NCBI GenBank assembly: GCA_964427785.1 | Contig: CAYRVJ010000001.1 | Coordinates: 1 to 48,896 of the forward strand | Reading direction: 5' to 3' | Source of the DNA: an uncultured Alphaproteobacteria bacterium | GTDB lineage: Bacteria; Pseudomonadota; Alphaproteobacteria; SHNJ01 | Length of the DNA stretch: 48,896 nt | Shown: positions 1 to 48,896 of the stretch, in pieces | Layout: the number at the start of each line of letters is the position of its first letter | How positions within the stretch are numbered: position 1 is the first letter of the stretch | Program-made: the position numbers and the translations under genes | Notes under the pieces: model-generated | Seen by the model: only the letters and a program-made list of their open reading frames with translations | Databases searched by the model: none | What the model was told of the DNA's origin: nothing

Positions 1-335
1 GCGTCGATGGATCGCGCGTTATATTCCATGATTTTATGAAAGTAAAAAAATTCGTATGCGGAAATTGTTCTATTTCACATGATTGTCCGACGCATCAGGC
101 TGTTGGAAATAAGGTTAAGAACAAAAAATCGGCTTAATTGAAAGCACTTCACGCAAGCTTAGCTGTGGCGATGCGCACGGATAGGCAAAGTTTACTTCCG
201 GTCTTGGAATTTTACGGCTTTCTTATAGCAACAAGCACAAACCAGCATCGTTTATTAAGCTTATAAGCGGTATTCCATAATCGTGCATCTTTGCAGAGGC
301 ATAAATTCCGATTTTCTCACTCAAAGGAGAGTTTT

Positions 336-455
336 ATGAACAAAGAACAATTCAAAGGAACTGTCGATCAGGTAAAAGGCAAGATCAAGGAAACTTGGGG
401 ACGCCTTTCAGCAATAGCTACGCCGCCTTTAAAGCCAATGGCCATCATCAAATAA
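336..455 (+). pseudogene. Truncated CsbD-family stress protein fragment (39 codons)
   Basis: AAGGAGA RBS at 324-330 and ATG at 336. The N-terminus MNKEQFKGTVDQVKGKIKETWGRL matches the CsbD-family signature, but the conserved C-terminal half is replaced by unrelated residues. The 3' end overlaps the convergent AT-rich ORF 448-999 by 8 nt. Confidence 0.5.
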
Positions 456-999
456 AGTGAAAGATACCGTAAACTACCTTTATAAGTCTGTCATGTATCT
501 CAATGATGTATCCTAAAGATAAGGCCACTTCCTGCTTAATATCGAAGAGATTGTGAGCTATAACACGATCTCTATATTTTTTTAATTCGATCTTGGCTGG
601 GCTGCTATCATTATTTAATTGTATACCAGCCTGGAGATTTTCTATTGCAAGCTTCTCATTGTAAGCTGCTAATCCTAATTCAGGTGGATTCCAATTTCGG
701 GCATTTTGAATGATTAGTGATTTTAGTTCTGTGTCATTTTCAACTTCTTGGATTAATGTAGCAATAGATGCCCTATTGTTTCCGTAACCATCAAGCATTT
801 TATTAAGTAATAGTATCCATTCTTGTAGTAAACATCTATGGATTATGTTGAGTCCCCATACTTCCGGACTTTGATCGAATTTAGTTTTGAGTTTCTCGCT
901 GTCATTTTGCCTAGAAAACATGCATTCTACTGTTATGGCAGTTCGTGCATCTTGAAAAATCTCTTCTATTATTTGAGTGATTCTCTCAATTTTATTCAT
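448..999 (-). CDS. Hypothetical protein, possible HEPN/AbiU2-like (abortive-infection type) protein
   Basis: 183-aa ORF in a visibly AT-rich patch. The composition looks all-helical. The C-terminal third carries YRDRVIAHN, which fits the HEPN Rx4-6H motif (R[ND]xxxxAH-like as in Abi-type HEPN proteins). There is no partner gene. Confidence 0.4.
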   Translation of the reverse strand: MNKIERITQIIEEIFQDARTAITVECMFSRQNDSEKLKTKFDQSPEVWGLNIIHRCLLQEWILLLNKMLDGYGNNRASIATLIQEVENDTELKSLIIQNARNWNPPELGLAAYNEKLAIENLQAGIQLNNDSSPAKIELKKYRDRVIAHNLFDIKQEVALSLGYIIEIHDRLIKVVYGIFHFI

Positions 1000-1025
1000 A
1001 AGCTTCTCATTTTTGTTAGCACTGG

Positions 1026-1466
1026 GTCCCTCACCAACACCACTTCGCCTTTCGGCATTTTTCTCCGGCTATGATAGCAAAAGGCGAACTGCGGGGAAAT
1101 GGCCGGAGAAAACGGGCTATAGTTTTATAAAATTCTCTGAGAATGCGCGGCTGTGTAGGCAGCAGAGAAGGGAATAGCGCCACAAGCATTTGAAATATCG
1201 GATCAATTCCAGCGAATACGCGAACCCGCCAACTTGTACCGGACTCAATGGCGGTGGTGGGAGTCTAGCACGATGAATTCTCTCGTTCTATAGGTGGAAT
1301 TCCCTGCTAACAGGGAAAATAACAGAGAATTTGGGCGGTTTCAATACGCCAAAGGCGAAGGGTGGAGAAAAAAGCGCGTTATTATGGCGGGCTAGGGGCA
1401 ATTGCAGAGCGAATTCCCTAGAGAGAAAACAGGGAATTTTTAAAATATTGCTGGGAATTTATAAAT
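1026..1466 (+). repeat. Copy A (full length) of a ~430-bp hairpin-rich repeat family
   Basis: Aligns by eye over its whole length with 35875-36300. A 98-nt core (1244-1341) is identical to 36093-36190. It contains nested hairpins: GAATTCTCTCGTT...AACAGAGAATT enclosing TTCCCTG-CTAA-CAGGGAA at 1300-1317. A terminal hairpin AATTCCCT-N11-AGGGAATT (1412-1438) is followed by TTTT. Ends are approximate. Confidence 0.85.
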
Positions 1467-1483
1467 AGAAGCAGGCTATCTTA

Positions 1484-2350
1484 TCACTTTAATTGCATCA
1501 GCGTGGATTCAAGTAATGAAGTCTGCCAATGCAATACTAGAAGTGAAAGCCCGCCTGTTAAGATAAAAATAACAGTAGGGACAACGAACGGGATAAACGC
1601 CAGACGGGATTCCGATTGCTTCAATATCCAATTTTCCAATGAGCTTTTTGAATTAGAAAGCCAAGTTTTTAATAATAAGACAAAGCTTATAAACGCCACT
1701 ACCGTTACAATGCATATCACGGTATCAACGGCAAGGATTGCGGATTCGGCCAGCCTATGGAAATTTTGTAACTGTTCTGGCGGTGCGTCATAGCCTGAAT
1801 TTCCATTTAACCACATTATATAATGCCGGATGCCGATTTGCCTGCTGGCTTCCCATCCAAATGCCAGCGCCCAGACGGCTAGCAATCCACGATAATATTG
1901 CTGGGTGGGATTGCTTACGGTCACAGTCTGAGTTTTGGTTATGCGTTCATGCCAAGTGCGGGATGTTTTAGATGCTTTAATGCAATCGAAAAAATAGATG
2001 ATGGAAGAAAGAAAAATAAGAAGATTGCGTCCTAAGGCTGTTCCAAAAGAAATCCGGCCGCCTTGTTCGTTTGCAACTCTAATGCCAAAACAAATGTGCC
2101 CAAAACTGGCCTGCCAACGCGAACATTCCATGGCCGCGCGACATAATAAAAAAGCGACTATAGGCAGCAATGCCCATAAATTAACAGGCCAAGATGCCGC
2201 AAAATTTATAGTGGTGGCAAGATTCGGAATCGGCATGTGCCGATCCCACGGCGATATTGCATAAGGAATTACCACCCAAACTATGCTGAAGAAAATTAGG
2301 ACATCCAATTGCCATGCCAAAAGTCTTTTCCATATATGCGCAGTTGCCAT
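1484..2350 (-). CDS. RDD-family integral membrane protein (paralog 1)
   Basis: 288 aa. The N-terminus WKRLLAWQLDVLIF...ASFGHICFGIRV...GRNLL...TWHERITKT fits the RDD-domain pattern, and extra TM helices follow. Colinear with the divergent ORF at 2502-3380. Confidence 0.7.
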   Translation of the reverse strand: MATAHIWKRLLAWQLDVLIFFSIVWVVIPYAISPWDRHMPIPNLATTINFAASWPVNLWALLPIVAFLLCRAAMECSRWQASFGHICFGIRVANEQGGRISFGTALGRNLLIFLSSIIYFFDCIKASKTSRTWHERITKTQTVTVSNPTQQYYRGLLAVWALAFGWEASRQIGIRHYIMWLNGNSGYDAPPEQLQNFHRLAESAILAVDTVICIVTVVAFISFVLLLKTWLSNSKSSLENWILKQSESRLAFIPFVVPTVIFILTGGLSLLVLHWQTSLLESTLMQLK

Positions 2351-2432
2351 ACCGGTCTCCCCAAATTGCTGCCTTTATATGTAACGGTTGAGGATATATT
2401 AGTCAATCTTAGGTTGTATCCGGTATGGCTAG

Positions 2433-2470
2433 AATTTCCTGGAAAAATAATAGGAAATTTTTATAATAGG
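2433..2470 (+). repeat. Isolated copy of the repeat-family terminal hairpin module
   Basis: AATTTCCT-N11-AGGAAATT followed by TTTATAATAGG. This is nearly the same as the 3' end of copy B (AATTCCCT-N11-AAGGAATT-TTTATAATAG). It lies in the divergent promoter region between the two RDD genes. Confidence 0.6.
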
Positions 2471-2501
2471 ACAGAATTCATTTTTGGAGAGGAGATTATA
2501 T

Positions 2502-3380
2502 ATGTCCACGATTCATTGGAGAAGATCGCTGGCTTGGCAATTGGATTGGATGTTATGTATTATAATTATTCAGGCGATTGCGTATCTTTTTTCTATTAAG
2601 TCATTTCAATCGGCAATCATTCCAAATATTGGTCTCCATGCAAATTTTATTTTGGGGTTTGCCATAACCACTCATATTTTGTCTCTAAGCATGCCATCAA
2701 TTGATATGGTTATACCTATAGTCTTTTTCTTGCTGTACCGTTCTATTATGGAATCTTCAAAGCAGCAGGCAAGTGTGGGGCATATGTTTTTCGGGTTGAG
2801 GGTTGTAGATAGCTTTAATAATAAAGTATCTTTCCTTACGTCTATGTTGAGAAATTTTTTAATTTTTATTTCTTCTTTGATTTTGTTTCTTGATTGCTGG
2901 AAATCGCTTCGATCTTCCTCGACATGGCATGATCGCGCCACTAATACCACAACGGAGATTGTGTCATCAGTGGATTCACGAGATCGCGGTTTGGCAATTT
3001 TGTATCTGTGTGCGTTTGGCTATGTTGCATGGATTTCAACAAGAACAAATAGATACGTAGATTGGCTGAGTCAATATACGGATTCTATGAACTCAGAACA
3101 AATTCAACAACAAAAAAATATGGTGCAACTGGCGCATGCGGTAATACAGAGCACAATATATAGTAGCTTAACCATCGTCATTATAGGGTTATTATTTTTA
3201 TGTAAAAGCTTCTTGTTCAACAAAGTGAATGTTCGCAAGAATTGGATTCTACGACGCGAAGCCTACCTGGCTATCGGCGCCTTCCTGATGCCTGCTCTAT
3301 TAATTATGTTAACGGTAGGCTTTTCTCTTTATATTTTGTATGAGCAAAATCAGGCTTTAATAAATTCAATACCTAGATAG
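2502..3380 (+). CDS. RDD-family integral membrane protein (paralog 2)
   Basis: GGAGAGGAG RBS ahead of ATG 2502 (the ORF track starts at TTG 2484). WRRSLAWQLDWML...ASVGHMFFGLRV...LRNFL...TWHDRATNT is colinear with paralog 1. Very AT-rich. Confidence 0.7.
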   Translation: MSTIHWRRSLAWQLDWMLCIIIIQAIAYLFSIKSFQSAIIPNIGLHANFILGFAITTHILSLSMPSIDMVIPIVFFLLYRSIMESSKQQASVGHMFFGLRVVDSFNNKVSFLTSMLRNFLIFISSLILFLDCWKSLRSSSTWHDRATNTTTEIVSSVDSRDRGLAILYLCAFGYVAWISTRTNRYVDWLSQYTDSMNSEQIQQQKNMVQLAHAVIQSTIYSSLTIVIIGLLFLCKSFLFNKVNVRKNWILRREAYLAIGAFLMPALLIMLTVGFSLYILYEQNQALINSIPR

Positions 3381-3402
3381 TTTTGAATAACTACTTATCT
3401 TT

Positions 3403-4563
3403 TTATTTAGGAAGCCTATCTTTTTCTGGACCGTTTTTGAGTGCATTAATTAATTGGCTCCGGGTAAGTTCATTAATTCCGCGATCCCCGAATGAAATTA
3501 CACCATCGGATTTACCGCTTCCTGTTCTCATTTTCTGATCCAGTTTCTTAATATTTTCTAGGATGATTACGTCTCTGTCGTTGCCTGCATCTTTATTCAC
3601 TTTAATCATGTCGTCAATATTTTGCATGTGTTGCTGAAATTCCTTTTCGGTAATTTCATTGGCAATGGGCTTACCAATCATATCAATAGCTTTAGAGGTC
3701 AAAGACCCCCCAATAGCACCCGCAGCTTCGAGAGACCAATCCAAAGTTTTGGCTTGCGGAGTCGGAGAAATCTTACGTGGATCTAAAGGAATTTGTTGCT
3801 GAGGCGGTTTCTGACTCCCCAGATCTTTTGGCGCATCCGGACCATATTCTTCCGGTTCCGGTTCTGGCGCAGGCAGCGGCGGGCGGTTAGGATCGAACGG
3901 GGATGGCGGCATCTGATCTTTCGGCCAATCGGGATAAGGCGGCTGGCGCCGATCCAATTCCGGATCATCCGAAGCTTCAGATGAATCGGCGCGCTGCATG
4001 GCCGCAAGTAGATGGGACGGCATAGCATCGATTTGCCGTTTAATGCCATCAAAAAAATCATGATAGGATTGATCCGGCTGCGGCTGGGATATATCCAGAT
4101 CCGGGAAATTTTCCTGAATCGTGTTAAACGCATAATCCTTATGAACATCATGCCAAGTTTTGCGGATCATATCGCCGGTTTGCTTGCCAAGCGCGAAAGG
4201 ATCGTTTGGCGATGGATATTGCGGCAAATCGCCCAAATCGGATCGCTGCAATCCCCAATTGCCCATCCAGTCGCCCCAACCGGTTTTGTCTTGCGGAGGC
4301 TGCGCCACATAAGGGGGCGTGGTTGTCGGCAACCCAAAGGTAGGTTGCTGCAGGGTAAATTCCGGTGTATCGGCAGGTTTGCCAAACATATTGGCAAGTC
4401 CGGTAATCAAATCCACTATTGGAGGTTTCTTTTTCTGCCAATCCCATTCGCCGGGCAGCAGTTTCTGAGGTTGCGACGAGGATGTTAATGCATCGAAATT
4501 GTTGATTTGCTGAGAAAAGGGCAAGCCAAATAACCCGCCTCCTGGCGGTTTATTAAAGAACAT
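3403..4563 (-). CDS. Proline-rich, low-complexity hypothetical protein
   Basis: 386-aa ORF. It is rich in P/Q/D with repeated PP motifs (PPYPDWP, PPLPAPEPEPE). I see no signal peptide or TM segment. The helical C-terminal ~100 aa are more ordinary. The other-frame ORFs inside it look like shadows. Confidence 0.65.
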   Translation of the reverse strand: MFFNKPPGGGLFGLPFSQQINNFDALTSSSQPQKLLPGEWDWQKKKPPIVDLITGLANMFGKPADTPEFTLQQPTFGLPTTTPPYVAQPPQDKTGWGDWMGNWGLQRSDLGDLPQYPSPNDPFALGKQTGDMIRKTWHDVHKDYAFNTIQENFPDLDISQPQPDQSYHDFFDGIKRQIDAMPSHLLAAMQRADSSEASDDPELDRRQPPYPDWPKDQMPPSPFDPNRPPLPAPEPEPEEYGPDAPKDLGSQKPPQQQIPLDPRKISPTPQAKTLDWSLEAAGAIGGSLTSKAIDMIGKPIANEITEKEFQQHMQNIDDMIKVNKDAGNDRDVIILENIKKLDQKMRTGSGKSDGVISFGDRGINELTRSQLINALKNGPEKDRLPK

Positions 4564-4664
4564 ATGGTTTTCCTTTATAAAGGTTGATGTTTGTGCACAA
4601 AAAATCCTGCGTCGCTGAAGCTATGCAGGGCGCGGTCCGCCCCGATTTTTATCGTGCGGACATT

Positions 4665-4695
4665 AAAAAACCCGCTTCGGCAAGGCCTTAGCGGG
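4665..4695 (-). terminator. Rho-independent-terminator-like hairpin (minus strand; possibly bidirectional)
   Basis: On the minus strand it reads CCCGCT-loop-AGCGGG followed by TTTTTT (4665-4670). On the plus strand the stem is followed by GGATTTTG. It lies in the 4564-4897 intergenic region, which also contains other hairpins. Confidence 0.45.
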
Positions 4696-4897
4696 GGATT
4701 TTGCTGACCCGTCGGTCAGTAATTACACTTGTGTAAGTGTATAAAAATCATACCATAAAAATTTAAAAAATCAAGCTTTCTGGAAACTTTGCCGCGAAAA
4801 GAGCAATTCAGAATGAATATTTTTATGGAGGGTTCCGCTTTTTTAGAAATTTGCAGAGAAAATTTCGTGCACAACTCCGAGCCAGGGCGTGGAGTTT

Positions 4898-5108
4898 CGG
4901 TGGTGGGAGTCTGGCACGATGAATTCTCTCGTTCTATAGCCGGGATTCCCTGCTAACAGGGAAATTAACAGAGAATTTCCGCGGTTTTGGCTACTCTAAA
5001 GACGAACGGTAGAGAAAAATGCCCTGATTGCGGCGGGTTAGGGTGAGTATAAGATAAATTCCCTAGAAAAATTACAAGGAATTTTTATAATAGAGCAGGG
5101 ATTTTAAT
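4898..5108 (+). repeat. Copy B (3' module only) of the hairpin-rich repeat family
   Basis: Aligns with 1252-1466 and 36101-36300, including both nested hairpins and the terminal AATTCCCT-N11-AAGGAATT-TTTT hairpin (5057-5083). It lacks the 5' ~225-nt module. Confidence 0.8.
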
Positions 5109-5232
5109 ATGTTTATCAAAGAAAAAGTACTCTATCTCTAATTTGCTTGAAATAGCAAATCGGCGAAATCGCAAGGGTTGTAGCGTATGACAAATCTGCT
5201 ATGAAAAGAAACGGAAATACGGGATTTTTGTA

Positions 5233-6300
5233 ATGAATCGTTATGATCGTCAAATACGTTTGCCGGAAATTGGCCGAGAGGGGCAAGAAAAGCTCTTGAC
5301 GTCTTCGGTTTTGTGCGTAGGGGCTGGGGGACTAGGATCGCCAGCGTTGCTCTATTTGGCTGCGGCCGGAGTAGGGCGCATCGGTATTATCGATTTCGAC
5401 CGTGTGGATGAAAGCAATTTGCAACGGCAGATTTTATATTCCAATGCCGCTGTGGGCCAGTTAAAAGCAACGCAATCTGCGGACCGTTTAAGCGCTTTAA
5501 ATCCTGCGATTCAAATAGATGCCTATAACGAGGAATTGAACGCGGAAAGCGCTGCGCGATTGTTTCCTGTTTACGATATTATTCTGGACGGAACGGATAA
5601 TTTTGAGGCTAAATTTTTAATCAACGATGCTGCCGTAAAATACGGCAAGACCTGGATTTACGGCGCTATTCAGGGCTTTGATGGGCAGGCTAGCGTTTTC
5701 AATTATAAAGGCGGACCTTGTTACCGCTGCCTATACCCCGAAAAACCAAGCCAGCCTGTTATGAATTGCGCCGAAGCCGGAGTTATTGGCGCAGTAGCGG
5801 GAATTGTAGGCGTCACGCAAGCTTTGCAGGCTATTCAGATTATCGCCGGTCATCCCAGTTTTGAGATTTTAAGCGGAAGATTATGGAGGGTGGATACGCG
5901 CACGATGCACACACAGATCCTTAATATACAAAAGAATCGGGCTTGCGTCATTTGCTCGCGCGAACCGAATGCTATTGTTCCGCAATACGCTTCCCCTGTT
6001 TGCGGCGCGGTTTCTGAGATCTCGGTGCGGCGGGTAAAGAATAAAGTAAATTATGTTCTTATCGACGTGCGTGAACAAGAGGAATGGGATAAAGGGTCTA
6101 TCAAAGGCGCGATTTTATGGCCGCTTTCCAAGATTATAGCTGGGCATATGCCTGAATCATATCGCGGAGAAGAAATTATTCTTCACTGCCAAAAGGGTAA
6201 GCGCAGCATGCAAGCGGTAGATATTTTGAGAGCGCATGGATTTGCCGACGTAAAGAGTCTATCCGGCGGATATGAAGCTTGGCTTGAAGATGCTCAATAG
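5233..6300 (+). CDS. moeB: Molybdopterin-synthase adenylyltransferase/sulfurtransferase (ThiF/MoeB domain fused to rhodanese)
   Basis: YDRQIRLPEIGREGQEKL...CVGAGGLGSP...DFDRVDESNLQRQ is the ThiF/MoeB E1-like signature. CxxC pairs are present. The C-terminal rhodanese domain has the active-site loop HCQKGKRS. Confidence 0.85.
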   Translation: MNRYDRQIRLPEIGREGQEKLLTSSVLCVGAGGLGSPALLYLAAAGVGRIGIIDFDRVDESNLQRQILYSNAAVGQLKATQSADRLSALNPAIQIDAYNEELNAESAARLFPVYDIILDGTDNFEAKFLINDAAVKYGKTWIYGAIQGFDGQASVFNYKGGPCYRCLYPEKPSQPVMNCAEAGVIGAVAGIVGVTQALQAIQIIAGHPSFEILSGRLWRVDTRTMHTQILNIQKNRACVICSREPNAIVPQYASPVCGAVSEISVRRVKNKVNYVLIDVREQEEWDKGSIKGAILWPLSKIIAGHMPESYRGEEIILHCQKGKRSMQAVDILRAHGFADVKSLSGGYEAWLEDAQ

Positions 6301-7067
6301 GGCGTATTTTTAAGCATTCCCACGAATTTTATAATTAATTTTGCGGCGACATATAGGATTAAAATCGCCGTCATCTTCTTGACCATTATTGTATTAATCT
6401 TTGAAGCGCCTAGCCAGGAGCCGATCTGACCGCCTATGAAAACGGCCGGTAGTAACGCCCAGTAAGGCAAAAGCAATGAAGGTAGGGCGGAGCTTTCCGC
6501 CTTGATGGTTTGGCCAGCAATGCCGGCTACTGAATTGACAAGAATGAACAGAGCGCAGGTTCCTGCAACTTGCTTGGCATTTCCCCATCGCAGGAGATGG
6601 AGAATGGGGGCCAGAAAAATTCCGCCGCCAATCCCAGTTATCCCCGCCAAAGCGCCTAGCAATGTGCCTAAAGATGGCGCTAACCATCTATGATATGCCA
6701 TATTGGAACGTAACAAAATCTGGTTTTTTTCCGGCAATAATAGCCTTATGCCTGAAAATAGCAGGGCGAAACCTAGCAGCCCAGTAAAAAACATTTCAGG
6801 CACAGGAATTAGGCCCCCTAAGAACGAGGCTGGAATAGAGAAAACAATCCACGGAAGAACACGATGGGTCTGGAGATGTCCTTCCCTGGAGAAATGCCAC
6901 ACACCGCCAGAAACCACGATAATATTGCAAAGCAAGGATAGAAAGGGAATGGTCTTGTAATTAGTGTCGGCAAGAACCAAAAGCGCATTATAAGTTGATC
7001 CCCCACCGAAACCGACGCAAGCGTAAAGAAAAGATGTTACCAGAAAAGCTAAGGTTAAAAAAATCAT
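6294..7067 (-). CDS. TauE/SafE-family anion exporter-like membrane protein
   Basis: 257 aa, polytopic. The internally duplicated G-rich helices (VGFGGGS..., ITGIGGGIFLAPIL) are typical of the TauE/SafE (DUF81) family. It is the last gene of the minus-strand moa operon. Confidence 0.75.
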   Translation of the reverse strand: MIFLTLAFLVTSFLYACVGFGGGSTYNALLVLADTNYKTIPFLSLLCNIIVVSGGVWHFSREGHLQTHRVLPWIVFSIPASFLGGLIPVPEMFFTGLLGFALLFSGIRLLLPEKNQILLRSNMAYHRWLAPSLGTLLGALAGITGIGGGIFLAPILHLLRWGNAKQVAGTCALFILVNSVAGIAGQTIKAESSALPSLLLPYWALLPAVFIGGQIGSWLGASKINTIMVKKMTAILILYVAAKLIIKFVGMLKNTPY

Positions 7068-7070
7068 GAT

Positions 7071-7430
7071 TTATTGCTCTCGTTTGAGCAGGTCTCTGCT
7101 ATCCTTGCGGACATCGACTTGAAGCGAGATGTGAAGACCGTTTACATACGCCGACAGTCCATCTCGGCTTTTTCCCATAGCCGATAGTTTTTGCACATCT
7201 CCCATTGTCGTGCGAAGCGCCAGGTAAGATTCGGCCTCGACCCATATCAATTCTAAGGAATCTCTTTGGGAATTTTCATGGCATTCGTCAAAGCGGGGAT
7301 GTACTGCCATAGTGAACGCGCTCGAACCCATAGGAATTTTCTTTTCTAAAATATTGCCACCAAGAAGACGGTTTAATTCTTCTTCCGTTATTTTAAAGAT
7401 TACGGATTCCTCTGTGATTTTAACATTCAT
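7071..7430 (-). CDS. Hypothetical protein translationally coupled to mobA
   Basis: ATG at 7430 overlaps the mobA stop (ATGA). 119 aa, soluble, with no motif I recognise. Confidence 0.55.
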   Translation of the reverse strand: MNVKITEESVIFKITEEELNRLLGGNILEKKIPMGSSAFTMAVHPRFDECHENSQRDSLELIWVEAESYLALRTTMGDVQKLSAMGKSRDGLSAYVNGLHISLQVDVRKDSRDLLKREQ

Positions 7431-7951
7431 GATGCGTCCAGAATATCTTTCCATTCCCTGGGGGTATTGGTATTGGCCATAAATTTTTCATATTCGACCG
7501 GCAGGTTAATGGGGGAAATATTATTGGCGTTTAAAAAACCTTGTACGGAAGGTTCCTGCCCAAAAACAAAAGGGGGCGTAATAAAAGCCGGTAAAGGATG
7601 TCCCATAAAATACCCGCCTTTATTTTGCAAGATCAGTTTTTTGATGATTTCCGGACTAATCAGCGGCATATCAACCGGAATAAAAAGATATCCATAGTAT
7701 CCTGGTTTTTCTTTTAAAACATGGCGAATGGCTGCTGCTGGACCAGCATATGCTTCGTTATCCGCGAGGCATGAATAATTTTCTATTGATCCGCTTATGA
7801 ATATATCTTGTATTCCCGCGTTTCTCAGAATATCCATCATATGCTCTATAAGGGGTCTGTCTTTATAACGCAGGAGCGCCTTGTTTTGTCCCATGCGGCT
7901 TGATCTGCCGCCAGCTAGCACAATTCCTGCAATGTGCGCTAGATTAGACAT
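7427..7951 (-). CDS. mobA: Molybdenum cofactor guanylyltransferase
   Basis: The GIVLAGGRSSRMGQNKALL N-terminal nucleotide-binding motif is typical of MobA. The start at 7951 (ATGTCTAA overlap with the moaE stop, GGAAG upstream) is preferred over ATG 7963. Confidence 0.85.
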   Translation of the reverse strand: MSNLAHIAGIVLAGGRSSRMGQNKALLRYKDRPLIEHMMDILRNAGIQDIFISGSIENYSCLADNEAYAGPAAAIRHVLKEKPGYYGYLFIPVDMPLISPEIIKKLILQNKGGYFMGHPLPAFITPPFVFGQEPSVQGFLNANNISPINLPVEYEKFMANTNTPREWKDILDAS

Positions 7952-8417
7952 AATTCTTCCCATGGGCTATCTGATTTATTGGAGTTTCATCTTTTAAAGA
8001 ATGGCCCGGCAGCCATTCGCTATTTCCGGCGAGGTAATGTTCTTGCTTCCAGATGGGGGCGCGTTTTTTGATTTCCTCAATTACATACCGGCAGGCTTCG
8101 AAACTTTCGGCTCTATGCGGAGAACTGACTGCGACAACAATGCTAATACCGCCAACAGGCAGGTCGCCTTTATAATGAAACACGGCATAACTAGTGTCTG
8201 TCCATACAGTCTTAGCTTCCGAGCAAATGCTAAAAAAAACCTTCTCTGTCAGACCAACATGAGCGTCATAGGTAATGCCGCAAACCTTCTGCCCGTTATG
8301 ATAATTGCGAACGGTTCCGATAAAAAGATCTATAGCGCCATGCGCAGAATTTTGGACATTACGGATCGTTTCTTCTATATCGATTGTGTTCTCTGTCACT
8401 CGTACAGTAATAGTCAT
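7944..8417 (-). CDS. moaE: Molybdopterin synthase catalytic subunit
   Basis: MoaE-like sequence (GAIDLFIGTVRN...ITYDAH...PIWKQEHY). GGAGG RBS ahead of ATG 8417, immediately after the moaD stop. Confidence 0.85.
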   Translation of the reverse strand: MTITVRVTENTIDIEETIRNVQNSAHGAIDLFIGTVRNYHNGQKVCGITYDAHVGLTEKVFFSICSEAKTVWTDTSYAVFHYKGDLPVGGISIVVAVSSPHRAESFEACRYVIEEIKKRAPIWKQEHYLAGNSEWLPGHSLKDETPINQIAHGKNYV

Positions 8418-8419
8418 TT

Positions 8420-8665
8420 CTATCCTCCACAAACCGGGGGAAGAATGGAAAGGGCGCAACTCTTATCGATTATATAATCATCCTGCAGGATGGCGCTATC
8501 GTTTGCGAGAACCGAACTGGCGACAAGAATTTGTTGATCTTTTCCGATAGTGTCGGCAAAAAGGGATTTAATGACATTAATAGTGGCTGGAGCTTCAAGC
8601 TTTAGGCTTGTATCAATGCCGAATTTGCGGAAACTGCCATAATGTTGAATGATAAGGTCGATCAT
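8420..8665 (-). CDS. moaD: Molybdopterin synthase sulfur-carrier subunit
   Basis: 81 aa ending in the diagnostic C-terminal GG (PPVCGG). The start overlaps the upstream stop (ATGA). Confidence 0.85.
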   Translation of the reverse strand: MIDLIIQHYGSFRKFGIDTSLKLEAPATINVIKSLFADTIGKDQQILVASSVLANDSAILQDDYIIDKSCALSILPPVCGG

Positions 8666-9693
8666 TTTGGGTTTCCAAATCCTTGTTTTCTAATTTTATT
8701 GAGGGCGTCGCCCACAAAAGGCGAAAGAATGTCCCAGCATTCTTTTACAGCTTTAGGCGATCCAGGAAAAGCGATCACTAAGGTTGCGCCAATCATTCCC
8801 GCAGTCATACGCGAGAGCCACGCTGTGTCTGTATAATGCAAGCTCTCGCTGCGGAGGACATCCCCCAGGCCGTCGAGCATCCGCTCGCTAATTTGTTGTA
8901 ATACATCGGGGGTGACATCCCGGGGGCCAGGACCTGTTCCGCCACAAGCAATTAGGAGATCAGGTTTATGCTTGCCGCATGTATCCAAAAGCGTTGCGGC
9001 GATTTTATCTTTCTCATCTGGAATAAGAGTATAGGATGAGATTTCCGCTCCAGCCTCGCTTAGCAGAGTTCTAAGAACTTCTCCCGATTGATCCGCATAT
9101 TCGCCTTTCGATGCGCGGTCGCTCATGACTACTATGCTTGCCTGTTTTCCTCTGAGGAATGCGGGATCGGGCAGTTGATCGGCGAGCCACTGCGGAATGC
9201 CTTCCGCATTAACCCACATACCGCTTTTCCCGCCTGTTTTCACAAGCAGGCGAATGCCTTCGATAATGAGATTCGGATCTATACTCTTTGTAAGATCCCA
9301 AATGGTTAGTAAGGCCGTATTGACTCCAGCCAGGGCTTCCATTTCTACGCCGGTTTTGGCAAAAGCGACAGCCTGCGCGTAGACGGTAATGCTGCTATTT
9401 TGTGAGTCCATATAGCAGTGAATTGTAACTTGATCGAGCGGCAAAGTATGGCACATTGGGATTAAATCCGGCGTTTTTTTCGCTCCCGCAATGCCCGCGA
9501 CTTCCGCCAGCGCCAGAACATTGCCCTTGGGAAGCGTATTATTTTGTATAGCTTCGAAGGCTTTTTTGTCCATGCGTATTGTGCCGCAGGCAACCGCCCG
9601 GCGGCGCGTGGGGCGTTTCCGCTCCACATTAATCATTTTGAAATTCGGCTCGTTGCAAGTGTCAAAGTGAAGGGCTTCCAATTTATGTTTCAT
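8662..9693 (-). CDS. moaC: Bifunctional cyclic pyranopterin monophosphate synthase (MoaC) / MoaB-Mog-type molybdopterin-binding domain fusion
   Basis: The N-terminal half is MoaC-like (KGNVLALAEVAGIAGAKKTPDLIPMCHTLPL...TGVEMEAL). The C-terminal half is a MoaB/MogA fold (IVVMSDRASKGEYADQSG...ACGGTGPGPRDVTPD...FPGSPKAV). Confidence 0.85.
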   Translation of the reverse strand: MKHKLEALHFDTCNEPNFKMINVERKRPTRRRAVACGTIRMDKKAFEAIQNNTLPKGNVLALAEVAGIAGAKKTPDLIPMCHTLPLDQVTIHCYMDSQNSSITVYAQAVAFAKTGVEMEALAGVNTALLTIWDLTKSIDPNLIIEGIRLLVKTGGKSGMWVNAEGIPQWLADQLPDPAFLRGKQASIVVMSDRASKGEYADQSGEVLRTLLSEAGAEISSYTLIPDEKDKIAATLLDTCGKHKPDLLIACGGTGPGPRDVTPDVLQQISERMLDGLGDVLRSESLHYTDTAWLSRMTAGMIGATLVIAFPGSPKAVKECWDILSPFVGDALNKIRKQGFGNPK

Positions 9694-9710
9694 AGCAGTC
9701 TTTCCTTTTT

Positions 9711-10700
9711 CTAGCCGCCAATAGAGGCTAAATGAGGCGTTGCGCCCGTGTTTCCATCATGCAGGAAATGCGTTGATGTTTTATAGGCCATTAGATTGAT
9801 GATTTTGTCTTGTAATTCTTCGATTTGATCGTCTGATTGCAACAAAAATCTCAAGGAATGGCCTCCTTCACCGAATAAGCAAAGATGCAAGTCTCCCTTG
9901 GCGGAAACGCGCAGGCGGTTGCAAGTCTTGCAGAAATCTTTTGAGTAGGGAGCGATAAGGCCGATTGTGCCCATGCTTTTATTGTGTTTAAACTCAATCG
10001 CTGGCCCGGCGCCTTCCTTACGCGGTAAAATACCCCAGCCTTTTTGCAGCAATCTTTTCGTTACTTCGGTCCCGGGCAAATGATGCTCAGCAAAATACGC
10101 TTTATTCTCACCTGTTCGCATCAATTCAATAAAACGCAGCGACACCGACTTATCGGATACAAAATCTATAAATTCATCCAATTCATTATCATTCAAACCT
10201 TTCAGCAGAACAGTGTTTATTTTTATGTTTTTGAACCCCACCCGGAAACATTCCTGCATTCCTTCTAAGATTTCACCTAAACGCCTATGGCCTGTGATTT
10301 TCTCGAACTGTTCCGGCTTTAGGGAATCAATGCTGATATTGATGGCGCGCAGCCCGGCATCATAATAGTCCCGCGCGCGTTCCGGAAGTTTGTATCCGTT
10401 CGTAGTAAAGACCAGCTTGCGTAGGCCGGGCAGGGATGAAATATCTCTCGCGATATCCAGAAAATCCGGCCGCACGGTGGGTTCGCCTCCCGTTAAACGG
10501 ATCTTCCAAACGCCAAGCGATATAAAAGCTTTTGCGAGTCTGCGGATCTCGTCTCTCGACAAGAAACTTTCGCAGCCGGATTTCTTATAGCCGTCCGGCA
10601 AGCAGTAGGAACAACGGAAGTTGCATACATCCGTGATGGACAGGCGCAAGTACGGAAAACGCCGCCCAAAACTATCCGCAATCTGCGGGTTATTGGTCAC
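9711..10700 (-). CDS. moaA: GTP 3',8-cyclase (radical SAM)
   Basis: YLRLSITDVCNFRCSYC radical-SAM CxxxCxxC motif, and a C-terminal CxxCxxxxxxxxxxxxxC cluster (CKTCNRLRVSAKGDLHLC). GTG 10700 is preceded by an AAGGAG RBS. The TTG 10781 start in the ORF track is rejected. Confidence 0.9.
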   Translation of the reverse strand: MTNNPQIADSFGRRFPYLRLSITDVCNFRCSYCLPDGYKKSGCESFLSRDEIRRLAKAFISLGVWKIRLTGGEPTVRPDFLDIARDISSLPGLRKLVFTTNGYKLPERARDYYDAGLRAINISIDSLKPEQFEKITGHRRLGEILEGMQECFRVGFKNIKINTVLLKGLNDNELDEFIDFVSDKSVSLRFIELMRTGENKAYFAEHHLPGTEVTKRLLQKGWGILPRKEGAGPAIEFKHNKSMGTIGLIAPYSKDFCKTCNRLRVSAKGDLHLCLFGEGGHSLRFLLQSDDQIEELQDKIINLMAYKTSTHFLHDGNTGATPHLASIGG

Positions 10701-10832
10701 TTTATAGTCTCCTTTCCAAAACGGGGAGGCCGGAGCGTTTCCACTCGCGACCCCGGCTAACCGACCATATCTATGACACAAGATTTAGGCGCGGAGAGCT
10801 CGGAGTTGCCATGATGTTAAGTATGGCGAAAC
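10701..10832 (-). promoter_or_regulatory. Candidate molybdenum-cofactor (Moco) riboswitch in the moaA leader
   Basis: The minus-strand leader reads ...AACUCCGAGCUCUCCGCGCC...GGUUAGCCGGGGUCGCGAGUGGAAACGCUCCGGCCUCCCCGUUUUGGAAAGGAGAC-GUG. The CUCCGAGC, GCCGGGG/CCCCG, GGAAAC, GGCCUCCC and terminal GGAAAGGAG(RBS) blocks resemble the Moco RNA motif as I remember it, and the position before moaA is the classic one. Not verified with a covariance model. Confidence 0.55.
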
Positions 10833-10869
10833 TTATTTCTTATTATGGTAGATCGAGGATAAAGGGGAC

Positions 10870-10883
10870 TTGATCTGAATCAA
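10870..10883. promoter_or_regulatory. FNR/CRP-family binding site (TTGAT-CTGA-ATCAA) forming a class II promoter for moaA
   Basis: Perfect palindrome. On the minus strand a CATAAT -10 hexamer (10842-10847) starts ~30 nt from the box centre, which places the centre near -41.5. Confidence 0.7.
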
Positions 10884-11209
10884 GAAGGAAAAGGTTATAA
10901 ATGCTGAATTTTTGGCTTGTTTTGTTAATTTTTCACGGCTCACATGTGGCCGTTTCCAGAACGAAGCTCAAGCCTTGGTTTATAGTTGGGTTCGGACTAA
11001 GAGGCTATTTAATTTTTTATTCAGTTTTAAGTACCCTTTTGCTAAAATTAATGGGACTTCGGCGAACATACTTGGGAAAGCATGACAAAAAATACAACCC
11101 CATTTCTATTGTTCTCGAAAGCTATTATGTTATGGCGGTTTTCTCTAGGAAAAAGAGATTCAGAATAGATCCGATGCCGCCTTTATAAATCAGGAATGGA
11201 AAAATCTAA

Positions 11210-11911
11210 ATGAACTTGGCCAGCACCATTCAGAGAACAGCGTTCTTCCAAAGCGTAGATCCACAAACCATCGAACATCTCGCAAAACAATGCCATCAAA
11301 AAACCTTCGCTAAAGGCCGCGATTTATTTGCCATGGGCGACCAGGCATCCGCATTTTTTATTATTTTAGATGGTTGGGTAAAGCTCTATCGCGTTTCTAG
11401 AGAAGGGGAAGAAACCATCATTCATGTTTTTGGACCCGGGGAATCTTTTGCCGAAGCTGCCGTTTTCAATGACAGTAAAACATATCCTGTAAACGCGCAG
11501 GCGGTTGAAGATGTCTCTGTTATTGAAATCCCCCGCAGCTTTTTTATCAAAAAGATTGAAGAAAACAGCCAGTTTGCTCTTCGTATGCTTGGGGCTATTG
11601 CCGCGCGGCAGCATTATCTAGTGCAGCAGCTTGAACAAGTTACAACCCGTACCGCGCCGCAACGAATAGGTGCTTTTCTAATACGTTTTTGCAAAAAGGA
11701 AAAGCAAGGGTCGGCTGGCTGGACGGTTGATCTTCCTTATGATAAATCCATCATATCTACCCGCCTTAGCATTAAACCGGAGACGTTCTCGCGCGCGCTG
11801 GCCAAACTTGAACCCCATGGTGTTGCTGTCAAAGGCCGCAGCATATGGATCGCCGATATGAAAAAACTCGCGGAATATTGCGACTTGTCTTTGCAGGAGA
11901 CACCTTGCTAG
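11210..11911 (+). CDS. CRP/FNR-family transcription regulator without an N-terminal Cys cluster (Dnr/NnrR-like)
   Basis: cNMP-binding-like beta-roll (FAKGRDLFAMGDQASAFFIILDGWVKLYR) and a C-terminal HTH with the FNR-type recognition helix (PETFSRALAKLE). There is no FNR-type Cys cluster. It is adjacent to nnrS. Confidence 0.8.
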   Translation: MNLASTIQRTAFFQSVDPQTIEHLAKQCHQKTFAKGRDLFAMGDQASAFFIILDGWVKLYRVSREGEETIIHVFGPGESFAEAAVFNDSKTYPVNAQAVEDVSVIEIPRSFFIKKIEENSQFALRMLGAIAARQHYLVQQLEQVTTRTAPQRIGAFLIRFCKKEKQGSAGWTVDLPYDKSIISTRLSIKPETFSRALAKLEPHGVAVKGRSIWIADMKKLAEYCDLSLQETPC

Positions 11912-11920
11912 AGGTTGTGA

Positions 11921-13096
11921 TTATGCTTCTTGTCCATCCGGTCTGGATGAAAAGAGCGCCCCACTATAGGCAAATAAATAGATTCCAAAGCAAATCGACC
12001 AGAGAATGGCCGAACCAATAATCCATTCCGTTATATTACCCGGCATTATTATAGGTCCAAAGACCCGCATTAAAGCGGCAATCTGAATTATAAAAAAAGA
12101 CAGGGCCGCCGTCACCCCAGCTCTCAATGCACGGCCTGTATGGCCCAATGTGACGCGGCAAATCATGCCCAGGATCATGGATCCAATACATCCGGCGGTC
12201 AGCGCATGAATAACAATCGGAATATCCCATAAGCCAAAGCCTGTTAAAGACAGCAAGCCAAGACCTATAATCAGCCAGCCATAACCAGCGTGCAATATCC
12301 AAAGCAAAGGATCGCCAAACGTTTTTATTGTATGATAATGGCGCATGCGAATCGCGTGTATCGCGCAAGATATAGCCGCGCAAATACCCATAGCGATCGT
12401 ATTTTTAAAAAAGATGAAACATATGGTAACAGCAACCAAGGAAGCTAGCGCCGCTACATCCATTTTCGTCTGCTCAGTTTGGAATACCATAATACCTTTG
12501 CGCCGGAGCGCAGCTACGGTAAAAGCCGGTATAATTCGGCCGCCGATCAAAGAGATCATCATCAGAATCATCATCAGCGCTGCATGCAGCGCGGAAATAT
12601 TGCCGCTTATCATAAACCAAATGTCGCAAGCAAACATAACAGAAAGCAAAGTCAGAAAAACAAAGTTTCTCTTGTTCCAGCTGCGTATTAAAGGAATAGC
12701 TAGCGATATTACCAAGCTAGGTATAAATAAATTCTCTAGGAAAATCGTTAGCCATATGGGCAAGCTCATGTCAGTATTCATGGCAAGGCGTCCTATAAGC
12801 CAAAGAACGCAAAGCGCCGCCAAGTGCGCCTGTCTTGCGGGCGCGCCACCTGTCCAATTGGCAACAGCTGTTAACAGAAACCCAGCTATAATGGCCATGC
12901 TAAATCCATAAATCATTTCGTGAGCATGCCATGAGGCAGGATTCATTATAAAAACGGGCGGCGCGTAGTAGCCGGCATAAAAGCTGCCCCATAAGCCAAT
13001 GCTGAGAATGCCGTATGCCGCGCCCAAAAAGAAAAAGGGCCTAAAGCCGCGTCCCCAGAAGGGAGTCATAAAAAGAGAATTAAACGCTATGGTCAT
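11921..13096 (-). CDS. nnrS: NnrS-family haem/copper membrane protein (NO-stress associated)
   Basis: 391 aa, ~12 TM. The N-terminus FWGRGFRPFFFLGA and conserved His-containing helices are typical of NnrS. Confidence 0.8.
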   Translation of the reverse strand: MTIAFNSLFMTPFWGRGFRPFFFLGAAYGILSIGLWGSFYAGYYAPPVFIMNPASWHAHEMIYGFSMAIIAGFLLTAVANWTGGAPARQAHLAALCVLWLIGRLAMNTDMSLPIWLTIFLENLFIPSLVISLAIPLIRSWNKRNFVFLTLLSVMFACDIWFMISGNISALHAALMMILMMISLIGGRIIPAFTVAALRRKGIMVFQTEQTKMDVAALASLVAVTICFIFFKNTIAMGICAAISCAIHAIRMRHYHTIKTFGDPLLWILHAGYGWLIIGLGLLSLTGFGLWDIPIVIHALTAGCIGSMILGMICRVTLGHTGRALRAGVTAALSFFIIQIAALMRVFGPIIMPGNITEWIIGSAILWSICFGIYLFAYSGALFSSRPDGQEA

Positions 13097-13105
13097 GTAA
13101 TTTCT

Positions 13106-13738
13106 TTAAGGCTGTAATAGTGCTGAATACCAATTTCTTTCCCGTAAATAATATACTCTGCGTTCATGAATACGATCGGCTCCATTGTTCCAAAATTCAA
13201 AATAATCAGGAACAATTCTAAAACCCGTCCAATAAGGAGGACGTTCCACCCGACCTATCGCCCACTTTGCCGTATAATACGCGATGCGCTTGAGAAGTTC
13301 GCTATGATCGCGCATCGGCTCGGATTGATGCGATGCCCATGCGCCAATACGGGATTTTAAGGGACGCGAAGCAAAATATGCATCCGCTTCCTCATCGCTG
13401 ACATTGTTAACGTATCCTTCGATGCGGATTTGGCGGGCGCATTCTTGCCAATAGAAACATAAAGCCGCTTGAGGATTCATTTCTATCTCACGCCCCTTGC
13501 GACTCAGGCTATTGGTATATATAACGAAACCGCTTTCTCCATATTCTTTCAATAAGACCATGCGGCAGGATGGCGCTCCACAACGCGTTGCTGTTGCCAA
13601 GCAAACAACCGAAGGGTCTTTTACGCCATTTTGCTGCGCCGTCCGATACCATTCTGCAAAGACTTCCCAGGGTTTCTCTTGTGTTAAATCGGAATCGTCC
13701 GGTTCCAAAGGTAGCCGGGTTACATTGGATATATTCAT
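13106..13738 (-). CDS. pdxH: Pyridoxamine/pyridoxine 5'-phosphate oxidase
   Basis: RMVLLKEYGESGFVIYTNSLSRKGREI...QIRIEG...YFASRPLKSRIGAWASHQS...FEFWNNGADRIHERRVY matches the PdxH signature end to end. Confidence 0.9.
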   Translation of the reverse strand: MNISNVTRLPLEPDDSDLTQEKPWEVFAEWYRTAQQNGVKDPSVVCLATATRCGAPSCRMVLLKEYGESGFVIYTNSLSRKGREIEMNPQAALCFYWQECARQIRIEGYVNNVSDEEADAYFASRPLKSRIGAWASHQSEPMRDHSELLKRIAYYTAKWAIGRVERPPYWTGFRIVPDYFEFWNNGADRIHERRVYYLRERNWYSALLQP

Positions 13739-13834
13739 TTTAAGGCGCCCTCTGATAACGGATGCAGCGCCAAGGTGCGACGGGCATAAGATACTTCATG
13801 TGACAAAATTTAATCAAATATTTCGGGAGTCCAT

Positions 13835-13848
13835 TTGATGTAGATCAA
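13835..13848. promoter_or_regulatory. FNR/CRP-family binding site (TTGAT-GTAG-ATCAA) upstream of pdxH-nnrS
   Basis: Perfect 14-bp palindrome, ~100 nt upstream of the pdxH start on the minus strand. Confidence 0.65.
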
Positions 13849-13877
13849 TATTCTAAAATGGCTTTCCTAATAAAATA

Positions 13878-14666
13878 TTATTGAACCAAGGGATTCTGAG
13901 AACCTTCCAGATGAAAGCCCCTGATTTTGCATCGTCCCGCCAAAAGCTGAATGTATTGATGGAATGCTCTGCGCCAGCTTTTTTCGTGGAGATCTTTTGC
14001 AATCCATTCCGCGACATTGTCAAATGGCAGTTGTTGTCCATCGGCGCGTTCATGGACCTTGATAATATGATATCCAACTTCTGTGGCTACGGGTTCCGAG
14101 CTGATTTCTCCCGCCTTCATTTTAAGCAAAGATATTTCAAATGCCGGCATTGTTTGTCCCCGGTTGATTTGCCCTAGCCTGCCGCCGTCTTTGGCGGAAG
14201 AGCAGGCCGATTCTTCGCGGGCTATAGCTTCAAATAGATTGGGCGCAGACTGTAGCCGGGTAAGCGCGGCCTGCGCCCGAAGCAGGGCCGCGGACCGCGC
14301 CTTTTCATCCGTGGGATGAGCTATGTATAGAATATGAGATGCTTCGAAAAGTGGAGATGTAAAAAAGCGCTCTTTGTTATTCTCGTAATAGTGTTTGCAT
14401 GTTTCGATGTCGGCGCTCGGCACGGTAATTTCGCGCGCAAGCAATTCCTCGATAATAGAGTCTGGGTTTTTAATCGCTTCGTCTCTTTGGCATAATCCGA
14501 TTTCCGATGCCCGTTGAATAAGAATTTCTCGGATAACTAAGGCGCGCATGGCTTCATATTTTGCGGAGAAAAGGCTTTCCGCCGGATGATATTGTACTTC
14601 GGCGCTGATTTCGTCCGGCGATATTTTTATGCCATTTACCTCAATTCCTGAAACTTGCGTCTTCAT
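13878..14666 (-). CDS. PpiC/parvulin-type peptidyl-prolyl isomerase associated with the nar operon
   Basis: C-terminal parvulin domain (CSSAKDGGRLGQINRGQTMPAFE...GYHIIKV) after a SurA-like helical N-domain. It directly follows narI, as seen in other nar clusters. Confidence 0.8.
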   Translation of the reverse strand: MKTQVSGIEVNGIKISPDEISAEVQYHPAESLFSAKYEAMRALVIREILIQRASEIGLCQRDEAIKNPDSIIEELLAREITVPSADIETCKHYYENNKERFFTSPLFEASHILYIAHPTDEKARSAALLRAQAALTRLQSAPNLFEAIAREESACSSAKDGGRLGQINRGQTMPAFEISLLKMKAGEISSEPVATEVGYHIIKVHERADGQQLPFDNVAEWIAKDLHEKSWRRAFHQYIQLLAGRCKIRGFHLEGSQNPLVQ

Positions 14667-14681
14667 CAGAAGTTAACTTTC

Positions 14682-15368
14682 TTAGGTTGCGCGCTTGCGG
14701 ACGATTTGATATGGACGGGCTATATAGCCTATAGGTGCGCTTAGAGCGTGCACAAGTCGGGTAAAAGGAAATACAACCAGTAGAAATAATCCTAGCGTAA
14801 TATGAAGTTTAAAAACGAAGGCAACATCGACTATGAACAAATGCGCATTGCCACGGAAAGTGACAATATGCTGCGCCCAGTTCATGAATTTGACCATTTC
14901 ATGTCCGTCCATATGTTGTAAGGACACTGGAATGGTGGAAAGTCCAAGAAGTAGTTGAGCCAGAAGTAGTATAAGGATGGCAATATCAGCGAACGAACTG
15001 TTGTTACGGATGCGCGGATCAAACAGGCGGCGATGCAGAAGCAGACAAAGCCCCGCTAAACAAACCAGACCAGCAATACCGCCTGCGGCAATAGCCAGAA
15101 TTTGTTTGGCTCCGTGTGAGATGCCCAGCGCATCAAAAACTTGTATCGGCGTCAGCAGCCCGATGGCATGCCCCGCTAGAATAACAAGAATCCCCAGGTG
15201 AAATAAGATACTGCCTATAACCAGCTGCTTTCTACGCAAAAGTTGGCTAGATTTAGTGCGCCAGGAATATGGATCGCGATCGAATCGCAATAAGTTTCCC
15301 AAAAGAAAAGTGATTATAGCGATGTACGGAAAAATCTGAAACAGAAAAAAATCCATAAAGTTGTCCAT
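14682..15368 (-). CDS. narI: Respiratory nitrate reductase gamma (cytochrome b) subunit
   Basis: 228 aa, 5 TM. The N-terminus FFLFQIFPYIAIITFLLG...YSWRTKSSQLL and conserved haem-ligand His residues are typical of NarI. Confidence 0.9.
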   Translation of the reverse strand: MDNFMDFFLFQIFPYIAIITFLLGNLLRFDRDPYSWRTKSSQLLRRKQLVIGSILFHLGILVILAGHAIGLLTPIQVFDALGISHGAKQILAIAAGGIAGLVCLAGLCLLLHRRLFDPRIRNNSSFADIAILILLLAQLLLGLSTIPVSLQHMDGHEMVKFMNWAQHIVTFRGNAHLFIVDVAFVFKLHITLGLFLLVVFPFTRLVHALSAPIGYIARPYQIVRKRAT

Positions 15369-15380
15369 TGTTAGCCTTTC

Positions 15381-16061
15381 TTAGCTGTTCATTCTCGCCA
15401 GCATTTCTTCCGCTTTCGGGCAGCCGCTGTTCTGTCCAGTTGTTTGCGGCGTATTTTCAAAGGCGAATTGTTCCTCCCATTCGCGGTCGACTTGTTCCGC
15501 GCTTAAAACGTCGCCGCTGGACTTTCTTAGAAAATCCTCAACAGACTTTGCGTCAGGGCTGCGAGATGCTGCTTCTGCGGCCGCTTCAAGAATTGATGCG
15601 TACAAAGACCCTCTATTATGAAGGCGTTGAGCAAGAGAAGAAAGAATATTGACAACACTACTCAACGTTTCTGAGGCTTCATTGGGCGGCAAAGTCGAGA
15701 GATATTCTAGGAAAAGAGGAAGATAGTCCGGCGTTTCTTCGGTCTGAACATATAGCCCAGCATTTTCATAAACTTTTAACAGATCGGCGAGCGCCTGGCC
15801 TCGGTCGCGCGAATCTCCATGGATATGCTCGAATAAATGCAATGAGAGGGAAGGGGTGCGGTCAAAAAGAGCGACATAATCTTCTTGCAAATCCAGAAGT
15901 TCGCGCTCCCTCAAGGCATTTATAGATTTCTGGACATTTTTCAAGACTTTGTCGGACAGCCATTTCTCGGCAGATAAAAGCTGCGCGCACTCATCCAAAG
16001 CCTGGGTATGGCAAGCTTCCGGATATGTCAGCAAAAATCCTAATATTTTGAGTGTACGCAT
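15381..16061 (-). CDS. narJ: Nitrate reductase molybdenum cofactor assembly chaperone
   Basis: MRTLKILGFLLTYPE...DYVALFDRTPSLSLHLFEHIHGDSRDRGQA is NarJ-like. AAGAGGA RBS ahead of ATG 16061. The longer ORF-track start is rejected. Confidence 0.85.
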   Translation of the reverse strand: MRTLKILGFLLTYPEACHTQALDECAQLLSAEKWLSDKVLKNVQKSINALRERELLDLQEDYVALFDRTPSLSLHLFEHIHGDSRDRGQALADLLKVYENAGLYVQTEETPDYLPLFLEYLSTLPPNEASETLSSVVNILSSLAQRLHNRGSLYASILEAAAEAASRSPDAKSVEDFLRKSSGDVLSAEQVDREWEEQFAFENTPQTTGQNSGCPKAEEMLARMNS

Positions 16062-16075
16062 ATCTCTATCCTCTT

Positions 16076-16222
16076 TTAGTGACGATCGCCGCCGCATCCG
16101 CAACATTCACCCTGCGAATGCGGATGGGGTTTCTTAGCATCGGAAGATGACTTTTCCATTTCCTTTGGGCGTTCCGCTTGTGTCTCCTTATCTTTCAATT
16201 TAAGTTTCCTCAATATATTCAT
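16076..16222 (-). CDS. Small lysine-rich protein with a C-terminal Cys/Gly/His motif (48 aa), between narH and narJ
   Basis: ATG 16222 is preceded by AAGAGG, 20 nt after the narH stop. The TAA stop at 16076 lies 15 nt before the narJ ATG. Sequence: MNILRKLKLKDKETQAERPKEMEKSSSDAKKPHPHSQGECCGCGGDRH. It fills an otherwise unexplained ~180-nt gap in a tightly packed operon. Confidence 0.45.
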   Translation of the reverse strand: MNILRKLKLKDKETQAERPKEMEKSSSDAKKPHPHSQGECCGCGGDRH

Positions 16223-16241
16223 CGCTTGCCTCTTTTGTAAG

Positions 16242-17870
16242 TTAACCGCATCCCCCGCAACTGCCGCTTCCACATCCGCTTTTAGTAGCGGCGGCTTCTT
16301 CATAGAAGTCGCGTTCAAATATTGTATTGACGCGGTTGCTTTTCGTGCTTCCGCATTGGCCGCGCGATTGCTTAGGGTTTTCGAAAATATCGATAGCGCT
16401 ATTGCTATGGGAAGAGCAGCCATTGCCAAAGCTGAAACCACAACCTCCGCTTTCGCCAAAGGCATCCAGCGTTTCTTCGCGGTGCCCTGTGGGAATGACA
16501 TAGCGGTCTTCGTAATTGGCGATCGCCATGATTTTATACATGTCTTCCACTAAGGCTTCCGTTAACCCAACTTCATCAAGAAAAGCCGTATCAGGTTTGC
16601 CTTCAAACATTTTACTGCGCATGTACTGCCGCATGGCCATCATGCGCTTGAGTCCAAGGCGAATGGGAGCTTCTTTGCCGCCAGTCAGCATATTGGCCAA
16701 ATATTTGACCGGAATACGCATGTCATCCAGGTCCGGTATAATGCCATCGGCGCGCGTGGGAATCTTTCCCTGCGCGGCGGCGGATTGAATGGGAGATAGA
16801 GGCGGAATATACCAAACCATCGGCAGAGTACGGTATTCGGGATGTAACGGGAACGCTACCTTCCAATCCATCGCCATTTTATAAACTGGCGATTTTTGTG
16901 CGCCTTCAATCCAGTTTTCGGGAATGCCGTCGCGCCTGGCCTGCGCAATTACTTCAGGATCGTGCGGATCCAGGAAGATGTCTAGTTGAGCATCATAAAG
17001 ATCCTCTTCTTTTTCCACGCTGGCCGCCTTTTCAATACGGTCGGCGTCATATAAAATAACGCCAAGATAACGGATGCGGCCGACGCAGGTTTCGGAACAG
17101 ACTGTTGGTTCGCCGTTTTCTATTCGCGGGTAGCAAAAGGTGCATTTTTCGGCCTTGCCGGTTTTCCAGTTGTAATAGATTTTTTTGTAAGGGCAGCCGG
17201 AGATGCACATCCTCCAGCCCCGGCATTTATCCTGGTCTACAAGCACGATTCCGTCTTCTTCACGCTTATAGATAGAGCCGGATGGGCAAGACGCCACGCA
17301 GGTTGGGTTTAGGCAATGTTCGCATAGACGAGGCAGGTACATCATGAATGTATTTTCGAACTCTCCATACATTTCTTTTTCGATATCTTTGAAATTATAA
17401 TCTTTTTTCCGATGTTCGAATTCCGTACCAAGGATCTCTTCCCAGTTTGGTCCCCATTGCACTTTCTCCATCCGTTCGCCCGTGACGAGAGAGCGTGGCC
17501 GCGCCGTGGGTATGGTTTTCATTTCCGGCGCTTTCTGCAGATGGTCGTAATCAAACGTGAAAGGCTCGTAATAATCGTCTATCTCGGGCAGATTGGGATT
17601 GCCAAAGATATTGGCTAAGATCCGCCACCGGCTGCCTTGCTTGGGGTGTATCTTGCCGTTAGCGTGGCGTTCCCAGCCGCCTTTCCATTTCTTCTGGTTT
17701 TCCCATTCCTTCGGGTACCCGACGCCGGGTTTGGTTTCTACATTGTTGAACCAGACATATTCTACGCCTTCACGCGAGGTCCAGACATTCTTGCAGGTCA
17801 CAGAGCAAGTATGACAACCGATACATTTGTCGAGATTCAGCACCATTCCTATTTGTGCGCGTACTTTCAT
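16242..17870 (-). CDS. narH: Respiratory nitrate reductase beta (Fe-S) subunit with an extended Cys/Gly-rich C-terminus
   Basis: Four ferredoxin-type Cys groups (CIGCHTCSVTC, CEHCLNPTCVASC, CRGWRMCISGC, CTFC...). The conserved GCGFSFGNGC is present. About 30 extra residues end in SGCGSGSCGGCG. Confidence 0.95.
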   Translation of the reverse strand: MKVRAQIGMVLNLDKCIGCHTCSVTCKNVWTSREGVEYVWFNNVETKPGVGYPKEWENQKKWKGGWERHANGKIHPKQGSRWRILANIFGNPNLPEIDDYYEPFTFDYDHLQKAPEMKTIPTARPRSLVTGERMEKVQWGPNWEEILGTEFEHRKKDYNFKDIEKEMYGEFENTFMMYLPRLCEHCLNPTCVASCPSGSIYKREEDGIVLVDQDKCRGWRMCISGCPYKKIYYNWKTGKAEKCTFCYPRIENGEPTVCSETCVGRIRYLGVILYDADRIEKAASVEKEEDLYDAQLDIFLDPHDPEVIAQARRDGIPENWIEGAQKSPVYKMAMDWKVAFPLHPEYRTLPMVWYIPPLSPIQSAAAQGKIPTRADGIIPDLDDMRIPVKYLANMLTGGKEAPIRLGLKRMMAMRQYMRSKMFEGKPDTAFLDEVGLTEALVEDMYKIMAIANYEDRYVIPTGHREETLDAFGESGGCGFSFGNGCSSHSNSAIDIFENPKQSRGQCGSTKSNRVNTIFERDFYEEAAATKSGCGSGSCGGCG

Positions 17871-17871
17871 T

Positions 17872-20800
17872 TTATACTGCCGCCTCCATTTTCGCAGGCT
17901 CGTCCATCCAGTCGACCTTATCCAGTCTGCGAACGATCACGAATTCGTCGCGGTTTGATCCGACAGTGCCATAATAGTTAAAGCCATATGAGAGTTGCGC
18001 GTATCCGCCTATCATATGGGTTGGTTTTACAGTTGCTCTCGTGACAGAGTTATGGATGCCGCCTCTAGCATTGGTGATTTTGCTGCCTGGCGTATGAACC
18101 AATTTTTCCTGCGCATGATACATGAGCATCATGCCTTCATTGACACGTTGCGATACGACGGCGCGCGCGACGATGGCTCCATTCGTATTAAACACTTCCA
18201 GCCAGTCATTGTCTTTTATGTTGATCTTGCGGGCATCAACCTCGCTAACCCAGACGATGGGGCCACCCCGGGAAAGGGTGAGCATGTGCAGATTGTCTGT
18301 ATAAGTAGAATGAATGCCCCATTTCTGATGGGGAGTAATGAAATTCAGCAATATGGCCGGCGATTCCTTGCCATGTTTATCCAGCATCTGATGGACAGTG
18401 CGGGTGTTAATAGGGGGGCGATAGGAAACCAAAGCTTCGCCGAAATCGATCATCCAAGGATGGTCTTGATACAATTGCTGCCGGCCGGTAAGCGTACGCC
18501 ACGGGATGAATTCATGCACATTTGTGTATCCCGCATTGTAGCAAACATGCTCCGATTCTAGCCCGCTCCAAGTGGGAGAGCTTATAATTTTACGGGGCTG
18601 CGCTTGAATATCGCGGAAGCGGATTTTTTCTTCCTCTTTGGGACGGGCTAAATGCGTGTGGTCGCGTCCAGTAATTTTGCTTAAAGCGGCCCAAGCCTTG
18701 ACGGCGACTTCGCCATTTGTTTCCGGAGCTAGAGAAAGAACGGTTTCGCAAGCGTCAATATCGCTTTCGATTTTGGCGCGGCCCTGTTTCTCGCCATTGA
18801 GTTTTTTGAGGAAATCGATTTCATGGTCGGTATTCCAGCCAATGCCTTTGCCGCCATTGCCTAGTTTCTCCATAAGCGGCCCAAGCGTTGTGAAACGCTC
18901 GAAAGTAGCGGGATAATTCCGCTCAACTACCTTCATAACTGGAGCAGTTTTGCCTGGAATCAATCGGCATTCGCCTTTGCGCCATTCTTTGACATCCGGC
19001 TGCGATAGCTCTCCGGCGGTATCGTGCTGGATAGGATTCAAGACTATTTCTTTTTCTATGCCGAGGTGGCCTACGCATAATTCAGAGAATTTCTTGGCGA
19101 AACCTTTATAAATTTCCCAATCCGATTTACTTTGCCAAACGGGATCAATGGCTTTTGAAAGCGGATGGATAAAGGGATGCATATCTGACGTATTGAGATC
19201 GTTCTTTTCATACCAGCTCGCGGTTGGTAAAACGATGTCGGAATACAAGCAAGTTGTAGACATGCGGAAATCAAGCGTAACAACCAGATCCAATTTGCCT
19301 TCGGGAGCTTGGTCGCGCCAGACGGCTTCAGCGGAACGGCCTTTGCCTTCTTCTCCAAGATCCTTGCCTTGAACGCCGTGCTGCGTCCCCAGGAAATGTT
19401 TTAGAAAATATTCATGTCCTTTGCCGCTAGACCCAAGAATGTTGGAGCGCCAAACGAACATATTGCGCGGCCAGTTGGCAGGATTGTCCGGGTCTTCGCA
19501 AGACATGCGCAAATCCCCTTTACTCAAACGATCTACCACATGCTCTATCGGGTCGCGGCCAATGGTTTCAGCTTGTTTAACCAAATTGATCGGATTCTCC
19601 TCCAATTGCGGAGCGGACGGCAGCCATCCCATCCGTTCGGATCGGATATTGCAATCCAATAGCGTACCCGTCCATTTGCCGCGGTCGGCTAGAGGAGAAA
19701 GAATTTCATTCAGTTCTAGCGTTTCATAGCGCCACTGATCTGTATGGGCATAAAAGAAGGAAGTGGAATTTTGCTGGCGTGGTGGGCGGTTCCAATCCAG
19801 AGCAAAAGCCAAAGGCGCCCATCCCGTTTGCGGGCGCAATTTTTCCTGCCCAACATAATGCGACCAGCCGCCGCCGGATTGCCCTATGCAACCGCAGAAC
19901 ACCAGCATATTGATGCAGGCGCGGTAGTTCATATCCATATGGTACCAATGATTCATGGCCGCGCCGATGATGATCATCGATTTACCCTTGGTGACATCGG
20001 CGTTGCGTGCGAACGCGCGCGCTACCTGGATGACATTTTCGGCCGGTACGCCGGTAATGCTTTCTTGCCACTTTGGCGTATAGGGAATATCGTCCTGATA
20101 GCTGGAGGCCACATGATCGCCGCCAAGCCCCGCGCGCTCAATGCCATACTGCGCACATAAAAGGTCGAACACGCAAGCGACCGGCACTTTTTCGCCATTT
20201 AGGTCGATCATGCGCACAGGTATATTGCGCTCTAGAATGTCTTGATTTTCATTCGCGTTAAAATAGCCATGTTCGTGAATTTGGCTGCCAAAATAGGGAA
20301 AACCGACTTTAACAATATCGTCATGTGCGCCCAAAAGGGTTTTACGGGGACGAATAGAGTCGCCGCTTTGGGAGTCCGCCAGCGCAATATTCCACTTGCC
20401 TTCCTCGCCCCATCGAAAACCGATGGAGCCCGTAGGGACTGTAATTTTATCGGTTTTCTCGTCAAAACAAACGGTTTTCCATTCAGGATTGTTTTTTTCA
20501 TTTAAGTTATCCTTGAAGTCGGAGGCCCGTACCATGCGTCCTGGGACAAAACGTTCGTTACGTTTATCGAGTCTAACCAGAAATGGCATGTCGGAATAAG
20601 CGCGGCAGTAATCGTCGAAATATTTGGATGTATTTTCAAGATGAAATTCCTTGAGAATCACATGCCCCATCGCCATGCCGAGGGCAGCATCCGTTCCCTG
20701 GCGAGGATTTAGCCAAATATCTCCGAATTTCGATGCCTCTGAATAATCTGGCGTGATAGTTACAACTTGCGTTCCCTTGTAACGCGCTTCGGTCATGAAA

Positions 20801-21600
20801 TGCGCGTCAGGCGTGCGGGTTTGTGGGACATTCGATCCCCACATGATAATGAAACCTGAATTATACCAATCGGCGCTTTCAGGAACGTCCGTCTGTTCCC
20901 CCCATGTTTGCGGACTCGAAGGGGGGAGGTCGCAATACCAATCGTAAAAGCTCATACACACGCCGCCCAGCAAAGAAAGATAACGTGAGCCTGCCGCGTA
21001 AGAAATCATTGACATAGCAGGAATGGGGGAGAATCCAATCACCCTATCAGGTCCATAAGCCTTAATGGTATGAATATTGGCAGAAACTACAATTTCATTC
21101 GCTTCATCCCATCCAGCACGGACAAATCCGCCAAGGCCGCGAACTTTTTGGTAAGATTGCCGCAATACAGGGTCTGCCTGAATAGCCGCCCAAGCTTTAA
21201 CCGGGTCGCCGCCAACCTGCTTCTTGGTTTTACGCCATAAATCTAGAAGGCGCTTGCGCACCATTGGATATTTCAGGCGATTTGCCGAATAGATATACCA
21301 ACTATAGCTGGCGCCGCGCGCGCATCCGCGTGGCTCATGATTAGGAAGGTCAGGGCGCGTGCGCGGATAATCCGTCTGTTGCGTTTCCCAAGTGATGAGC
21401 CCGTTTTTAACGTAAATTTTCCAGGAGCAAGAGCCCGTGCAGTTAACTCCATGCGTAGAACGCACGATTTTATCATGCGCCCATCGGTCGCGATAAGCCT
21501 TTTCCCATTCGCGATTTTCTCCGGTCGCTATTCCATGACCGTTTGAAAAAGACTCTTTCTTTTGCGCGAAATAACTGATGCGATCTATAAAATAACTCAT
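17872..21600 (-). CDS. narG: Respiratory nitrate reductase alpha (Mo-bisMGD) subunit
   Basis: 1242 aa. The N-terminal HGVNCTGSCSWKIYVKNG is the NarG FS0 cluster motif, and the sequence looks NarG-like along its full length. Confidence 0.95.
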   Translation of the reverse strand: MSYFIDRISYFAQKKESFSNGHGIATGENREWEKAYRDRWAHDKIVRSTHGVNCTGSCSWKIYVKNGLITWETQQTDYPRTRPDLPNHEPRGCARGASYSWYIYSANRLKYPMVRKRLLDLWRKTKKQVGGDPVKAWAAIQADPVLRQSYQKVRGLGGFVRAGWDEANEIVVSANIHTIKAYGPDRVIGFSPIPAMSMISYAAGSRYLSLLGGVCMSFYDWYCDLPPSSPQTWGEQTDVPESADWYNSGFIIMWGSNVPQTRTPDAHFMTEARYKGTQVVTITPDYSEASKFGDIWLNPRQGTDAALGMAMGHVILKEFHLENTSKYFDDYCRAYSDMPFLVRLDKRNERFVPGRMVRASDFKDNLNEKNNPEWKTVCFDEKTDKITVPTGSIGFRWGEEGKWNIALADSQSGDSIRPRKTLLGAHDDIVKVGFPYFGSQIHEHGYFNANENQDILERNIPVRMIDLNGEKVPVACVFDLLCAQYGIERAGLGGDHVASSYQDDIPYTPKWQESITGVPAENVIQVARAFARNADVTKGKSMIIIGAAMNHWYHMDMNYRACINMLVFCGCIGQSGGGWSHYVGQEKLRPQTGWAPLAFALDWNRPPRQQNSTSFFYAHTDQWRYETLELNEILSPLADRGKWTGTLLDCNIRSERMGWLPSAPQLEENPINLVKQAETIGRDPIEHVVDRLSKGDLRMSCEDPDNPANWPRNMFVWRSNILGSSGKGHEYFLKHFLGTQHGVQGKDLGEEGKGRSAEAVWRDQAPEGKLDLVVTLDFRMSTTCLYSDIVLPTASWYEKNDLNTSDMHPFIHPLSKAIDPVWQSKSDWEIYKGFAKKFSELCVGHLGIEKEIVLNPIQHDTAGELSQPDVKEWRKGECRLIPGKTAPVMKVVERNYPATFERFTTLGPLMEKLGNGGKGIGWNTDHEIDFLKKLNGEKQGRAKIESDIDACETVLSLAPETNGEVAVKAWAALSKITGRDHTHLARPKEEEKIRFRDIQAQPRKIISSPTWSGLESEHVCYNAGYTNVHEFIPWRTLTGRQQLYQDHPWMIDFGEALVSYRPPINTRTVHQMLDKHGKESPAILLNFITPHQKWGIHSTYTDNLHMLTLSRGGPIVWVSEVDARKINIKDNDWLEVFNTNGAIVARAVVSQRVNEGMMLMYHAQEKLVHTPGSKITNARGGIHNSVTRATVKPTHMIGGYAQLSYGFNYYGTVGSNRDEFVIVRRLDKVDWMDEPAKMEAAV

Positions 21601-21652
21601 GCTTTTAAAGCCTCTTCGTATTGCACGTTTAGTTGTTTCAGCATATCTGGCC

Positions 21653-21666
21653 TTGATTCAGATCAA
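21653..21666. promoter_or_regulatory. FNR/CRP-family binding site (TTGAT-TCAG-ATCAA) upstream of narG
   Basis: Perfect palindrome centred ~59 nt upstream of the narG ATG, in the narK-narG intergenic region. Confidence 0.7.
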
Positions 21667-21678
21667 GAACTAGAGTTT

Positions 21679-24318
21679 TTAACATTTTATTTGGGCGTTT
21701 TTGCGCAGATAAAAGAACCATGTTAAGAAAAAGCAAAGTCCGTAAAATCCGGTGAATACCCATAGTGCGGCATCTGGCGAACCAGTTACAGTGATCGACG
21801 TTCCATAACTTTTCGGAATGAAAAAAGCGCCAAATGCGCCGATCGCTGAACTGAAGCCTATCACAGCGGCGGCTTCGCGTTCGGCTGCTTTGCGGATATC
21901 ATCCTCAGATTGACCAGCCAGGGCTTTTTTGCGATCCTGCCAGAAGATAGCGGGAATCATTTGGAAAGTAGAGGCGTTTCCAACGCCTGTTGCGGCGAAA
22001 AGCAGAATAAACATAGCGAAGAAACCATAAAAGGCGCCAGGCTGATCTTTTATTCCGAGAAAATACAGAACCCCTAGCGCGCCGAGTATCATCACGGCAA
22101 AAACCCAAAATGTGACGCGTCCACCGCCATATTTATCGGAAATCCATCCGCTGCCCGCGCGGGCCAATGCTCCAACTAATGGTCCTAAAAATGCCAGTTG
22201 CAATGAATCTACGCTGGGAAATTGGGATTTTGCCAGTAAAGGGAAGCCTGCAGAAAATCCAATGAAGGAGCCGAACGTGCCTATATACAATATGCACATG
22301 ATCCAATTATGCTTCCGTTGGAAAATTGCCAATTGCGAGGCAAGCGAGGCCTTGGCATCGGCAATGTCATTCATATAAAACCATGATAAAAGAGCTGACA
22401 TAGCAATAAAGGGAACCCATATAAAAGCCGCGTTTTGAACCCAGAGTTGTGTTCCCTCGGCGTTTTGCGCCGGGCCGGCTAGGCCGTCGAAAAGATTAAG
22501 GCCGATGACAATCGGCACAAGGAATTGCACCGCGCTTACGCCCAAATTACCTAGACCGGCATTCAGCGCTAGCGCGTTTCCTTTTTCTTTTTTAGGAAAG
22601 AAAAAAGCTATATTCGCCATGCTGGACGCAAAGTTTCCGCCGCCAAATCCGCAGAGCAGAGCTAAAATTAGGAATGCTGAATATGGCGTTTGCGGATCTT
22701 GAACAGCCATGCCGATTCCTATAGCGGGTATCAAAAGCGAGGCCGTGCTGATAGCGGTCCAGCGACGTCCGCCGAATATGGGCACCATAAAAGCATAAAA
22801 TATACGCAATGTTGCCCCGGAAAGACCGGGCAAGGCGGTTAGCCAGAAAAGCTGTTCTGTTGTGAAAGCAAAGCCGATCTTGGGAAGGTTGACCACAATA
22901 ACGCTCCAAACCATCCATAAGGCAAAGGCTAAAAACAATGCGGGGACGGAAAGCCATAAATTCCGTTGAGCGATTTTATATCCTTCAGACTGCCAAAAAG
23001 TTTGATCCTCCGGTTTCCAAACCTTTAGCACAGGCCCTTTCTCTAGTTCCGGGAAATAGGCTGGTTCGGCGATTTCAGGAAATTTTTGCCGCTCCCTTAG
23101 GCGTATAGAAACATGCATCCACAGGAATGCAGTCGCAACCAGAGCGAACATCAGCATAAAACAGCTTGTCCAGACATTCAGATAGTCGTTCATAAGGCCA
23201 AAGCTTAAAGGCAAAAAGAATCCTCCAAGCCCGCCAATCAAGCCCACAATCCCAGCCACGGAACCAACATCATTTGGATAATAAACTGGAATATGCTTAT
23301 AGATCGCCGCTTTACCCAACGACATGAAGAAGCCAAGCACGAATATAATCATGGTAAAAGAGACAAATCCCCACTCAAAACTGAAGGTAATGTTTCCTTT
23401 GATTCCGTGAACCACATAATCTGTTGAAGGGTATGACAACAGAAAGCAGCAAGCCGAACAAACAAAGAATGTCCAGTACATCACTGCTCTTGCTCCATAT
23501 TTATCGGATAGATAACCGCCCACAGCGCGAAACAACGAGCCCGCCACAGAAAATAACGCCGCTAGAACCCCCGCTGTTTTGATATCCATACCGTATACGC
23601 CCACATAATAATGAGGCAGCCATAAGGCTAACGCTACAAATCCGCCAAACACAAAAAAATAATAAAGCGAAAAACGCCACACCTGCAGCTTTTTGAGCGG
23701 CCTAAGAGCCTCTCGCATAGATTTCGGCGCAGTCATGGCGGCACGGCGCGCTTGGATTTGCGGTTCGTCTTTTGTAAAAATCCAAAATAAGGCTGTCATG
23801 ACAAGAAGAGCGATCGCCCATAATTGGGCAACCATATGCCAACCATAAGATATCATAACAAATGGAGCTACAAATTTGGTAACCGCGGCGCCGATATTGC
23901 CCATGCCATATATGCCCAGGGCTGTACCTTGATACGCCTTGTCATACCATTTGGACAAATAGGATATGCCGACAACAAAGCTTCCACCCGAGATGCCCAC
24001 ACCTAAGGCAGTCAAAAGCATCAGCTCGTAAGTGTCGGCATATGTCAAACACCAGGTAAAAAAAGCCGAAGAAAGCATAACAGCCATAAATATTGGTCGA
24101 CCTCCATACTGGTCTGCCCATATTCCAAAAAATAACCGGACAAGAGATCCGGTCAAAATCGGCGTTCCAATCAGTAGGCTGAATTGAGTATCGGTTAATC
24201 CCATATCTTCCTTGATTTGAACACCAATAATTGCAAAGATTGTCCAGACGGCAAAACAGACCGTGAATGCCAGAGTAGTCATAGAGAGTGCACTATTTTT
24301 ATCGGTTTTTGTTGTCAT
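21679..24318 (-). CDS. narK: Fused two-domain NarK nitrate/nitrite MFS transporter (NarK1-NarK2 type)
   Basis: 879 aa made of two tandem ~12-TM MFS modules. Each has NarK-like G-rich motifs (e.g. GGGNFASSMANIAFFFP in the second half). Such fusions are known in denitrifiers. Confidence 0.9.
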   Translation of the reverse strand: MTTKTDKNSALSMTTLAFTVCFAVWTIFAIIGVQIKEDMGLTDTQFSLLIGTPILTGSLVRLFFGIWADQYGGRPIFMAVMLSSAFFTWCLTYADTYELMLLTALGVGISGGSFVVGISYLSKWYDKAYQGTALGIYGMGNIGAAVTKFVAPFVMISYGWHMVAQLWAIALLVMTALFWIFTKDEPQIQARRAAMTAPKSMREALRPLKKLQVWRFSLYYFFVFGGFVALALWLPHYYVGVYGMDIKTAGVLAALFSVAGSLFRAVGGYLSDKYGARAVMYWTFFVCSACCFLLSYPSTDYVVHGIKGNITFSFEWGFVSFTMIIFVLGFFMSLGKAAIYKHIPVYYPNDVGSVAGIVGLIGGLGGFFLPLSFGLMNDYLNVWTSCFMLMFALVATAFLWMHVSIRLRERQKFPEIAEPAYFPELEKGPVLKVWKPEDQTFWQSEGYKIAQRNLWLSVPALFLAFALWMVWSVIVVNLPKIGFAFTTEQLFWLTALPGLSGATLRIFYAFMVPIFGGRRWTAISTASLLIPAIGIGMAVQDPQTPYSAFLILALLCGFGGGNFASSMANIAFFFPKKEKGNALALNAGLGNLGVSAVQFLVPIVIGLNLFDGLAGPAQNAEGTQLWVQNAAFIWVPFIAMSALLSWFYMNDIADAKASLASQLAIFQRKHNWIMCILYIGTFGSFIGFSAGFPLLAKSQFPSVDSLQLAFLGPLVGALARAGSGWISDKYGGGRVTFWVFAVMILGALGVLYFLGIKDQPGAFYGFFAMFILLFAATGVGNASTFQMIPAIFWQDRKKALAGQSEDDIRKAAEREAAAVIGFSSAIGAFGAFFIPKSYGTSITVTGSPDAALWVFTGFYGLCFFLTWFFYLRKNAQIKC

Positions 24319-24423
24319 TGGTTTTTCCGTCAGTTAATCCGGTTAAAAGCATTCTTTCTTAATAAAATGGTTTATTCTGCACAAATTTTCCTTTACTTTT
24401 GCACTGCAAAAACCGATTTGGAC

Positions 24424-24437
24424 TTGATTTAGATCAA
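24424..24437. promoter_or_regulatory. FNR/CRP-family binding site (TTGAT-TTAG-ATCAA) between narK and the divergent regulator gene
   Basis: Perfect palindrome ~110 nt upstream of the narK ATG and ~45 nt upstream of the ATG of the regulator at 24477. Confidence 0.7.
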
Positions 24438-24476
24438 GATGGGACTAAATTGGAAAAAACTTGTCAGATCATATAA

Positions 24477-25220
24477 ATGATTGCATTGCCGAAAATTTTA
24501 AGCGCTTCTAAAAAACCTCAGTTGTTCGACGGTTTGAGCGAAAGCAGTTTGCAGAAGCTTTTATCCTGTTCTGTTATACAAGAACATGAGGCGATGAAAA
24601 TTCTTGTTCAACAAGGAGACACGCCCGAAGGCATTTATTTAGTTATAGACGGCACTGCTAAAACATTTCGGCTAAATGAAGGGGGAGGAGAGGCTACAAT
24701 ACGGATGCTGGAATCCGGAGACACTTGTATGGAAGCGGTTCTCTTTATGGGAGGGCTTTCCCCGATCTTCGTACAAGCTCTAACAAAATGTAAGCTTCTT
24801 ATGATTCCAGATAGGATAGTAAAAAGTCATGTTTTGGCCGATTCTGGCTTCGCTGTAAATATTTTGCGGATTGTGACGCGGCATTACAAGAACGCAATGC
24901 ATCAAATCGACGCAATGAACATCAAGTCGCCGCTGCAGAGGGTCGGGTACTATTTTCTGAACAGACATCTGGAAGCAGGGCACGATAATCTGGAGTTTAC
25001 GCTGCCTTTTAAGAAGCATACGATCGCAAATCATCTCGGCATGACCCCGGAAACGTTTTCTCGGACATTAAGGCAGATGAAAGACATGGGAATCAGTATG
25101 GAGGATGATCTTATACGGATGAAAGACGCTTTTTGTCTTTGTCATTTCTGTGATTCAGATACGGCTTCTCTCTGCAACAAGGATAGTAAAGGAGATTGTG
25201 AAAGGTGCCCGCTGCATTAG
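24477..25220 (+). CDS. CRP/FNR-family regulator with a C-terminal cysteine cluster
   Basis: cNMP-like beta-roll and an HTH with TPETFSRTLRQM. The C-terminus CLCHFCDSDTASLCNKDSKGDCERCPLH carries seven Cys, while the N-terminus has no FNR-type cluster. Confidence 0.8.
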   Translation: MIALPKILSASKKPQLFDGLSESSLQKLLSCSVIQEHEAMKILVQQGDTPEGIYLVIDGTAKTFRLNEGGGEATIRMLESGDTCMEAVLFMGGLSPIFVQALTKCKLLMIPDRIVKSHVLADSGFAVNILRIVTRHYKNAMHQIDAMNIKSPLQRVGYYFLNRHLEAGHDNLEFTLPFKKHTIANHLGMTPETFSRTLRQMKDMGISMEDDLIRMKDAFCLCHFCDSDTASLCNKDSKGDCERCPLH

Positions 25221-26446
25221 TCGAAAAGAGCCGGGTAAACCTCGACAATATCGCCAGGTTTAACAGTTTCTTGTTTTTCTGGAATATGCGCCCAGCCATT
25301 CATGCATAGGAATGGACTTACCATGAAAGACTCCTGACCATCCAGGAAGATCAAATTTACACAGCCATCTTCGGAATATTCAAGCTTGCCTTTCAGTATC
25401 ATATGCAAGCCGGACTTTTTTGAGAAACTATTTTTAGCGCGTGCAAAAACTGGTTTCTCATTTTGTCTTTTTTGCATAATACGTAAGGCCTCAAGCACAA
25501 AAAAACGCAAACCTACGGCTGTTGCGACCGGATTTCCGGGCAGTCCAAAATAAAGGGCGCCCGAAGGCAGTCGGGCGAACAGATTTGGTTTTCCGGGTTT
25601 AAGCTTTATTTTATGATATAGTACCTTGGCGCCAAAGGACTCAAGCTCATCCTTAACAAAATCATAACTGCCAGCTGAGACCGCGCCAGAAGAAATGACG
25701 AGGTCATAATTTTCGGTTTCAGATGATTTCAATAGGCTTTTAAATTGTTCAGCATTGTCGCGTATGGCGGGACAAGTATGAACTTCCACGCCGCACTGCG
25801 TTAAGAAGGCATCCGCGTAGAATCTATTAGAGTTATAAATTTGTCCGCTTTCGAGAGGTTGGCTTAGATTGTCGATCAGTTCCGTTCCTGTTGTTATAAA
25901 TAAAACTTTAGGTCTTTTAAATACGCTCAATTTCGAAATCCCGAGGGTCGCAAGCGGCATAATACGGATAGATTTTATACTCTCGCCTTTCAATAAAACG
26001 GATGCGCCTTTCTTGAAATCTTCTCCAGCGCGGCGAATATGTTGCCCAAATTTTGGCGGATCATTAAATTTAATTTCATCTCCATCTATTATCGCATTTT
26101 CAATCGGAACTATGGCTTCGGTGCCTTCCGGCAGCATGGCTCCCGTCATAACATGCCAGCAGGTGTCAGTCTGTAATACAATTCCTTTGGAGTTCTCTCC
26201 CGCGGGTAGAATGCCCGCTTTCTTGAGCGTGATAGGTTGTTCCGGCTTAGCGTTTTGAAGATCGGTCATCTTCACTGCAAAACCATCCATGGCGCTATTA
26301 TCAAAGGGCTGAATATCCAAGGGCGACGCGATATCTTGCGCGCATACTCTCCCCAGGCAGTTTTCCAGAGAAAGGGTTTCCGTGCCCAGGCTTCTGTTGC
26401 TGGAGGCTTCTTGTATAATCTCGATGGCGGTTGCATAAGAAATCAT
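25217..26446 (-). CDS. moeA: Molybdopterin molybdenumtransferase
   Basis: 409 aa. SPLDIQPFDNSAMDGFAV and the later ISSGAVSAGSYDFVKD and PGNPVA motifs are typical of MoeA. Confidence 0.9.
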   Translation of the reverse strand: MISYATAIEIIQEASSNRSLGTETLSLENCLGRVCAQDIASPLDIQPFDNSAMDGFAVKMTDLQNAKPEQPITLKKAGILPAGENSKGIVLQTDTCWHVMTGAMLPEGTEAIVPIENAIIDGDEIKFNDPPKFGQHIRRAGEDFKKGASVLLKGESIKSIRIMPLATLGISKLSVFKRPKVLFITTGTELIDNLSQPLESGQIYNSNRFYADAFLTQCGVEVHTCPAIRDNAEQFKSLLKSSETENYDLVISSGAVSAGSYDFVKDELESFGAKVLYHKIKLKPGKPNLFARLPSGALYFGLPGNPVATAVGLRFFVLEALRIMQKRQNEKPVFARAKNSFSKKSGLHMILKGKLEYSEDGCVNLIFLDGQESFMVSPFLCMNGWAHIPEKQETVKPGDIVEVYPALFD

Positions 26447-26553
26447 AATTTACATGTACCAGTTTGTGCCCTTATCGCAAGCGACTTATTTCTTTGACTA
26501 CTAGTATATGCGCGAGGAAAGTTGAAGGAGTATTTTTACAAACCATGCATAGG

Positions 26554-27543
26554 TTATTTCCAGTCAACCGAAGCTATGCCGTTTGGCTCTTGTCCGGTTC
26601 GGATCTCGTCAACGGCTTTTAGGCTCGCAACATCAATTATGGTTACCGTTCCTTGATATAGGTTGGTAACAAAAACATTTTTCTGGTCGCTCGATGCGGC
26701 GACTCCATGAGGGCCGTTTCCAGTTTGAATGTTGCCAATGAGCTGTTGAGTTTTGCTGTCTATTACAGAAACTTGGTTCCCAGGATCTTCTCTGCTGCCT
26801 TGGTTGGCGACGAAAAGTTTGCCTTGAGCCATTATAGATTGTACCGGGCCATTTTTTACTTTAACTTCCGCAATCACCGTTTTTCTTTTTGTGTCAATAA
26901 CAGCGACTTTGTCCGTTTCATTAATAGTTGCATATAAAAGTGCGCTGTCAGGAGTTGTGGCTACCTGAACTGGTTTTGGCCCAACTATAATTTTTTTTAC
27001 TTCCTGCTTTTTTTGAGTATCAACAATGGAGATTGTATTCTCTCCCATATTTGCAACATATAATATTTTTTTATCCAGGCTTAGGCGTAAACCGTGAGGA
27101 TGTTTTCCAACTGGAATTTTTTCTTCTACTTTTAATTTATCTAAATTCACAAGAGCAACCGCATTTTCCCCCGATAATGTCACATAGGCAATTTCTCCGA
27201 TATAACCGCCAGAGACGACATGAGCGGGGTGTTTGCCGACCGCGATCCGAGCGATAGGGCCATTGGGCATGTTTTTACGGCCATAGACAAAAAGAGAGCC
27301 GGATGAATCATGGGAATGCCCCATGGCGGTAACAAGCACATACTCTTTTTCATATGAAATATCTACATTATGGGGAATAGCGGGAAGTTGCACCGAGAAA
27401 CTTTTTTCTTTATCCGGCCACGAAAGCGCCGAAAGAGACCGATCTTTTTCGTTCGCCGTGTATATTGTTTCCGCCGCTGCCGAACATTCGTTGGAGAAAA
27501 CCATAAGAATTGCTAAAAATAAAGTCAGACGGACAGAGTGCAT
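26554..27543 (-). CDS. Secreted YVTN-type beta-propeller repeat protein
   Basis: Signal peptide (MHSVRLTLFLAILMVFSNECSA). Repeated ~40-aa units of the form G.PHG(V/L)..S.D.K.(L/V)(Y/F)V(A/T)N......(V/I)S(V/I)ID. Confidence 0.75.
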   Translation of the reverse strand: MHSVRLTLFLAILMVFSNECSAAAETIYTANEKDRSLSALSWPDKEKSFSVQLPAIPHNVDISYEKEYVLVTAMGHSHDSSGSLFVYGRKNMPNGPIARIAVGKHPAHVVSGGYIGEIAYVTLSGENAVALVNLDKLKVEEKIPVGKHPHGLRLSLDKKILYVANMGENTISIVDTQKKQEVKKIIVGPKPVQVATTPDSALLYATINETDKVAVIDTKRKTVIAEVKVKNGPVQSIMAQGKLFVANQGSREDPGNQVSVIDSKTQQLIGNIQTGNGPHGVAASSDQKNVFVTNLYQGTVTIIDVASLKAVDEIRTGQEPNGIASVDWK

Positions 27544-27621
27544 TTTAAAATCCTATATTTTTTTCTTTCAGAAAAGCATAGCGTGTCAATTTTAAGTGTG
27601 GCAGGCAAAAAATGTTTTGAT

Positions 27622-27635
27622 TTGACCTAGGTCAA
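27622..27635. promoter_or_regulatory. FNR/CRP-family binding site, TTGAC-CTAG-GTCAA variant, between the YVTN gene and nrdD
   Basis: Perfect palindrome. On the plus strand a TATTTT -10-like hexamer (27658-27663) starts ~30 nt from the centre, giving class II geometry for nrdD. Confidence 0.65.
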
Positions 27636-27670
27636 GTCGAAGAAACATCATATAGGCTATTTTTAATTTT

Positions 27671-27690
27671 ACCCACAATATCTAGTAGGT
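27671..27690. promoter_or_regulatory. Possible NrdR-box-like imperfect palindrome
   Basis: ACCCACAATATCTAGTAGGT loosely resembles the acaCwAtATaTwGtgt NrdR box. It sits just downstream of the predicted nrdD -10. I could not find a convincing second box. Confidence 0.3.
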
Positions 27691-27813
27691 TCTTGTAAAT
27701 TCTCCGATCCGACGCGCCGATTTTCTAGGATTTCATATAGGTTTTTTTACGAGAATCTCTGATTCAAAATTCTGCGTCCTTCCTAAAAACACCTAACCTA
27801 AGGAATAAATTAT

Positions 27814-29838
27814 ATGTCAGTAGCTGCCATCGCTCTTTCTTTGCCAAAATCCAACGCAAATAAAAAAAATATGCATCCGGATCCAAAAATGGATCATATA
27901 GTCACGTTGTTCGGGGGCACAGAAGTGGATTGTTCTGAAACGGTAAGCGAATATATTTCCGGGTCGGATTGGAGAATCAATGCTAATGCCAACACCGGAT
28001 ACTCGAATGCGGGAATGATTAATAATGTAGCGGGGAAAGTAATCGCCAATTTCTGGCTGGATGAAATATACAATCCCGAAGAAGGCCTGGCGCACCGTCA
28101 GGGCGACATTCATATCCATGATCTTGATTGTCTCACCGGATATTGCGCAGGCTGGTCGTTACGGGCGCTTTTGAATAGCGGGTTTAATGGCGTGGGGGGA
28201 CGGGTATCATCGCGTCCGCCGCGCCATTTCCGCGAGGCGTTGGGTCAAATGAGCAATTTTTTGGGCATCCTGCAATCCGAATGGGCGGGCGCGCAGGCGT
28301 TTTCTAGTTTTGATACATATCTGGCGCCTTATGTTTTTTACGATCAGCTTTCTTTCAAAGAAGTGAAGAAGGCGATTCGTCAATTCGTTTATAATTTAAA
28401 CGTTCCCGCGCGGTGGGGCCAGTCTCCGTTTACGAATATTACGCTTGATATTTCAGTTCCGCAAGACTTGCAGAATCAATTCCCAACATATAATGATTCG
28501 CACCTGTTCAAGGGCATCAAGAGCGATAGCTTGTTCTTGAGAGCTCAACAGCGAGACATGGGCATTCGCTCCCTTGAGGATCTTACATTCAAGCATTTCT
28601 TGCCGGAGATGGAAATGATCAACATCGCCTATTACGAGGTCATGACCGAAGGCGATTCAACTGGGCAGCCATTCACTTTTCCTATTCCTACCGTTAATAT
28701 TACTGAGGATTTCGACTGGGATAGCAAAGTAGCGAGCGCGATATTTGAGAATACAGCAAAAGTAGGTTCATCTTATTTCCAGAACTTTGTTGGAAGCCAA
28801 TATATTATCGACCCAGCGACAAAAGAGCGGAAACCAAATCCTGAAGCTTACTCACCGGGTGCTGTTCGCTCGATGTGCTGCCGCCTGCAGCTTGATTTGC
28901 GCGAACTTTTAAAGCGCGGCAACGGCCTTTTTGGCTCTGCGGAAATGACAGGATCTATCGGTGTTGTCACGCTCAACATGGCGCGGCTTGGATATCGTTT
29001 TAGAGGCGATTTAGAAGGAATGATGCGTGAAATCGACCGCTTAATGGACATATCCAAGTCAACGCTGGAGAAGAAACGCGCCTTTGTTCAGAAAATGCAT
29101 GATCGCGGGCTTTATCCTTATACATCGCGTTATCTTCCATTCTTTCGCAATCATTTTTCAACCATTGGCGTCAATGGCATGAATGAGATGGTCAGAAATT
29201 TCACAGGCGATGCCTATGATATTACTGATGAGCGGGGCATTCAAATATGCATCGATATTCTCGATCATATGCGGGCCAAGTTAGTCGGGTATCAAGAGGA
29301 AACCGGCAATTTGTATAATCTCGAAGCAACTCCGGCGGAAGGCACAACGTATCGCTTCGCCAAAGAGGATAAGAAACATTTTCCGGATATCATTCAAGCG
29401 GGAGCAGGGGAGAATATATACTACACCAATTCTTCTCAGATACCTGTTGATCATACGGACGATCCGTTTGAGGCGCTGGAATTGCAAAACCGCTTGCAAT
29501 GCAAGTATACAGGCGGCACTGTTTTGCACCTTTACATGAATGAAAAATTGTCCGACGCGGGAGCTTGCAAGCAATTCATCCGGAAAGTTTTGGGGAGCTA
29601 TCAATTGCCTTACATAACGGTTACACCAGTGTTTTCGGTATGCGATGCTCATGGATATTTAAATGGTGAGCAGCCGGAATGTCCGCATTGCCGGGCCAAA
29701 ACAAAAGTATGGACTAGGGTTATGGGATATTTCCGCCCTGTTGACAGTTTCAACAAAGGCAAACAAGGCGAACACCGCCAACGTAAACATTTTGTGGAGG
29801 ATTGGATTGATACGGGCAATCTCTTCGCAGGGGTGTGA
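27814..29838 (+). CDS. nrdD: Anaerobic (class III) ribonucleoside-triphosphate reductase
   Basis: 674 aa. The C-terminus has a Zn-ribbon Cys motif (VCDAHGY...CPHC) and the glycyl-radical motif TRVMGYFRPV. There is no N-terminal ATP-cone. Confidence 0.9.
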   Translation: MSVAAIALSLPKSNANKKNMHPDPKMDHIVTLFGGTEVDCSETVSEYISGSDWRINANANTGYSNAGMINNVAGKVIANFWLDEIYNPEEGLAHRQGDIHIHDLDCLTGYCAGWSLRALLNSGFNGVGGRVSSRPPRHFREALGQMSNFLGILQSEWAGAQAFSSFDTYLAPYVFYDQLSFKEVKKAIRQFVYNLNVPARWGQSPFTNITLDISVPQDLQNQFPTYNDSHLFKGIKSDSLFLRAQQRDMGIRSLEDLTFKHFLPEMEMINIAYYEVMTEGDSTGQPFTFPIPTVNITEDFDWDSKVASAIFENTAKVGSSYFQNFVGSQYIIDPATKERKPNPEAYSPGAVRSMCCRLQLDLRELLKRGNGLFGSAEMTGSIGVVTLNMARLGYRFRGDLEGMMREIDRLMDISKSTLEKKRAFVQKMHDRGLYPYTSRYLPFFRNHFSTIGVNGMNEMVRNFTGDAYDITDERGIQICIDILDHMRAKLVGYQEETGNLYNLEATPAEGTTYRFAKEDKKHFPDIIQAGAGENIYYTNSSQIPVDHTDDPFEALELQNRLQCKYTGGTVLHLYMNEKLSDAGACKQFIRKVLGSYQLPYITVTPVFSVCDAHGYLNGEQPECPHCRAKTKVWTRVMGYFRPVDSFNKGKQGEHRQRKHFVEDWIDTGNLFAGV

Positions 29839-29860
29839 TGCGATAGAACAGGAGAAATCT

Positions 29861-30568
29861 TTGCAAAGCAGGGCAAGTGTTCTTCCTATCTATTCTGTGA
29901 CGCCATTTACCATGCTCGACTTTCCCGGCAAGCCATCTTGTATCATCTGGTTCTCCGGGTGCAATATGCGCTGCGCATATTGTCATAATCCGCAGATTGT
30001 TAAGAGTAAGGGTCGTGGCGATGTCGCCGAAATCATGCATTTCCTTCAAAAAAGGCAAGGGCTTCTGGAGGGGGTAGTCTTGTCCGGGGGCGAGGCTTCA
30101 ATCTATCCGGGACTTCCCGATTTCATCAAGCACATCAAAGCATTGGGATATCAAGTTAAACTGGATACGAATGGGCTTCGCCCCGATATTATTTATCATC
30201 TGATGCAGAAAAGATTGCTCGATTATATTGCACTCGATTATAAGGCTCCGCCTAGTAAATTCAAACAAGTCACAGGCATGGACAAATATATCCTCTTTTC
30301 AAAAACCCTTGACTTGCTTTGCGGGCAGAAGGATTTGAATTTCGAAGTGCGCACTACTGTGCATACGGACTTAATGGATGAAGGCGATGTTTCCGATATT
30401 ATCCGCGATCTCGAGCGGCGCGGCTATTCCGGCCTTCATGCAATACAGAATTTCGCGCATAGCGACGAGCGGCCGACACTGGGATTTATGAATCCGCAGC
30501 GACGAGTGTTGGATATTTCAATGATCCATATTCCAAAGACTTTTAATCTGGCTTTTAGGAATTTCTAA
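29861..30568 (+). CDS. nrdG: Anaerobic RNR activating enzyme (radical SAM)
   Basis: FSGCNMRCAYCHN radical-SAM motif. TTG 29861 is preceded by AGGAGA, and there is no in-frame ATG before the conserved core. The ORF-track start at 29663 overlaps nrdD and is rejected. Confidence 0.8.
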   Translation: MQSRASVLPIYSVTPFTMLDFPGKPSCIIWFSGCNMRCAYCHNPQIVKSKGRGDVAEIMHFLQKRQGLLEGVVLSGGEASIYPGLPDFIKHIKALGYQVKLDTNGLRPDIIYHLMQKRLLDYIALDYKAPPSKFKQVTGMDKYILFSKTLDLLCGQKDLNFEVRTTVHTDLMDEGDVSDIIRDLERRGYSGLHAIQNFAHSDERPTLGFMNPQRRVLDISMIHIPKTFNLAFRNF

Positions 30569-30612
30569 CGAAGAAACTTACTCACAAGCAAATAAGGGCC
30601 GCTTAATCGTAT

Positions 30613-30626
30613 TTGACCCAGGTCAA
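30613..30626. promoter_or_regulatory. FNR/CRP-family binding site, TTGAC-CCAG-GTCAA variant, upstream of the six-gene operon
   Basis: Perfect palindrome centred ~58 nt upstream of ATG 30678. A weak -10-like TATGGC lies at 30652-30657. Confidence 0.65.
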
Positions 30627-30677
30627 TTCAATTGAAGCAAAAATGCGTTTTTATGGCTTTAATATTTAGATGGTTCA

Positions 30678-31925
30678 ATGATCAAATTATCCTACAGCAC
30701 TAATGGCTTACTTTATCTTGACTTATTCTCCGCTATTGAGGCGGTCGAAAGCGTTGGGTATGCGGGAATAGAGCTTTGCTTCGATAAGAGGCAATTTAAT
30801 CCATTTGATCTCGGCAAAGATGATCTTGCGCGAATTAAAAGTTTTCTTGAAGGCAGGATAATTAAGCCTGCTTGCATCTCAACTCCTACCATTGCTTTTT
30901 TAACGGACAGGCCACATGAACCTTCAATTATCTGCCTCGATTTGGCGGGCAGAAAGCAACGTATAGAACTTATCAAAAAAGGCATCGAAATCGCGAAATC
31001 TTTAGGCGCGCCAATCGTCAGTTTTGGCAGCGGTTTTATTCGGGACGAGCATGTAAAGAATCCCGATATAAATCCGACGGATATTCTTATTGAAAGCATT
31101 GCTGAATGTCTAAAGAATATAGGCGATGTCATGCTGGTTATCGAGCCTGAGCCCGGTATGCTGATAGAGACAATCGACCAGGGTATAGATCTTATAAAGG
31201 CGGTAGGTTCGCCGCAGTTCCGGCTGCATATGGATCTGTGCCATGCATATTGTTCGGAAGACGATTATTTTGGATCCATAATTAAAGCGGCGCCATACAC
31301 GAGATATTTGCATGTGTCGGATACGGCGGGAGGATGCAATGTCAAACTGCTTTCTTATAAGAGCGATATGAATCTGGATTTCGATTTCGCCAGTTATCTC
31401 ATATATTTTCCCGACACATGCGATTTCCTTTACTTGGATAAACAGCAGGCATTTTGCTTTTGCGAAGATATACCGAATACATCTTTACTTAAAGCGGTTA
31501 AATATTTGGCTGGCAAGAAATTTGTTCGATATGTAAGTTACTGTGAATTGGATAAATCTTCGTCTGCTCTAGATCGGGAAATCAACACGTATGCCGTTTC
31601 GGTGCCGGGTTTGAGCTTCTGCGTTCTGGACAGGGCAAAACCGATACTGCGCTATCTCAGAACAAAACGAAGCAATGGCAAATCGATATTAGAAAAGAAA
31701 GTTGCGAATACGCTGACTGGCAAAGTGCATTATCACGACATCCCGGGGCAGGGCGAAATCGATTTCGCGCGCACATTCAGGGTTCTGGAGAAAAACGGGT
31801 TTAATGGGTACGCGACAGTGGAGCTGTATCATCATATTGATACATGGGAAAAAGCGCTCACGGAGAGCATGACTATACTTTCAAAGGCTGTTGCAGATGA
31901 TGGGAAGGAGAGAAAATATGCGTGA
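30678..31925 (+). CDS. Xylose-isomerase-like TIM-barrel protein (sugar-phosphate isomerase/epimerase/dehydratase superfamily, EboE/IolE-like) with a ~130-aa insertion
   Basis: GYAGIELC..., LGAPIVSFGSG, LVIEPEPG, HMDLCH, LHVSD and HYHDIPGQGEIDF...GYATVEL follow the canonical order of metal-binding strands in this fold. The segment between LHVSD and HYHD (aa ~218-348) is extra. Confidence 0.7.
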   Translation: MIKLSYSTNGLLYLDLFSAIEAVESVGYAGIELCFDKRQFNPFDLGKDDLARIKSFLEGRIIKPACISTPTIAFLTDRPHEPSIICLDLAGRKQRIELIKKGIEIAKSLGAPIVSFGSGFIRDEHVKNPDINPTDILIESIAECLKNIGDVMLVIEPEPGMLIETIDQGIDLIKAVGSPQFRLHMDLCHAYCSEDDYFGSIIKAAPYTRYLHVSDTAGGCNVKLLSYKSDMNLDFDFASYLIYFPDTCDFLYLDKQQAFCFCEDIPNTSLLKAVKYLAGKKFVRYVSYCELDKSSSALDREINTYAVSVPGLSFCVLDRAKPILRYLRTKRSNGKSILEKKVANTLTGKVHYHDIPGQGEIDFARTFRVLEKNGFNGYATVELYHHIDTWEKALTESMTILSKAVADDGKERKYA

Positions 31926-32421
31926 GGAGAAAAGCTACCTTCGGCGGCTGGGCTGGGATCCCGGCACGACTGGCGAACTGGACCATCGTGAAGTAAGCGC
32001 GCCTTATATTCGCCTGTCTTCGTGGAAGATGGGTGATCGGGGGGATAGCGTGTATCTTTTTGATATAAGAATGACACAGCCGAACGTAAATTTTTTATCG
32101 TCGCTGCAATTGCATTCTATAGAGCACTTCCTGCTAGCAGGGCTTAGAAAGCATTTGCCTCATGCTTTTGTCAACGTGGCTCCAATGGGATGCCAGACCG
32201 GATTTTACTTGGTAACCATTAACGAGGGGCGCGCCACCGCTATATGCGAAGCATATCAGAATACTCTTTTGGACATTCTCTCGGCAACGTCGGTTCCGTA
32301 TGCGAATATTAAAGATTGCGGCCAACATATTCACCATAATTTAAAAAATGCGCAGGTCCTGGCTGAATCTTTGCTGGCCTGCCAAAGTGATTGGCTGAAT
32401 ATTATGCGGACTGCAGCATGA
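31918..32421 (+). CDS. luxS: LuxS-family protein (S-ribosylhomocysteine-lyase fold)
   Basis: LDHREVSAPYIRL, GDSVYLFDIRMTQPN, HSIEHFLLAGLR (HxxEH metal/base motif), APMGCQTGFY and CGQHIHHNL are colinear with E. coli LuxS motifs. GGAAGGAGAG RBS. The ATG overlaps the upstream stop (ATGCGTGA). Confidence 0.8.
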   Translation: MREEKSYLRRLGWDPGTTGELDHREVSAPYIRLSSWKMGDRGDSVYLFDIRMTQPNVNFLSSLQLHSIEHFLLAGLRKHLPHAFVNVAPMGCQTGFYLVTINEGRATAICEAYQNTLLDILSATSVPYANIKDCGQHIHHNLKNAQVLAESLLACQSDWLNIMRTAA

Positions 32422-33578
32422 GTCAAGTCTCTGCAATCCGGACAATTTCTTGTTGCAGAAAGATCGAATATGAAATTATTTCATGCTTGCGTATTTTCGA
32501 TATTGGCAATAGGACTTTAGCCGATATCGGCGCAGGCAAAGGGTCCAAAAGATTTATTGTCTTAGATAAAAATGTTAAGGAATACCGATCTGCGATAACT
32601 TCGTATTTTGATTACTACGGTATTAAAACGCGGATTTCGCTCTTTGAATCTGGCGAGTCAAACAAGACCATTCAGAGAGCCGTCAAGCTTCTGAAAGAAT
32701 TGGATCAGTTTCCTATCCTTCGGCGCAGCGAACCTTTGGTGGCGATTGGCGGCGGCGTGTTGACGGACATGGTGGGATTTGCCGCCAGCATTTACCGCCG
32801 CGGCGTGCCGCATATCAAGATACCGACCACGCTTATGGGGTATGTGGATGCGGCGATTGGAATTAAATGCGGCGTTAATCTTAACAATGGAAAAAACAGA
32901 ATAGGCTCCTTTGAGCCTCCTCTAAAAGTACTTCTTGACCCTGATTTTTTACGCACCTTATCAAATAGGCAAATTTTAAATGGCGTCGGGGAAATCATCA
33001 AGCTTGCAATTATATCAGACGCGAAGTTATTCAACGGCCTAGAGTTGTTGGGAAATTCTTGCGTTCAAAAAAAATTCCAGGGTAGCGATTGCAAGCTAAT
33101 TCTTGATCGTTCGATCAATGCAATGCTCGATAATCTCGCTTCCAATTTATATGAAGAAGATTTATCGCGATCGGTTGATTTTGGCCATACTTTCAGTTTG
33201 GCTTACGAAATGGAATTAGGAAATGATTTGCTGCACGGCGAAGCTGTTGTCGTTGATGTAATTCTGTCCATCTTTTTGGCGAAGACAAAGGGAGTTTTGG
33301 CGGCGGCGGCGGCAGACCGCATACTTAAATTAATAGGGGCGTTTGATTATGACTTTTCCAGGGTGTTTCTAAAAACAGAAATCTTATGGGCATCGCTTCT
33401 GGAAAGACAAAAACATCGCGATGGTCAGCAAAGGATACCTCTGCCATGCGGAGTGGGGAAGCATGTCTTCGCAAATGATGTGACATATGAAGAATTGGAT
33501 CGCTCGAATGGTTTACTAAAGGATTGGATATATGAAGGAAGGAATTTATGCGAACGCCGATTTCTCAGAGCTGGATAA
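32418..33578 (+). CDS. 3-dehydroquinate-synthase-like sugar phosphate cyclase (EboD/EEVS/DDGS-like)
   Basis: GGGVLTDMVGFAASIYRRGVPHIKIPTTLMGYVDAAIGIKCGVNL..GKNRIGSF.PP, GVGEIIK, FGHTFS and LLHGEAV are present. The IGIK..VN loop (instead of the GGKT of true AroB) is, as I recall, typical of sedoheptulose-7-P cyclases. ATGA overlap with luxS. Confidence 0.75.
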   Translation: MSQVSAIRTISCCRKIEYEIISCLRIFDIGNRTLADIGAGKGSKRFIVLDKNVKEYRSAITSYFDYYGIKTRISLFESGESNKTIQRAVKLLKELDQFPILRRSEPLVAIGGGVLTDMVGFAASIYRRGVPHIKIPTTLMGYVDAAIGIKCGVNLNNGKNRIGSFEPPLKVLLDPDFLRTLSNRQILNGVGEIIKLAIISDAKLFNGLELLGNSCVQKKFQGSDCKLILDRSINAMLDNLASNLYEEDLSRSVDFGHTFSLAYEMELGNDLLHGEAVVVDVILSIFLAKTKGVLAAAAADRILKLIGAFDYDFSRVFLKTEILWASLLERQKHRDGQQRIPLPCGVGKHVFANDVTYEELDRSNGLLKDWIYEGRNLCERRFLRAG

Positions 33579-34248
33579 ATTTTCAAGACTGGCCGAGCTT
33601 TGGTGGGATAAAGATGGTGCCATGGGAATGTTGCATCGAATAAACGCCGCGCGCATGAGATTTATCGCCGACAATATCTGCATAGCAGGTAAAAAATCCA
33701 TAGATATAGGCTGTGGCGGAGGTATTTTAACCGAATCTCTCGCGCAAGCGGGGGCATATATGACAGGAATCGACTTGTCAGCGTCTGTCTTAAAAGCGGC
33801 TAGCGTTCATGCGGAAAAAAGCGGGCTAAATATAGATTACCGCTTGGAAAATTGCGAGGAAACGGCTGGAAAAAGTCCAGGGGAGTTTGATGCTGTTTTT
33901 TGCATGGAAGTGCTGGAACATGTTCCGGATCCGGGCCGCACAGTGGCTGCTTGCGCCCGATTGCTGAAACCAGGGGGGAGCGTATTTTTTTCTACAATAA
34001 ATAGAACGCTCAAAGCGTATTTTTTTGCAATTGTCGGTGCCGAATATGTTTTGCGGCTTTTGCCAAGAGGGACGCACATATATAAAAAGCTGATTAAGCC
34101 GCAAGAGCTGTTGATGTGGGCGGAGTCGTCTCATCTGGCCTTGGAGCGCACATCCAGTTTTATTTATAATCCGTTTTCAAGAAATTTCTCGCTGCGGAGC
34201 GGGGCGGATGTAAATTATATTGCTCATTACCGCAAGCCGCATGAATAA
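33532..34248 (+). CDS. ubiG: UbiG-like SAM-dependent O-methyltransferase
   Basis: Colinear with E. coli UbiG over essentially its full length (FSRLAELWWDKDG..LHRIN..R, IDIGCGGGILTESLA, FCMEVLEHVPDP, LLKPGGSVFFSTINR, VGAEYVLRLLPRGTH..KKLIKPQEL, DVNYIAHY). It overlaps the upstream gene by 47 nt. Confidence 0.8.
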   Translation: MKEGIYANADFSELDKFSRLAELWWDKDGAMGMLHRINAARMRFIADNICIAGKKSIDIGCGGGILTESLAQAGAYMTGIDLSASVLKAASVHAEKSGLNIDYRLENCEETAGKSPGEFDAVFCMEVLEHVPDPGRTVAACARLLKPGGSVFFSTINRTLKAYFFAIVGAEYVLRLLPRGTHIYKKLIKPQELLMWAESSHLALERTSSFIYNPFSRNFSLRSGADVNYIAHYRKPHE

Positions 34249-35194
34249 ATTTTTTGCCCTTTCCAGGAGCTATCATGCAATATTGGATATTGCGGCTCCC
34301 GCTTTTTGCGCCCTGTTGTGGTTGGGGGATTTTCCCTCCCCAGCCATCATCGCCCTATCTCTCTTTACCGCATTTTCGGGGTATACCGCCATTTATGCCT
34401 TAAATGATTTAATAGGGCATGCCGCGGATAAGGAGAAAATGCGGTATTCCCTCGCATATCAAGGATATTCTGTGGAATCGGCCCAGGCACGCCATCCTGT
34501 AGCGCAAGGAATATTGAGTTATAAAATGGCGGTACTATGGATGCTCTTTTGGATGATCGCGGCGATAATTGGGGCTTATCTGCTTAACCCCATTATCATT
34601 ATTATATTGCTTGCTGCGGCAGGTTGCGAGATTGCTTATTGTCGGCTGCTGAAGGTAACGCATTGGAGGTTGGTTCTTAGCGGCATTGTCAAAGCGGCCG
34701 GTCCAATTTCAGCGATATGGGTGGTGGATAGCTCCCCTTCGCCAGGGCCGGTTTTTTTATTGTTCATGTGGATTTTTTTCTGGGAAATTGGCGGACAGAA
34801 TATTCCGGCCGATTGGAATGATAAGCGCGAAGATAAGAAAGTGAATGCAAAGACTATTCCGCTTCTGTTTGGGGATGAAATATCTGGGAAAATTGTTTTT
34901 TTTAGCCTGTTGTTTGTCGTCGTTATTAGCGCACTTTTTCCGATAATCTCGCCACTACGATTGGGTTGGGAATATTTAGCCTTGAGCGTGTTTATAGGCA
35001 TTATGTTGCTTATAAAGCCTGCTTATAAGTTGTGCCGCGCGGATCATATTACCGACCAGCCTGCGCGGCTGTTTAATCGTGCCAGCTATTATCCACTGGC
35101 ATTGCTGCTGCTTATGGCCGCATTGATTTGGTATCATCATTTAAAGAACGGCCCCAGCGCCGTTGGCCAAATACTAAATTGGTCATTAATATGA
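34241..35194 (+). CDS. Atypical UbiA-superfamily prenyltransferase (EboC-like?)
   Basis: ~8 TM helices. The first motif is YALNDLIGHAADKE (NDxxGxxxD rather than NDxxDxxxD), followed by an unusual ~25-aa insert before RHPVAQG. The second motif is NDKREDKKVNAKTIP (DxxxD...T.P). The ATG overlaps the ubiG-like stop (ATGAATAA). Confidence 0.7.
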   Translation: MNKFFALSRSYHAILDIAAPAFCALLWLGDFPSPAIIALSLFTAFSGYTAIYALNDLIGHAADKEKMRYSLAYQGYSVESAQARHPVAQGILSYKMAVLWMLFWMIAAIIGAYLLNPIIIIILLAAAGCEIAYCRLLKVTHWRLVLSGIVKAAGPISAIWVVDSSPSPGPVFLLFMWIFFWEIGGQNIPADWNDKREDKKVNAKTIPLLFGDEISGKIVFFSLLFVVVISALFPIISPLRLGWEYLALSVFIGIMLLIKPAYKLCRADHITDQPARLFNRASYYPLALLLLMAALIWYHHLKNGPSAVGQILNWSLI

Positions 35195-35793
35195 CCAGCA
35201 TCATTGTCGCCGGTGGCGCAGTTATTATATTAGTTCTTATATTATATATTAGGAGTGTGGCAGGGACGCCGCCCGGAATTAATCGAAATCCGGCGGACGA
35301 TATTTTAAGTTGTATGCATATAGAGAAATTAAGTCCGGAATCTGGCGAGAATAATGCGCGGAGTGGGCTAAAAGATAATGGGACTGTCAGAATAAAAGCT
35401 TTTGTCCATAAAAGCGCACCGCAATTGCCTGGTCGACTATTATCTTTAGAAAATAAGAGCATATTGCCAAACCGCAGCAATAGAAAGGGCAGGCGCTCCC
35501 AGTATTATATCGCCCCACATTCCGGCTTAAAGAGCAAGAGGGGCAGAGGTAGGAAGCGTGTGCGTGCCGTGGCATCAGAGGATTTGATTGGTCAACAATT
35601 ACACTTGTTAAGTCCATGCTTTAACCGTATGTCAGATCCGGAGTTTATCAAAAAAGCAACTAACGGTATTAAGATAAGCAAATATACTGATGGCATTAAG
35701 ATAAGTGCAGATAAAGTCAATATTAAAAAATATCCTTATTGGTTAACTACCGCTAAGGATGCGATGTTAAAAGTAAACATCCGTAGCAGATAG
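35191..35793 (+). CDS. Hypothetical N-terminally membrane-anchored, highly basic protein
   Basis: ATG 35191 overlaps the UbiA-like stop (ATGA). It has one TM helix (IIVAGGAVIILVLILYI) followed by a K/R-rich soluble region (KGRRSQ, KSKRGRGRKRVR). No recognisable domain. Confidence 0.5.
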   Translation: MTSIIVAGGAVIILVLILYIRSVAGTPPGINRNPADDILSCMHIEKLSPESGENNARSGLKDNGTVRIKAFVHKSAPQLPGRLLSLENKSILPNRSNRKGRRSQYYIAPHSGLKSKRGRGRKRVRAVASEDLIGQQLHLLSPCFNRMSDPEFIKKATNGIKISKYTDGIKISADKVNIKKYPYWLTTAKDAMLKVNIRSR

Positions 35794-35874
35794 GAGCGAG
35801 GGGATACTTGGATTTGAGCCAATTCTACGCAAGCTGATACACCATACAATAAATCTAATTATAGAAGGCAAAGA

Positions 35875-36300
35875 GTCCCTCACCAACACCACTTCGCCTT
35901 TCGGCGTTTTTCTCTGGCTATAATAGCAAAAGGCGAACTCCTGGGAAATGGCCGGAGAAAAGGGGCTATAGTTTTTTAAAATTCTCTGAGAATGCGCGGC
36001 TGTGTGCGCGGCAGAGAAGGGAACAGCGCCACAAGCGTTTGAAATGTCGCATCAATTACCGGGAATAGCGGAACCCGCCAACTTGTACCAAACTCAATGG
36101 CGGTGGTGGGAGTCTAGCACGATGAATTCTCTCGTTCTATAGGTGGAATTCCCTGCTAACAGGGAAAATAACAGAGAATTTGGGCGGTTTGGGTTGAATG
36201 AAAGGCGAAGTGCGGAGAAAAAGGGCTGAATTGTGGCGGCTTATGCGACGGCGCAGGGAAATTCCCTAGACTGCAAACAGGGATTTTGTAATTTGTCATA
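35875..36300 (+). repeat. Copy C (full length) of the hairpin-rich repeat family
   Basis: Same orientation as copy A and colinear with it. Contains the identical 98-nt core at 36093-36190. Confidence 0.85.
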
Positions 36301-36396
36301 GGTATTTATGTGGCCAATAACAGGAGCATATTAAAAATATCGGCATATTTATTTTTATTGTGGTTTATTAAAGAACATGGACTATATTATTAGGTA

Positions 36397-36783
36397 ATGA
36401 AAAAAATCCTCTCCAGCATTCTTATTATTTCTATCCTCGCGCTTTCGACTTTGTGCGCGATGCCGGTTGTTCATGCCAAGAGCAGCGCTCAGCAAGCCTC
36501 GCATTGCGAAACGGGCAATCATCACGATAAAAAAGATGCATCCAAAAATCTAATGTTGATGCAGGATTGCACCGGCGTCGATCTTCAATTGACCAAGGTT
36601 TTTACGCTGGAAAAACCCGATCTGCAAAAGCATTTGGTTTCCTATGTTTTGGTCAATGAATCCTATGGCTTTGGGTATGATCCAAGCCTGACCGGCGCGA
36701 TACGTGGCCCGCCCGATTGGCCGGGACTCTTTAACGCCACTTCTCCTTCCATTATTCTCAGCACGCAACGCCGCCTGATATAG
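36397..36783 (+). CDS. Secreted hypothetical protein with a His/Cys-containing N-terminal region
   Basis: Signal peptide (MKKILSSILIISILALSTLCAMPVVHA), then SHCETGNHHDKKD...QDC. It precedes the multicopper oxidase gene. Confidence 0.55.
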   Translation: MKKILSSILIISILALSTLCAMPVVHAKSSAQQASHCETGNHHDKKDASKNLMLMQDCTGVDLQLTKVFTLEKPDLQKHLVSYVLVNESYGFGYDPSLTGAIRGPPDWPGLFNATSPSIILSTQRRLI

Positions 36784-36836
36784 GTTCCCCTGCGCTCAAT
36801 TTAATTTTGCGCAGTTTTTTTATTTGGGGAATTTCT

Positions 36837-38447
36837 ATGAGGCATTTTTTATTTATTTTTGCTTTTATTTTATCGGCATCGTTCGCCATTGCGGCAGAAG
36901 CGGCGGAATACCGCCTTACCATTGCGCGCGAAACCGTCAATATTACCGGTAAACCGGTTGAAAAGATAACTGTTAATGGCACTATTCCGGCACCGACATT
37001 ACGTTTTACTGACGGCGAGGATGTCGTTATCCATGTCACCAACAATATGGACGAGCCGTCCTCGATCCACTGGCACGGTCTGATCCTGCCCGGCGAGATG
37101 GATGGCGTCCCTGGCTTTAACGGTTTTCCGGGTATTAAACCGCATTCGACTTTCACCTACCGTTTTAAAATCCGGCAGACTGGTACCTATTGGTATCACG
37201 CGCACAGCATGGGCCAGGAACAGGACGGGCTGTATGGTTCGATCATAGCCGCACCCGCCGGGATTGACCCCATCCGCACCGACCGCGATTATGTAATCGT
37301 GCTGTCGGATTTTACCGACGAAGATTCGGACGACATTATGGCCAATCTGAAAATGGCCTCGGATTACTATAACGTCGCGCGCCGGACGATTGGCGATTTC
37401 TTGGGCGATGTGAAAGCCAAAGGTTTCGATAAGGCTTGGAAAGATGCCAAGGATTGGGGCGATATGCGCATGTCGCCGACGGATCTTTCGGATGTTGGCG
37501 GTTACACATTCCTAATTAACGGCAAAACGCCCGCGCAAAACTGGACAGGAATTTTTAAATCCGGCGAACGTGTGAGACTGCGCTTTATCAACGCGTCCGC
37601 CATGTCGATTTACGATGTACTACGCATTCCGGGCCTGAAAATGACGGCGGTGCAGGCAGACGGGCAGAATATCGAACCCCTGAAAATAGACGAGTTCCGT
37701 TTCGCGCCGGCGGAAACATATGATGTCGTGATCACGCCGGAAGAAGACAAAGCTTATACCATCGCCGCCGAATCCATCGACCGCACCGGATTTGCCATCG
37801 GCACGCTTGCGCCGCGCGAAGGTATGAAAGCCGAAATCCCGCCGCATCGCCCGCGCGCGCTTCTGACGATGGGCGATATGGGCGGCATGATGGATATGGA
37901 AGATATGGTGATGACGCCGGAAGACATGAAAAGCGGCTGGGCCGAAGCCGGAACGCCCAAAGACGATAAGGCGCTTAGCTATAAAGATCTGCGTTATGCC
38001 GGAATCCAGAAAGACACGCGCGAACCTGGGCGTACCATCGAAGTGCGTTTGGGCGGGAATATGGAACGGTATATCTGGACGATCAATGGAAAGAAGTTCA
38101 TCGATGCCGATCCGATCCGCCTAAAATATGGTGAACGGGTACGGTTGAATTTTACCAATGACACGATGATGGCGCATCCGATGCATTTGCATGGCATGTT
38201 CGTGCAATTGGAAAACGGACAGCCTGCGGAAAAACTGCCCAACAAGCACACCGTGATCGTCCCGCCGGGACAATCTTATTCGGTGCTGCTAACAGCGGAC
38301 GAAGCCGGAGAATGGGCGTTCCACTGCCATCTTTTATTCCACATGATGTCGGGAATGATGACCAAAGTGGTGGTCGCCAAACTGGATGCGGTGGATATTC
38401 CCGATAATATTCCCGCACCGGCCCAAGGAGGTTCCCATGCGCATTAA
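36837..38447 (+). CDS. copA: Copper-resistance multicopper oxidase (CopA/PcoA type)
   Basis: Four copper-ligand motifs are present (IHWHG, YHAHS, HPMHLHG, HCHLLFHMMSGM), together with a Met-rich loop (MGDMGGMMDMEDMVM). ATG 36837 precedes a signal-like N-terminus. Confidence 0.9.
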   Translation: MRHFLFIFAFILSASFAIAAEAAEYRLTIARETVNITGKPVEKITVNGTIPAPTLRFTDGEDVVIHVTNNMDEPSSIHWHGLILPGEMDGVPGFNGFPGIKPHSTFTYRFKIRQTGTYWYHAHSMGQEQDGLYGSIIAAPAGIDPIRTDRDYVIVLSDFTDEDSDDIMANLKMASDYYNVARRTIGDFLGDVKAKGFDKAWKDAKDWGDMRMSPTDLSDVGGYTFLINGKTPAQNWTGIFKSGERVRLRFINASAMSIYDVLRIPGLKMTAVQADGQNIEPLKIDEFRFAPAETYDVVITPEEDKAYTIAAESIDRTGFAIGTLAPREGMKAEIPPHRPRALLTMGDMGGMMDMEDMVMTPEDMKSGWAEAGTPKDDKALSYKDLRYAGIQKDTREPGRTIEVRLGGNMERYIWTINGKKFIDADPIRLKYGERVRLNFTNDTMMAHPMHLHGMFVQLENGQPAEKLPNKHTVIVPPGQSYSVLLTADEAGEWAFHCHLLFHMMSGMMTKVVVAKLDAVDIPDNIPAPAQGGSHAH

Positions 38448-39153
38448 AATTCTAGGTTTGGCTTTGCTGTTTTTAACTTCTCCCGCGCTGGCCGAAGAAA
38501 TCACCCATGATATGGCGGCGGAACATGGCGGCGGCATTTTCCATATGTTTCGTTTTGAGGCCGATTATGGAGGCAGTTCCAACGGCGCGGTTGCCAGCTG
38601 GGATTTGGACGGCTGGGTCGGCGGGGATGATGACAAGCTTTGGATCAAAAGCGAAGGCGAGCGCGCCGACGGCAGATTGGAACAGGCCGAATTTTGGGCG
38701 CTGTATAGCCGTAACATCGCAACGTTCTGGGATGCGCAGGCTGGCATCCGTTATGATGCAAAGCCCGAATCCACTGCTTATCTCGCCTTCGGCTTTACTG
38801 GGCTTGCGCCTTATTTCTTTGAAACCGAAGCGCATGTGTTTATCAGCGATGAAGGCGATCTCAGCCTGCGTCTACGAGAAGAGAACGACTTTCTTCTGAC
38901 GCAGCAACTTATTCTGCAGCCTTATGTGGAAATCAATCTCTCCGCCCAGGACGTGCCGGAAAACGATATTGGCTCCGGCTTCACCAGCGGCGAGATAGGA
39001 TTGCAAACACGGTATGAGTTCACACGCAAGTTCGCGCCATATTTGGATTTACGATACGAGCGCAAGTTTGGCGAAACGGCCTCTATTGCCGCAAGCGACG
39101 GAGAAGACAAAGACAATTTCATCGCCGCAATCGGTTTGCGGCTTATGTTTTAA
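38437..39153 (+). CDS. copB: Copper-resistance outer-membrane protein CopB/PcoB family
   Basis: AAGGAGG RBS and a signal peptide. WDLDGWVGGDDDKLWIKSEGE...AQAGIRYD... is typical of CopB, and the sequence ends with an aromatic beta-barrel terminus (RLMF). Confidence 0.85.
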   Translation: MRIKILGLALLFLTSPALAEEITHDMAAEHGGGIFHMFRFEADYGGSSNGAVASWDLDGWVGGDDDKLWIKSEGERADGRLEQAEFWALYSRNIATFWDAQAGIRYDAKPESTAYLAFGFTGLAPYFFETEAHVFISDEGDLSLRLREENDFLLTQQLILQPYVEINLSAQDVPENDIGSGFTSGEIGLQTRYEFTRKFAPYLDLRYERKFGETASIAASDGEDKDNFIAAIGLRLMF

Positions 39154-39173
39154 CCCCAACGAAAGAAAAGACT

Positions 39174-39854
39174 ATGAAGAAAATAATTCTAATAATGGCA
39201 CTGGCATTGCTGGCAAGCCCCGCCATGGCCAAAGAATATATCATCAAGGAAGTCAGCGATCCTGCGGGTAAGACGCCTTATTATTTCTCGCCGGACAAAT
39301 TAACCATCCAGCCGGGCGATACCGTCACCTTCGTCAACGTGCAGGAAGACATGCATGATGTGATGTTTATCAGTGTTCCAAAGACGGTTGATGAAATGAT
39401 CATGAGCCCGAAACACGAAAAAGAAGGCGAGAAATGGTCTTATAAATTTACCGTTCCAGGCACATATCAATTCCATTGCCATGCGCATGAGGCACTGGGC
39501 ATGAAAGGTACATTGATCGTCGGTCAAGCCTCGAATGCCGGTGAAACTAAAACGATGGATCACCATAAAATGACGGAAAAATATGAGAGTGATTCCAGCG
39601 GCCATGCAGGGATGGGAGCATCGAATCTTCCGCAAGGTACGGGTAGGATTAACAATGTTGATGAGGACAAACGCACGATCAACATTACCCACGATCCGAT
39701 CAAGGCGCTCGGCTGGCCGAAAATGAAAATGGAATTTCCGGTCGATAAAAGCGTTGATTTATCGGGTTTAAAAGCCGGTGATGCTGTGTCGTTCACTTTA
39801 AAGCCAAGCGCGAATGATGATTACAGCATCAACACGATCAAAAAAGGAGAGTAA
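39174..39854 (+). CDS. Periplasmic cupredoxin (plastocyanin/pseudoazurin-like) fused to a CusF-like copper-binding domain
   Basis: Signal peptide. The type-1 copper motif YQFHCHAHEALGMKGTLIV is present, and the C-terminus GRINNVDEDKRTINITHDPIKALGWPKMKMEFPV is CusF-like. Confidence 0.75.
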   Translation: MKKIILIMALALLASPAMAKEYIIKEVSDPAGKTPYYFSPDKLTIQPGDTVTFVNVQEDMHDVMFISVPKTVDEMIMSPKHEKEGEKWSYKFTVPGTYQFHCHAHEALGMKGTLIVGQASNAGETKTMDHHKMTEKYESDSSGHAGMGASNLPQGTGRINNVDEDKRTINITHDPIKALGWPKMKMEFPVDKSVDLSGLKAGDAVSFTLKPSANDDYSINTIKKGE

Positions 39855-39856
39855 TT

Positions 39857-40141
39857 ATGAAACTATATTTGTTTCTTTTGGCAATTATTTTAGGAACCGC
39901 TTTCTTCACGAATCCGGCTTATGCTGAGCAAAAACCTGCTTCGCAAATCGTGCCGCCCAAATACGAGCATTTACCGGCGAGGGAATTTAAACGCCACAAG
40001 GCCGGTATTAGACGGATGGTTCATTTACCACCGATGTTGATTCAAAAAATCGATGTACTGGACGACAGCCGAATGTCGAGCGGTGAAATCGCCATTCCAG
40101 ATGTGCCGCGTTCGACGTTTGAGAAATACCAATCCAAGTAG
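39857..40141 (+). CDS. Small secreted hypothetical protein
   Basis: 94 aa with a signal peptide (MKLYLFLLAIILGTAFFTNPAYA). It starts 3 nt after the upstream stop. Confidence 0.5.
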   Translation: MKLYLFLLAIILGTAFFTNPAYAEQKPASQIVPPKYEHLPAREFKRHKAGIRRMVHLPPMLIQKIDVLDDSRMSSGEIAIPDVPRSTFEKYQSK

Positions 40142-40211
40142 TTTATTTTATTAAGTTACAGCGGGTAATACCATGACTCATCTTAACCACTTTTATAAAG
40201 GAGCTTTCAAT

Positions 40212-40574
40212 ATGAAGAAATTTAATGCTTTAAGGCAATTTTTTATTCTATCATTTGCAATACTTTTATTGTCCGGCTGCGCCAGCAACGGTACGGATGC
40301 CGCCAGTGGCCGTCCGATGTGTCCCATGATGGACGGTAAATCATGTTGTGAAAAGATGATGGAAGGCAAAACTTGTTGCTGTTGCCAAAAAATGATGGAA
40401 AACTGCATGATGAAGGATGGCAAGCCGATGGACATGAAACAGTGCCAACAAATGATGCAAGGCGGGATGATGAAGGATCAATCGGTAGCGCCTGCTGATA
40501 TCCAACCTGCTCCTGCTGCAAGTTCAGAGGATCATAAAAAGCATCACACGCAAGACAATAAAGAGGTGAAATAA
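40212..40574 (+). CDS. Met/Cys-rich lipoprotein (putative copper-binding)
   Basis: AAGGAG RBS and a lipobox LLSGC. The mature part has repeated C/M clusters (CPMMDGKSCCEKMMEGKTCCCCQKMMENCMMKDGKPMDMKQCQQMMQGGMMKD). Confidence 0.65.
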   Translation: MKKFNALRQFFILSFAILLLSGCASNGTDAASGRPMCPMMDGKSCCEKMMEGKTCCCCQKMMENCMMKDGKPMDMKQCQQMMQGGMMKDQSVAPADIQPAPAASSEDHKKHHTQDNKEVK

Positions 40575-40813
40575 TGGCACACGATCATCAGCATGATCCG
40601 AATTGTCATAAACCGCATAATCTTATGCGGTTTATGTGGCTAATTTATTTGACACTAGCCGGTATCGTCATCCTCTACTTGCTGGAATATCACTGGCAGC
40701 ATACGATTGGCGTTCTGCCATATCTGATTTTATTGTTATGCCCCCTGATGCATTTCCTAATGCCGCACGGGCATCATCGCCATGATGAAAAAGACAATAC
40801 GCCAAAATCATAA
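40574..40813 (+). CDS. Small His-rich membrane protein (DUF2933-like) preceding the Cu-ATPase
   Basis: 79 aa with two TM helices flanked by His-rich ends (MAHDHQHDPNCH..., MPHGHHRHDE). This arrangement is common upstream of heavy-metal P-type ATPases. Confidence 0.6.
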   Translation: MAHDHQHDPNCHKPHNLMRFMWLIYLTLAGIVILYLLEYHWQHTIGVLPYLILLLCPLMHFLMPHGHHRHDEKDNTPKS

Positions 40814-40834
40814 TCGTCACAGGGAGTAAGTTTC

Positions 40835-43054
40835 ATGCATCAGCATCAGGTTAAGACTTCGGAAACGGGCAGTTGCCATCATGCTAAACCGGACGCGAAG
40901 CATGAAGCTCCTCTCAAAATAGCATCGGGCGGCGCAGATGCGATCTACACTTGCCCGATGCACCCGCAAATACGTCAAAAAGGGCCAGGCAATTGCCCGA
41001 TCTGCGGCATGGCGCTGGAGCCTGAGAATATCGCCATTCAAGATGGGCCTGATCCCGAATTAAAAGATATGAGCCGCCGCTTTTGGGTGGCCGCCATCTT
41101 ATCCGCTCCGTTGTTGCTGTTTAGCATGGGCGGGCATTTTTCCAATGAGATGCTGCATGCATTTCTAATGAGTCCGCTTGCCACCTGGGGCCAATTGGTC
41201 ATCGCAACGCCTGTAGTTTTATGGGCAGGATGGCCATTTTTCGAGCGCGGCTGGATGTCGATAAAAAATAAAAATTTGAATATGTTTACTCTTATCTCGC
41301 TTGGCGTCGGTGTCGCCTATTTCTACAGTCTATTCATTACGCTATTCCCAAGTTTTATAGAGCAATGGCTGGATGGAACGAATCTTTCCAAAGACGTTTA
41401 TTTTGAAGCCGCTGCTGTGATCACCGCGCTGGTTTTGTTGGGTCAGGTTTTGGAGCTGCGCGCACGCGCGCAAACTTCGAGCGCGATGCGGGCGTTGCTT
41501 GATCTTGCTCCAGCAACGGCGCGTATTATCCGCTCTAATGGAAACGAGGAGGATATTCCATTAGCACATGTACATAAGGGGGATATTCTGCGCGTCCGTC
41601 CCGGTGAGAAAATTCCCGTTGATGGTATTTTGCTTGAAGGCAAAAGTTCCATCGATCAATCGATGATCACCGGCGAACCGATACCGGTGGAAAAGAATCC
41701 CGGCGAAACCGTCATCGGCGCTACCATTAACGGTACCGGCAGTTTCACCATGCGCGCGGAACGGGTAGGACAGGAAACTTTGCTTGCGCAAATCGTGGAT
41801 ATGGTGGCCAAAGCGCAGCGCACGCGCGCGCCCATTCAAAGGCTCGCGGATAAAGTGTCGGGCTATTTTGTTCCTGCAGTGATCGCAATCGCCGTGCTAG
41901 CTGCCGTTATTTGGGGAATTTATGGCCCCGAACCAAAAACCGGCTATGCGATTCTTAATGCTGTAGCGGTACTTATCATTGCGTGCCCTTGCGCGTTAGG
42001 TCTGGCGACGCCTATGTCCATCATGGCCGGTACGGGCCGTGGTGCAAAGGCAGGAGTGCTGATTAAAAATGCCGAAGCATTGGAAGGATTCGAGAAAGTC
42101 GATACCTTGATTGTCGATAAAACCGGCACCTTGACCGAAGGCAAACCGAAATTGATAACTGTGGTTGCGGAGCAAGGTTTCGATGAACAAACCGTACTGA
42201 CTTTTGCCGCAAGCCTGGAACGTGGCAGCGAACACCCTTTGGCAGCAGCTATCGTACAAGGCGCGGCGCAACGTAAACTGGAACTGCATAACCCAGCAGA
42301 TTTTCAATCTATTACCGGCAAGGGCGTTACCGGTACCGTACAGGGCCGAAAAGTGGCGTTGGGAAATCTTGCCTTGCTGGATTCAATGCGTATAGATGCA
42401 TCGCATTTAAAAAGTCAGGCGGATAATTTCCGGGCGCAAGGGCAGACGGCCATGTTTGTGGCGATAGACGGCAAGTTAGCGGGGCTGGTCACTGTCGCCG
42501 ATCCGATCAAAGCTACAACAATAGAAGCTATTAAGCTTTTGAAGGAGGATGGCCTGCATATTGTTATGCTGACCGGCGATAATAAGACTACAGCGGCAGC
42601 GGTTGCCGCGAAAGTCGGTATCGATGATGTGATCGCGGACGTATTGCCCGATCAGAAAAACGCCGCCGTCCGCAAGTTACAAGAGCAAGGACATAGCGTG
42701 GCTATGGCAGGAGACGGAATTAACGATGCGCCCGCTTTGGCGCAGGCCAATGTCGGGATCGCCATGGGAACCGGCGCGGATGTTGCTATGGAAAGCGCGG
42801 GCATCACGCTTATAAAAGGCGATTTGATGGGCATCGTGCGCGCAAGGCATCTAAGCCGCGCAACCATGCGCAATATCCGGCAAAACCTGTTCTTTGCTTT
42901 TATCTATAACGCACTGGGCGTGCCGATTGCTGCAGGCGTCCTGTATCCGTTTTTTGGTATTTTGCTTAGCCCTATTTTTGCCAGTGCGGCGATGGCATTC
43001 AGTTCGGTTTCCGTTATCGTAAATAGCTTACGGCTCCGGTCGACGCGGCTTTAG
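40835..43054 (+). CDS. copA: Copper-translocating P1B-type ATPase
   Basis: N-terminal [24 protein letters not shown] metal-binding domain. The CPC motif ([13 protein letters not shown]), DKTGTLT, MLTGDN and [10 protein letters not shown] are all present. Confidence 0.9.
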
Positions 43055-43186
43055 GGCCGTATACTGGAATACCTAGATATATTTGAAAACAAAGGAAAAA
43101 TCATAATTCTCGCCTAAACCGGACACCTGAGCACTTTCGCCCGGAAAAATCCCGTACTACCCTTTTCGCAAAGAAGGAATAGTACG

Positions 43187-44509
43187 ATGACCGAACACAA
43201 AATTCTGCAAGAACAAATTATTTATCAGCCGCCTGCGGCGTTGCGACCGCATCCGCAAAATCCGCGCAAGCATAGCGATAAACAAGTTGCGAAAATCGCG
43301 GCGAGTATTCGCGAGCATGGATTTGCGGTTCCGATTTTGACGGACGATAAAAATCAAATCATCGCCGGGCATGGACGGTTGATGGCGGCGCAGCGGCTGG
43401 GGATGGGGGAAGTACCGACTATCCGCGTCGGCCATTTGACCGAAGCGCAAAAGACCGCGCTGATGATCGCCGATAATAAATTGACGGAATTGGCGGATTG
43501 GGATTTTGAAAAACTGGCGGTTCATTTTGAAGATTTGCTGCTGCAGGATTTCGCGGTCGAATTGACCGGATTTTCGACGGCGGAAATCGATTTGATGCTC
43601 GATCCGCTGGAGCCTGAAAAAGAAGATCCGGTGCCGTTGCCAGATCCGAATCGACCGGCGGTATCGCGGTCCGGCGATCTTTGGCTGCTTGGCGAGCACC
43701 GGCTTTATTGCGGCGATGCGGCTAAGCCCGAAAGCTATTCGGAGTTGCTGCAGGGCGAGAAGGCGCAAATGGTTTTTTCCGATCCGCCGTACAATGTTCC
43801 GATTGACGGGCATGTGTGCGGCGCGGGGCGGATCAAGCACCGGGAATTCGCGCAGGCGTCGGGCGAAATGACCCCGGCGCAGTTTACGGTTTTCTTGCAA
43901 ACTATATTTCAAAACACGGTGGCGCATTCCGCCGACGGAGCGATCCATTATTATTTCATGGACTGGCGGCACATGCAGGAAATTTCGGCGGCGGGCGCGG
44001 CGGTTTTCGGGAAGCTGAAACAATTATGCGTATGGAATAAAGACAACGCCGGGATGGGGACGTTTTACCGCTCCAAACATGAGCTGGTGTTTGTTTTTAA
44101 AAACGGTGACGCGCCGCATATCAATAATTTCAAGCTCGGTGAGGAAGGCCGGTATAGAACCAATGTTTGGGACTATGCGGGCGTGAACACGATCAAGCGC
44201 GACCGGATGGAAGAGCTAGAATTGCATCCGACCGTCAAGCCGGTGACGCTGGTGGCCGATGCGCTCCGCGATTGCTCGAAACGGGGCGGCGTGATCCTCG
44301 ATCCGTTCTGCGGCAGCGGGACGACCATCATGGCGGCGGAAAAAACCGGGCGGCGCGGCTATGCCATCGAAATCGACCCGCTATATGTCGATACGGCGGT
44401 TCGCCGCTGGCAGGAAAAGACCGGAAAGCAGGCGGCGTTGGCCGGAAGCGGGCAAAGTTTCGATGAAATAGAAAAATCAACAGCCGAGGGCACGAATGAC
44501 GGACGATAA
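43187..44509 (+). CDS. ParB-like nuclease domain fused to an N6/N4 DNA methyltransferase (phage type)
   Basis: The N-terminus LRPHPQNPRKHS...IIAGHGRLMAA is a ParB/Srx-like domain. The methylase motifs SDPPYN and DPFCGSGTT are present. Confidence 0.85.
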   Translation: MTEHKILQEQIIYQPPAALRPHPQNPRKHSDKQVAKIAASIREHGFAVPILTDDKNQIIAGHGRLMAAQRLGMGEVPTIRVGHLTEAQKTALMIADNKLTELADWDFEKLAVHFEDLLLQDFAVELTGFSTAEIDLMLDPLEPEKEDPVPLPDPNRPAVSRSGDLWLLGEHRLYCGDAAKPESYSELLQGEKAQMVFSDPPYNVPIDGHVCGAGRIKHREFAQASGEMTPAQFTVFLQTIFQNTVAHSADGAIHYYFMDWRHMQEISAAGAAVFGKLKQLCVWNKDNAGMGTFYRSKHELVFVFKNGDAPHINNFKLGEEGRYRTNVWDYAGVNTIKRDRMEELELHPTVKPVTLVADALRDCSKRGGVILDPFCGSGTTIMAAEKTGRRGYAIEIDPLYVDTAVRRWQEKTGKQAALAGSGQSFDEIEKSTAEGTNDGR

Positions 44510-44885
44510 TAACGACGAATATCAGGTTGGCTATGCCAAGCCGCCGAAAAATACCCAATTCCAGCCCGGTAAAAGCGGAAACCCGAAAGGCCGTCCAAAG
44601 GGCGCGAAGGGGATTGCCACCGTCTTTATGGAAGAGGCGAATCAGAAGGTTTCGATCAAAATCGGCGATAAAACCGTGAAAATCACGAAATTGCAGGCGA
44701 CCGTGAAGCGGCTATTCCAGCAAGCGCTGGAGGGTAAGCCGCACGCCATCGCCCGTATTACCGAGATGGCGCGGGTTATCGAGCCGCAAATGGAACAAAA
44801 GCCGGATCAGGCCTTGTCGGCGGACGATCAGAATATTCTTCGCGAATATGTAAAGCGGCAAATGCAGGACGGCGTCGATGGTTGA
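44496..44885 (+). CDS. DUF5681-like phage protein (small-terminase position)
   Basis: GYAKPPKNTQFQPGKSGNPKGRPKGAKG is the N-terminal signature. It lies immediately upstream of, and overlaps, the large terminase gene. Confidence 0.65.
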   Translation: MTDDNNDEYQVGYAKPPKNTQFQPGKSGNPKGRPKGAKGIATVFMEEANQKVSIKIGDKTVKITKLQATVKRLFQQALEGKPHAIARITEMARVIEPQMEQKPDQALSADDQNILREYVKRQMQDGVDG

Positions 44886-46344
44886 CAAAAATTTATTGAA
44901 CACTTTATTGCGGTCGGATTTCCCGGCGTTTGTGCAAAAAGTATTTTGCACCCTAAATCCCGGTGCGGAATTTATTCCTAGCTGGCATATCGAGGCGATA
45001 TGTGAACAGCTTATGCGGACGCAAAGGGGTGAATGCCGCCGGTTGATTGTCAATCTGCCGCCGCGCGCATTGAAATCCACCATCATCGCGGTGGCATTCC
45101 CGGCTTTTTTAATGGCCTTGAACCCGACTGTCAGGATTATCGTTGCCAGTTACAGCGACGACCTTGCGCGGAAATTGGGGCGGGATTTTCGCGCCATCGT
45201 GAAATCGGTTTGGTATCGCGAGGCGTTCCCCGCCATGGCCGCTGCTCCTAGAAAAGATTCGGAAGGAGAATATGTGACCGCTGCGCACGGGTTCCGGCTG
45301 GCGGCTTCCATCGGCGGCACCTTGACCGGCCTCGGCGCGGATGTTTTGATCGTGGACGATCCGATCAAAGCGATCGACGCATCGTCGGAGGCCGAGAGAA
45401 ATAAGGTCAACGATTGGGTTCACGGCACCTTGCTGAACCGCTTGGACAAGCCCGAAGGGGTTTTGATTGTCACCATGCAACGCTTACACCAAAACGATTT
45501 AAGCGGATTTTTGCTGGAAAAGGGCGGATACGACCATTTGAAAATTCCGGCCATTGCGCTGGATAACGAACTCGCATTCGCGCTGGGCAATGGCAGAACT
45601 TATCGGCGGCGTAAAGATGAACCCCTAGAGCAAAATCGTTTCGGATTTGAGGATTTGGAAAAACGGCGGCATGAAATCGGTTCAATCTTGTTCAGCACGC
45701 AATATCAGCAGGAGCCGTTGCCGGAAGGCGGCAACATATTCAAAACCGAATATCTGTCCCGCCGGTATAAACAATCCGAATGCCCGTCCGGCTATGTCGT
45801 CATAAGTTGGGATACGGCAGGAGGAAAAACCGGAGCCAATAATAGCTATTCGGCGGCTACCGTCTGGAATGTCGTGGGCAACGAATATTATTTGATGGAT
45901 GTGGTTCGCGGGCGGTGGGAATTCCCCGACTTGTTACGCCAGATTGACGATCTTGCCCGCCGTTACAAAGCGGGGCATGTCTTGGTCGAGGATACCATGC
46001 TCGGCATGGGACTAATACAAGATTTAAAACGTAACGCTGTCTATGACATTATTCCTATAAAGCCAGATCAGAACAAAATTATGCGGGCGCAGATTTGTAC
46101 AGGCACATTCGAGGCAGGCCGGGTGTGGTTGCCGGAAGATGCGCCGTGGCTGGCGGATTTCCTGCTTGAATTGTCGGGGTTTCCGAACGCCAAATTCGAC
46201 GATCAGGTCGACAGCGTTACGCAGTTTATAAATTGGGTTAAGGAACGCAATACGATGGAATTGCCGTGCGTCGACTCCTTCGTTGTTGGCCCCTATGATA
46301 TCTATGAAGAAGCAGGGGACGACGAATTCAGCTTTTTAGCCTAG
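44878..46344 (+). CDS. terL: Phage terminase large subunit
   Basis: Walker-A-like region (VNLPPRALKSTI), Walker B (LIVDDPIK), and a C-terminal RNaseH-like nuclease region (ISWDTAGG..., VLVEDT, FDDQVDS). Confidence 0.8.
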   Translation: MVDKNLLNTLLRSDFPAFVQKVFCTLNPGAEFIPSWHIEAICEQLMRTQRGECRRLIVNLPPRALKSTIIAVAFPAFLMALNPTVRIIVASYSDDLARKLGRDFRAIVKSVWYREAFPAMAAAPRKDSEGEYVTAAHGFRLAASIGGTLTGLGADVLIVDDPIKAIDASSEAERNKVNDWVHGTLLNRLDKPEGVLIVTMQRLHQNDLSGFLLEKGGYDHLKIPAIALDNELAFALGNGRTYRRRKDEPLEQNRFGFEDLEKRRHEIGSILFSTQYQQEPLPEGGNIFKTEYLSRRYKQSECPSGYVVISWDTAGGKTGANNSYSAATVWNVVGNEYYLMDVVRGRWEFPDLLRQIDDLARRYKAGHVLVEDTMLGMGLIQDLKRNAVYDIIPIKPDQNKIMRAQICTGTFEAGRVWLPEDAPWLADFLLELSGFPNAKFDDQVDSVTQFINWVKERNTMELPCVDSFVVGPYDIYEEAGDDEFSFLA

Positions 46345-46536
46345 GTCTTTCTCGGCGTCTTTCAAAAGCGCGGATGTTTTTATTCCCAGCGCCTTGGCGA
46401 TTTTAATCAAAACGAACAGCGAAGGTTTGCGCAGGCCACTTTCGATATGGCTGACGGCGGTGCGGTGGATTCCGGCCATGGCGGCGAGCCGTTCATGCGA
46501 TAATTTTCGTGCTGTACGATGGCGTTTTACAGCCAT
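46336..46536 (-). CDS. XRE-family helix-turn-helix regulator
   Basis: 66 aa. KLSHERLAAMAGIHRTAVSHIESGLRKPSLFVLIKIAKALG is a canonical Cro/C1 HTH. The start at 46536 with GGAAAG upstream is preferred over longer versions. Confidence 0.75.
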   Translation of the reverse strand: MAVKRHRTARKLSHERLAAMAGIHRTAVSHIESGLRKPSLFVLIKIAKALGIKTSALLKDAEKDLG

Positions 46537-46644
46537 ACTCACGCTTTCCACCAGGTTTTCCGCGTATTTGTCCCTCATTCGGTTGATTTTATGGGGAAAT
46601 GCGTTTATGGATACGTTACAGTTGTAACGTATGGAGGCTGGGCG

Positions 46645-47322
46645 ATGCGGCATAATTATGTGGGGGATATAGGCGATTTTTACAAATACCGTCTGTTACG
46701 GGAGCGGAGCGGTTTAACCGGCAACGGACCGCAACGTAAACTGGGCGTGGTATGGTATTTGAACGAAGCGCCGTGCAAGCCTACCGACGGCAACAATCTT
46801 CATTATTTGAAACCGGAGAATGCCGGAAAATGGAAAGGCCAGGATGAGAATCTTTTTGCGGTTCTGAACGATATCGTGCAAAAAGGTAAACGGCATATTG
46901 CAGAAATCGAGCGGTCGGGAATTTTAGGAAAAGCCGCGCGGTTTTACGATGCGCCGTTGCCATGCTTCGATTCGGAAAAAATGAAGAAGGCGGATTATAT
47001 AAATGCCAGGGCGCGATGGGTTCAAGGCGCGCTCGACGCCACGGCGGGCTGCGATTTGGTTTTTTTCGATCCTGATAACGGGCTGGAGGTTAAATCGAAC
47101 GCTATCGGGACCAAGCAAGCGGTTAAATATACTTATTTTGACGAATTGAAGCCCTTCATCGCGCGGCGACAAACGTTGATAATTTACCAGCACCAAATCC
47201 GCAAAAAATTGGACATTTACATCGAAGAAAGAAAGCGCCAAATCAAAGAACATTTAGGTGCTGAATTGGCCCTGGATTGCCAGGTTTTCGGCAGCAGAAT
47301 GTTTTTCATAATAAGCCCATAA
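46645..47322 (+). CDS. Hypothetical protein (225 aa) divergent from the XRE regulator
   Basis: GGAGG RBS 7 nt before ATG 46645. Motifs are GDIGDFYKYRLLR at the N-terminus, VFFDPDNGLE mid-protein and LIIYQH. No family is confidently recognised. Confidence 0.6.
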   Translation: MRHNYVGDIGDFYKYRLLRERSGLTGNGPQRKLGVVWYLNEAPCKPTDGNNLHYLKPENAGKWKGQDENLFAVLNDIVQKGKRHIAEIERSGILGKAARFYDAPLPCFDSEKMKKADYINARARWVQGALDATAGCDLVFFDPDNGLEVKSNAIGTKQAVKYTYFDELKPFIARRQTLIIYQHQIRKKLDIYIEERKRQIKEHLGAELALDCQVFGSRMFFIISP

Positions 47323-47384
47323 TATAGCGATTATTGACTTGATACTTCGGCCAAAGGAAGCGTGTATGGGCGAAAGGAGCCCAT

Positions 47385-47837
47385 ATGCCGGATTTGCATT
47401 CATTGGATCATAAAATTGCTGACTTGAAAAAATGGGATCGTGTGGAGCTGATCGAGGAGTGGGAATCGCTCTGGAAGTTGAAGACGCCAAAGTCCATCAG
47501 CCGGGAATTATTGATCCGCAGCATCGTCTATAAATATCGCGAACAGGAACATGGCGGATTGCCCGTAGCGGTGCAAAAAGAATTAAACCACCTGATAAAA
47601 ATTTACCGTAAAAATCCAAACCAAAATCTCAAAAAAAGCCCACGCATTAAACCCGGCACCAAATTGATACGAATGTGGGAACAGGAAACCCACGAAGTGT
47701 TGGTGCTATCGGATGGATATCTGCACAAGGGCAAAACCTATCAAACCCTATCGCAAGTCGCGCGTCAAATTACCGGAACGCGCTGGTCTGGGCCACTGTT
47801 TTTCGGCCTGCGCAAAAACAAGGATGAAGCTGCATGA
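47385..47837 (+). CDS. DUF2924-family protein (recombinase-associated)
   Basis: AAAGGAG RBS. The C-terminus G..L.R.W....HEV.V...GY...G.TY.TLS.VAR.ITGTRWSGPLFFGL is the DUF2924 signature. The stop overlaps the recombinase ATG (ATGA). Confidence 0.75.
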   Translation: MPDLHSLDHKIADLKKWDRVELIEEWESLWKLKTPKSISRELLIRSIVYKYREQEHGGLPVAVQKELNHLIKIYRKNPNQNLKKSPRIKPGTKLIRMWEQETHEVLVLSDGYLHKGKTYQTLSQVARQITGTRWSGPLFFGLRKNKDEAA

Positions 47838-48896
47838 AAAAGACGCTGCATTGCGCCATATACACCCGTAAATCCTCGGAAGAGGGATTGGAGCAAGAGT
47901 TCAATTCGCTGCATGCGCAGCGCGAGGCCTGTGAAGCCTATATTAAAAGCCAAAAGCACGAGGGCTGGAAAATTCTGCCGGAGCATTACGATGATGGCGG
48001 ATTTTCTGGCGGGAATATAGAGCGTCCCGGGTTAAAACGGTTATTAGATGATATCGCGGCGAAGAGAGTCGATATCGTAGTGGTCTATAAGGTCGACCGC
48101 CTGACGCGTTCGTTGAAAGATTTTGCGCGGATCATTGATGTGTTCGACAAGGCCGAAGCGTCCTTTGTCTCAGTAACGCAGCAATTCAACACGACGACTT
48201 CGATGGGGCGACTGACCCTCAATGTGCTGCTATCCTTCGCCCAGTTTGAGCGGGAAGTGACCGGAGAACGTATTCGAGACAAAATCGCCGCCTCGAAGGC
48301 CAAAGGCATGTGGATGGGCGGTATGCCGCCGCTAGGCTATAAAGCGGTTGATAAGAAGCTGGAACCGCAGCCGGAGGAGGTTAAAGTCGTCCAGTTTATA
48401 TTCGAACGGTATGCGCAGTGCAGAAGCGTCGATACAGTTAGGCAGGAGCTAAATGAGCGCGGCTATGTCACCCGAATGAACCAATCCGGCAAATGGTGGC
48501 CTGGTCCGATCAATAACATTCTAAGAAATAAGCTCTATATCGGCCTTATCGTACATAAGGACAAAGAATACCCGGGATTACATAAAGCAATAATTCCCAA
48601 TGAGTTATGGAATAAAGTTCATAAGTCGATAGAAGAGAATAGACAAAGCCAAATTAATGCCCGTATCAATAGCCCTTCGCTTCTGATGGGCATAATTTTT
48701 AATAAGAATGGCCATCCCTTGACGCCAGTAACTTCGCAAAAGGGTGCAGGACTGCGCTACCGCTATTATCAAACCGCCATGGGCTATTTTGATCGTAAGA
48801 AGGGCCAGAAAGCCTTCGCCTGGAGGCAGATGATGTTTGAGGAAGGCAAATCTGTGGATGAAATCGGCAAGGAGTCTGGAGTATCAGGACGTTATG
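47834..48896 (+). CDS. Large serine recombinase (resolvase/invertase N-domain plus recombinase domain), 3'-truncated by the window end
   Basis: CAIYTRKSSEEG (catalytic Ser), VDIVVVYKVDRLTRS and SVTQQFNTTTSMGRLTLNVLLSFAQFEREVTGERIRD are present. The frame is open from 47834 to the last base. It is absent from the ORF track because no stop is reached. Confidence 0.85.
   Translation, partial: MKKTLHCAIYTRKSSEEGLEQEFNSLHAQREACEAYIKSQKHEGWKILPEHYDDGGFSGGNIERPGLKRLLDDIAAKRVDIVVVYKVDRLTRSLKDFARIIDVFDKAEASFVSVTQQFNTTTSMGRLTLNVLLSFAQFEREVTGERIRDKIAASKAKGMWMGGMPPLGYKAVDKKLEPQPEEVKVVQFIFERYAQCRSVDTVRQELNERGYVTRMNQSGKWWPGPINNILRNKLYIGLIVHKDKEYPGLHKAIIPNELWNKVHKSIEENRQSQINARINSPSLLMGIIFNKNGHPLTPVTSQKGAGLRYRYYQTAMGYFDRKKGQKAFAWRQMMFEEGKSVDEIGKESGVSGRY

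Follow-up and report, generated by a model that had tools for sequence, protein, structure and literature searches.

The window, by which we mean the whole 48,896-nt stretch of DNA that was analysed, carries four copies or fragments of a non-coding element that we call E, one of which forms the left border of an island of copper-resistance genes (Table 1). Alignment and a repeat finder recovered the set that the initial annotation had listed, namely two full copies, one 3′ half copy and one terminal copy, and supported its view that this is a genuine repeat family with no credible open reading frame. All four lie on the plus strand. The two full copies, c1 and c3, match over 1005-1304 and 35854-36153 at 90% identity by both methods, and the 98-nt identical core attributed to them proved on direct reading to be 98 to 99 nt long (1243/1244-1341 = 36092/36093-36190). 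The half copy, c2, aligns from 4898 to 5040 with c1 at 1252-1394 (75%) and with c3 at 36101-36243 (82%). A 3′ module occurs four times, starting at 1411, 2432, 5056 and 36259 (repeat families D3/D4), and a core HMM built from 149 family members matches c1 at 1249-1333 with an E value of 1e-14.

Table 1. Element E and the adjoining genes in the 48,896-nt window
Feature	Position	Strand	Evidence or remarks
Full copy c1 of E	1026-1466	+	90% identical to c3; core HMM match
5′ arm of c1	1026-1240	+	Dyads CTTCGCCTTT/AAAGGCGAA and TTTTTCTCCGGC/GCCGGAGAAAA; absent from c2
Core dyad GGACTC-N14-GAGTCT of c1 with TGGCGG box (1249-1254)	1241-1266		Recurrent putative recombination junction
Nested dyads GAATTCTCTCGTT (1275-1287)/AACAGAGAATT (1321-1331) of c1	1275-1331		Enclose TTCCCTG-CTAA-CAGGGAA (1300-1317)
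3′ module of c1, AATTCCCT-N11-AGGGAATT (1412-1438)	1411-1453	+	Overlaps promoter-like TAGAGA-16-TAAAAT (1419-1446)
Segment of ~1 kb with RDD-family gene 1484-2350 (−)	1467-2431		Bracketed by direct copies of the 3′ module
Solitary 3′-module fragment	2432-2474	+	Repeat finder; promoter-like TGGAAA-16-TATAAT (2440-2467)
Half copy c2, from core junction CGGTGGTGGGAGTC to 3′ end	4898-5108	+	Alignment, repeat finder, core HMM; upstream of moeB-like gene 5233-6300
Hairpin of c2	4946-4963
3′ module of c2	5056-5098		Promoter-like 5064-5091
Full copy c3 of E	35875-36300	+	Left border of higher-GC island; repeat finder, alignment, core HMM
Island cargo: 128-aa protein, multicopper oxidase, CopB, cupredoxin/CusF, P-type ATPase	36397-43054	+	Pfam
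ParB_N-N6/N4 DNA methyltransferase	43187-44509	+	Pfam, PHROGs
DUF5681	44496-44885	+	Pfam; PHROG function label unknown
Terminase large subunit	44878-46344	+	Pfam, PHROGs
DUF2924	47385-47837	+	Pfam
Large serine recombinase	47834 to beyond window end (48896)	+	Pfam Resolvase and Recombinase; PHROG integrase

E is about 300 to 600 bp long. Across the family, a dyad-symmetric core (TGGCGG...GTCTCCGCC) is followed by four to eight CAGGGAAT boxes in both orientations. The core consensus reads GACTGNG-TGGCGGNGG-CNCAGTC ... CGAACCNGTCTCCGCC, with arrays of the box on either side, direct and inverted, and the family dyads are GACTGCG-N10-CGCAGTC and TGGCGGAG...CTCCGCCA. The consensus has the same 3′ module about 115 to 165 nt past the hairpin. 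Family-wide conservation begins at the core dyad, and the motif content of the 5′ arm of c1 is like that of a 5′ extension (TTCTCCGG, CAGAGAA) conserved in an acidobacterial subfamily.

The structural motifs that the initial annotation had picked out were all found in c1: the GAATTCTCTCGTT/AACAGAGAATT outer stem around the TTCCCTG-CTAA-CAGGGAA hairpin, the 5′ segments arranged a-b-a′-b′ (1044-1113), and the 3′ AATTCCCT-N11-AGGGAATT hairpin followed by a T-run. Its observation that a half-site recurs many times calls for a caveat: the 21 AGGGAAW sites in the window compare with 17.2 ± 3.8 in shuffles, so that the motif is not enriched across the window, but 12 of the 21 fall within the ~1.1 kb of the three E copies.

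The solitary fragment sits just upstream of a second RDD gene (2484-3380, plus strand), and the bracketing of the ~1-kb segment before it by two 3′ modules matches the signature of locus L272 (see below). From about 37 kb the GC content climbs from 0.43-0.46 to 0.51-0.54. The core genes of the island gave PHROG matches to phrog_498 (8e-132) and phrog_38 (5.5e-108). Its recombinase gene is truncated to 381 aa in contig JACCDT011276741.1, which itself ends 146 nt past the window.

We searched for E elsewhere with the central hairpin 20-mer, ATTCCCTGCTAACAGGGAAA, which is invariant among the family members by construction of this search. It gave at least 120 matches in soil and peat metagenomes, at least 120 in GTDB genomes and matches in 29 IMG/VR contigs. 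Hosts among the matches listed include Acidobacteriota, Alphaproteobacteria (many of them Hyphomicrobiales), Burkholderiales, Chlorobiaceae and others; they span at least five phyla and range in GC content from 36% to 67%. The copies have diverged along with host GC and are not near-identical, and many metagenome contigs break inside E. Probes from the window's own lineage yielded little: the 20-mer GCACGATGAATTCTCTCGTT had no match in GTDB genomes, the 22-mer GATGAATTCTCTCGTTCTATAG had none in IMG/VR, and a 5′-module 19-mer matched a single IMG/VR contig (L273) by chance, nothing else there being similar. The element in the window represents one lineage within a cross-phylum family, a relationship that the initial annotation had missed. 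Literal sequence searches of the literature did not find E, which is apparently an undescribed, large family of non-coding elements in soil bacteria of several phyla.

Next to E, many of these loci have a module of about 6.5 kb with genes for a large serine recombinase (LSR), DUF2924, a ParB-methyltransferase, DUF5681 and a large terminase. In 27 of the 29 IMG/VR contigs, the recombinase/DUF2924 part, the methyltransferase/DUF5681/terminase part or both adjoin E, in three architectures: a main type (19 contigs), a window-like type (2) and one with the recombinase upstream (4). Among the genome and metagenome matches listed, 48 of 240 loci have module genes within reach, as does the window. In about 80% of the genome and metagenome loci, the few kilobases available hold neither a recombinase nor a terminase gene, so most E copies look solitary; we infer that such copies arise by decay, through distant cargo or as targets. 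The initial annotation had overlooked the tie to serine-recombinase islands, one of which lies in the window itself.

The two parts of the module behave differently. The methyltransferase, DUF5681 and terminase genes come after E on the same strand in 24 IMG/VR contigs and in about 20 further loci; opposite-strand exceptions are L245 and L253 in IMG/VR, where the methyltransferase and DUF5681 genes are reversed, and L239 and L032. The recombinase module changes place and strand, while the orientation of E to the terminase genes is fixed in most loci. In the main architecture, the recombinase and DUF2924 genes, 2.3 kb in all, stand between E and the terminase operon. In 34 genome or metagenome loci and 24 viral contigs, E is 186 to 750 nt from the 3′ end of the recombinase gene, which faces E in the circular map; such adjacency is expected of an attachment site for an LSR. 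Host genes come directly after the terminase gene, and the flanks are otherwise without synteny, holding diverse accessory, defence and transposase genes. A conserved 225- to 273-aa protein downstream of E was considered as a core gene for a box-binding product, and proved heterogeneous and not universal. A downstream region shared by L099, L184 and L186 is largely an IS66 insertion.

Comparison of loci showed where homology breaks. The left boundary of c2 corresponds to c1 position 1252, c2 starting at TTT|CGGTGG, and L207 and L270 are 90% identical rightwards from ATGGCGG and unrelated leftwards. Such breaks were met repeatedly in two parts of E, the TGG|CGG core and the 3′ box module, and lie at the left edge of the dyads, not at their centre. 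In L272, a 42-nt stretch of the E 3′ module is present on both sides of the 6.5-kb module, with a score of 52 where the null maximum was 26. A significant direct repeat bracketing the module was found in this way in 1 of the 10 main-type loci tested; in the window-type modules of L266 and L269, neither a direct repeat nor a second E-like sequence was found after the recombinase. Pairwise identities of E5′, E3′ and downstream sequence revealed no hybrid junctions, there being too few close pairs, and the search for empty-site counterparts of occupied E sites recovered none. A split core in L145, taken as a candidate attachment junction, turned out to be an IS5-type insertion.

Orientation was uniform. 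Adjacent copies are all direct, in the window (three copies) and in L123, L155 and L206, and so are the distant 3′-module fragments of L272, L228, L077, L190, L210 and L132. The extra E copies are 5′-truncated and have their 3′ end in common.

Our preferred reading, to which we give slightly better than even credence, is that E is an attachment or landing-pad region for phage-satellite-like mini-islands. The elements bordering E would be very small integrative elements of about 6.5 kb plus cargo, resembling phage satellites. Their recombinase, possibly with DUF2924 or another box-bound factor, would act between an E-like site of the circular element and an E already present in the host; one junction would regain a full E and the 3′ fragment would be displaced to the other, as at tRNA/tmRNA genes or the SCCmec site. 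Inserts that had decayed or lacked a recombinase would persist as cargo segments between E fragments. In the window, c3 would be the left junction of the copper-resistance island that ends in the truncated recombinase, and the series formed by c1, the 2432 fragment and c2 would be integration scars of at least two older insertions (the RDD genes and a 386-aa protein). In c1, c2 and the solitary fragment, the 3′ module resembles an outward-facing promoter with box half-sites on either side, and it may drive downstream genes. Of the three options that the initial annotation had offered, a clustered protein-binding array and a relation to mobile elements fit best, and a structured noncoding RNA fits less well.

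Several observations weigh against a landing pad. Serine recombinases normally cut at the centre of a dyad, and the junctions at E are at dyad edges. The sites of known large serine recombinases are simple, 40 to 50 bp long and armless, not arrays of 300 to 600 bp, so that E is far larger than any of them. The high share of seemingly solitary copies, the lack of a second E-like sequence after the recombinase in L266 and L269, the single bracketed locus among the ten and the suggested pressure for an intact E (below) also count against it. A bolder form of the same idea, which we regard as unlikely at present, is that E represents a novel type of platform for site-specific recombination, at which LSRs insert and excise mini-islands and any DNA lying between two E copies, with E possibly transcribed into a large RNA, giving an integron- or SCC-like exchange of cassettes across soil phyla.

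The strongest rival holds that E is the gene for a large structured noncoding RNA of about 450 to 600 nt, used by islands as a tRNA/tmRNA-like target, with replacement 3′ segments preserving its function. Defined ends, of which the 3′ one is common to the copies, mark E as a discrete unit, and its layouts of a full copy plus 3′ fragments are typical of RNA-gene targets. Elements that bring a replacement 3′ segment suggest pressure for an intact E, which would fit a functional gene such as that for an RNA. There are also occasional compensatory changes in some paired segments, from GACTG/CAGTC to GACTC/GAGTC, from GGCGG..CCGCC to GGTGG..CCAC in 21 sequences, and between CCAGAGAAA/TTTCTCTGG and CCGGAGAAA/TTTCTCCGG. 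In helix S2, G-U exceeds A-C by 90 to 32 once one fixed pair is set aside, but in S1 the counts are 77 and 94. The named helices are paired in 80% of cells overall, S1 in only 53 to 71%; the proposed helices range from 53 to 83%, and their covariation of 0.095 compares with 0.081 for shuffles. From 149 diverse members, RNAalifold recovered only the invariant hairpin, and in the long subfamily only 2 of 44 predicted pairs were compensatory. Folding of c1 relative to shuffles gave z = −3.7 on the plus strand and z = −3.9 on the minus strand, as for a dyad-rich sequence without strand preference. The boxes keep their sequence and never covary. Because the box sequence is fixed on both strands, covariation is weak and the folding z-scores are equal, the conservation of E is one of primary sequence, at the DNA rather than the RNA level, and a structured RNA, one of the options of the initial annotation, was not supported.

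An Rfam scan of the window at the gathering score found only a Moco riboswitch at 10693-10817 and nothing on E; at E ≤ 10, the best match in 950-1550 reached 16.9 bits against a gathering score of 70, and twelve related loci gave no match, in line with the initial annotation, which could not match E to a known RNA class. The 3′ hairpin, with an 11-nt loop and three G-C pairs, had been likened to an intrinsic terminator, but a terminator scan made no call at 1412-1441, 5057-5087 or 36260-36290. There is no conserved upstream promoter, no synteny, a mixture of flanking gene orientations and several copies in 49 kb, all of which count against an RNA gene. We consider this explanation unlikely but not negligible. 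Among specific RNA and promoter types, an sRNA sequestering CsrA/RsmA was rejected, as the ACAGGGA boxes lie in stems and their complements occur on the same strand, and hammerhead-like, tRNA/tmRNA 3′-end-like and sigma-54 promoter readings of the core, made by eye, did not fit its spacings and invariant positions.

Distinctly less probable is that the box array is a pac/cos-like packaging site for the satellite's own terminase, the dyad core being the cleavage site and solitary copies being relics or sites for packaging neighbouring DNA. The lambda cosN/cosB and the P1 and SPP1 pac sites have repeated short boxes of mixed orientation by a symmetric site, and the box layout of E resembles them. 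Packaging is also favoured by the fixed orientation of E relative to the methyltransferase-DUF5681-terminase genes, which lie downstream on the same strand whatever the place and strand of the recombinase module, and by the adjoining DNA methyltransferase gene and the strong terminase assignment. Against it, E is 2.3 kb from the terminase operon in the commonest architecture, the homology breaks and direct-repeat fragments at E point to recombination, and a small-terminase role for DUF5681 has no PHROG backing (function unknown).

Regulation might instead be the main role of E, as a cassette in which a repressor recognising CAGGGAAT binds operator half-sites at a promoter; this cassette would head island operons and be reused before cargo genes. 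Between 900 and 5400, the three 3′ modules give the best sigma-70-like matches of the plus strand (10/12, 10/12 and 9/12), so that the module of every copy but c3 is among the best such matches, with half-sites flanking both the −35 hexamer and the spacer. Plus-strand genes follow three of the four modules (the RDD gene at 2484, the moeB-like gene at 5233 and, at 36397, the 128-aa protein/copper operon), but the c1 module is directed at the 3′ end of a gene on the minus strand, the c3 module was not called as a promoter, and high-GC relatives have no evident −10 hexamer. In the commonest architecture, moreover, it is the 3′ end of the recombinase gene that E faces, and the core, the junctions and the size of 300 to 600 bp would be left unexplained. 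We regard this as very improbable.

Least probable is a non-autonomous transposable element (MITE-like, one-ended or 5′-truncating) whose nearness to islands is incidental or due to shared hot spots: multiple intergenic copies with internal inverted repeats, contigs breaking inside E as expected of a repeat, 5′-truncated copies with a common 3′ end and a patchy cross-phylum distribution would suit it, but GTCCCTCACC... and ...GGGAATTT at the two ends of the unit form no inverted repeat, inspection showed no target-site duplication, blastn against IS ends, plasmids and phages found only other E copies, neighbouring copies are all direct, unlike random insertions, copies have diverged with host GC instead of being near-identical, and 27 of 29 viral contigs tie E to one gene module. 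The mobile option of the initial annotation thus fails in the form of a classical MITE, and the absence of conserved transposition genes to the left and right led us to dismiss a Tn7-like or Mu-like transposon end.

If E is a landing pad, a single conserved non-coding module would flag the gene-gain hot spots of soil bacteria that are abundant yet little studied, Acidobacteriota and Xanthobacteraceae for example; copper resistance, anti-phage defence and transporters are among the gains at E. The minimal ~6.5-kb element, with its terminase and serine recombinase, is seemingly undescribed; the literature that we searched on DUF2924, DUF5681 and phage satellites held no description of it. ATTCCCTGCTAACAGGGAAA together with the TGGCGG core offers a sequence handle for island borders in metagenome-assembled genomes, and serine recombinases with a conserved, naturally widespread target would be of practical interest for engineering. 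If E were instead a functional RNA, it would be among the larger undescribed bacterial RNA families.

Several known systems share features with E. Island targets at tRNA/tmRNA genes also have a full copy with downstream direct 3′ fragments, at least two junction sublocations, an adjoining recombinase gene and several inserts in tandem. Unlike them, E is no known RNA gene and has no conserved neighbourhood, and it carries box arrays, and its recombinases are large serine enzymes, whereas the integrases at tRNA/tmRNA targets are tyrosine recombinases. SCCmec (CcrAB, at the rlmH end) resembles the E islands in its serine-recombinase family, in attachment direct repeats that delimit tandem segments, in segments without a recombinase (pseudo-SCC) and in its resistance cargo. 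The SCCmec site, however, is short, lies inside a conserved protein-coding gene and is confined to one genus, while E is a 300- to 600-bp non-coding sequence found across phyla, and the SCCmec core genes are unrelated to the methyltransferase, DUF5681, terminase and DUF2924 of the E islands.

The arm sites of lambda attP and res II-III of Tn3/gamma-delta likewise combine a crossover-type dyad with repeated protein-binding boxes over 200 to 300 bp beside a recombinase gene; E departs from them in that known large serine recombinases use minimal armless sites and in that its junctions lie at dyad edges. Phage satellites (PICI, P4-like and PLE) are, like the E elements, small, with an integrase and packaging genes and no capsid genes, and E elements too turn up in viral-contig collections. 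Their gene sets differ from the ~6.5-kb combination of LSR, DUF2924, ParB-methyltransferase, DUF5681 and large terminase, and no description of a satellite family with this combination was found in the literature searched. REP/BIME, ERIC and Correia elements and MITEs, finally, are intergenic, dyad-rich and multi-copy, with a mosaic of full and partial copies, as E is. E differs from these interspersed repeats in being much longer, in having no terminal inverted repeats or target duplications, in its uniformly direct orientation, in its conservation across phyla and in its tie to one recombinase module.

All four copies of the repeat family proposed in the initial annotation (two full, one half and one terminal-hairpin copy) were confirmed, all on the plus strand (see table). 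The full copies, c1 and c3, were about 90% identical and shared a perfectly identical central 98 to 99 nt (1243/1244-1341 and 36092/36093-36190, respectively), in agreement with the 98-nt core described there, and every dyad named there was present. Recurrence of the half-site AGGGAAW held for the repeat, with 12 of the 21 sites in the window falling within c1, c3 and the half copy c2, but not for the window as a whole, where the sites were not enriched (21 against 17.2 ± 3.8 in shuffles). On either strand c1 folded better than shuffles (plus, z = −3.7; minus, z = −3.9); because the two strands fold equally, c1 is dyad-rich without strand preference.

Features of the window
Feature	Coordinates	Strand	Remarks
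HEPN AbiU2 abortive-infection protein	448-999	−	immediately left of c1
c1, full copy	1026-1466	+	colinear with c3
RDD-family paralogue	1484-2350	−	divergent from the next; the pair flanks the fragment
Solitary 3'-module fragment	2432-2474	+	last ~43 nt only
RDD-family paralogue	2484-3380	+	
c2, 3'-half copy	4898-5108	+	5' half absent
moeB-like ThiF-rhodanese gene	5233-6300		divergently placed; c2 just upstream
Moco riboswitch RF01055	10693-10817	−	62.2 bits; upstream of Moco-biosynthesis operon
c3, full copy	35875-36300	+	colinear with c1
Copper-resistance cluster	36397-43054	+	multicopper oxidase, CopB, cupredoxin-CusF fusion, P-type ATPase with heavy-metal-binding domain; between c3 and island core genes
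133-aa ORF	40173-40574		
36-nt direct repeat	40383-40478	+	60-nt spacing; inside the 133-aa ORF
Methyltransferase (ParB_N-N6/N4)	43187-44509	+	
DUF5681	44496-44885	+	
Terminase large subunit	44878-46344	+	PHROGs 5.5e-108
DUF2924	47385-47837	+	
Large serine recombinase	47834-48896	+	integrase by PHROGs

A window-lineage-specific 20-mer had no match in 185,579 species genomes. The central hairpin ATTCCCTGCTAACAGGGAAA, by contrast, had at least 120 matches in JGI metagenomes, most of them from soil, peat or bog, at least 120 in GTDB genomes, and matches in 29 IMG/VR contigs. The flanks of these matches have a common extended architecture, which we call E. Its core, (GACTGNG)-TGGCGGNGG-(CNCAGTC), is followed by about 5 variable nt and CGAACCNGTCTCCG, then by the hairpin AAATTCCCTG-CTAA-CAGGGAAA, a third box (AACAGGGAATTT), about 70 variable nt and a 3' module consisting of AATTCCCTA-N-GAACAGGGAATT, TATCAGGGAATT and one more box or its complement. 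The copies in the window form a lineage of their own, diverged and richer in AT, with AACAGAGAATT and GAATTCTCTCGTT in place of two family boxes. In an acidobacterial subfamily (14 loci), conservation continues on the 5' side to about 330 nt upstream, through sequence that includes AAACCGGAC...GTCCGGTTT and CAGAGAAA...TTTCTCTG; c1 and c3 match the motif content of this extension in their 5' halves. Among the matches listed, hosts included Acidobacteriaceae, Korobacteraceae, Sulfotelmatobacter, Acidiferrales, Reyranella, Stellaceae, Burkholderiales, Xanthobacteraceae/Pseudolabrys/Bradyrhizobium/Rhodoplanes, Chthonomonadales, Solirubrobacterales and Chlorobiaceae, and the GC content of E loci spans 36% to 67%; E is a large family that extends over several phyla. 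Many contigs (L009, L036, L044, L061, L078, L080, L088, L090, L094, L112 and L253) stop no more than a few tens of nucleotides from the hairpin, as expected if E is multicopy in those genomes and breaks assemblies.

The initial failure to match the repeat to a known RNA class was borne out: the Moco riboswitch, outside the repeat, was the sole Rfam match in the window, relaxed thresholds gave no credible match to the repeat, and twelve related loci gave none. The operon behind the riboswitch (locus L001) encodes Radical_SAM/Mob_synth_C, MoaC/MoCF_biosynth and MoaE domains. Searches of plasmid and phage collections with blastn returned only short matches, all to other E copies. Literal sequence searches of the literature gave no match, and no account of E or of the recombinase/DUF2924/methyltransferase/DUF5681/terminase module was found in the literature searched. 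E failed the tests for an Rfam family, a CsrA sponge, an intrinsic terminator (the initial reading of its 3' hairpin) and a MITE (one form of the mobile element initially considered), and showed part of what was tested for a serine-recombinase attachment site.

Genes upstream of E lay on the plus strand in 43 cases and on the minus strand in 27, and those downstream in 29 and 44, respectively. No synteny was found around E loci except for the recombinase/methyltransferase module: in 48 of 240 loci, the few kilobases around E encode a large serine recombinase, a ParB_N-N6/N4 DNA methyltransferase or both. The link is almost complete in IMG/VR, where 27 of 29 E contigs fit one of three architectures. 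In architecture A (19 contigs), E is followed by recombinase and DUF2924 on the minus strand and methyltransferase, DUF5681 and terminase on the plus strand. In B (L266, L269 and the window), the order is E, a small ORF in some cases, methyltransferase, DUF5681, terminase, DUF2924 and recombinase, all on the plus strand; in C (L254, L258, L260 and L267), DUF2924 and recombinase precede E, and the methyltransferase and the rest follow. B and C are one map, circularly permuted, and in the circular form the recombinase gene adjoins E with its 3' end. The methyltransferase-terminase genes run in the direction of E in most contigs; in L245 and L253, methyltransferase and DUF5681 lie on the opposite strand. 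In architecture A the terminase is followed directly by host genes, so the module is only about 6.5 kb and, having no capsid genes, is satellite-like.

Where no module genes were in reach, the first downstream ORFs were very diverse, the commonest Pfam matches being Resolvase/Recombinase (5), rve_3 (4), N6_N4_Mtase (3) and DDE transposases (3). On Methylocapsa polymorpha pRX1, two hypothetical proteins and then a site-specific DNA methyltransferase are encoded after E. In a conjugative plasmid of Bradyrhizobium, a recombinase fragment lies 5' of E, and in a Sphingobium megaplasmid a reverse-transcriptase-like defence gene lies 3' of it. In the related loci L099, L184 and L186, what looked like an extended conserved region just 3' of E (+200 to +3000) is an inserted element of the IS66 family, with three ORFs, one of them for a 517-aa transposase.

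Homology breaks recur at two sublocations of E, the core and the 3' module. The left end of c2 lies at TTT|CGGTGGTGGGAGTC, corresponding to c1 position 1252, and the L207 and L270 modules are 90% identical rightwards from ATGGCGG and unrelated leftwards. In L272, the entire 6.5-kb A-type module is bracketed by E +121..+163 and a second 42-nt copy straight after the terminase (alignment score 52; null maximum 26), which the 3'-module profile also found. The window has the same layout, with the c1 3' module (1411-1453) and the 2432-2474 fragment bracketing about 1 kb and one RDD-family gene. Orientation was direct throughout, for solitary 3'-module fragments (L228, L077, L190, L210 and L132), for full-core pairs 1.9 to 7.1 kb apart (L123, L155 and L206) and for the window's three cores. 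Between the two cores of a pair lie, among other things, IS elements, a TIR-domain protein and a TonB-dependent receptor-like gene. A significant module bracket was present in only 1 of 10 A-type loci, and no second E was found after the recombinase in B-type modules. In L145, an IS5-type transposase fragment sits exactly between the core halves (about −520 to −30 from the hairpin), after GCAGTCTTATG and before TTAGTCGAACC. In recombinase-upstream loci (L254, L258, L074, L089 and L145), the 150 to 700 nt that separate recombinase stop and E core have repeated motifs of their own, CCAGGAACGGGAATTTT, GGAGACNGG and CGAACCGGTCTC, which suggests a second arm of putative binding sites.

E and the module are associated in fixed orientation, with recurrent junctions and direct-repeat fragments sharing a common 3' end. 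The best-supported reading, to which we give somewhat better than even odds, makes E the attachment or landing-pad region for a family of serine-recombinase mini-islands. The recombinase would recombine an E-like site on a circular element with a resident E, perhaps assisted by DUF2924 or another box-binding protein. A full E would be rebuilt at one junction and a 3' fragment displaced to the other; inserts that have decayed or lack a recombinase would remain between fragments as cargo, and solitary copies would be relics usable as new targets. Against this reading stand the single bracket among ten A-type loci and the missing second E of B-type modules. In addition, most genomic E copies are solitary within the few kilobases of flank covered, the observed junctions fall on the edges of dyads and not on their centers, and, to our knowledge, large serine recombinases need only minimal sites.

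That E is instead an RNA gene, the structured RNA initially considered, seems unlikely. Elements carrying replacement 3' segments hint that an intact E is worth keeping, which keeps this alternative alive. Against it, RNAalifold on 149 sequences (mutual difference >11%) predicted only the hairpin already fixed by the search, and an unbiased pairing-column scan returned only helices of invariant sequence. Two helices that we chose and then counted, S1 (GACTGCG/CGCAGTC) and S2 (GGCGGAGGA/TCTCCGCC), paired in 53 to 71% and 83% of cells, respectively, and 21 sequences had exchanged C-G for U-A in S2; overall covariation was 0.095, against 0.081 in shuffles. G-U versus A-C counts were 77:94 in S1 and 90:32 in S2, with one fixed G·T pair set aside. 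In the long subfamily, compensatory changes affected 2 of 44 predicted pairs on the plus strand and 0 on the minus strand. The CAGGGAAT boxes occur on both strands and never swap to another complementary pair. As read from these alignments, E is conserved at the level of sequence rather than structure, in the pattern of protein-recognized DNA sites or sequence-specifically recognized hairpins and unlike fold-constrained RNA, although these data weigh only weakly against an RNA. Among the options first listed, a protein-binding array and a mobile-element-related repeat fit best.

A packaging site formed by the box array is improbable, and a mainly regulatory cassette is slightly less probable still. 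Least probable of all is a self-spreading repeat.

Returning to the landing-pad reading, we consider c3 rather more probably than otherwise the left border of the window island, whose cargo would be the copper-resistance cluster; GC content climbs to 0.51-0.54 from about 37 kb. Outside c3, the 3' module also matches a sigma-70 promoter, with half-sites surrounding the −35 hexamer and spacer; the three best plus-strand promoter matches in 900-5400 are 3' modules, and three of the four 3' modules stand before plus-strand genes. A predicted outward promoter is plausible as a second role. The 133-aa ORF in the copper-resistance cluster had no match in Pfam or PHROG, and its 36-nt repeat may encode a Met/His-rich metal-binding repeat. 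The recombinase at the far end of the island is truncated, being called at 381 aa (47834-48896; L242 10450-11595), compared with about 565 to 580 aa in relatives, and contig JACCDT011276741.1 (GCA_013565695.1) stops 63 nt past the recombinase stop codon. The window recombinase is probably a pseudogene, and the island is therefore likely immobile. On balance, c1, the 2432 fragment and c2 form a record of older insertions beside the AbiU2 gene. Near other E loci, defence genes include a TIR-domain protein (L123) and, on a Sphingobium plasmid, a reverse-transcriptase-like protein and a type I restriction enzyme.

More radical, and less probable, readings would be a platform for cassette exchange or a conserved RNA of large size. 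The functionally closest parallels to E are tRNA and tmRNA integration targets with their sublocations and the serine-recombinase-driven composite islands of the SCCmec type; the likeness to phage satellites lies with the mini-island itself.

Follow-up and report, generated by a model that had tools for sequence, protein, structure and literature searches.

A five-gene cassette with an EEVS-type cyclase and a LuxS-like enzyme that may build a prenylated, methylated ring

Described systems closest to the locus

Sedoheptulose-7-phosphate cyclases function in several C7-cyclitol pathways: EEVS in validamycin biosynthesis and, together with MT-Ox, in vertebrate gadusol formation, and DDGS with an O-methyltransferase in the formation of mycosporine-like amino acids. 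We know of no described C7-cyclitol pathway that includes a TIM barrel or a LuxS-like enzyme. LuxS acts on ribose by a stepwise carbonyl migration followed by β-elimination, which converts CH2-X to methyl, and AsbF dehydrates a keto-cyclohexene to give an aromatic ring. The ebo (eustigmatophyte-bacterial operon) cluster eboABCDEF, which was reported in 2026 to make the morphogen thallusin, encodes a sugar-phosphate cyclase related to DHQS, a TIM barrel of the xylose-isomerase-like type and a UbiA prenyltransferase. In the thallusin preprint, its conserved core is eboB, C, E and F, and EboD reportedly forms a C6 cyclitol by cyclising mannose-6-P (PMC12904256). The ubiTUV genes provide a precedent for FNR-activated anaerobic ubiquinone synthesis, although they occur in only 17% of Alphaproteobacteria, and the O2-dependent ubiquinone pathway is absent outside Pseudomonadota (PMC11707229).

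The locus compared here with these systems lies in a 48,896-nucleotide stretch of DNA from an uncultured alphaproteobacterium, the whole of which is called the window below. Its conserved part is a five-gene cassette, which has the cyclase, TIM-barrel and UbiA families in common with ebo. The logic may also be alike: a sugar phosphate would be converted to an aromatic or cyclitol head group, which would then be prenylated. Unlike ebo, however, the cassette is not accompanied by eboA, the TatD-like eboB or the phosphodiesterase gene eboF, none of which turned up in the window or among the annotated loci. To the ebo-like set it adds a LuxS-like protein and a methyltransferase of the UbiG type; its gene order differs, and nothing in it points to the aspartate-derived nitrogen chemistry of ebo. 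With the validamycin and gadusol pathways it shares EEVS as the first committed enzyme, as judged from the ValA fingerprint residues, and with the gadusol and 4-deoxygadusol pathways it shares a SAM-dependent O-methyltransferase downstream of the cyclase. Nevertheless, this methyltransferase is of the UbiG type, while those of the known C7-cyclitol pathways are of the caffeoyl-CoA/MT-Ox type. Also unlike those pathways, the cassette has no ATP-grasp enzyme, and no oxidoreductase, kinase, aminotransferase or glycosyltransferase was found within it among the annotated and metagenome loci. A prenylated, membrane-bound product is predicted for it, in contrast to the known products of sedoheptulose-7-phosphate cyclases. 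The UbiT/UbiU/UbiV pathway may be similar in logic, in that a locus preceded by an FNR site would ensure that Pseudomonadota have a benzoquinone for anaerobic (nitrate) respiration. Its enzymes are unrelated to those of the cassette, however, and UbiUVT replaces only three hydroxylases of the 4-hydroxybenzoate route, whereas the cassette would build the entire oxygenated ring from sugar, bypassing UbiC, UbiD/X and UbiE. A literature search yielded one incidental table entry and no paper describing the cassette, in agreement with the sequence-only reading, which knew of no described system of such composition; the cassette looks like an undescribed biosynthetic system.

Structure, distribution and neighbourhood of the cassette

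Table 1. Features of the locus in the window
Feature	Position	Strand	Length	Basis
FNR/Crp-type palindrome TTGACCCAGGTCAA, presumed anaerobic activator site	30613..30626	.		seen in sequence
ORF1, xylose-isomerase-like TIM barrel, metal-dependent	30678..31925	+	415 aa	Pfam AP_endonuc_2, E 1.7e-32
ORF2, LuxS-like metalloenzyme	31918..32421	+	167 aa	Pfam LuxS, E 6.9e-36
ORF3, EEVS-type sedoheptulose-7-phosphate cyclase	32418..33578	+	386 aa	best PDB match ValA 4P53
ORF4, UbiG-type O-methyltransferase	33532..34248	+	238 aa	TIGR01983, 262 bits
ORF5, divergent UbiA-family intramembrane prenyltransferase	34241..35194	+	317 aa	Pfam UbiA, E 1.6e-25
ORF6, lineage-specific, start/stop-coupled to UbiA gene	35191..35793	+	200 aa	N-terminal hydrophobic segment and basic region

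The sequence-only reading had described six overlapping ORFs chained on one strand behind a perfect FNR-type palindrome, and all of its coordinates were found in the sequence (Table 1). The junctions are ATGCGTGA at 31918 (ORF1/ORF2), ATGA at 32418 (ORF2/ORF3), a 47-nt overlap at 33532/33578 (ORF3/ORF4), ATGAATAA at 34241 (ORF4/ORF5) and ATGA at 35191 (ORF5/ORF6). Its family calls for the five cassette proteins all proved correct in Pfam, NCBIfam and PDB comparisons. The proposed six-gene unit, on the other hand, had to be reduced to five genes: ORF6 gave no Pfam or NCBIfam match, and none of 80 metagenome loci contains a homolog. An ORF downstream of the cassette in one related lineage (L003) shares 27% identity with it, and a counterpart is missing in L010 and in the Anaerolineales loci.

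The order and strand of the five genes are identical in all 46 metagenome loci that have enough sequence for the whole cassette. The cassette occurs in MAGs of both Alphaproteobacteria and Anaerolineales, with Chloroflexota accounting for the majority of the copies, and all five proteins show 50–58% identity across the phyla. This distribution is best explained by a self-contained cassette that was moved between Alphaproteobacteria and Anaerolineales by horizontal transfer.

The palindrome is centered 58.5 bp before the first ATG, that of ORF1. Seven TTGA-N6-TCAA sites exist in the window as compared with 1.28 expected, a number reached in none of 100 shuffles, and two Crp/Fnr regulators are encoded there. 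In four other lineages of Alphaproteobacteria, the ortholog of ORF1 is preceded by the same box at a distance of 58–86 bp, the box being kept in L001, L002-4 and L010-11. The alphaproteobacterial cassettes show three different gene arrangements, every one of them inside a nar/nrdDG/Moco island, while the Anaerolineales copies have neither an FNR box nor consistent respiratory neighbours. The link to FNR and nitrate respiration that had been drawn from the window therefore holds for the alphaproteobacterial copies and does not extend to the Anaerolineales ones. As for other neighbours, genes for MenA-like prenyltransferases and for a methyltransferase of the UbiE/MenG-like type recur beside the cassette in some of the loci, and an AdoHcy hydrolase gene lies 4–9 kb upstream in six loci. 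A Pfs gene was found in no examined locus, and the window lacks genes for U32-family proteins. In a Chloroflexi MAG, the cassette was located within 20 kb of NirS (PMC8756737).

Sequence characteristics of the five enzymes

The cyclase is closest in the PDB to ValA (4P53, E 4.5e-80), followed by DDGS (5TPR, 3e-65) and then by DHQS (5e-44 or weaker). Its best NCBIfam match is aroB, but the score of 236.8 is below the cutoff of 305. The cyclase carries the ValA fingerprint residues L267/D281/H360 as L240/D254/H333, and these are invariant in 62 cassette copies. Family and fingerprint identify an EEVS-type sedoheptulose-7-phosphate cyclase, for which the corresponding activity is predicted. The claim that it is of this type and not AroB was thus borne out, although the fingerprint residues, and not the IGIK loop suggested at the time, mark the enzyme.

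In the TIM barrel, the metal-ligand quartet E156, D186, H212 and E382 is invariant among 20 orthologs. The Foldseek neighbours of its AF2 model (pLDDT 82) were UlaE, tagatose 3-epimerase, IolI and AsbF. The fold and the conserved Glu-Asp-His-Glu metal site are common to IolI, IolE, AsbF, UlaE and ketose 3-epimerases, and by analogy the chemistry would be deprotonation beside a carbonyl. The barrel differs from these enzymes in carrying an inserted β/α subdomain of about 120 residues and in its weak similarity to PDB sequences (E-values of 6e-5 or weaker). We propose that it catalyses enolisation, epimerisation or dehydration of a C7 cyclitol.

The LuxS-like protein has the fold, family, HxxEH and Cys metal site and catalytic Cys/Glu of LuxS of the activated methyl cycle/AI-2: HxxEH, Cys92 and Cys134 are conserved, and the intact catalytic motifs noted from the sequence were verified. 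However, the cassette copies form their own clade, score below all NCBIfam LuxS equivalog cutoffs, and have x-Gly-Glu in place of the canonical ESF (Ser6, Phe7) in 78 of 80 cases. They adjoin a cyclitol synthase, and their fused or coupled partner is a TIM barrel, while that of canonical LuxS is Pfs; TIM-LuxS fusions were found in six representative proteins, each from a separate 50%-identity cluster. One locus (L016) carries such a fusion with the cyclase but no methyltransferase or UbiA, which ties LuxS to the cyclitol and not to methylation. Carbonyl migration and β-elimination on the cyclitol are proposed for this enzyme, which would be exactly the chemistry of LuxS on ribose.

With 262 bits on the UbiG model TIGR01983, the methyltransferase exceeds the cutoff of 103, and it matches E. 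coli UbiG (4KDC) over its full length (E 3.6e-74, 50% identity). The Anaerolineales enzymes score 254–278 bits, so that both phyla exceed the equivalog cutoff, with 48–53% identity to E. coli UbiG. In contrast, the UbiA-like protein reaches none of the NCBIfam equivalog cutoffs (for the proteobacterial UbiA model, 37 bits as compared with a cutoff of 275) and has no PDB sequence match, as expected from the earlier view that it is not a standard UbiA/MenA. In 55 of 58 copies the first Asp-rich motif reads NDxxGxxxD, with its middle Asp missing, while NDxxED, the second motif, and RxPxAQ are retained. Since the protein fits no characterised subfamily, even the idea that it C-prenylates an aromatic ring is assumed.

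Proposed pathway and alternative explanations

Our best explanation, to which we give an even chance as a whole, is that the cassette converts sedoheptulose-7-phosphate into a membrane-bound, prenylated, O-methylated ring. The EEVS-type cyclase would form a valiolone-type C7 cyclitol (C7H12O6). Because both the TIM-barrel and LuxS families deprotonate beside a carbonyl, they are proposed to act jointly on the ketocyclitol, aromatising it by metal-assisted enolisation, carbonyl migration and two β-eliminations of water. Loss of the C5 and C7 hydroxyls would give 5-methylbenzene-1,2,3,4-tetrol (C7H8O4), whose substituents are arranged as in the ubiquinol head group: contiguous oxygens at C1–C4, methyl at C5 and a free C6. 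The UbiA-like enzyme would then prenylate C6, and the UbiG-type enzyme would methylate vicinal hydroxyls. The outcome would be a ubiquinol-type benzoquinol made without O2, a hydroxylase, a decarboxylase, a C-methyltransferase or a net redox step, and the locus is consistent with ring oxygens coming from sugar instead of O2. We infer the stoichiometry and the positional mapping onto ubiquinol from the known structure of 2-epi-5-epi-valiolone. Hydroxymethyl-benzenetriols, or a demethoxy-ubiquinone-type ring after three dehydrations, are chemically as plausible as the tetrol. A prenylated, methylated, C7-cyclitol-derived ring in general is probable, while a ubiquinol-type product in particular is proposed only tentatively. 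We know of no report of ubiquinone in Chloroflexota.

The product may instead be a prenylated, methylated cyclitol-derived secondary metabolite, such as a signal, siderophore-like chelator, antioxidant or pigment, which we regard as unlikely but worth serious consideration. The families shared with ebo, the inconsistent context of the Anaerolineales copies and the dissimilarity of the UbiA-like enzyme to known quinone prenyltransferases are in its favour, and the fusion-plus-cyclase module without a prenyltransferase would yield a soluble small molecule. Nevertheless, it does not readily accommodate a full-length UbiG equivalog in both phyla, the FNR-boxed nitrate-respiration islands in three independent arrangements, the recurring MenA-like and UbiE-like neighbours, or the lack of an amino-group donor and other tailoring genes. 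That the cluster is a rearranged ebo yielding thallusin or a close analogue is very improbable despite the three common families: the TIM barrel is no EboE ortholog, as it reaches 11 bits on TIM_EboE (cutoff 250), two genes of the preprint core, eboB and eboF, are missing from the window and the annotated loci, as is eboA, and the cyclase has a C7 (EEVS) fingerprint, while EboD is reportedly of the mannose-6-P type. The earlier view of the locus as ebo-like yet distinct accordingly stands, as do the families and the non-AroB cyclase; the six-gene set does not, and the FNR/nitrate link stands for the alphaproteobacterial copies but not for the Anaerolineales ones.

Another explanation concerns LuxS: an ordinary S-ribosylhomocysteinase might clear what the methyltransferase leaves behind as an S-adenosylhomocysteine-derived by-product, or provide a DPD building block, leaving the TIM barrel alone to act on the cyclitol. 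The protein may indeed be a genuine S-ribosylhomocysteinase, since the equivalents of Arg39, His11 and Cys84 are retained, as are that of Glu57 and the metal ligands, and it is 45% identical to H. pylori LuxS, besides its Pfam match. We nevertheless consider this quite improbable in view of the fusions to a TIM barrel instead of Pfs, the association with the cyclase where no methyltransferase was found, the separate clade with ESF replaced, the sub-cutoff scores, the absence of Pfs from the examined loci and the AdoHcy hydrolase gene, which offers an alternative SAH route. Finally, a chance cluster of housekeeping shikimate and ubiquinone genes (aroB, ubiG, ubiA) is hardly credible. The NCBI model would call the methyltransferase UbiG, and aroB is the best NCBIfam match of the cyclase, but this reading was rejected: the cyclase is below the aroB cutoff and far more distant from any DHQS than from ValA and DDGS, with the EEVS fingerprint, and the UbiA-like protein is below the UbiA cutoff. 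Moreover, the same cassette occurs in Anaerolineales, a group whose phylum has, as far as we know, no ubiquinone pathway.

Under the proposed synthesis of a sugar-derived prenylated ring, an FNR-type regulator would presumably activate the operon of the window's alphaproteobacterium together with the nitrate reductase, Moco and nrdDG genes. If this is true, the cassette would provide the cell with a quinone for respiration, or with a related redox lipid, in the absence of oxygen.

Gene layout and genomic neighbourhood

The sequence-only reading had described six plus-strand ORFs chained by overlapping starts and stops, and all six were found in the window with the claimed junctions, as compiled in the following table. 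Its assignments of the proteins to families were also accurate, as judged from Pfam and NCBIfam searches of the window proteins. The first five genes, encoding a TIM barrel, a LuxS-like protein, a cyclase, a methyltransferase, and a UbiA-like protein, are referred to as the cassette hereafter, and the sixth, coupled ORF is referred to as ORF6.

Positions of the six coupled ORFs and of the FNR-type palindrome in front of them
Feature	Position	Strand	Family or remark
FNR-type palindrome TTGACCCAGGTCAA	30613-30626		centre 58.5 bp before the first ATG of the TIM-barrel gene
TIM barrel	30678-31925	+	Pfam AP_endonuc_2
LuxS-like	31918-32421	+	Pfam LuxS; ATG inside ATGCGTGA
Cyclase	32418-33578	+	Pfam DHQ_synthase and DHQS_C; ATGA junction
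Methyltransferase	33532-34248	+	Pfam Methyltransf_11; 47-nt overlap with the cyclase gene
UbiA-like	34241-35194	+	Pfam UbiA; ATGAATAA junction
ORF6	35191-35793	+	ATGA junction; no Pfam or NCBIfam family

The palindrome is one of seven TTGA-N6-TCAA sites in the window, where 1.28 are expected, and none of 100 shuffled sequences reached seven. Six of the seven sites are intergenic: the one at 30613 and five further FNR-type boxes of the form TTGAT/C-N4-ATCAA, located at 10870-10883, 13835-13848, 21653-21666, 24424-24437, and 27622-27635. The latter precede the Moco, PpiC-nar, narG/narK, fnr/narK, and nrdD genes, and from 7 to 31 kb the window resembles a single FNR regulon island, in which two Crp/Fnr paralogs are encoded (11210-11911 and 24477-25220). 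A box was also found upstream of the first cassette gene in four other alphaproteobacterial lineages, and a TTGAC-N4-(G/A)TCAA box precedes this gene in each other alphaproteobacterial arrangement compared. The cassette would thus fit a member of the FNR regulon, given a palindrome at an activating distance, its conservation in orthologous loci, and the Crp/Fnr genes in the window. A −10-like TTTTAT at 30649-30654 would set the box near −41.5, which is the class II FNR position; scans of sigma-70 promoters and of terminators gave no enrichment over shuffled sequences. The claimed link to an FNR box holds for the alphaproteobacterial loci but does not extend to the Anaerolineales-type loci compared, in which neither the box nor neighbours of the alphaproteobacterial style were found.

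Judged from its gene content, the window is an anaerobic-respiration island. The gene order runs from MoeB-like, MobA, MoaE, MoaC/B, and MoaA through Crp/Fnr and NnrS to NarI, NarJ, NarH, and NarG, and then through a probable NarK-NarK fusion, the second Crp/Fnr, MoeA, NrdD, and NrdG to the cassette, which is followed by copper-resistance genes. Pfam scanning covered 38 window proteins; NarG, NrdD, and NrdG, which lie outside this set, were named by size, position, and homology to annotated loci. Among the other alphaproteobacterial-type loci, the cassette follows nrdDG in L002-4 and L020, precedes nrdDG-moeA-narK in L001 and L019, and lies between the Moco genes and fnr-nnrS-narIJH in L010-11. 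Since three independent arrangements share one neighbourhood theme, we argue for a functional link of the cassette to anaerobic nitrate respiration in Alphaproteobacteria.

Several other features of the island were recorded. Upstream of narG, the minus-strand gene at 21679-24318 encodes an MFS protein of 879 aa, roughly double the size of one MFS transporter, in which three stretches match MFS_1; the protein probably consists of two fused NarK transporters and shows 78-84% identity in related loci. A pyridoxamine-5′-phosphate oxidase-family gene (13106-13738, minus strand) lies between nnrS and the nar operon, directly downstream of the box at 13835, an odd site for a nominally O2-using enzyme. 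The mechanically called nrdG ORF (29663-30568) begins within nrdD, whose end is at 29838; its true start is probably downstream of 29663, because the homologous matches begin near 29900. The copper-resistance block directly after the cassette (36397-43054) encodes a multicopper oxidase CopA, CopB, a cupredoxin-CusF fusion, and a P-type ATPase with an HMBD, and is preceded by a small, secreted-looking ORF of 128 aa. Mobile or phage-like genes occur at both window ends (448-999 and 43187-47837), encoding an AbiU2 HEPN protein, a ParB-N6/N4 DNA methylase, a large terminase, and a DUF2924 protein, and a prophage or integrative element may lie next to the anaerobic island.

In subsets of the Anaerolineales-type loci, other neighbours were found: genes for MenA-like prenyltransferases on either flank of the cassette or on both (11 loci), a nearby gene for a UbiE/MenG-like methyltransferase (7 loci), a recurrent 288-aa protein without known function (16 loci), and an AdoHcy hydrolase gene with a PfkB kinase gene 4-9 kb upstream (6 loci).

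Conservation and spread of the cassette

The order TIM barrel-LuxS-cyclase-methyltransferase-UbiA recurs in alphaproteobacterial MAGs (L001, L002-4, and L010-11), in Anaerolineales/Chloroflexota (L005-8), in a MAG named 'Proteobacteria bacterium' (L012), and in unassigned metagenome contigs (L013 and L014). The Anaerolineales copies share 50-58% identity with the window for each of the five proteins, which indicates that the cassette probably moved as a unit and was then kept under strong purifying selection. Using the TIM-barrel profile, we fetched 80 metagenome loci, 46 of which have at least 4.7 kb from the TIM-barrel start to the contig end; the five genes are present in the same order and on the same strand in all of the 46. 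ORF6 lies outside the conserved unit, because it has no homolog in any of the 80 loci and the only similar ORF, in one related lineage, is 27% identical to it, so that the unit of six genes originally proposed is reduced to one of five.

Relatives of the TIM barrel in the protein database form 984 clusters (90% identity, E ≤ 1e-10). A scan of a genome collection with the TIM-barrel protein alone returned one locus, and a blastn search of the region against plasmids gave only an irrelevant 92-bp match to Neisseria. Two of the loci have peculiarities of their own. In L012, the UbiA gene (9706-10604) is called as two pieces of 124 and 154 aa, representing a frameshift, a pseudogene, or an assembly error, and a DAO-family FAD oxidoreductase gene follows. 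In L013, the cassette comes after a NiFe-hydrogenase/Hyp maturation cluster and is directly followed by a gene for a near-equivalog cyclopropane fatty acid synthase (14618-15850; 580 bits vs a cutoff of 600).

Characteristics of the cassette enzymes

Two fingerprint sites tell 2-epi-5-epi-valiolone synthases (EEVS) from their DDGS relatives (eLife 2015). In comparison with PDB sequences, the cassette cyclase is closer to the EEVS ValA (4P53, E 4.5e-80) and to DDGS (5TPR, E 3.1e-65) than to the best dehydroquinate synthase (DHQS, E 5.1e-44), and it scores 236.8 on the NCBIfam aroB model, below the cutoff of 305. The residues separating EEVS, DDGS, and DHQS are reportedly, from the work of Kean et al. 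in 2014, L267, D281, and H360 in ValA and E254, A268, and T347 in DDGS; this numbering agrees with the chain offsets in the alignment of ValA, DDGS, and DHQS and with the eLife 2015 statement on the two sites. In the printed alignment, L240, D254, and H333 of the window cyclase align with the three ValA residues, while DDGS has Glu, Ala, and Thr at these positions and DHQS has Asn at the middle one. The three residues are kept in 62, 62, and 61 of the 62 cassette copies, respectively. The cassette cyclase is thus predicted to be an EEVS-type sedoheptulose-7-P cyclase, converting sedoheptulose-7-P to 2-epi-5-epi-valiolone, in agreement with the earlier view that it is not an ordinary AroB.

The methyltransferase scores 262 bits on the UbiG model TIGR01983 (cutoff 103), the Anaerolineales copies score 254-278 bits, and the window protein shares 50% identity with E. 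coli UbiG across 225 residues (full length), in an alignment that spans the 165-190 segment. It is therefore placed within the UbiG equivalog and may methylate polyprenyl-catechol intermediates of ubiquinone. The UbiA-like protein matches Pfam UbiA (E 1.6e-25) and keeps the second NDxxED and the RxPxAQ motifs, but in 55 of 58 copies the first Asp-rich motif has lost its middle Asp and reads NDxxGxxxD; no PDB sequence match was found for it. It scores 36.7 bits on TIGR01474 (cutoff 275) and at best 50.9 bits (cutoff 269) on any NCBIfam model. Being below every prenyltransferase equivalog cutoff, it is not a standard UbiA or MenA, as had been suspected. These shortfalls, together with that of the cyclase on the aroB model, led us to reject the possibility that the operon consists of housekeeping aro/ubi genes.

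In the TIM barrel, the set of Glu156, Asp186, His212, and Glu382 is invariant among orthologs. The folds nearest to its predicted structure (pLDDT 82) are UlaE, ketose 3-epimerases, the isomerase Art22, IolI, and the aromatising dehydratase AsbF, all of which deprotonate beside a carbonyl.

The LuxS-like protein scores 123.7 bits on Pfam LuxS and is below the cutoff on 10 of 10 NCBIfam equivalog models (best, 130.5 bits vs 208). Its metal and catalytic residues H66, E69, H70, C92, and C134 are kept in 77-80 of the 80 copies. A clear contrast is seen at the N-terminus: 62 canonical representatives have (V/I/A)ESFxxDH, whereas the cassette type has x-G-E-(L/I)-D-H, with Gly at the Phe7 position in 78 of 80 copies and V, I, L, or M at the Ser6 position in 74 of 80 (the window copy has T). 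In LuxS, the ESF motif (Ser6 and Phe7) contributes to the lining of the partner subunit's active site. When 90 LuxS domains were placed in a neighbour-joining tree, 17 sequences of the cassette type grouped in one clade, which includes no canonical sequence.

An exhaustive search with the LuxS-like protein yielded 580 representative proteins. Two kinds of fusion were found among them: AP_endonuc_2 plus LuxS (P0243, P0245, P0251, P0262, P0298, and P0259) and LuxS plus PNP_UDP_1, the latter being Pfs (P0267 and P0371). The TIM-LuxS fusion P0243 sits in a complete cassette (L015). On the 10.5-kb contig L016, such a fusion is followed by a cyclase with the EEVS fingerprint, and no methyltransferase or UbiA gene was detectable there; L017, a shorter contig, carries the same module. 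If the LuxS-like protein were a helper recycling SAH, it would be expected to work with Pfs. However, no PNP_UDP_1 gene was found in any locus examined, and we rejected this role since the protein is fused to the TIM barrel rather than to Pfs and occurs beside the cyclase without a methyltransferase. Because of the fusions, the L016/L017 module, the separate clade, and the altered motif, we propose that the LuxS-like enzyme and the TIM barrel together act on what the cyclase makes, and that the former does not work with Pfs on S-ribosylhomocysteine. Two other homologs deserve mention: P0341 (511 aa) contains an intein, with Hint and LAGLIDADG homing-endonuclease domains, after about residue 86, and P0277 (462 aa), a fusion of glycosyltransferase family 2 and LuxS with the non-canonical N-terminal motif EVPVEIDH, may be a further case of the LuxS fold being put to a non-canonical use.

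Candidate pathway, known systems, and biological meaning

No oxidoreductase, kinase, aminotransferase, or glycosyltransferase is encoded inside the cassette, so the steps left after the cyclisation are limited to isomerisation or dehydration, methylation, and prenylation. A valiolone-type cyclitol, C7H12O6, carries a ketone at C1, hydroxyls at C2-C4, a hydroxyl and a hydroxymethyl at C5, and a methylene at C6. Loss of two waters would give C7H8O4, and if the C5 and C7 hydroxyls were those lost, the product would be 5-methylbenzene-1,2,3,4-tetrol. The second loss would follow migration of the carbonyl to C4, in the manner of LuxS, which turns the ribose C5 into the methyl of DPD by carbonyl migration and then elimination. 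The tetrol would match ubiquinol position for position (oxygens at C1-C4, methyl at C5, C6 free). The UbiA-like enzyme would next prenylate C6, and the UbiG-type enzyme would then methylate the C2 and C3 hydroxyls to give ubiquinol; E. coli UbiG does both O-methylations of ubiquinone synthesis. The complete route would need neither O2 nor a net redox step, and its polyhydroxybenzene intermediates, being sensitive to oxygen, would be in keeping with induction under anaerobic conditions. Alternatively, the one ring and one side-chain dehydration may take place in the other order, three dehydrations would lead to a demethoxy-ubiquinone-type ring, or the product may be non-aromatic. We tentatively put forward, as a reading that is less likely than not but has a substantial chance, that the cassette encodes in full a so far unrecognised, O2-independent, and redox-neutral way of making a ubiquinone-type (or demethoxy-ubiquinone-type) benzoquinone, with the entire oxygenated and methylated ring derived from sedoheptulose-7-phosphate instead of chorismate/4-hydroxybenzoate and with a neofunctionalised LuxS performing the methyl-forming elimination.

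Among known systems, the ebo cluster has three families in common with the cassette, and its conserved core is eboB, C, E, and F (thallusin preprint). Nevertheless, the cassette TIM barrel is not EboE (11.2 bits and E 0.11 on NF035939 TIM_EboE, cutoff 250), and neither eboB (TatD hydrolase) nor eboF (alkaline-phosphatase family) nor eboA occurs among the Pfam-annotated genes of the window or L002-L014, and the cassette amounts to exactly five genes in all 46 metagenome loci. We therefore rejected identity with ebo, and the description "ebo-like but distinct" in the sequence-only reading is appropriate. EboD, compared here by description only, cyclises mannose-6-P to a C6 cyclitol (PMC12904256); the ValA (C7, EEVS) fingerprint of the cassette cyclase argues against its being EboD. 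Glycerol-1-phosphate dehydrogenase and archaeal-lipid genes were also considered and rejected (23 bits on the G1PDH model). The gadusol and mycosporine pathways have a cyclase and an O-methyltransferase in common with the cassette but not its other three enzymes. The ubiTUV system would resemble the cassette in FNR control and anaerobic ubiquinone supply, but the two have no enzyme in common, and no UbiU/UbiV (U32-peptidase-family) or UbiT (SCP2) domain was found among the 38 window proteins scanned. Since ubiTUV is carried by only 17% of Alphaproteobacteria (PMC11707229), there is room for another anaerobic solution in this class. As the sequence-only reading had supposed, no published description of a system of this composition was found in literature searches: the five genes turned up solely in an incidental table of a 20-kb NirS neighbourhood in a Chloroflexi MAG, without comment (PMC8756737).

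Whatever its product, the cassette is a widespread, strictly conserved, and uncharacterised five-gene pathway that we regard as a novel member of the cyclitol-plus-prenyl biosynthetic clusters. It would add a new branch to C7-cyclitol chemistry and, for the LuxS fold, a second function besides those in quorum sensing and methyl recycling. The redox range of respiratory chains is determined by their isoprenoid quinones, and when high-potential quinones arose in relation to atmospheric oxygen has yet to be settled. To our knowledge, the sole known route to ubiquinone is based on 4-hydroxybenzoate, with O2-dependent hydroxylases or UbiUVT. If the proposed pathway is true, a sugar-derived route without oxygen or a hydroxylase would give a new answer to that question. 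Benzoquinone synthesis would be extended to Chloroflexota, with a high-potential benzoquinone made by Anaerolineales, and FNR would control a switch to the cassette route in some Alphaproteobacteria that respire nitrate, which would explain nitrate respiration by Alphaproteobacteria without ubiTUV.

Follow-up and report, generated by a model that had tools for sequence, protein, structure and literature searches.

LuxS is commonly annotated and discussed as an enzyme of AI-2 quorum sensing and of the methyl cycle. In the stretch of DNA analysed here, 48,896 nucleotides from an uncultured Alphaproteobacteria bacterium (the window), a luxS-like gene lies within an operon between the genes of a TIM-barrel enzyme and of a cyclase (Table 1), and the question is what a LuxS homolog does in such company. 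A first-pass annotation of the sequence had claimed for its product the LuxS motifs HxxEH, PMGCxTGFY and a C-terminal CG...H, and for the gene an overlap coupling on both sides. Both claims held: the motifs are seen as HSIEH, APMGCQTGFY and CGQHIHH, the TIM-barrel gene's stop codon and the luxS-like gene's start ATG at 31918 overlap (ATGCGTGA), a ribosome-binding site (GGAAGGAGAG) precedes this ATG, and the luxS-like gene's own stop codon overlaps the ATG of the cyclase gene at 32418 (ATGA).

Table 1. Features of the operon and of the region just upstream of it (positions in the window)
Feature	Position	Strand	Basis or remark
FNR-type palindrome TTGACCCAGGTCAA	30613..30626	+	65 bp upstream of the operon's first gene; read from the sequence
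Xylose-isomerase-like TIM-barrel enzyme, 415 aa	30678..31925	+	Pfam PF01261, 113.5 bits
LuxS-family paralog, 167 aa	31918..32421	+	Catalytic core kept, homocysteine-binding residues lost
Predicted sedoheptulose-7-phosphate cyclase, ValA (EEVS) type	32418..33578	+	Search against structural relatives; residues
UbiG-type O-methyltransferase paralog, 238 aa	33532..34248	+	TIGR01983 UbiG equivalog, 262 bits against a cut-off of 103
UbiA-superfamily prenyltransferase	34241..35194	+	Pfam UbiA, 90.2 bits
Sixth ORF, about 200 aa	35191..35793	+	One membrane helix and a basic tail; ATGA-coupled

We confirmed that ORF 31918-32421 encodes a member of the LuxS family which is not an ordinary LuxS. The protein matched the Pfam LuxS model PF02664 with 123.7 bits against a cut-off of 27, and its AlphaFold2 model (pLDDT 94.6) superposed on Helicobacter pylori LuxS (1J6X) with a TM-score of 0.81-0.90, an rmsd of 1.2 Å and 40% identity. 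The metal ligands H66, H70 and C134, equivalent to His54, His58 and Cys126 in Bacillus subtilis numbering, and the catalytic residues C92 and E69, equivalent to Cys84 and Glu57, are invariant across the proteins encoded in operons of this kind (the cassette clade), which retain H11, D37, R39, H54, E57, H58, C84 and C126. All ten NCBIfam LuxS equivalog cut-offs were nevertheless missed, the best score being 130.5 bits against 208, and the Chloroflexota copy examined likewise fell below these cut-offs. The departures from canonical LuxS lie at a few positions, at two of which Asp78 and Ser80 of B. subtilis are replaced by Asn86 and Ala88. Position 78 is Asp in 100% of canonical LuxS and in 0% of the cassette clade, where Ser, Asn or Cys is found instead; position 80 is Ser in 91% of canonical LuxS and Ala in the cassette clade; position 6, Ser in 91% of canonical LuxS, is variable in the cassette clade, and position 61 is Ala in the former and Leu in the latter. 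Arg65 is retained in the window's protein and in 69% of the cassette clade. Crystallography of LuxS identified Asp78, Arg65 and Glu57 as the residues that bind the substrate (PMC2656534), and in simulations of H. pylori LuxS the Asp and Ser of the D-W-S-PMGC segment hold the amino group of homocysteine while an Arg holds its carboxylate (PMC2929236 supplement). In a family tree of 118 LuxS-family representatives, one branch (SH-aLRT 97) separated 67 rows from 51. The larger side is the canonical one, containing the proteins of H. pylori and Haemophilus influenzae, B. subtilis-like and E. coli-like proteins and those fused to Pfs, and 64 of its members carry Asp78. The smaller side, devoid of Asp78 throughout, holds every cassette protein, the window's own among them, and every TIM-fused protein.

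The neighbour labelled "DHQ synthase", which the first-pass annotation had called a sugar-phosphate cyclase, is, judged by its nearest relatives and diagnostic residues, a ValA-type (EEVS) sedoheptulose-7-phosphate cyclase, so that the earlier wording can be sharpened. Its best solved relatives were ValA (4P53, E 4.5e-80) and then DDGS (5TPR, 3e-65), true DHQ synthases following at 5e-44 or weaker, and it scored 236.7 with the aroB equivalog, below the cut-off of 305. At two positions, Asp in VDFGH and His in xHR[DN]G, which we take to be the EEVS fingerprint residues of Kean et al. 2014, the cyclases of the carriers agree with ValA and not with DDGS. The existence of two such EEVS-distinguishing sites is documented (PMC4426668). 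Because these cyclases are closest to ValA and have the ValA residues at both positions, the ordinary metabolite sedoheptulose 7-phosphate is their likely substrate. The TIM-barrel protein showed weak matches to ketose 3-epimerases and to IolO/IolE-type models; we propose that it is a cyclitol dehydratase or isomerase and the partner of the LuxS-like protein. Its nearest relatives, weak as the matches are, are ketose and sugar-phosphate 3-epimerases and not dehydratases, which counts against a dehydratase role. As for the methyltransferase, its counterpart in the Chloroflexota cassette examined also exceeded the TIGR01983 cut-off of 103, with 257 bits, and the window's genome has a second, canonical UbiG on contig C112. 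Similarly, a canonical UbiA is encoded on contig C127. The UbiA-like protein of the cassette scored far below the equivalog cut-offs of the UbiA, MenA and archaeal models, and its first motif, ND[LI][VI]Gxx[VA]D, is family-specific and conserved among carriers, with Gly where the second Asp is expected; the enzyme could prenylate a non-aromatic acceptor. The sixth ORF gave no match by tblastn in 80 carrier loci and matched no NCBIfam family, and it probably lies outside the conserved system.

The other five genes form a conserved cassette. In 58 of 62 informative loci, that is, loci with enough flanking sequence, from different species of Chloroflexota (Anaerolineales), Alphaproteobacteria and Gammaproteobacteria, the genes for the TIM barrel, the LuxS-like protein, the EEVS, the UbiG-like and the UbiA-like protein follow one another in this order on the same strand, and the TIM gene is directly upstream of the LuxS-like gene in nearly all carriers. 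An order of TIM, LuxS and cyclase is compatible with a role upstream of the cyclase too. This linkage, together with the separation from canonical LuxS in the tree, bears out the earlier claim of recruitment to a biosynthetic operon. Natural fusions of TIM barrel and LuxS were found in at least six protein clusters at 50% identity. Scanning metagenome contigs with the alignment of such fusions returned matches to ordinary LuxS domains alone and no fusion locus, and a 632-aa open frame across TIM and LuxS in G412, a Chloroflexota genome with the full cassette, was rejected as a fusion since a stop codon lies between the two genes. The cassette is patchily distributed, being present in 13 of 151 Anaerolineales genomes sampled and in two of five genomes of the window's family. 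Furthermore, a second non-canonical LuxS clade was noticed in Streptomyces, Amycolatopsis and one metagenome contig, with the gene directly downstream of a cyclase gene. The cyclases of Streptomyces and Amycolatopsis, both of which were tested, are ValA-type. In these actinobacterial clusters the cyclase and LuxS-like genes are followed by an aminotransferase or a reductase gene; UbiG and UbiA are absent, and the cyclase is therefore the constant partner of non-canonical LuxS. The first-pass annotation had also considered a different ribosyl or cyclitol thioether as substrate; a cyclitol fits best, given that two clades stand beside EEVS-type cyclases, while no sign of a thioether was seen.

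We consider it fairly probable that a neofunctionalised LuxS acts here in a five-gene cassette which supplies, under anoxia, a ubiquinol-like quinol derived from a sugar phosphate, with neither O2 nor chorismate required at any step. In the first step, which is well supported, the cyclase would make a C7 cyclitol ketone of valiolone type from sedoheptulose 7-phosphate. In this ketone the functional groups would be arranged as in the open-chain ribose of the normal LuxS substrate, with a carbonyl, three CHOH carbons and a carbon with a leaving group in succession. The metal site and the Cys/Glu pair of the LuxS-like protein may then shift the carbonyl round the ring and eliminate the tertiary hydroxyl, after which a second water would be lost through the TIM-barrel partner and the ring would aromatise. 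C7H12O6 minus two waters gives C7H8O4, which could be 5-methylbenzene-1,2,3,4-tetrol, for example, a compound with the substitution pattern of the ubiquinol ring. Prenylation by the UbiA-like and O-methylation by the UbiG-like enzyme would yield the ubiquinol-like quinol. A bolder version, which we put forward only tentatively and hold to be doubtful, is that the five genes constitute a full route from sedoheptulose 7-phosphate to ubiquinol without oxygen or chorismate, a third way to ubiquinone, and that LuxS-like proteins act generally as partners to EEVS-type cyclases in pathways to cyclitol natural products. Such a route would begin with EEVS cyclisation, after which a LuxS-type reaction on the cyclitol would move the carbonyl twice and carry out the elimination; dehydration by the TIM barrel would make the ring methyl from the hydroxymethyl branch, and prenylation and two O-methylations of UbiG type would follow.

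The genomic setting is consistent with the supply of a ubiquinol-like quinol under anoxia. The window encodes narGHJI, narK, nnrS, nrdDG, Moco-synthesis genes and two Crp/Fnr regulators, and a regex search found six FNR-type boxes in it. FNR may bind the box at 30613..30626. Similar boxes, 78-92 bp upstream of the TIM gene, were observed in divergent alphaproteobacterial-type carriers (loci L004-L009, L022-L024 and L049), and none was found upstream in gammaproteobacterial or Chloroflexota carriers. A scan of 30.4-36.5 kb with promoter and terminator consensus sequences gave sites no more numerous than in shuffled sequence. NarG is absent from one 99%-complete carrier (G537). A canonical UbiA or an O2-dependent Ubi hydroxylase was present in all six genomes of the window's family, and a UbiU/V-type U32 peptidase in none of ten genomes (its own, four other proteobacterial carriers and five of the same family); alphaproteobacterial carriers thus appear to have the O2-dependent ubiquinone route alone, without UbiU/V. 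In this alphaproteobacterium, where an FNR-type box precedes the operon and a nitrate-respiration island surrounds it, the operon would provide quinone under conditions in which the O2-dependent ubiquinone hydroxylases are unable to act. We know of no ubiquinone makers among the Chloroflexota. Two genomes of the Anaerolineales, G096 and G084, have menB some 7 kb upstream of the cassette; at locus L102 of G096, menF-menD-menB-menE and aro genes immediately precede it. We also considered whether the cassette replaces menaquinone in the Anaerolineales: five high-quality carriers lack MenB and MqnA/D, yet among the 151 genomes sampled MenB is present in 6 of the 13 carriers, and the cassette is therefore no simple menaquinone replacement; simple complementarity was rejected.

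Could the gene product nevertheless be a working S-ribosylhomocysteine lyase, which detoxifies or recycles the by-product of the methyltransferase or supplies 4,5-dihydroxy-2,3-pentanedione (DPD)? It has the LuxS fold and a complete set of catalytic residues and metal ligands, and a SAM-dependent methyltransferase is encoded within the operon. Because the catalytic core is intact, identity to the H. pylori enzyme amounts to 40% and Arg65 is kept here, the protein could possibly cleave S-ribosylhomocysteine as a residual or even a real activity. As an explanation of the operon, however, we regard this as very improbable. Pfs, which makes the substrate, was missing above the cut-off from the window's own 67%-complete MAG, and no Pfs was found in four other proteobacterial carriers or in five same-family genomes, two 99%-complete carriers included; among the 13 Anaerolineales carriers it occurs in two and is missing from 11. 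AhcY, on the other hand, is present in the window's genome. Moreover, Asp78 and Ser80, the holders of the homocysteine amino group, are lost clade-wide, a well supported branch (97) of the tree sets the protein apart from canonical LuxS, the natural fusion partner is a TIM barrel and not Pfs, and the constant partner in two clades is the cyclase and not the methyltransferase. The two uses suggested by the first-pass annotation, recycling of SAH-derived S-ribosylhomocysteine and supply of DPD from it, are accordingly both disfavoured by the missing Pfs, the presence of AhcY and the loss of Asp78 and Ser80. Its remark that neither pfs nor metK is nearby proved correct, as neither family was found among the window proteins scanned (8.6-35.2 kb). 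It had advised a check for a second, stand-alone luxS and a pfs gene, and our search of the 67%-complete genome found neither; ORF 31918-32421 is the one LuxS-family gene found there. Being the sole luxS was among the outcomes which the annotation had held against recruitment, as were clustering with canonical orthologs and an operon linkage not conserved elsewhere; the first is what we observed, while the other two are contradicted by the tree and by the conserved loci. The recruitment of the cassette LuxS homolog to a biosynthetic operon, outside the activated-methyl cycle, is thus supported.

Two further explanations accept this recruitment and place the protein or its product differently. 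The LuxS-like protein and the TIM barrel might act before the cyclase, isomerising or epimerising an open-chain sugar phosphate to an unusual heptulose phosphate prior to ring closure, as their genes precede the cyclase gene in the operon, ketose and sugar-phosphate 3-epimerases are closest to the TIM barrel, and an open-chain aldose is the substrate of canonical LuxS. We nevertheless judge this unlikely: the ValA-like cyclases suggest untailored sedoheptulose 7-phosphate as substrate, the actinobacterial order of cyclase, LuxS-like protein and aminotransferase or reductase is that of enzymes working on the ketone product, and a LuxS-type elimination on a heptulose phosphate would presumably strip a hydroxyl or phosphate which the cyclase mechanism needs. 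Alternatively, the LuxS-like protein may do what we propose and the product may be a specialised metabolite rather than a respiratory quinone, such as a prenylated cyclitol, a gadusol-like antioxidant or a BE-40644-like or ebo/thallusin-like signal. All known EEVS products are secondary metabolites or sunscreen (PMC4426668, PMC5133447), the Asp-rich motif of the UbiA-like enzyme is atypical, carriers are patchy both among the Anaerolineales and within the window's family, and half of the Anaerolineales carriers have menaquinone genes. Against this, the methyltransferase scores as a UbiG equivalog in two phyla, and genes for a terpene cyclase, a regulator, a transporter or resistance are all absent from the cassette. 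In one lineage the cassette is linked to men and aro genes, in another to nitrate-respiration genes under FNR control, and UbiU/V is missing from the alphaproteobacterial carriers; we consider a specialised metabolite somewhat unlikely.

In the literature searched for LuxS alongside valiolone, cyclases, UbiA or prenyltransferases, no description of the cassette was seen; its five genes do occur, uncommented, in an appendix table (PMC8756737). A substantial share of the LuxS family differs from the textbook enzyme, in at least two clades with hundreds of members in Chloroflexota, besides Proteobacteria and Actinobacteria, which keep the catalytic core, have lost homocysteine binding and are accompanied by a sedoheptulose-7-phosphate cyclase. 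The genes of these clades are currently labelled S-ribosylhomocysteine lyase, so their carriers can be misread as AI-2 producers, and this annotation calls for correction. For cyclitol natural-product chemistry, the LuxS-like proteins are a novel kind of enzyme to explore. Should the quinol pathway be real, it becomes testable how nitrate respirers lacking UbiU/V obtain a high-potential quinone without oxygen and whether Chloroflexota own one, with a bearing on the old question of the origin of high-potential quinones.

Compared with canonical LuxS (H. pylori 1J6X, B. subtilis 1J98/1YCL), the cassette protein shares the fold, the metal site (His-His-Cys, from the HxxEH and CG motifs), the acid-base pair Cys84/Glu57, and His11 and Arg39. 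Because these features are common to both, the chemistry is probably shared as well, namely a metal-assisted carbonyl migration followed by beta-elimination. It differs in having lost the side chains of Asp78 and Ser80 as well as Ser6, in having gained a conserved N-terminal Trp/Gly segment, and in forming a separate clade without a Pfs partner, linked instead to a TIM barrel, by gene coupling or fusion, and to an EEVS-type cyclase, by coupling. The vertebrate gadusol pathway (EEVS and MT-Ox) likewise lets an EEVS be followed by a methyltransferase on a cyclitol-derived ring (PMC4426668), but it has no LuxS-like protein, TIM barrel or prenyltransferase, and its methyltransferase is not of UbiG type. 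The ebo cluster (eboA-F; thallusin, scytonemin export) resembles the cassette in a prenylated, cyclitol-derived aromatic head. EboD, however, cyclises mannose 6-phosphate to a C6 inosose whereas the cassette cyclase is ValA-like, and LuxS and UbiG are absent from the ebo cluster. Reading the cassette as an ebo cluster was rejected, as the Ebo family models gave no match of E 0.01 or better to the TIM-barrel, cyclase or UbiA-like protein and the cassette has no TatD-type or phosphodiesterase-type gene. With the O2-independent ubiquinone hydroxylation by UbiT/UbiU/UbiV the cassette shares its proposed purpose, ubiquinone during anaerobic respiration; UbiU and UbiV are U32-family hydroxylases working on a chorismate-derived ring, whereas the cassette would draw its ring oxygens from a sugar. 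Finally, Actinoplanes sp. A40644 makes a known isoprenoid quinone, BE-40644, starting from sedoheptulose 7-phosphate: an EEVS forms the ring precursor, the cyclitol loses water and a UbiA-family enzyme prenylates it (PMC5133447). The cassette pairs an EEVS with a UbiA-superfamily prenyltransferase as this logic demands, the likeness being one of shared logic only. BE-40644 is a secondary metabolite, farnesylated and cyclised, and mevalonate-pathway genes belong to its cluster; the cassette, by contrast, consists of five genes in a compact operon, one of them for a UbiG-type methyltransferase, and is found in Chloroflexota and Proteobacteria and linked to respiration genes.

The ORF that the first-pass annotation had called a LuxS homolog was confirmed as one, at the position stated there, by its motifs, its Pfam match and its fold. 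Its translation carries HSIEH, APMGCQTGFY and CGQHIHH, and the AlphaFold2 model (pLDDT 94.6) matched H. pylori LuxS 1J6X with TM 0.81-0.90, rmsd 1.2 A and 40% identity, all 18 of its significant fold matches being LuxS structures. The luxS-like ATG lies within the final codons of the upstream TIM-barrel gene (ATGCGTGA) and is preceded by a ribosome-binding site (GGAAGGAGAG), and its TGA overlaps the cyclase ATG at 32418 (ATGA); the overlap coupling claimed earlier for both sides is thus seen at the start and the stop of the ORF. The five cassette genes share one strand and are linked in a chain by overlaps.

Coordinates of the cassette, of other window features and of loci in other contigs and genomes
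Feature	Position	Strand	Remarks
Xylose-isomerase-like TIM barrel	30678-31925	+	overlap-chained
LuxS-like protein	31918-32421	+	167 residues; Pfam LuxS 123.7 bits
"DHQ synthase-like" cyclase	32418-33578	+	overlap-chained
Methyltransferase	33532-34248	+	UbiG equivalog, 262 bits vs cut-off 103
UbiA-superfamily prenyltransferase	34241-35194	+	overlap-chained
Sixth ORF	35191-35793
Crp/Fnr paralogs	11210-11911; 24477-25220
FNR-type palindromes	10870, 13835, 21653, 24424, 27622, 30613
nrdG, longest ORF	29663-30568		nrdD ends at 29838
Region 3' of cassette	36807-39854		GC about 0.49-0.53
narG copies, own MAG	G000:C1:17902-21597; G000:C78:131-3826		2121 and 2131 bits
men/aro run with cassette	L102:2418-17267		Anaerolineales genome G096
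Second-clade clusters	L193:8711-12669; L194:8927-14368; L196:5726-8484

Canonical LuxS, the enzyme nearest to this protein, shares its fold and catalytic core and differs from it in substrate-binding residues and in partners. The MAG (1.5 Mb, 67% complete) holds one LuxS-family gene, Pfs was not found in it, and it encodes AhcY, which can dispose of S-adenosylhomocysteine in a single step with no need for LuxS. The LuxS-like gene is also present in two same-family genomes, both 99% complete; neither has a Pfs above cut-off, and none was found in four other proteobacterial carriers. In a sample of 151 Anaerolineales genomes of at least 85% completeness the gene occurs in 13, only two of them with Pfs. 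The protein scored under the cut-off of all ten NCBIfam LuxS equivalogs. A tree was built from two PDB sequences, the cassette homologs of the first search and representatives drawn from 1.84 billion searched proteins, 118 LuxS-family proteins in all; in it a single branch with SH-aLRT 97 separated 67 rows from 51. The 67 are canonical and cover H. pylori, H. influenzae, B. subtilis-like and E. coli-like proteins and both LuxS-Pfs fusions, and 64 of them have Asp78 (B. subtilis numbering); none of the 51 does, and our protein falls there together with all cassette and all TIM-fused proteins. Column statistics showed that the cassette clade retains H11, D37, R39, H54, E57, H58, C84 and C126. 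Asp78 (100% in canonical LuxS) is replaced by Ser, Asn or Cys, Ser80 (91%) by Ala and Ala61 by Leu, Ser6 (91%) is variable, and a conserved N-terminal Trp and Gly are gained. Glu57, Arg65 and Asp78 are substrate-binding residues by crystallography (PMC2656534), and simulations of H. pylori LuxS have the homocysteine amino group gripped by the Asp and Ser side chains and the Trp backbone of D-W-S-PMGC, with the Arg binding the carboxylate (PMC2929236). With the catalytic residues kept and Asp78 and Ser80 lost, the catalytic machinery is intact and the hold on the amino-acid half of the substrate is gone. In our judgement the gene very probably encodes a repurposed LuxS-family enzyme and, with equally high probability, one that is not a methyl-cycle S-ribosylhomocysteine lyase.

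Close relatives of the protein are encoded by 143 genomes when one genome per prokaryotic species is scanned; among the best 80 of these Anaerolineales MAGs predominate, and the others include MAGs from Alphaproteobacteria and Gammaproteobacteria as well as one with a Bdellovibrionales label and one with a Bacillota label. The order and strand of the TIM, LuxS-like, cyclase, UbiG-like and UbiA-like genes were kept in 58 of the 62 loci with sufficient sequence on both flanks, and the sixth window ORF was in none of the carrier loci searched with the window proteins. Separate contig look-ups gave the same five genes, the TIM gene not being adjacent in one locus. At least six clusters at 50% identity consist of fusion proteins, in which one polypeptide starts with the TIM barrel and ends with the LuxS domain, in contrast to canonical LuxS, whose fusion partner is Pfs. 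The first-pass view of a LuxS homolog recruited to a biosynthetic operon, outside the activated-methyl cycle, is thus supported by the non-canonical branch and the conserved linkage, and the proposed look for a second luxS and a pfs found neither in the 67%-complete MAG. Two other architectures were seen: P0221 (511 aa) is a LuxS protein split by an intein that carries Hint and LAGLIDADG homing-endonuclease domains and breaks the LuxS domain past about residue 86, near the catalytic PMGC motif, and P0157 (462 aa) has a non-Asp78 LuxS domain fused to a family-2 glycosyltransferase.

The cyclase had ValA, a sedoheptulose-7-phosphate cyclase of the EEVS type, as its best solved relative (4P53, E 4.5e-80), followed by desmethyl-4-deoxygadusol synthase (DDGS; 5TPR, 3e-65); true DHQ synthases scored 5e-44 or weaker, which rules out that assignment. 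Its VDFGH Asp and KHRDG His match ValA, not DDGS, at what we take to be the two sites separating EEVS from DDGS (presumably those of Kean et al. 2014), and both are kept in cassette cyclases from other genomes. That two such fingerprint sites exist is documented (PMC4426668). This ValA likeness and these residues make sedoheptulose 7-phosphate the most likely substrate and a valiolone-type C7 cyclitol ketone the most likely product. The Chloroflexota cassette methyltransferase also scores as UbiG (257 bits). The cassette prenyltransferases (window and 80 related loci) share the first motif ND[LI][VI]Gxx[VA]D, in which a conserved Gly replaces the second Asp usual in UbiA enzymes.

The other large non-Asp78 clade comprises proteins of Streptomyces lunaelactis, Amycolatopsis and soil metagenomes. 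In three of four contigs examined, a DHQS-family cyclase gene immediately precedes the LuxS-like gene, and no cyclase was seen on the fourth contig, which is fragmented. ValA was again the best solved relative of the L193 and L194 cyclases (E 5.8e-75 and 1.1e-85). One cluster continues after cyclase and LuxS-like genes with a DegT-type aminotransferase and a TylF-type methyltransferase, another with two GFO/IDH/MocA oxidoreductases, an epimerase and a TIM barrel, and L196 with an aldo-keto reductase; all three have the look of (amino)cyclitol gene clusters not described before. Since neither UbiG nor UbiA occurs in them, the cyclase is the partner constant across two deep LuxS-like clades, and this constancy, together with the carbonyl-acting enzymes encoded by the following genes, is our strongest evidence that LuxS-like proteins process the cyclase product. 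On such genomic evidence we regard action of the window enzyme on the product of its adjacent sedoheptulose-7-phosphate cyclase as somewhat probable.

The chemistry can be set side by side. In S-ribosylhomocysteine the open-chain ribose has a C1 aldehyde, hydroxyls on C2-C4 and a thioether on C5, and canonical LuxS shifts the C1 carbonyl to C3 via metal-bound enediolates, after which the substituent on C5 is eliminated. 2-epi-5-epi-valiolone has the same arrangement of functional groups, i.e. a C1 carbonyl, CHOH at C2-C4 and a tertiary hydroxyl on C5 as leaving group. The LuxS sequence of steps applied to this cyclitol would expel the C5 hydroxyl and give a 3,4-diketone, and the TIM-barrel partner could plausibly remove the C7 hydroxyl, beta to the new C4 ketone, to yield C7H8O4, which would aromatise to 5-methylbenzene-1,2,3,4-tetrol. 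Alternatively the C1 hydroxyl might leave, giving the isomeric 2,3,4-trihydroxybenzyl alcohol. The tetrol, with four contiguous oxygens, a methyl and one free carbon, would have the substitution pattern of the ubiquinol ring ahead of prenylation and two O-methylations; UbiG performs two O-methylations in ubiquinol synthesis. This route to the tetrol would be redox-neutral overall, would need no O2, decarboxylation or C-methylation, and would give each of the five gene products a role.

The window is a nitrate-respiration island. Ahead of the cassette run moaC/B, moaA, a Crp/Fnr regulator, nnrS and pdxH, then narI, narJ, narH, narG and a fused narK-type transporter, then a second Crp/Fnr regulator, moeA, nrdD and nrdG. 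Six perfect 14-bp TTGAY-N4-RTCAA palindromes of FNR type occur in it, as TTGAT-N4-ATCAA or TTGAC-N4-GTCAA, and one precedes the TIM gene by 65 bp. A similar box lies 78-92 bp 5' of the TIM gene in loci L004-L009, L022-L024 and L049, whose LuxS-like proteins are only 53-66% identical to ours; none was found there in gammaproteobacterial or Chloroflexota carriers. NarG, about 10 kb from the cassette, is present in our genome and one of the two 99%-complete same-family carriers, and absent from three same-family non-carriers. The two full-length narG copies of the MAG score almost alike and may reflect a true duplication, a mixture of strains or redundancy in the binning. The longest nrdG ORF begins inside nrdD; as relatives' NrdG (241-243 aa) starts just past nrdD, the true start is probably near 29840. 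In the GC-raised region 3' of the cassette, translated ORFs resemble a multicopper oxidase, a CopB-like outer-membrane protein and a cupredoxin.

Read from gene content, a prenylated, O-methylated quinol-like lipid is a reasonably likely cassette product; that it is ubiquinol itself, made anaerobically, is a doubtful proposition. A flavin-dependent Ubi hydroxylase is encoded in all six same-family genomes and a canonical UbiA in five, and our MAG has a second, canonical UbiG. UbiU/V provide an oxygen-independent hydroxylation route using a U32 peptidase type, and no such peptidase was found in these six or in four other proteobacterial carriers. The Anaerolineales genomes G096 and G084 both have the cassette some 7 kb 3' of menB; in G096 it ends a same-strand run of menF, menD, menB, menE, DAHP synthase, aroA, aroE and aroC, and beyond it come genes for a PrxQ peroxiredoxin and a NarQ/NarX-like histidine kinase. 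Against a quinone count the MenB of six of the 13 Anaerolineales carriers, by which a simple replacement of menaquinone is ruled out, the patchy carriers (13 of 151 Anaerolineales genomes, two of five same-family relatives), the Gly in prenyltransferase motif 1, a TIM barrel closer, though weakly so, to epimerases than to dehydratases and the fact that Chloroflexota are, to our knowledge, not known to contain ubiquinone.

In a search of over 8 million papers and preprints, LuxS and valiolone occurred together only in PMC8756737, where the same five genes stand beside nirS of a Chloroflexi MAG in a gene-neighbourhood table, uncommented. The ebo cluster has three enzyme classes in common with the cassette, but its cyclase uses mannose 6-phosphate, it is now linked to thallusin and, unlike the cassette, it has no LuxS and no UbiG; the TIM, cyclase and UbiA proteins matched no Ebo family model at E 0.01 or better. 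Of known pathways the closest makes BE-40644 in Actinoplanes, where dehydration of the EEVS product and its farnesylation by a UbiA-family enzyme lead to an isoprenoid quinone (PMC5133447).
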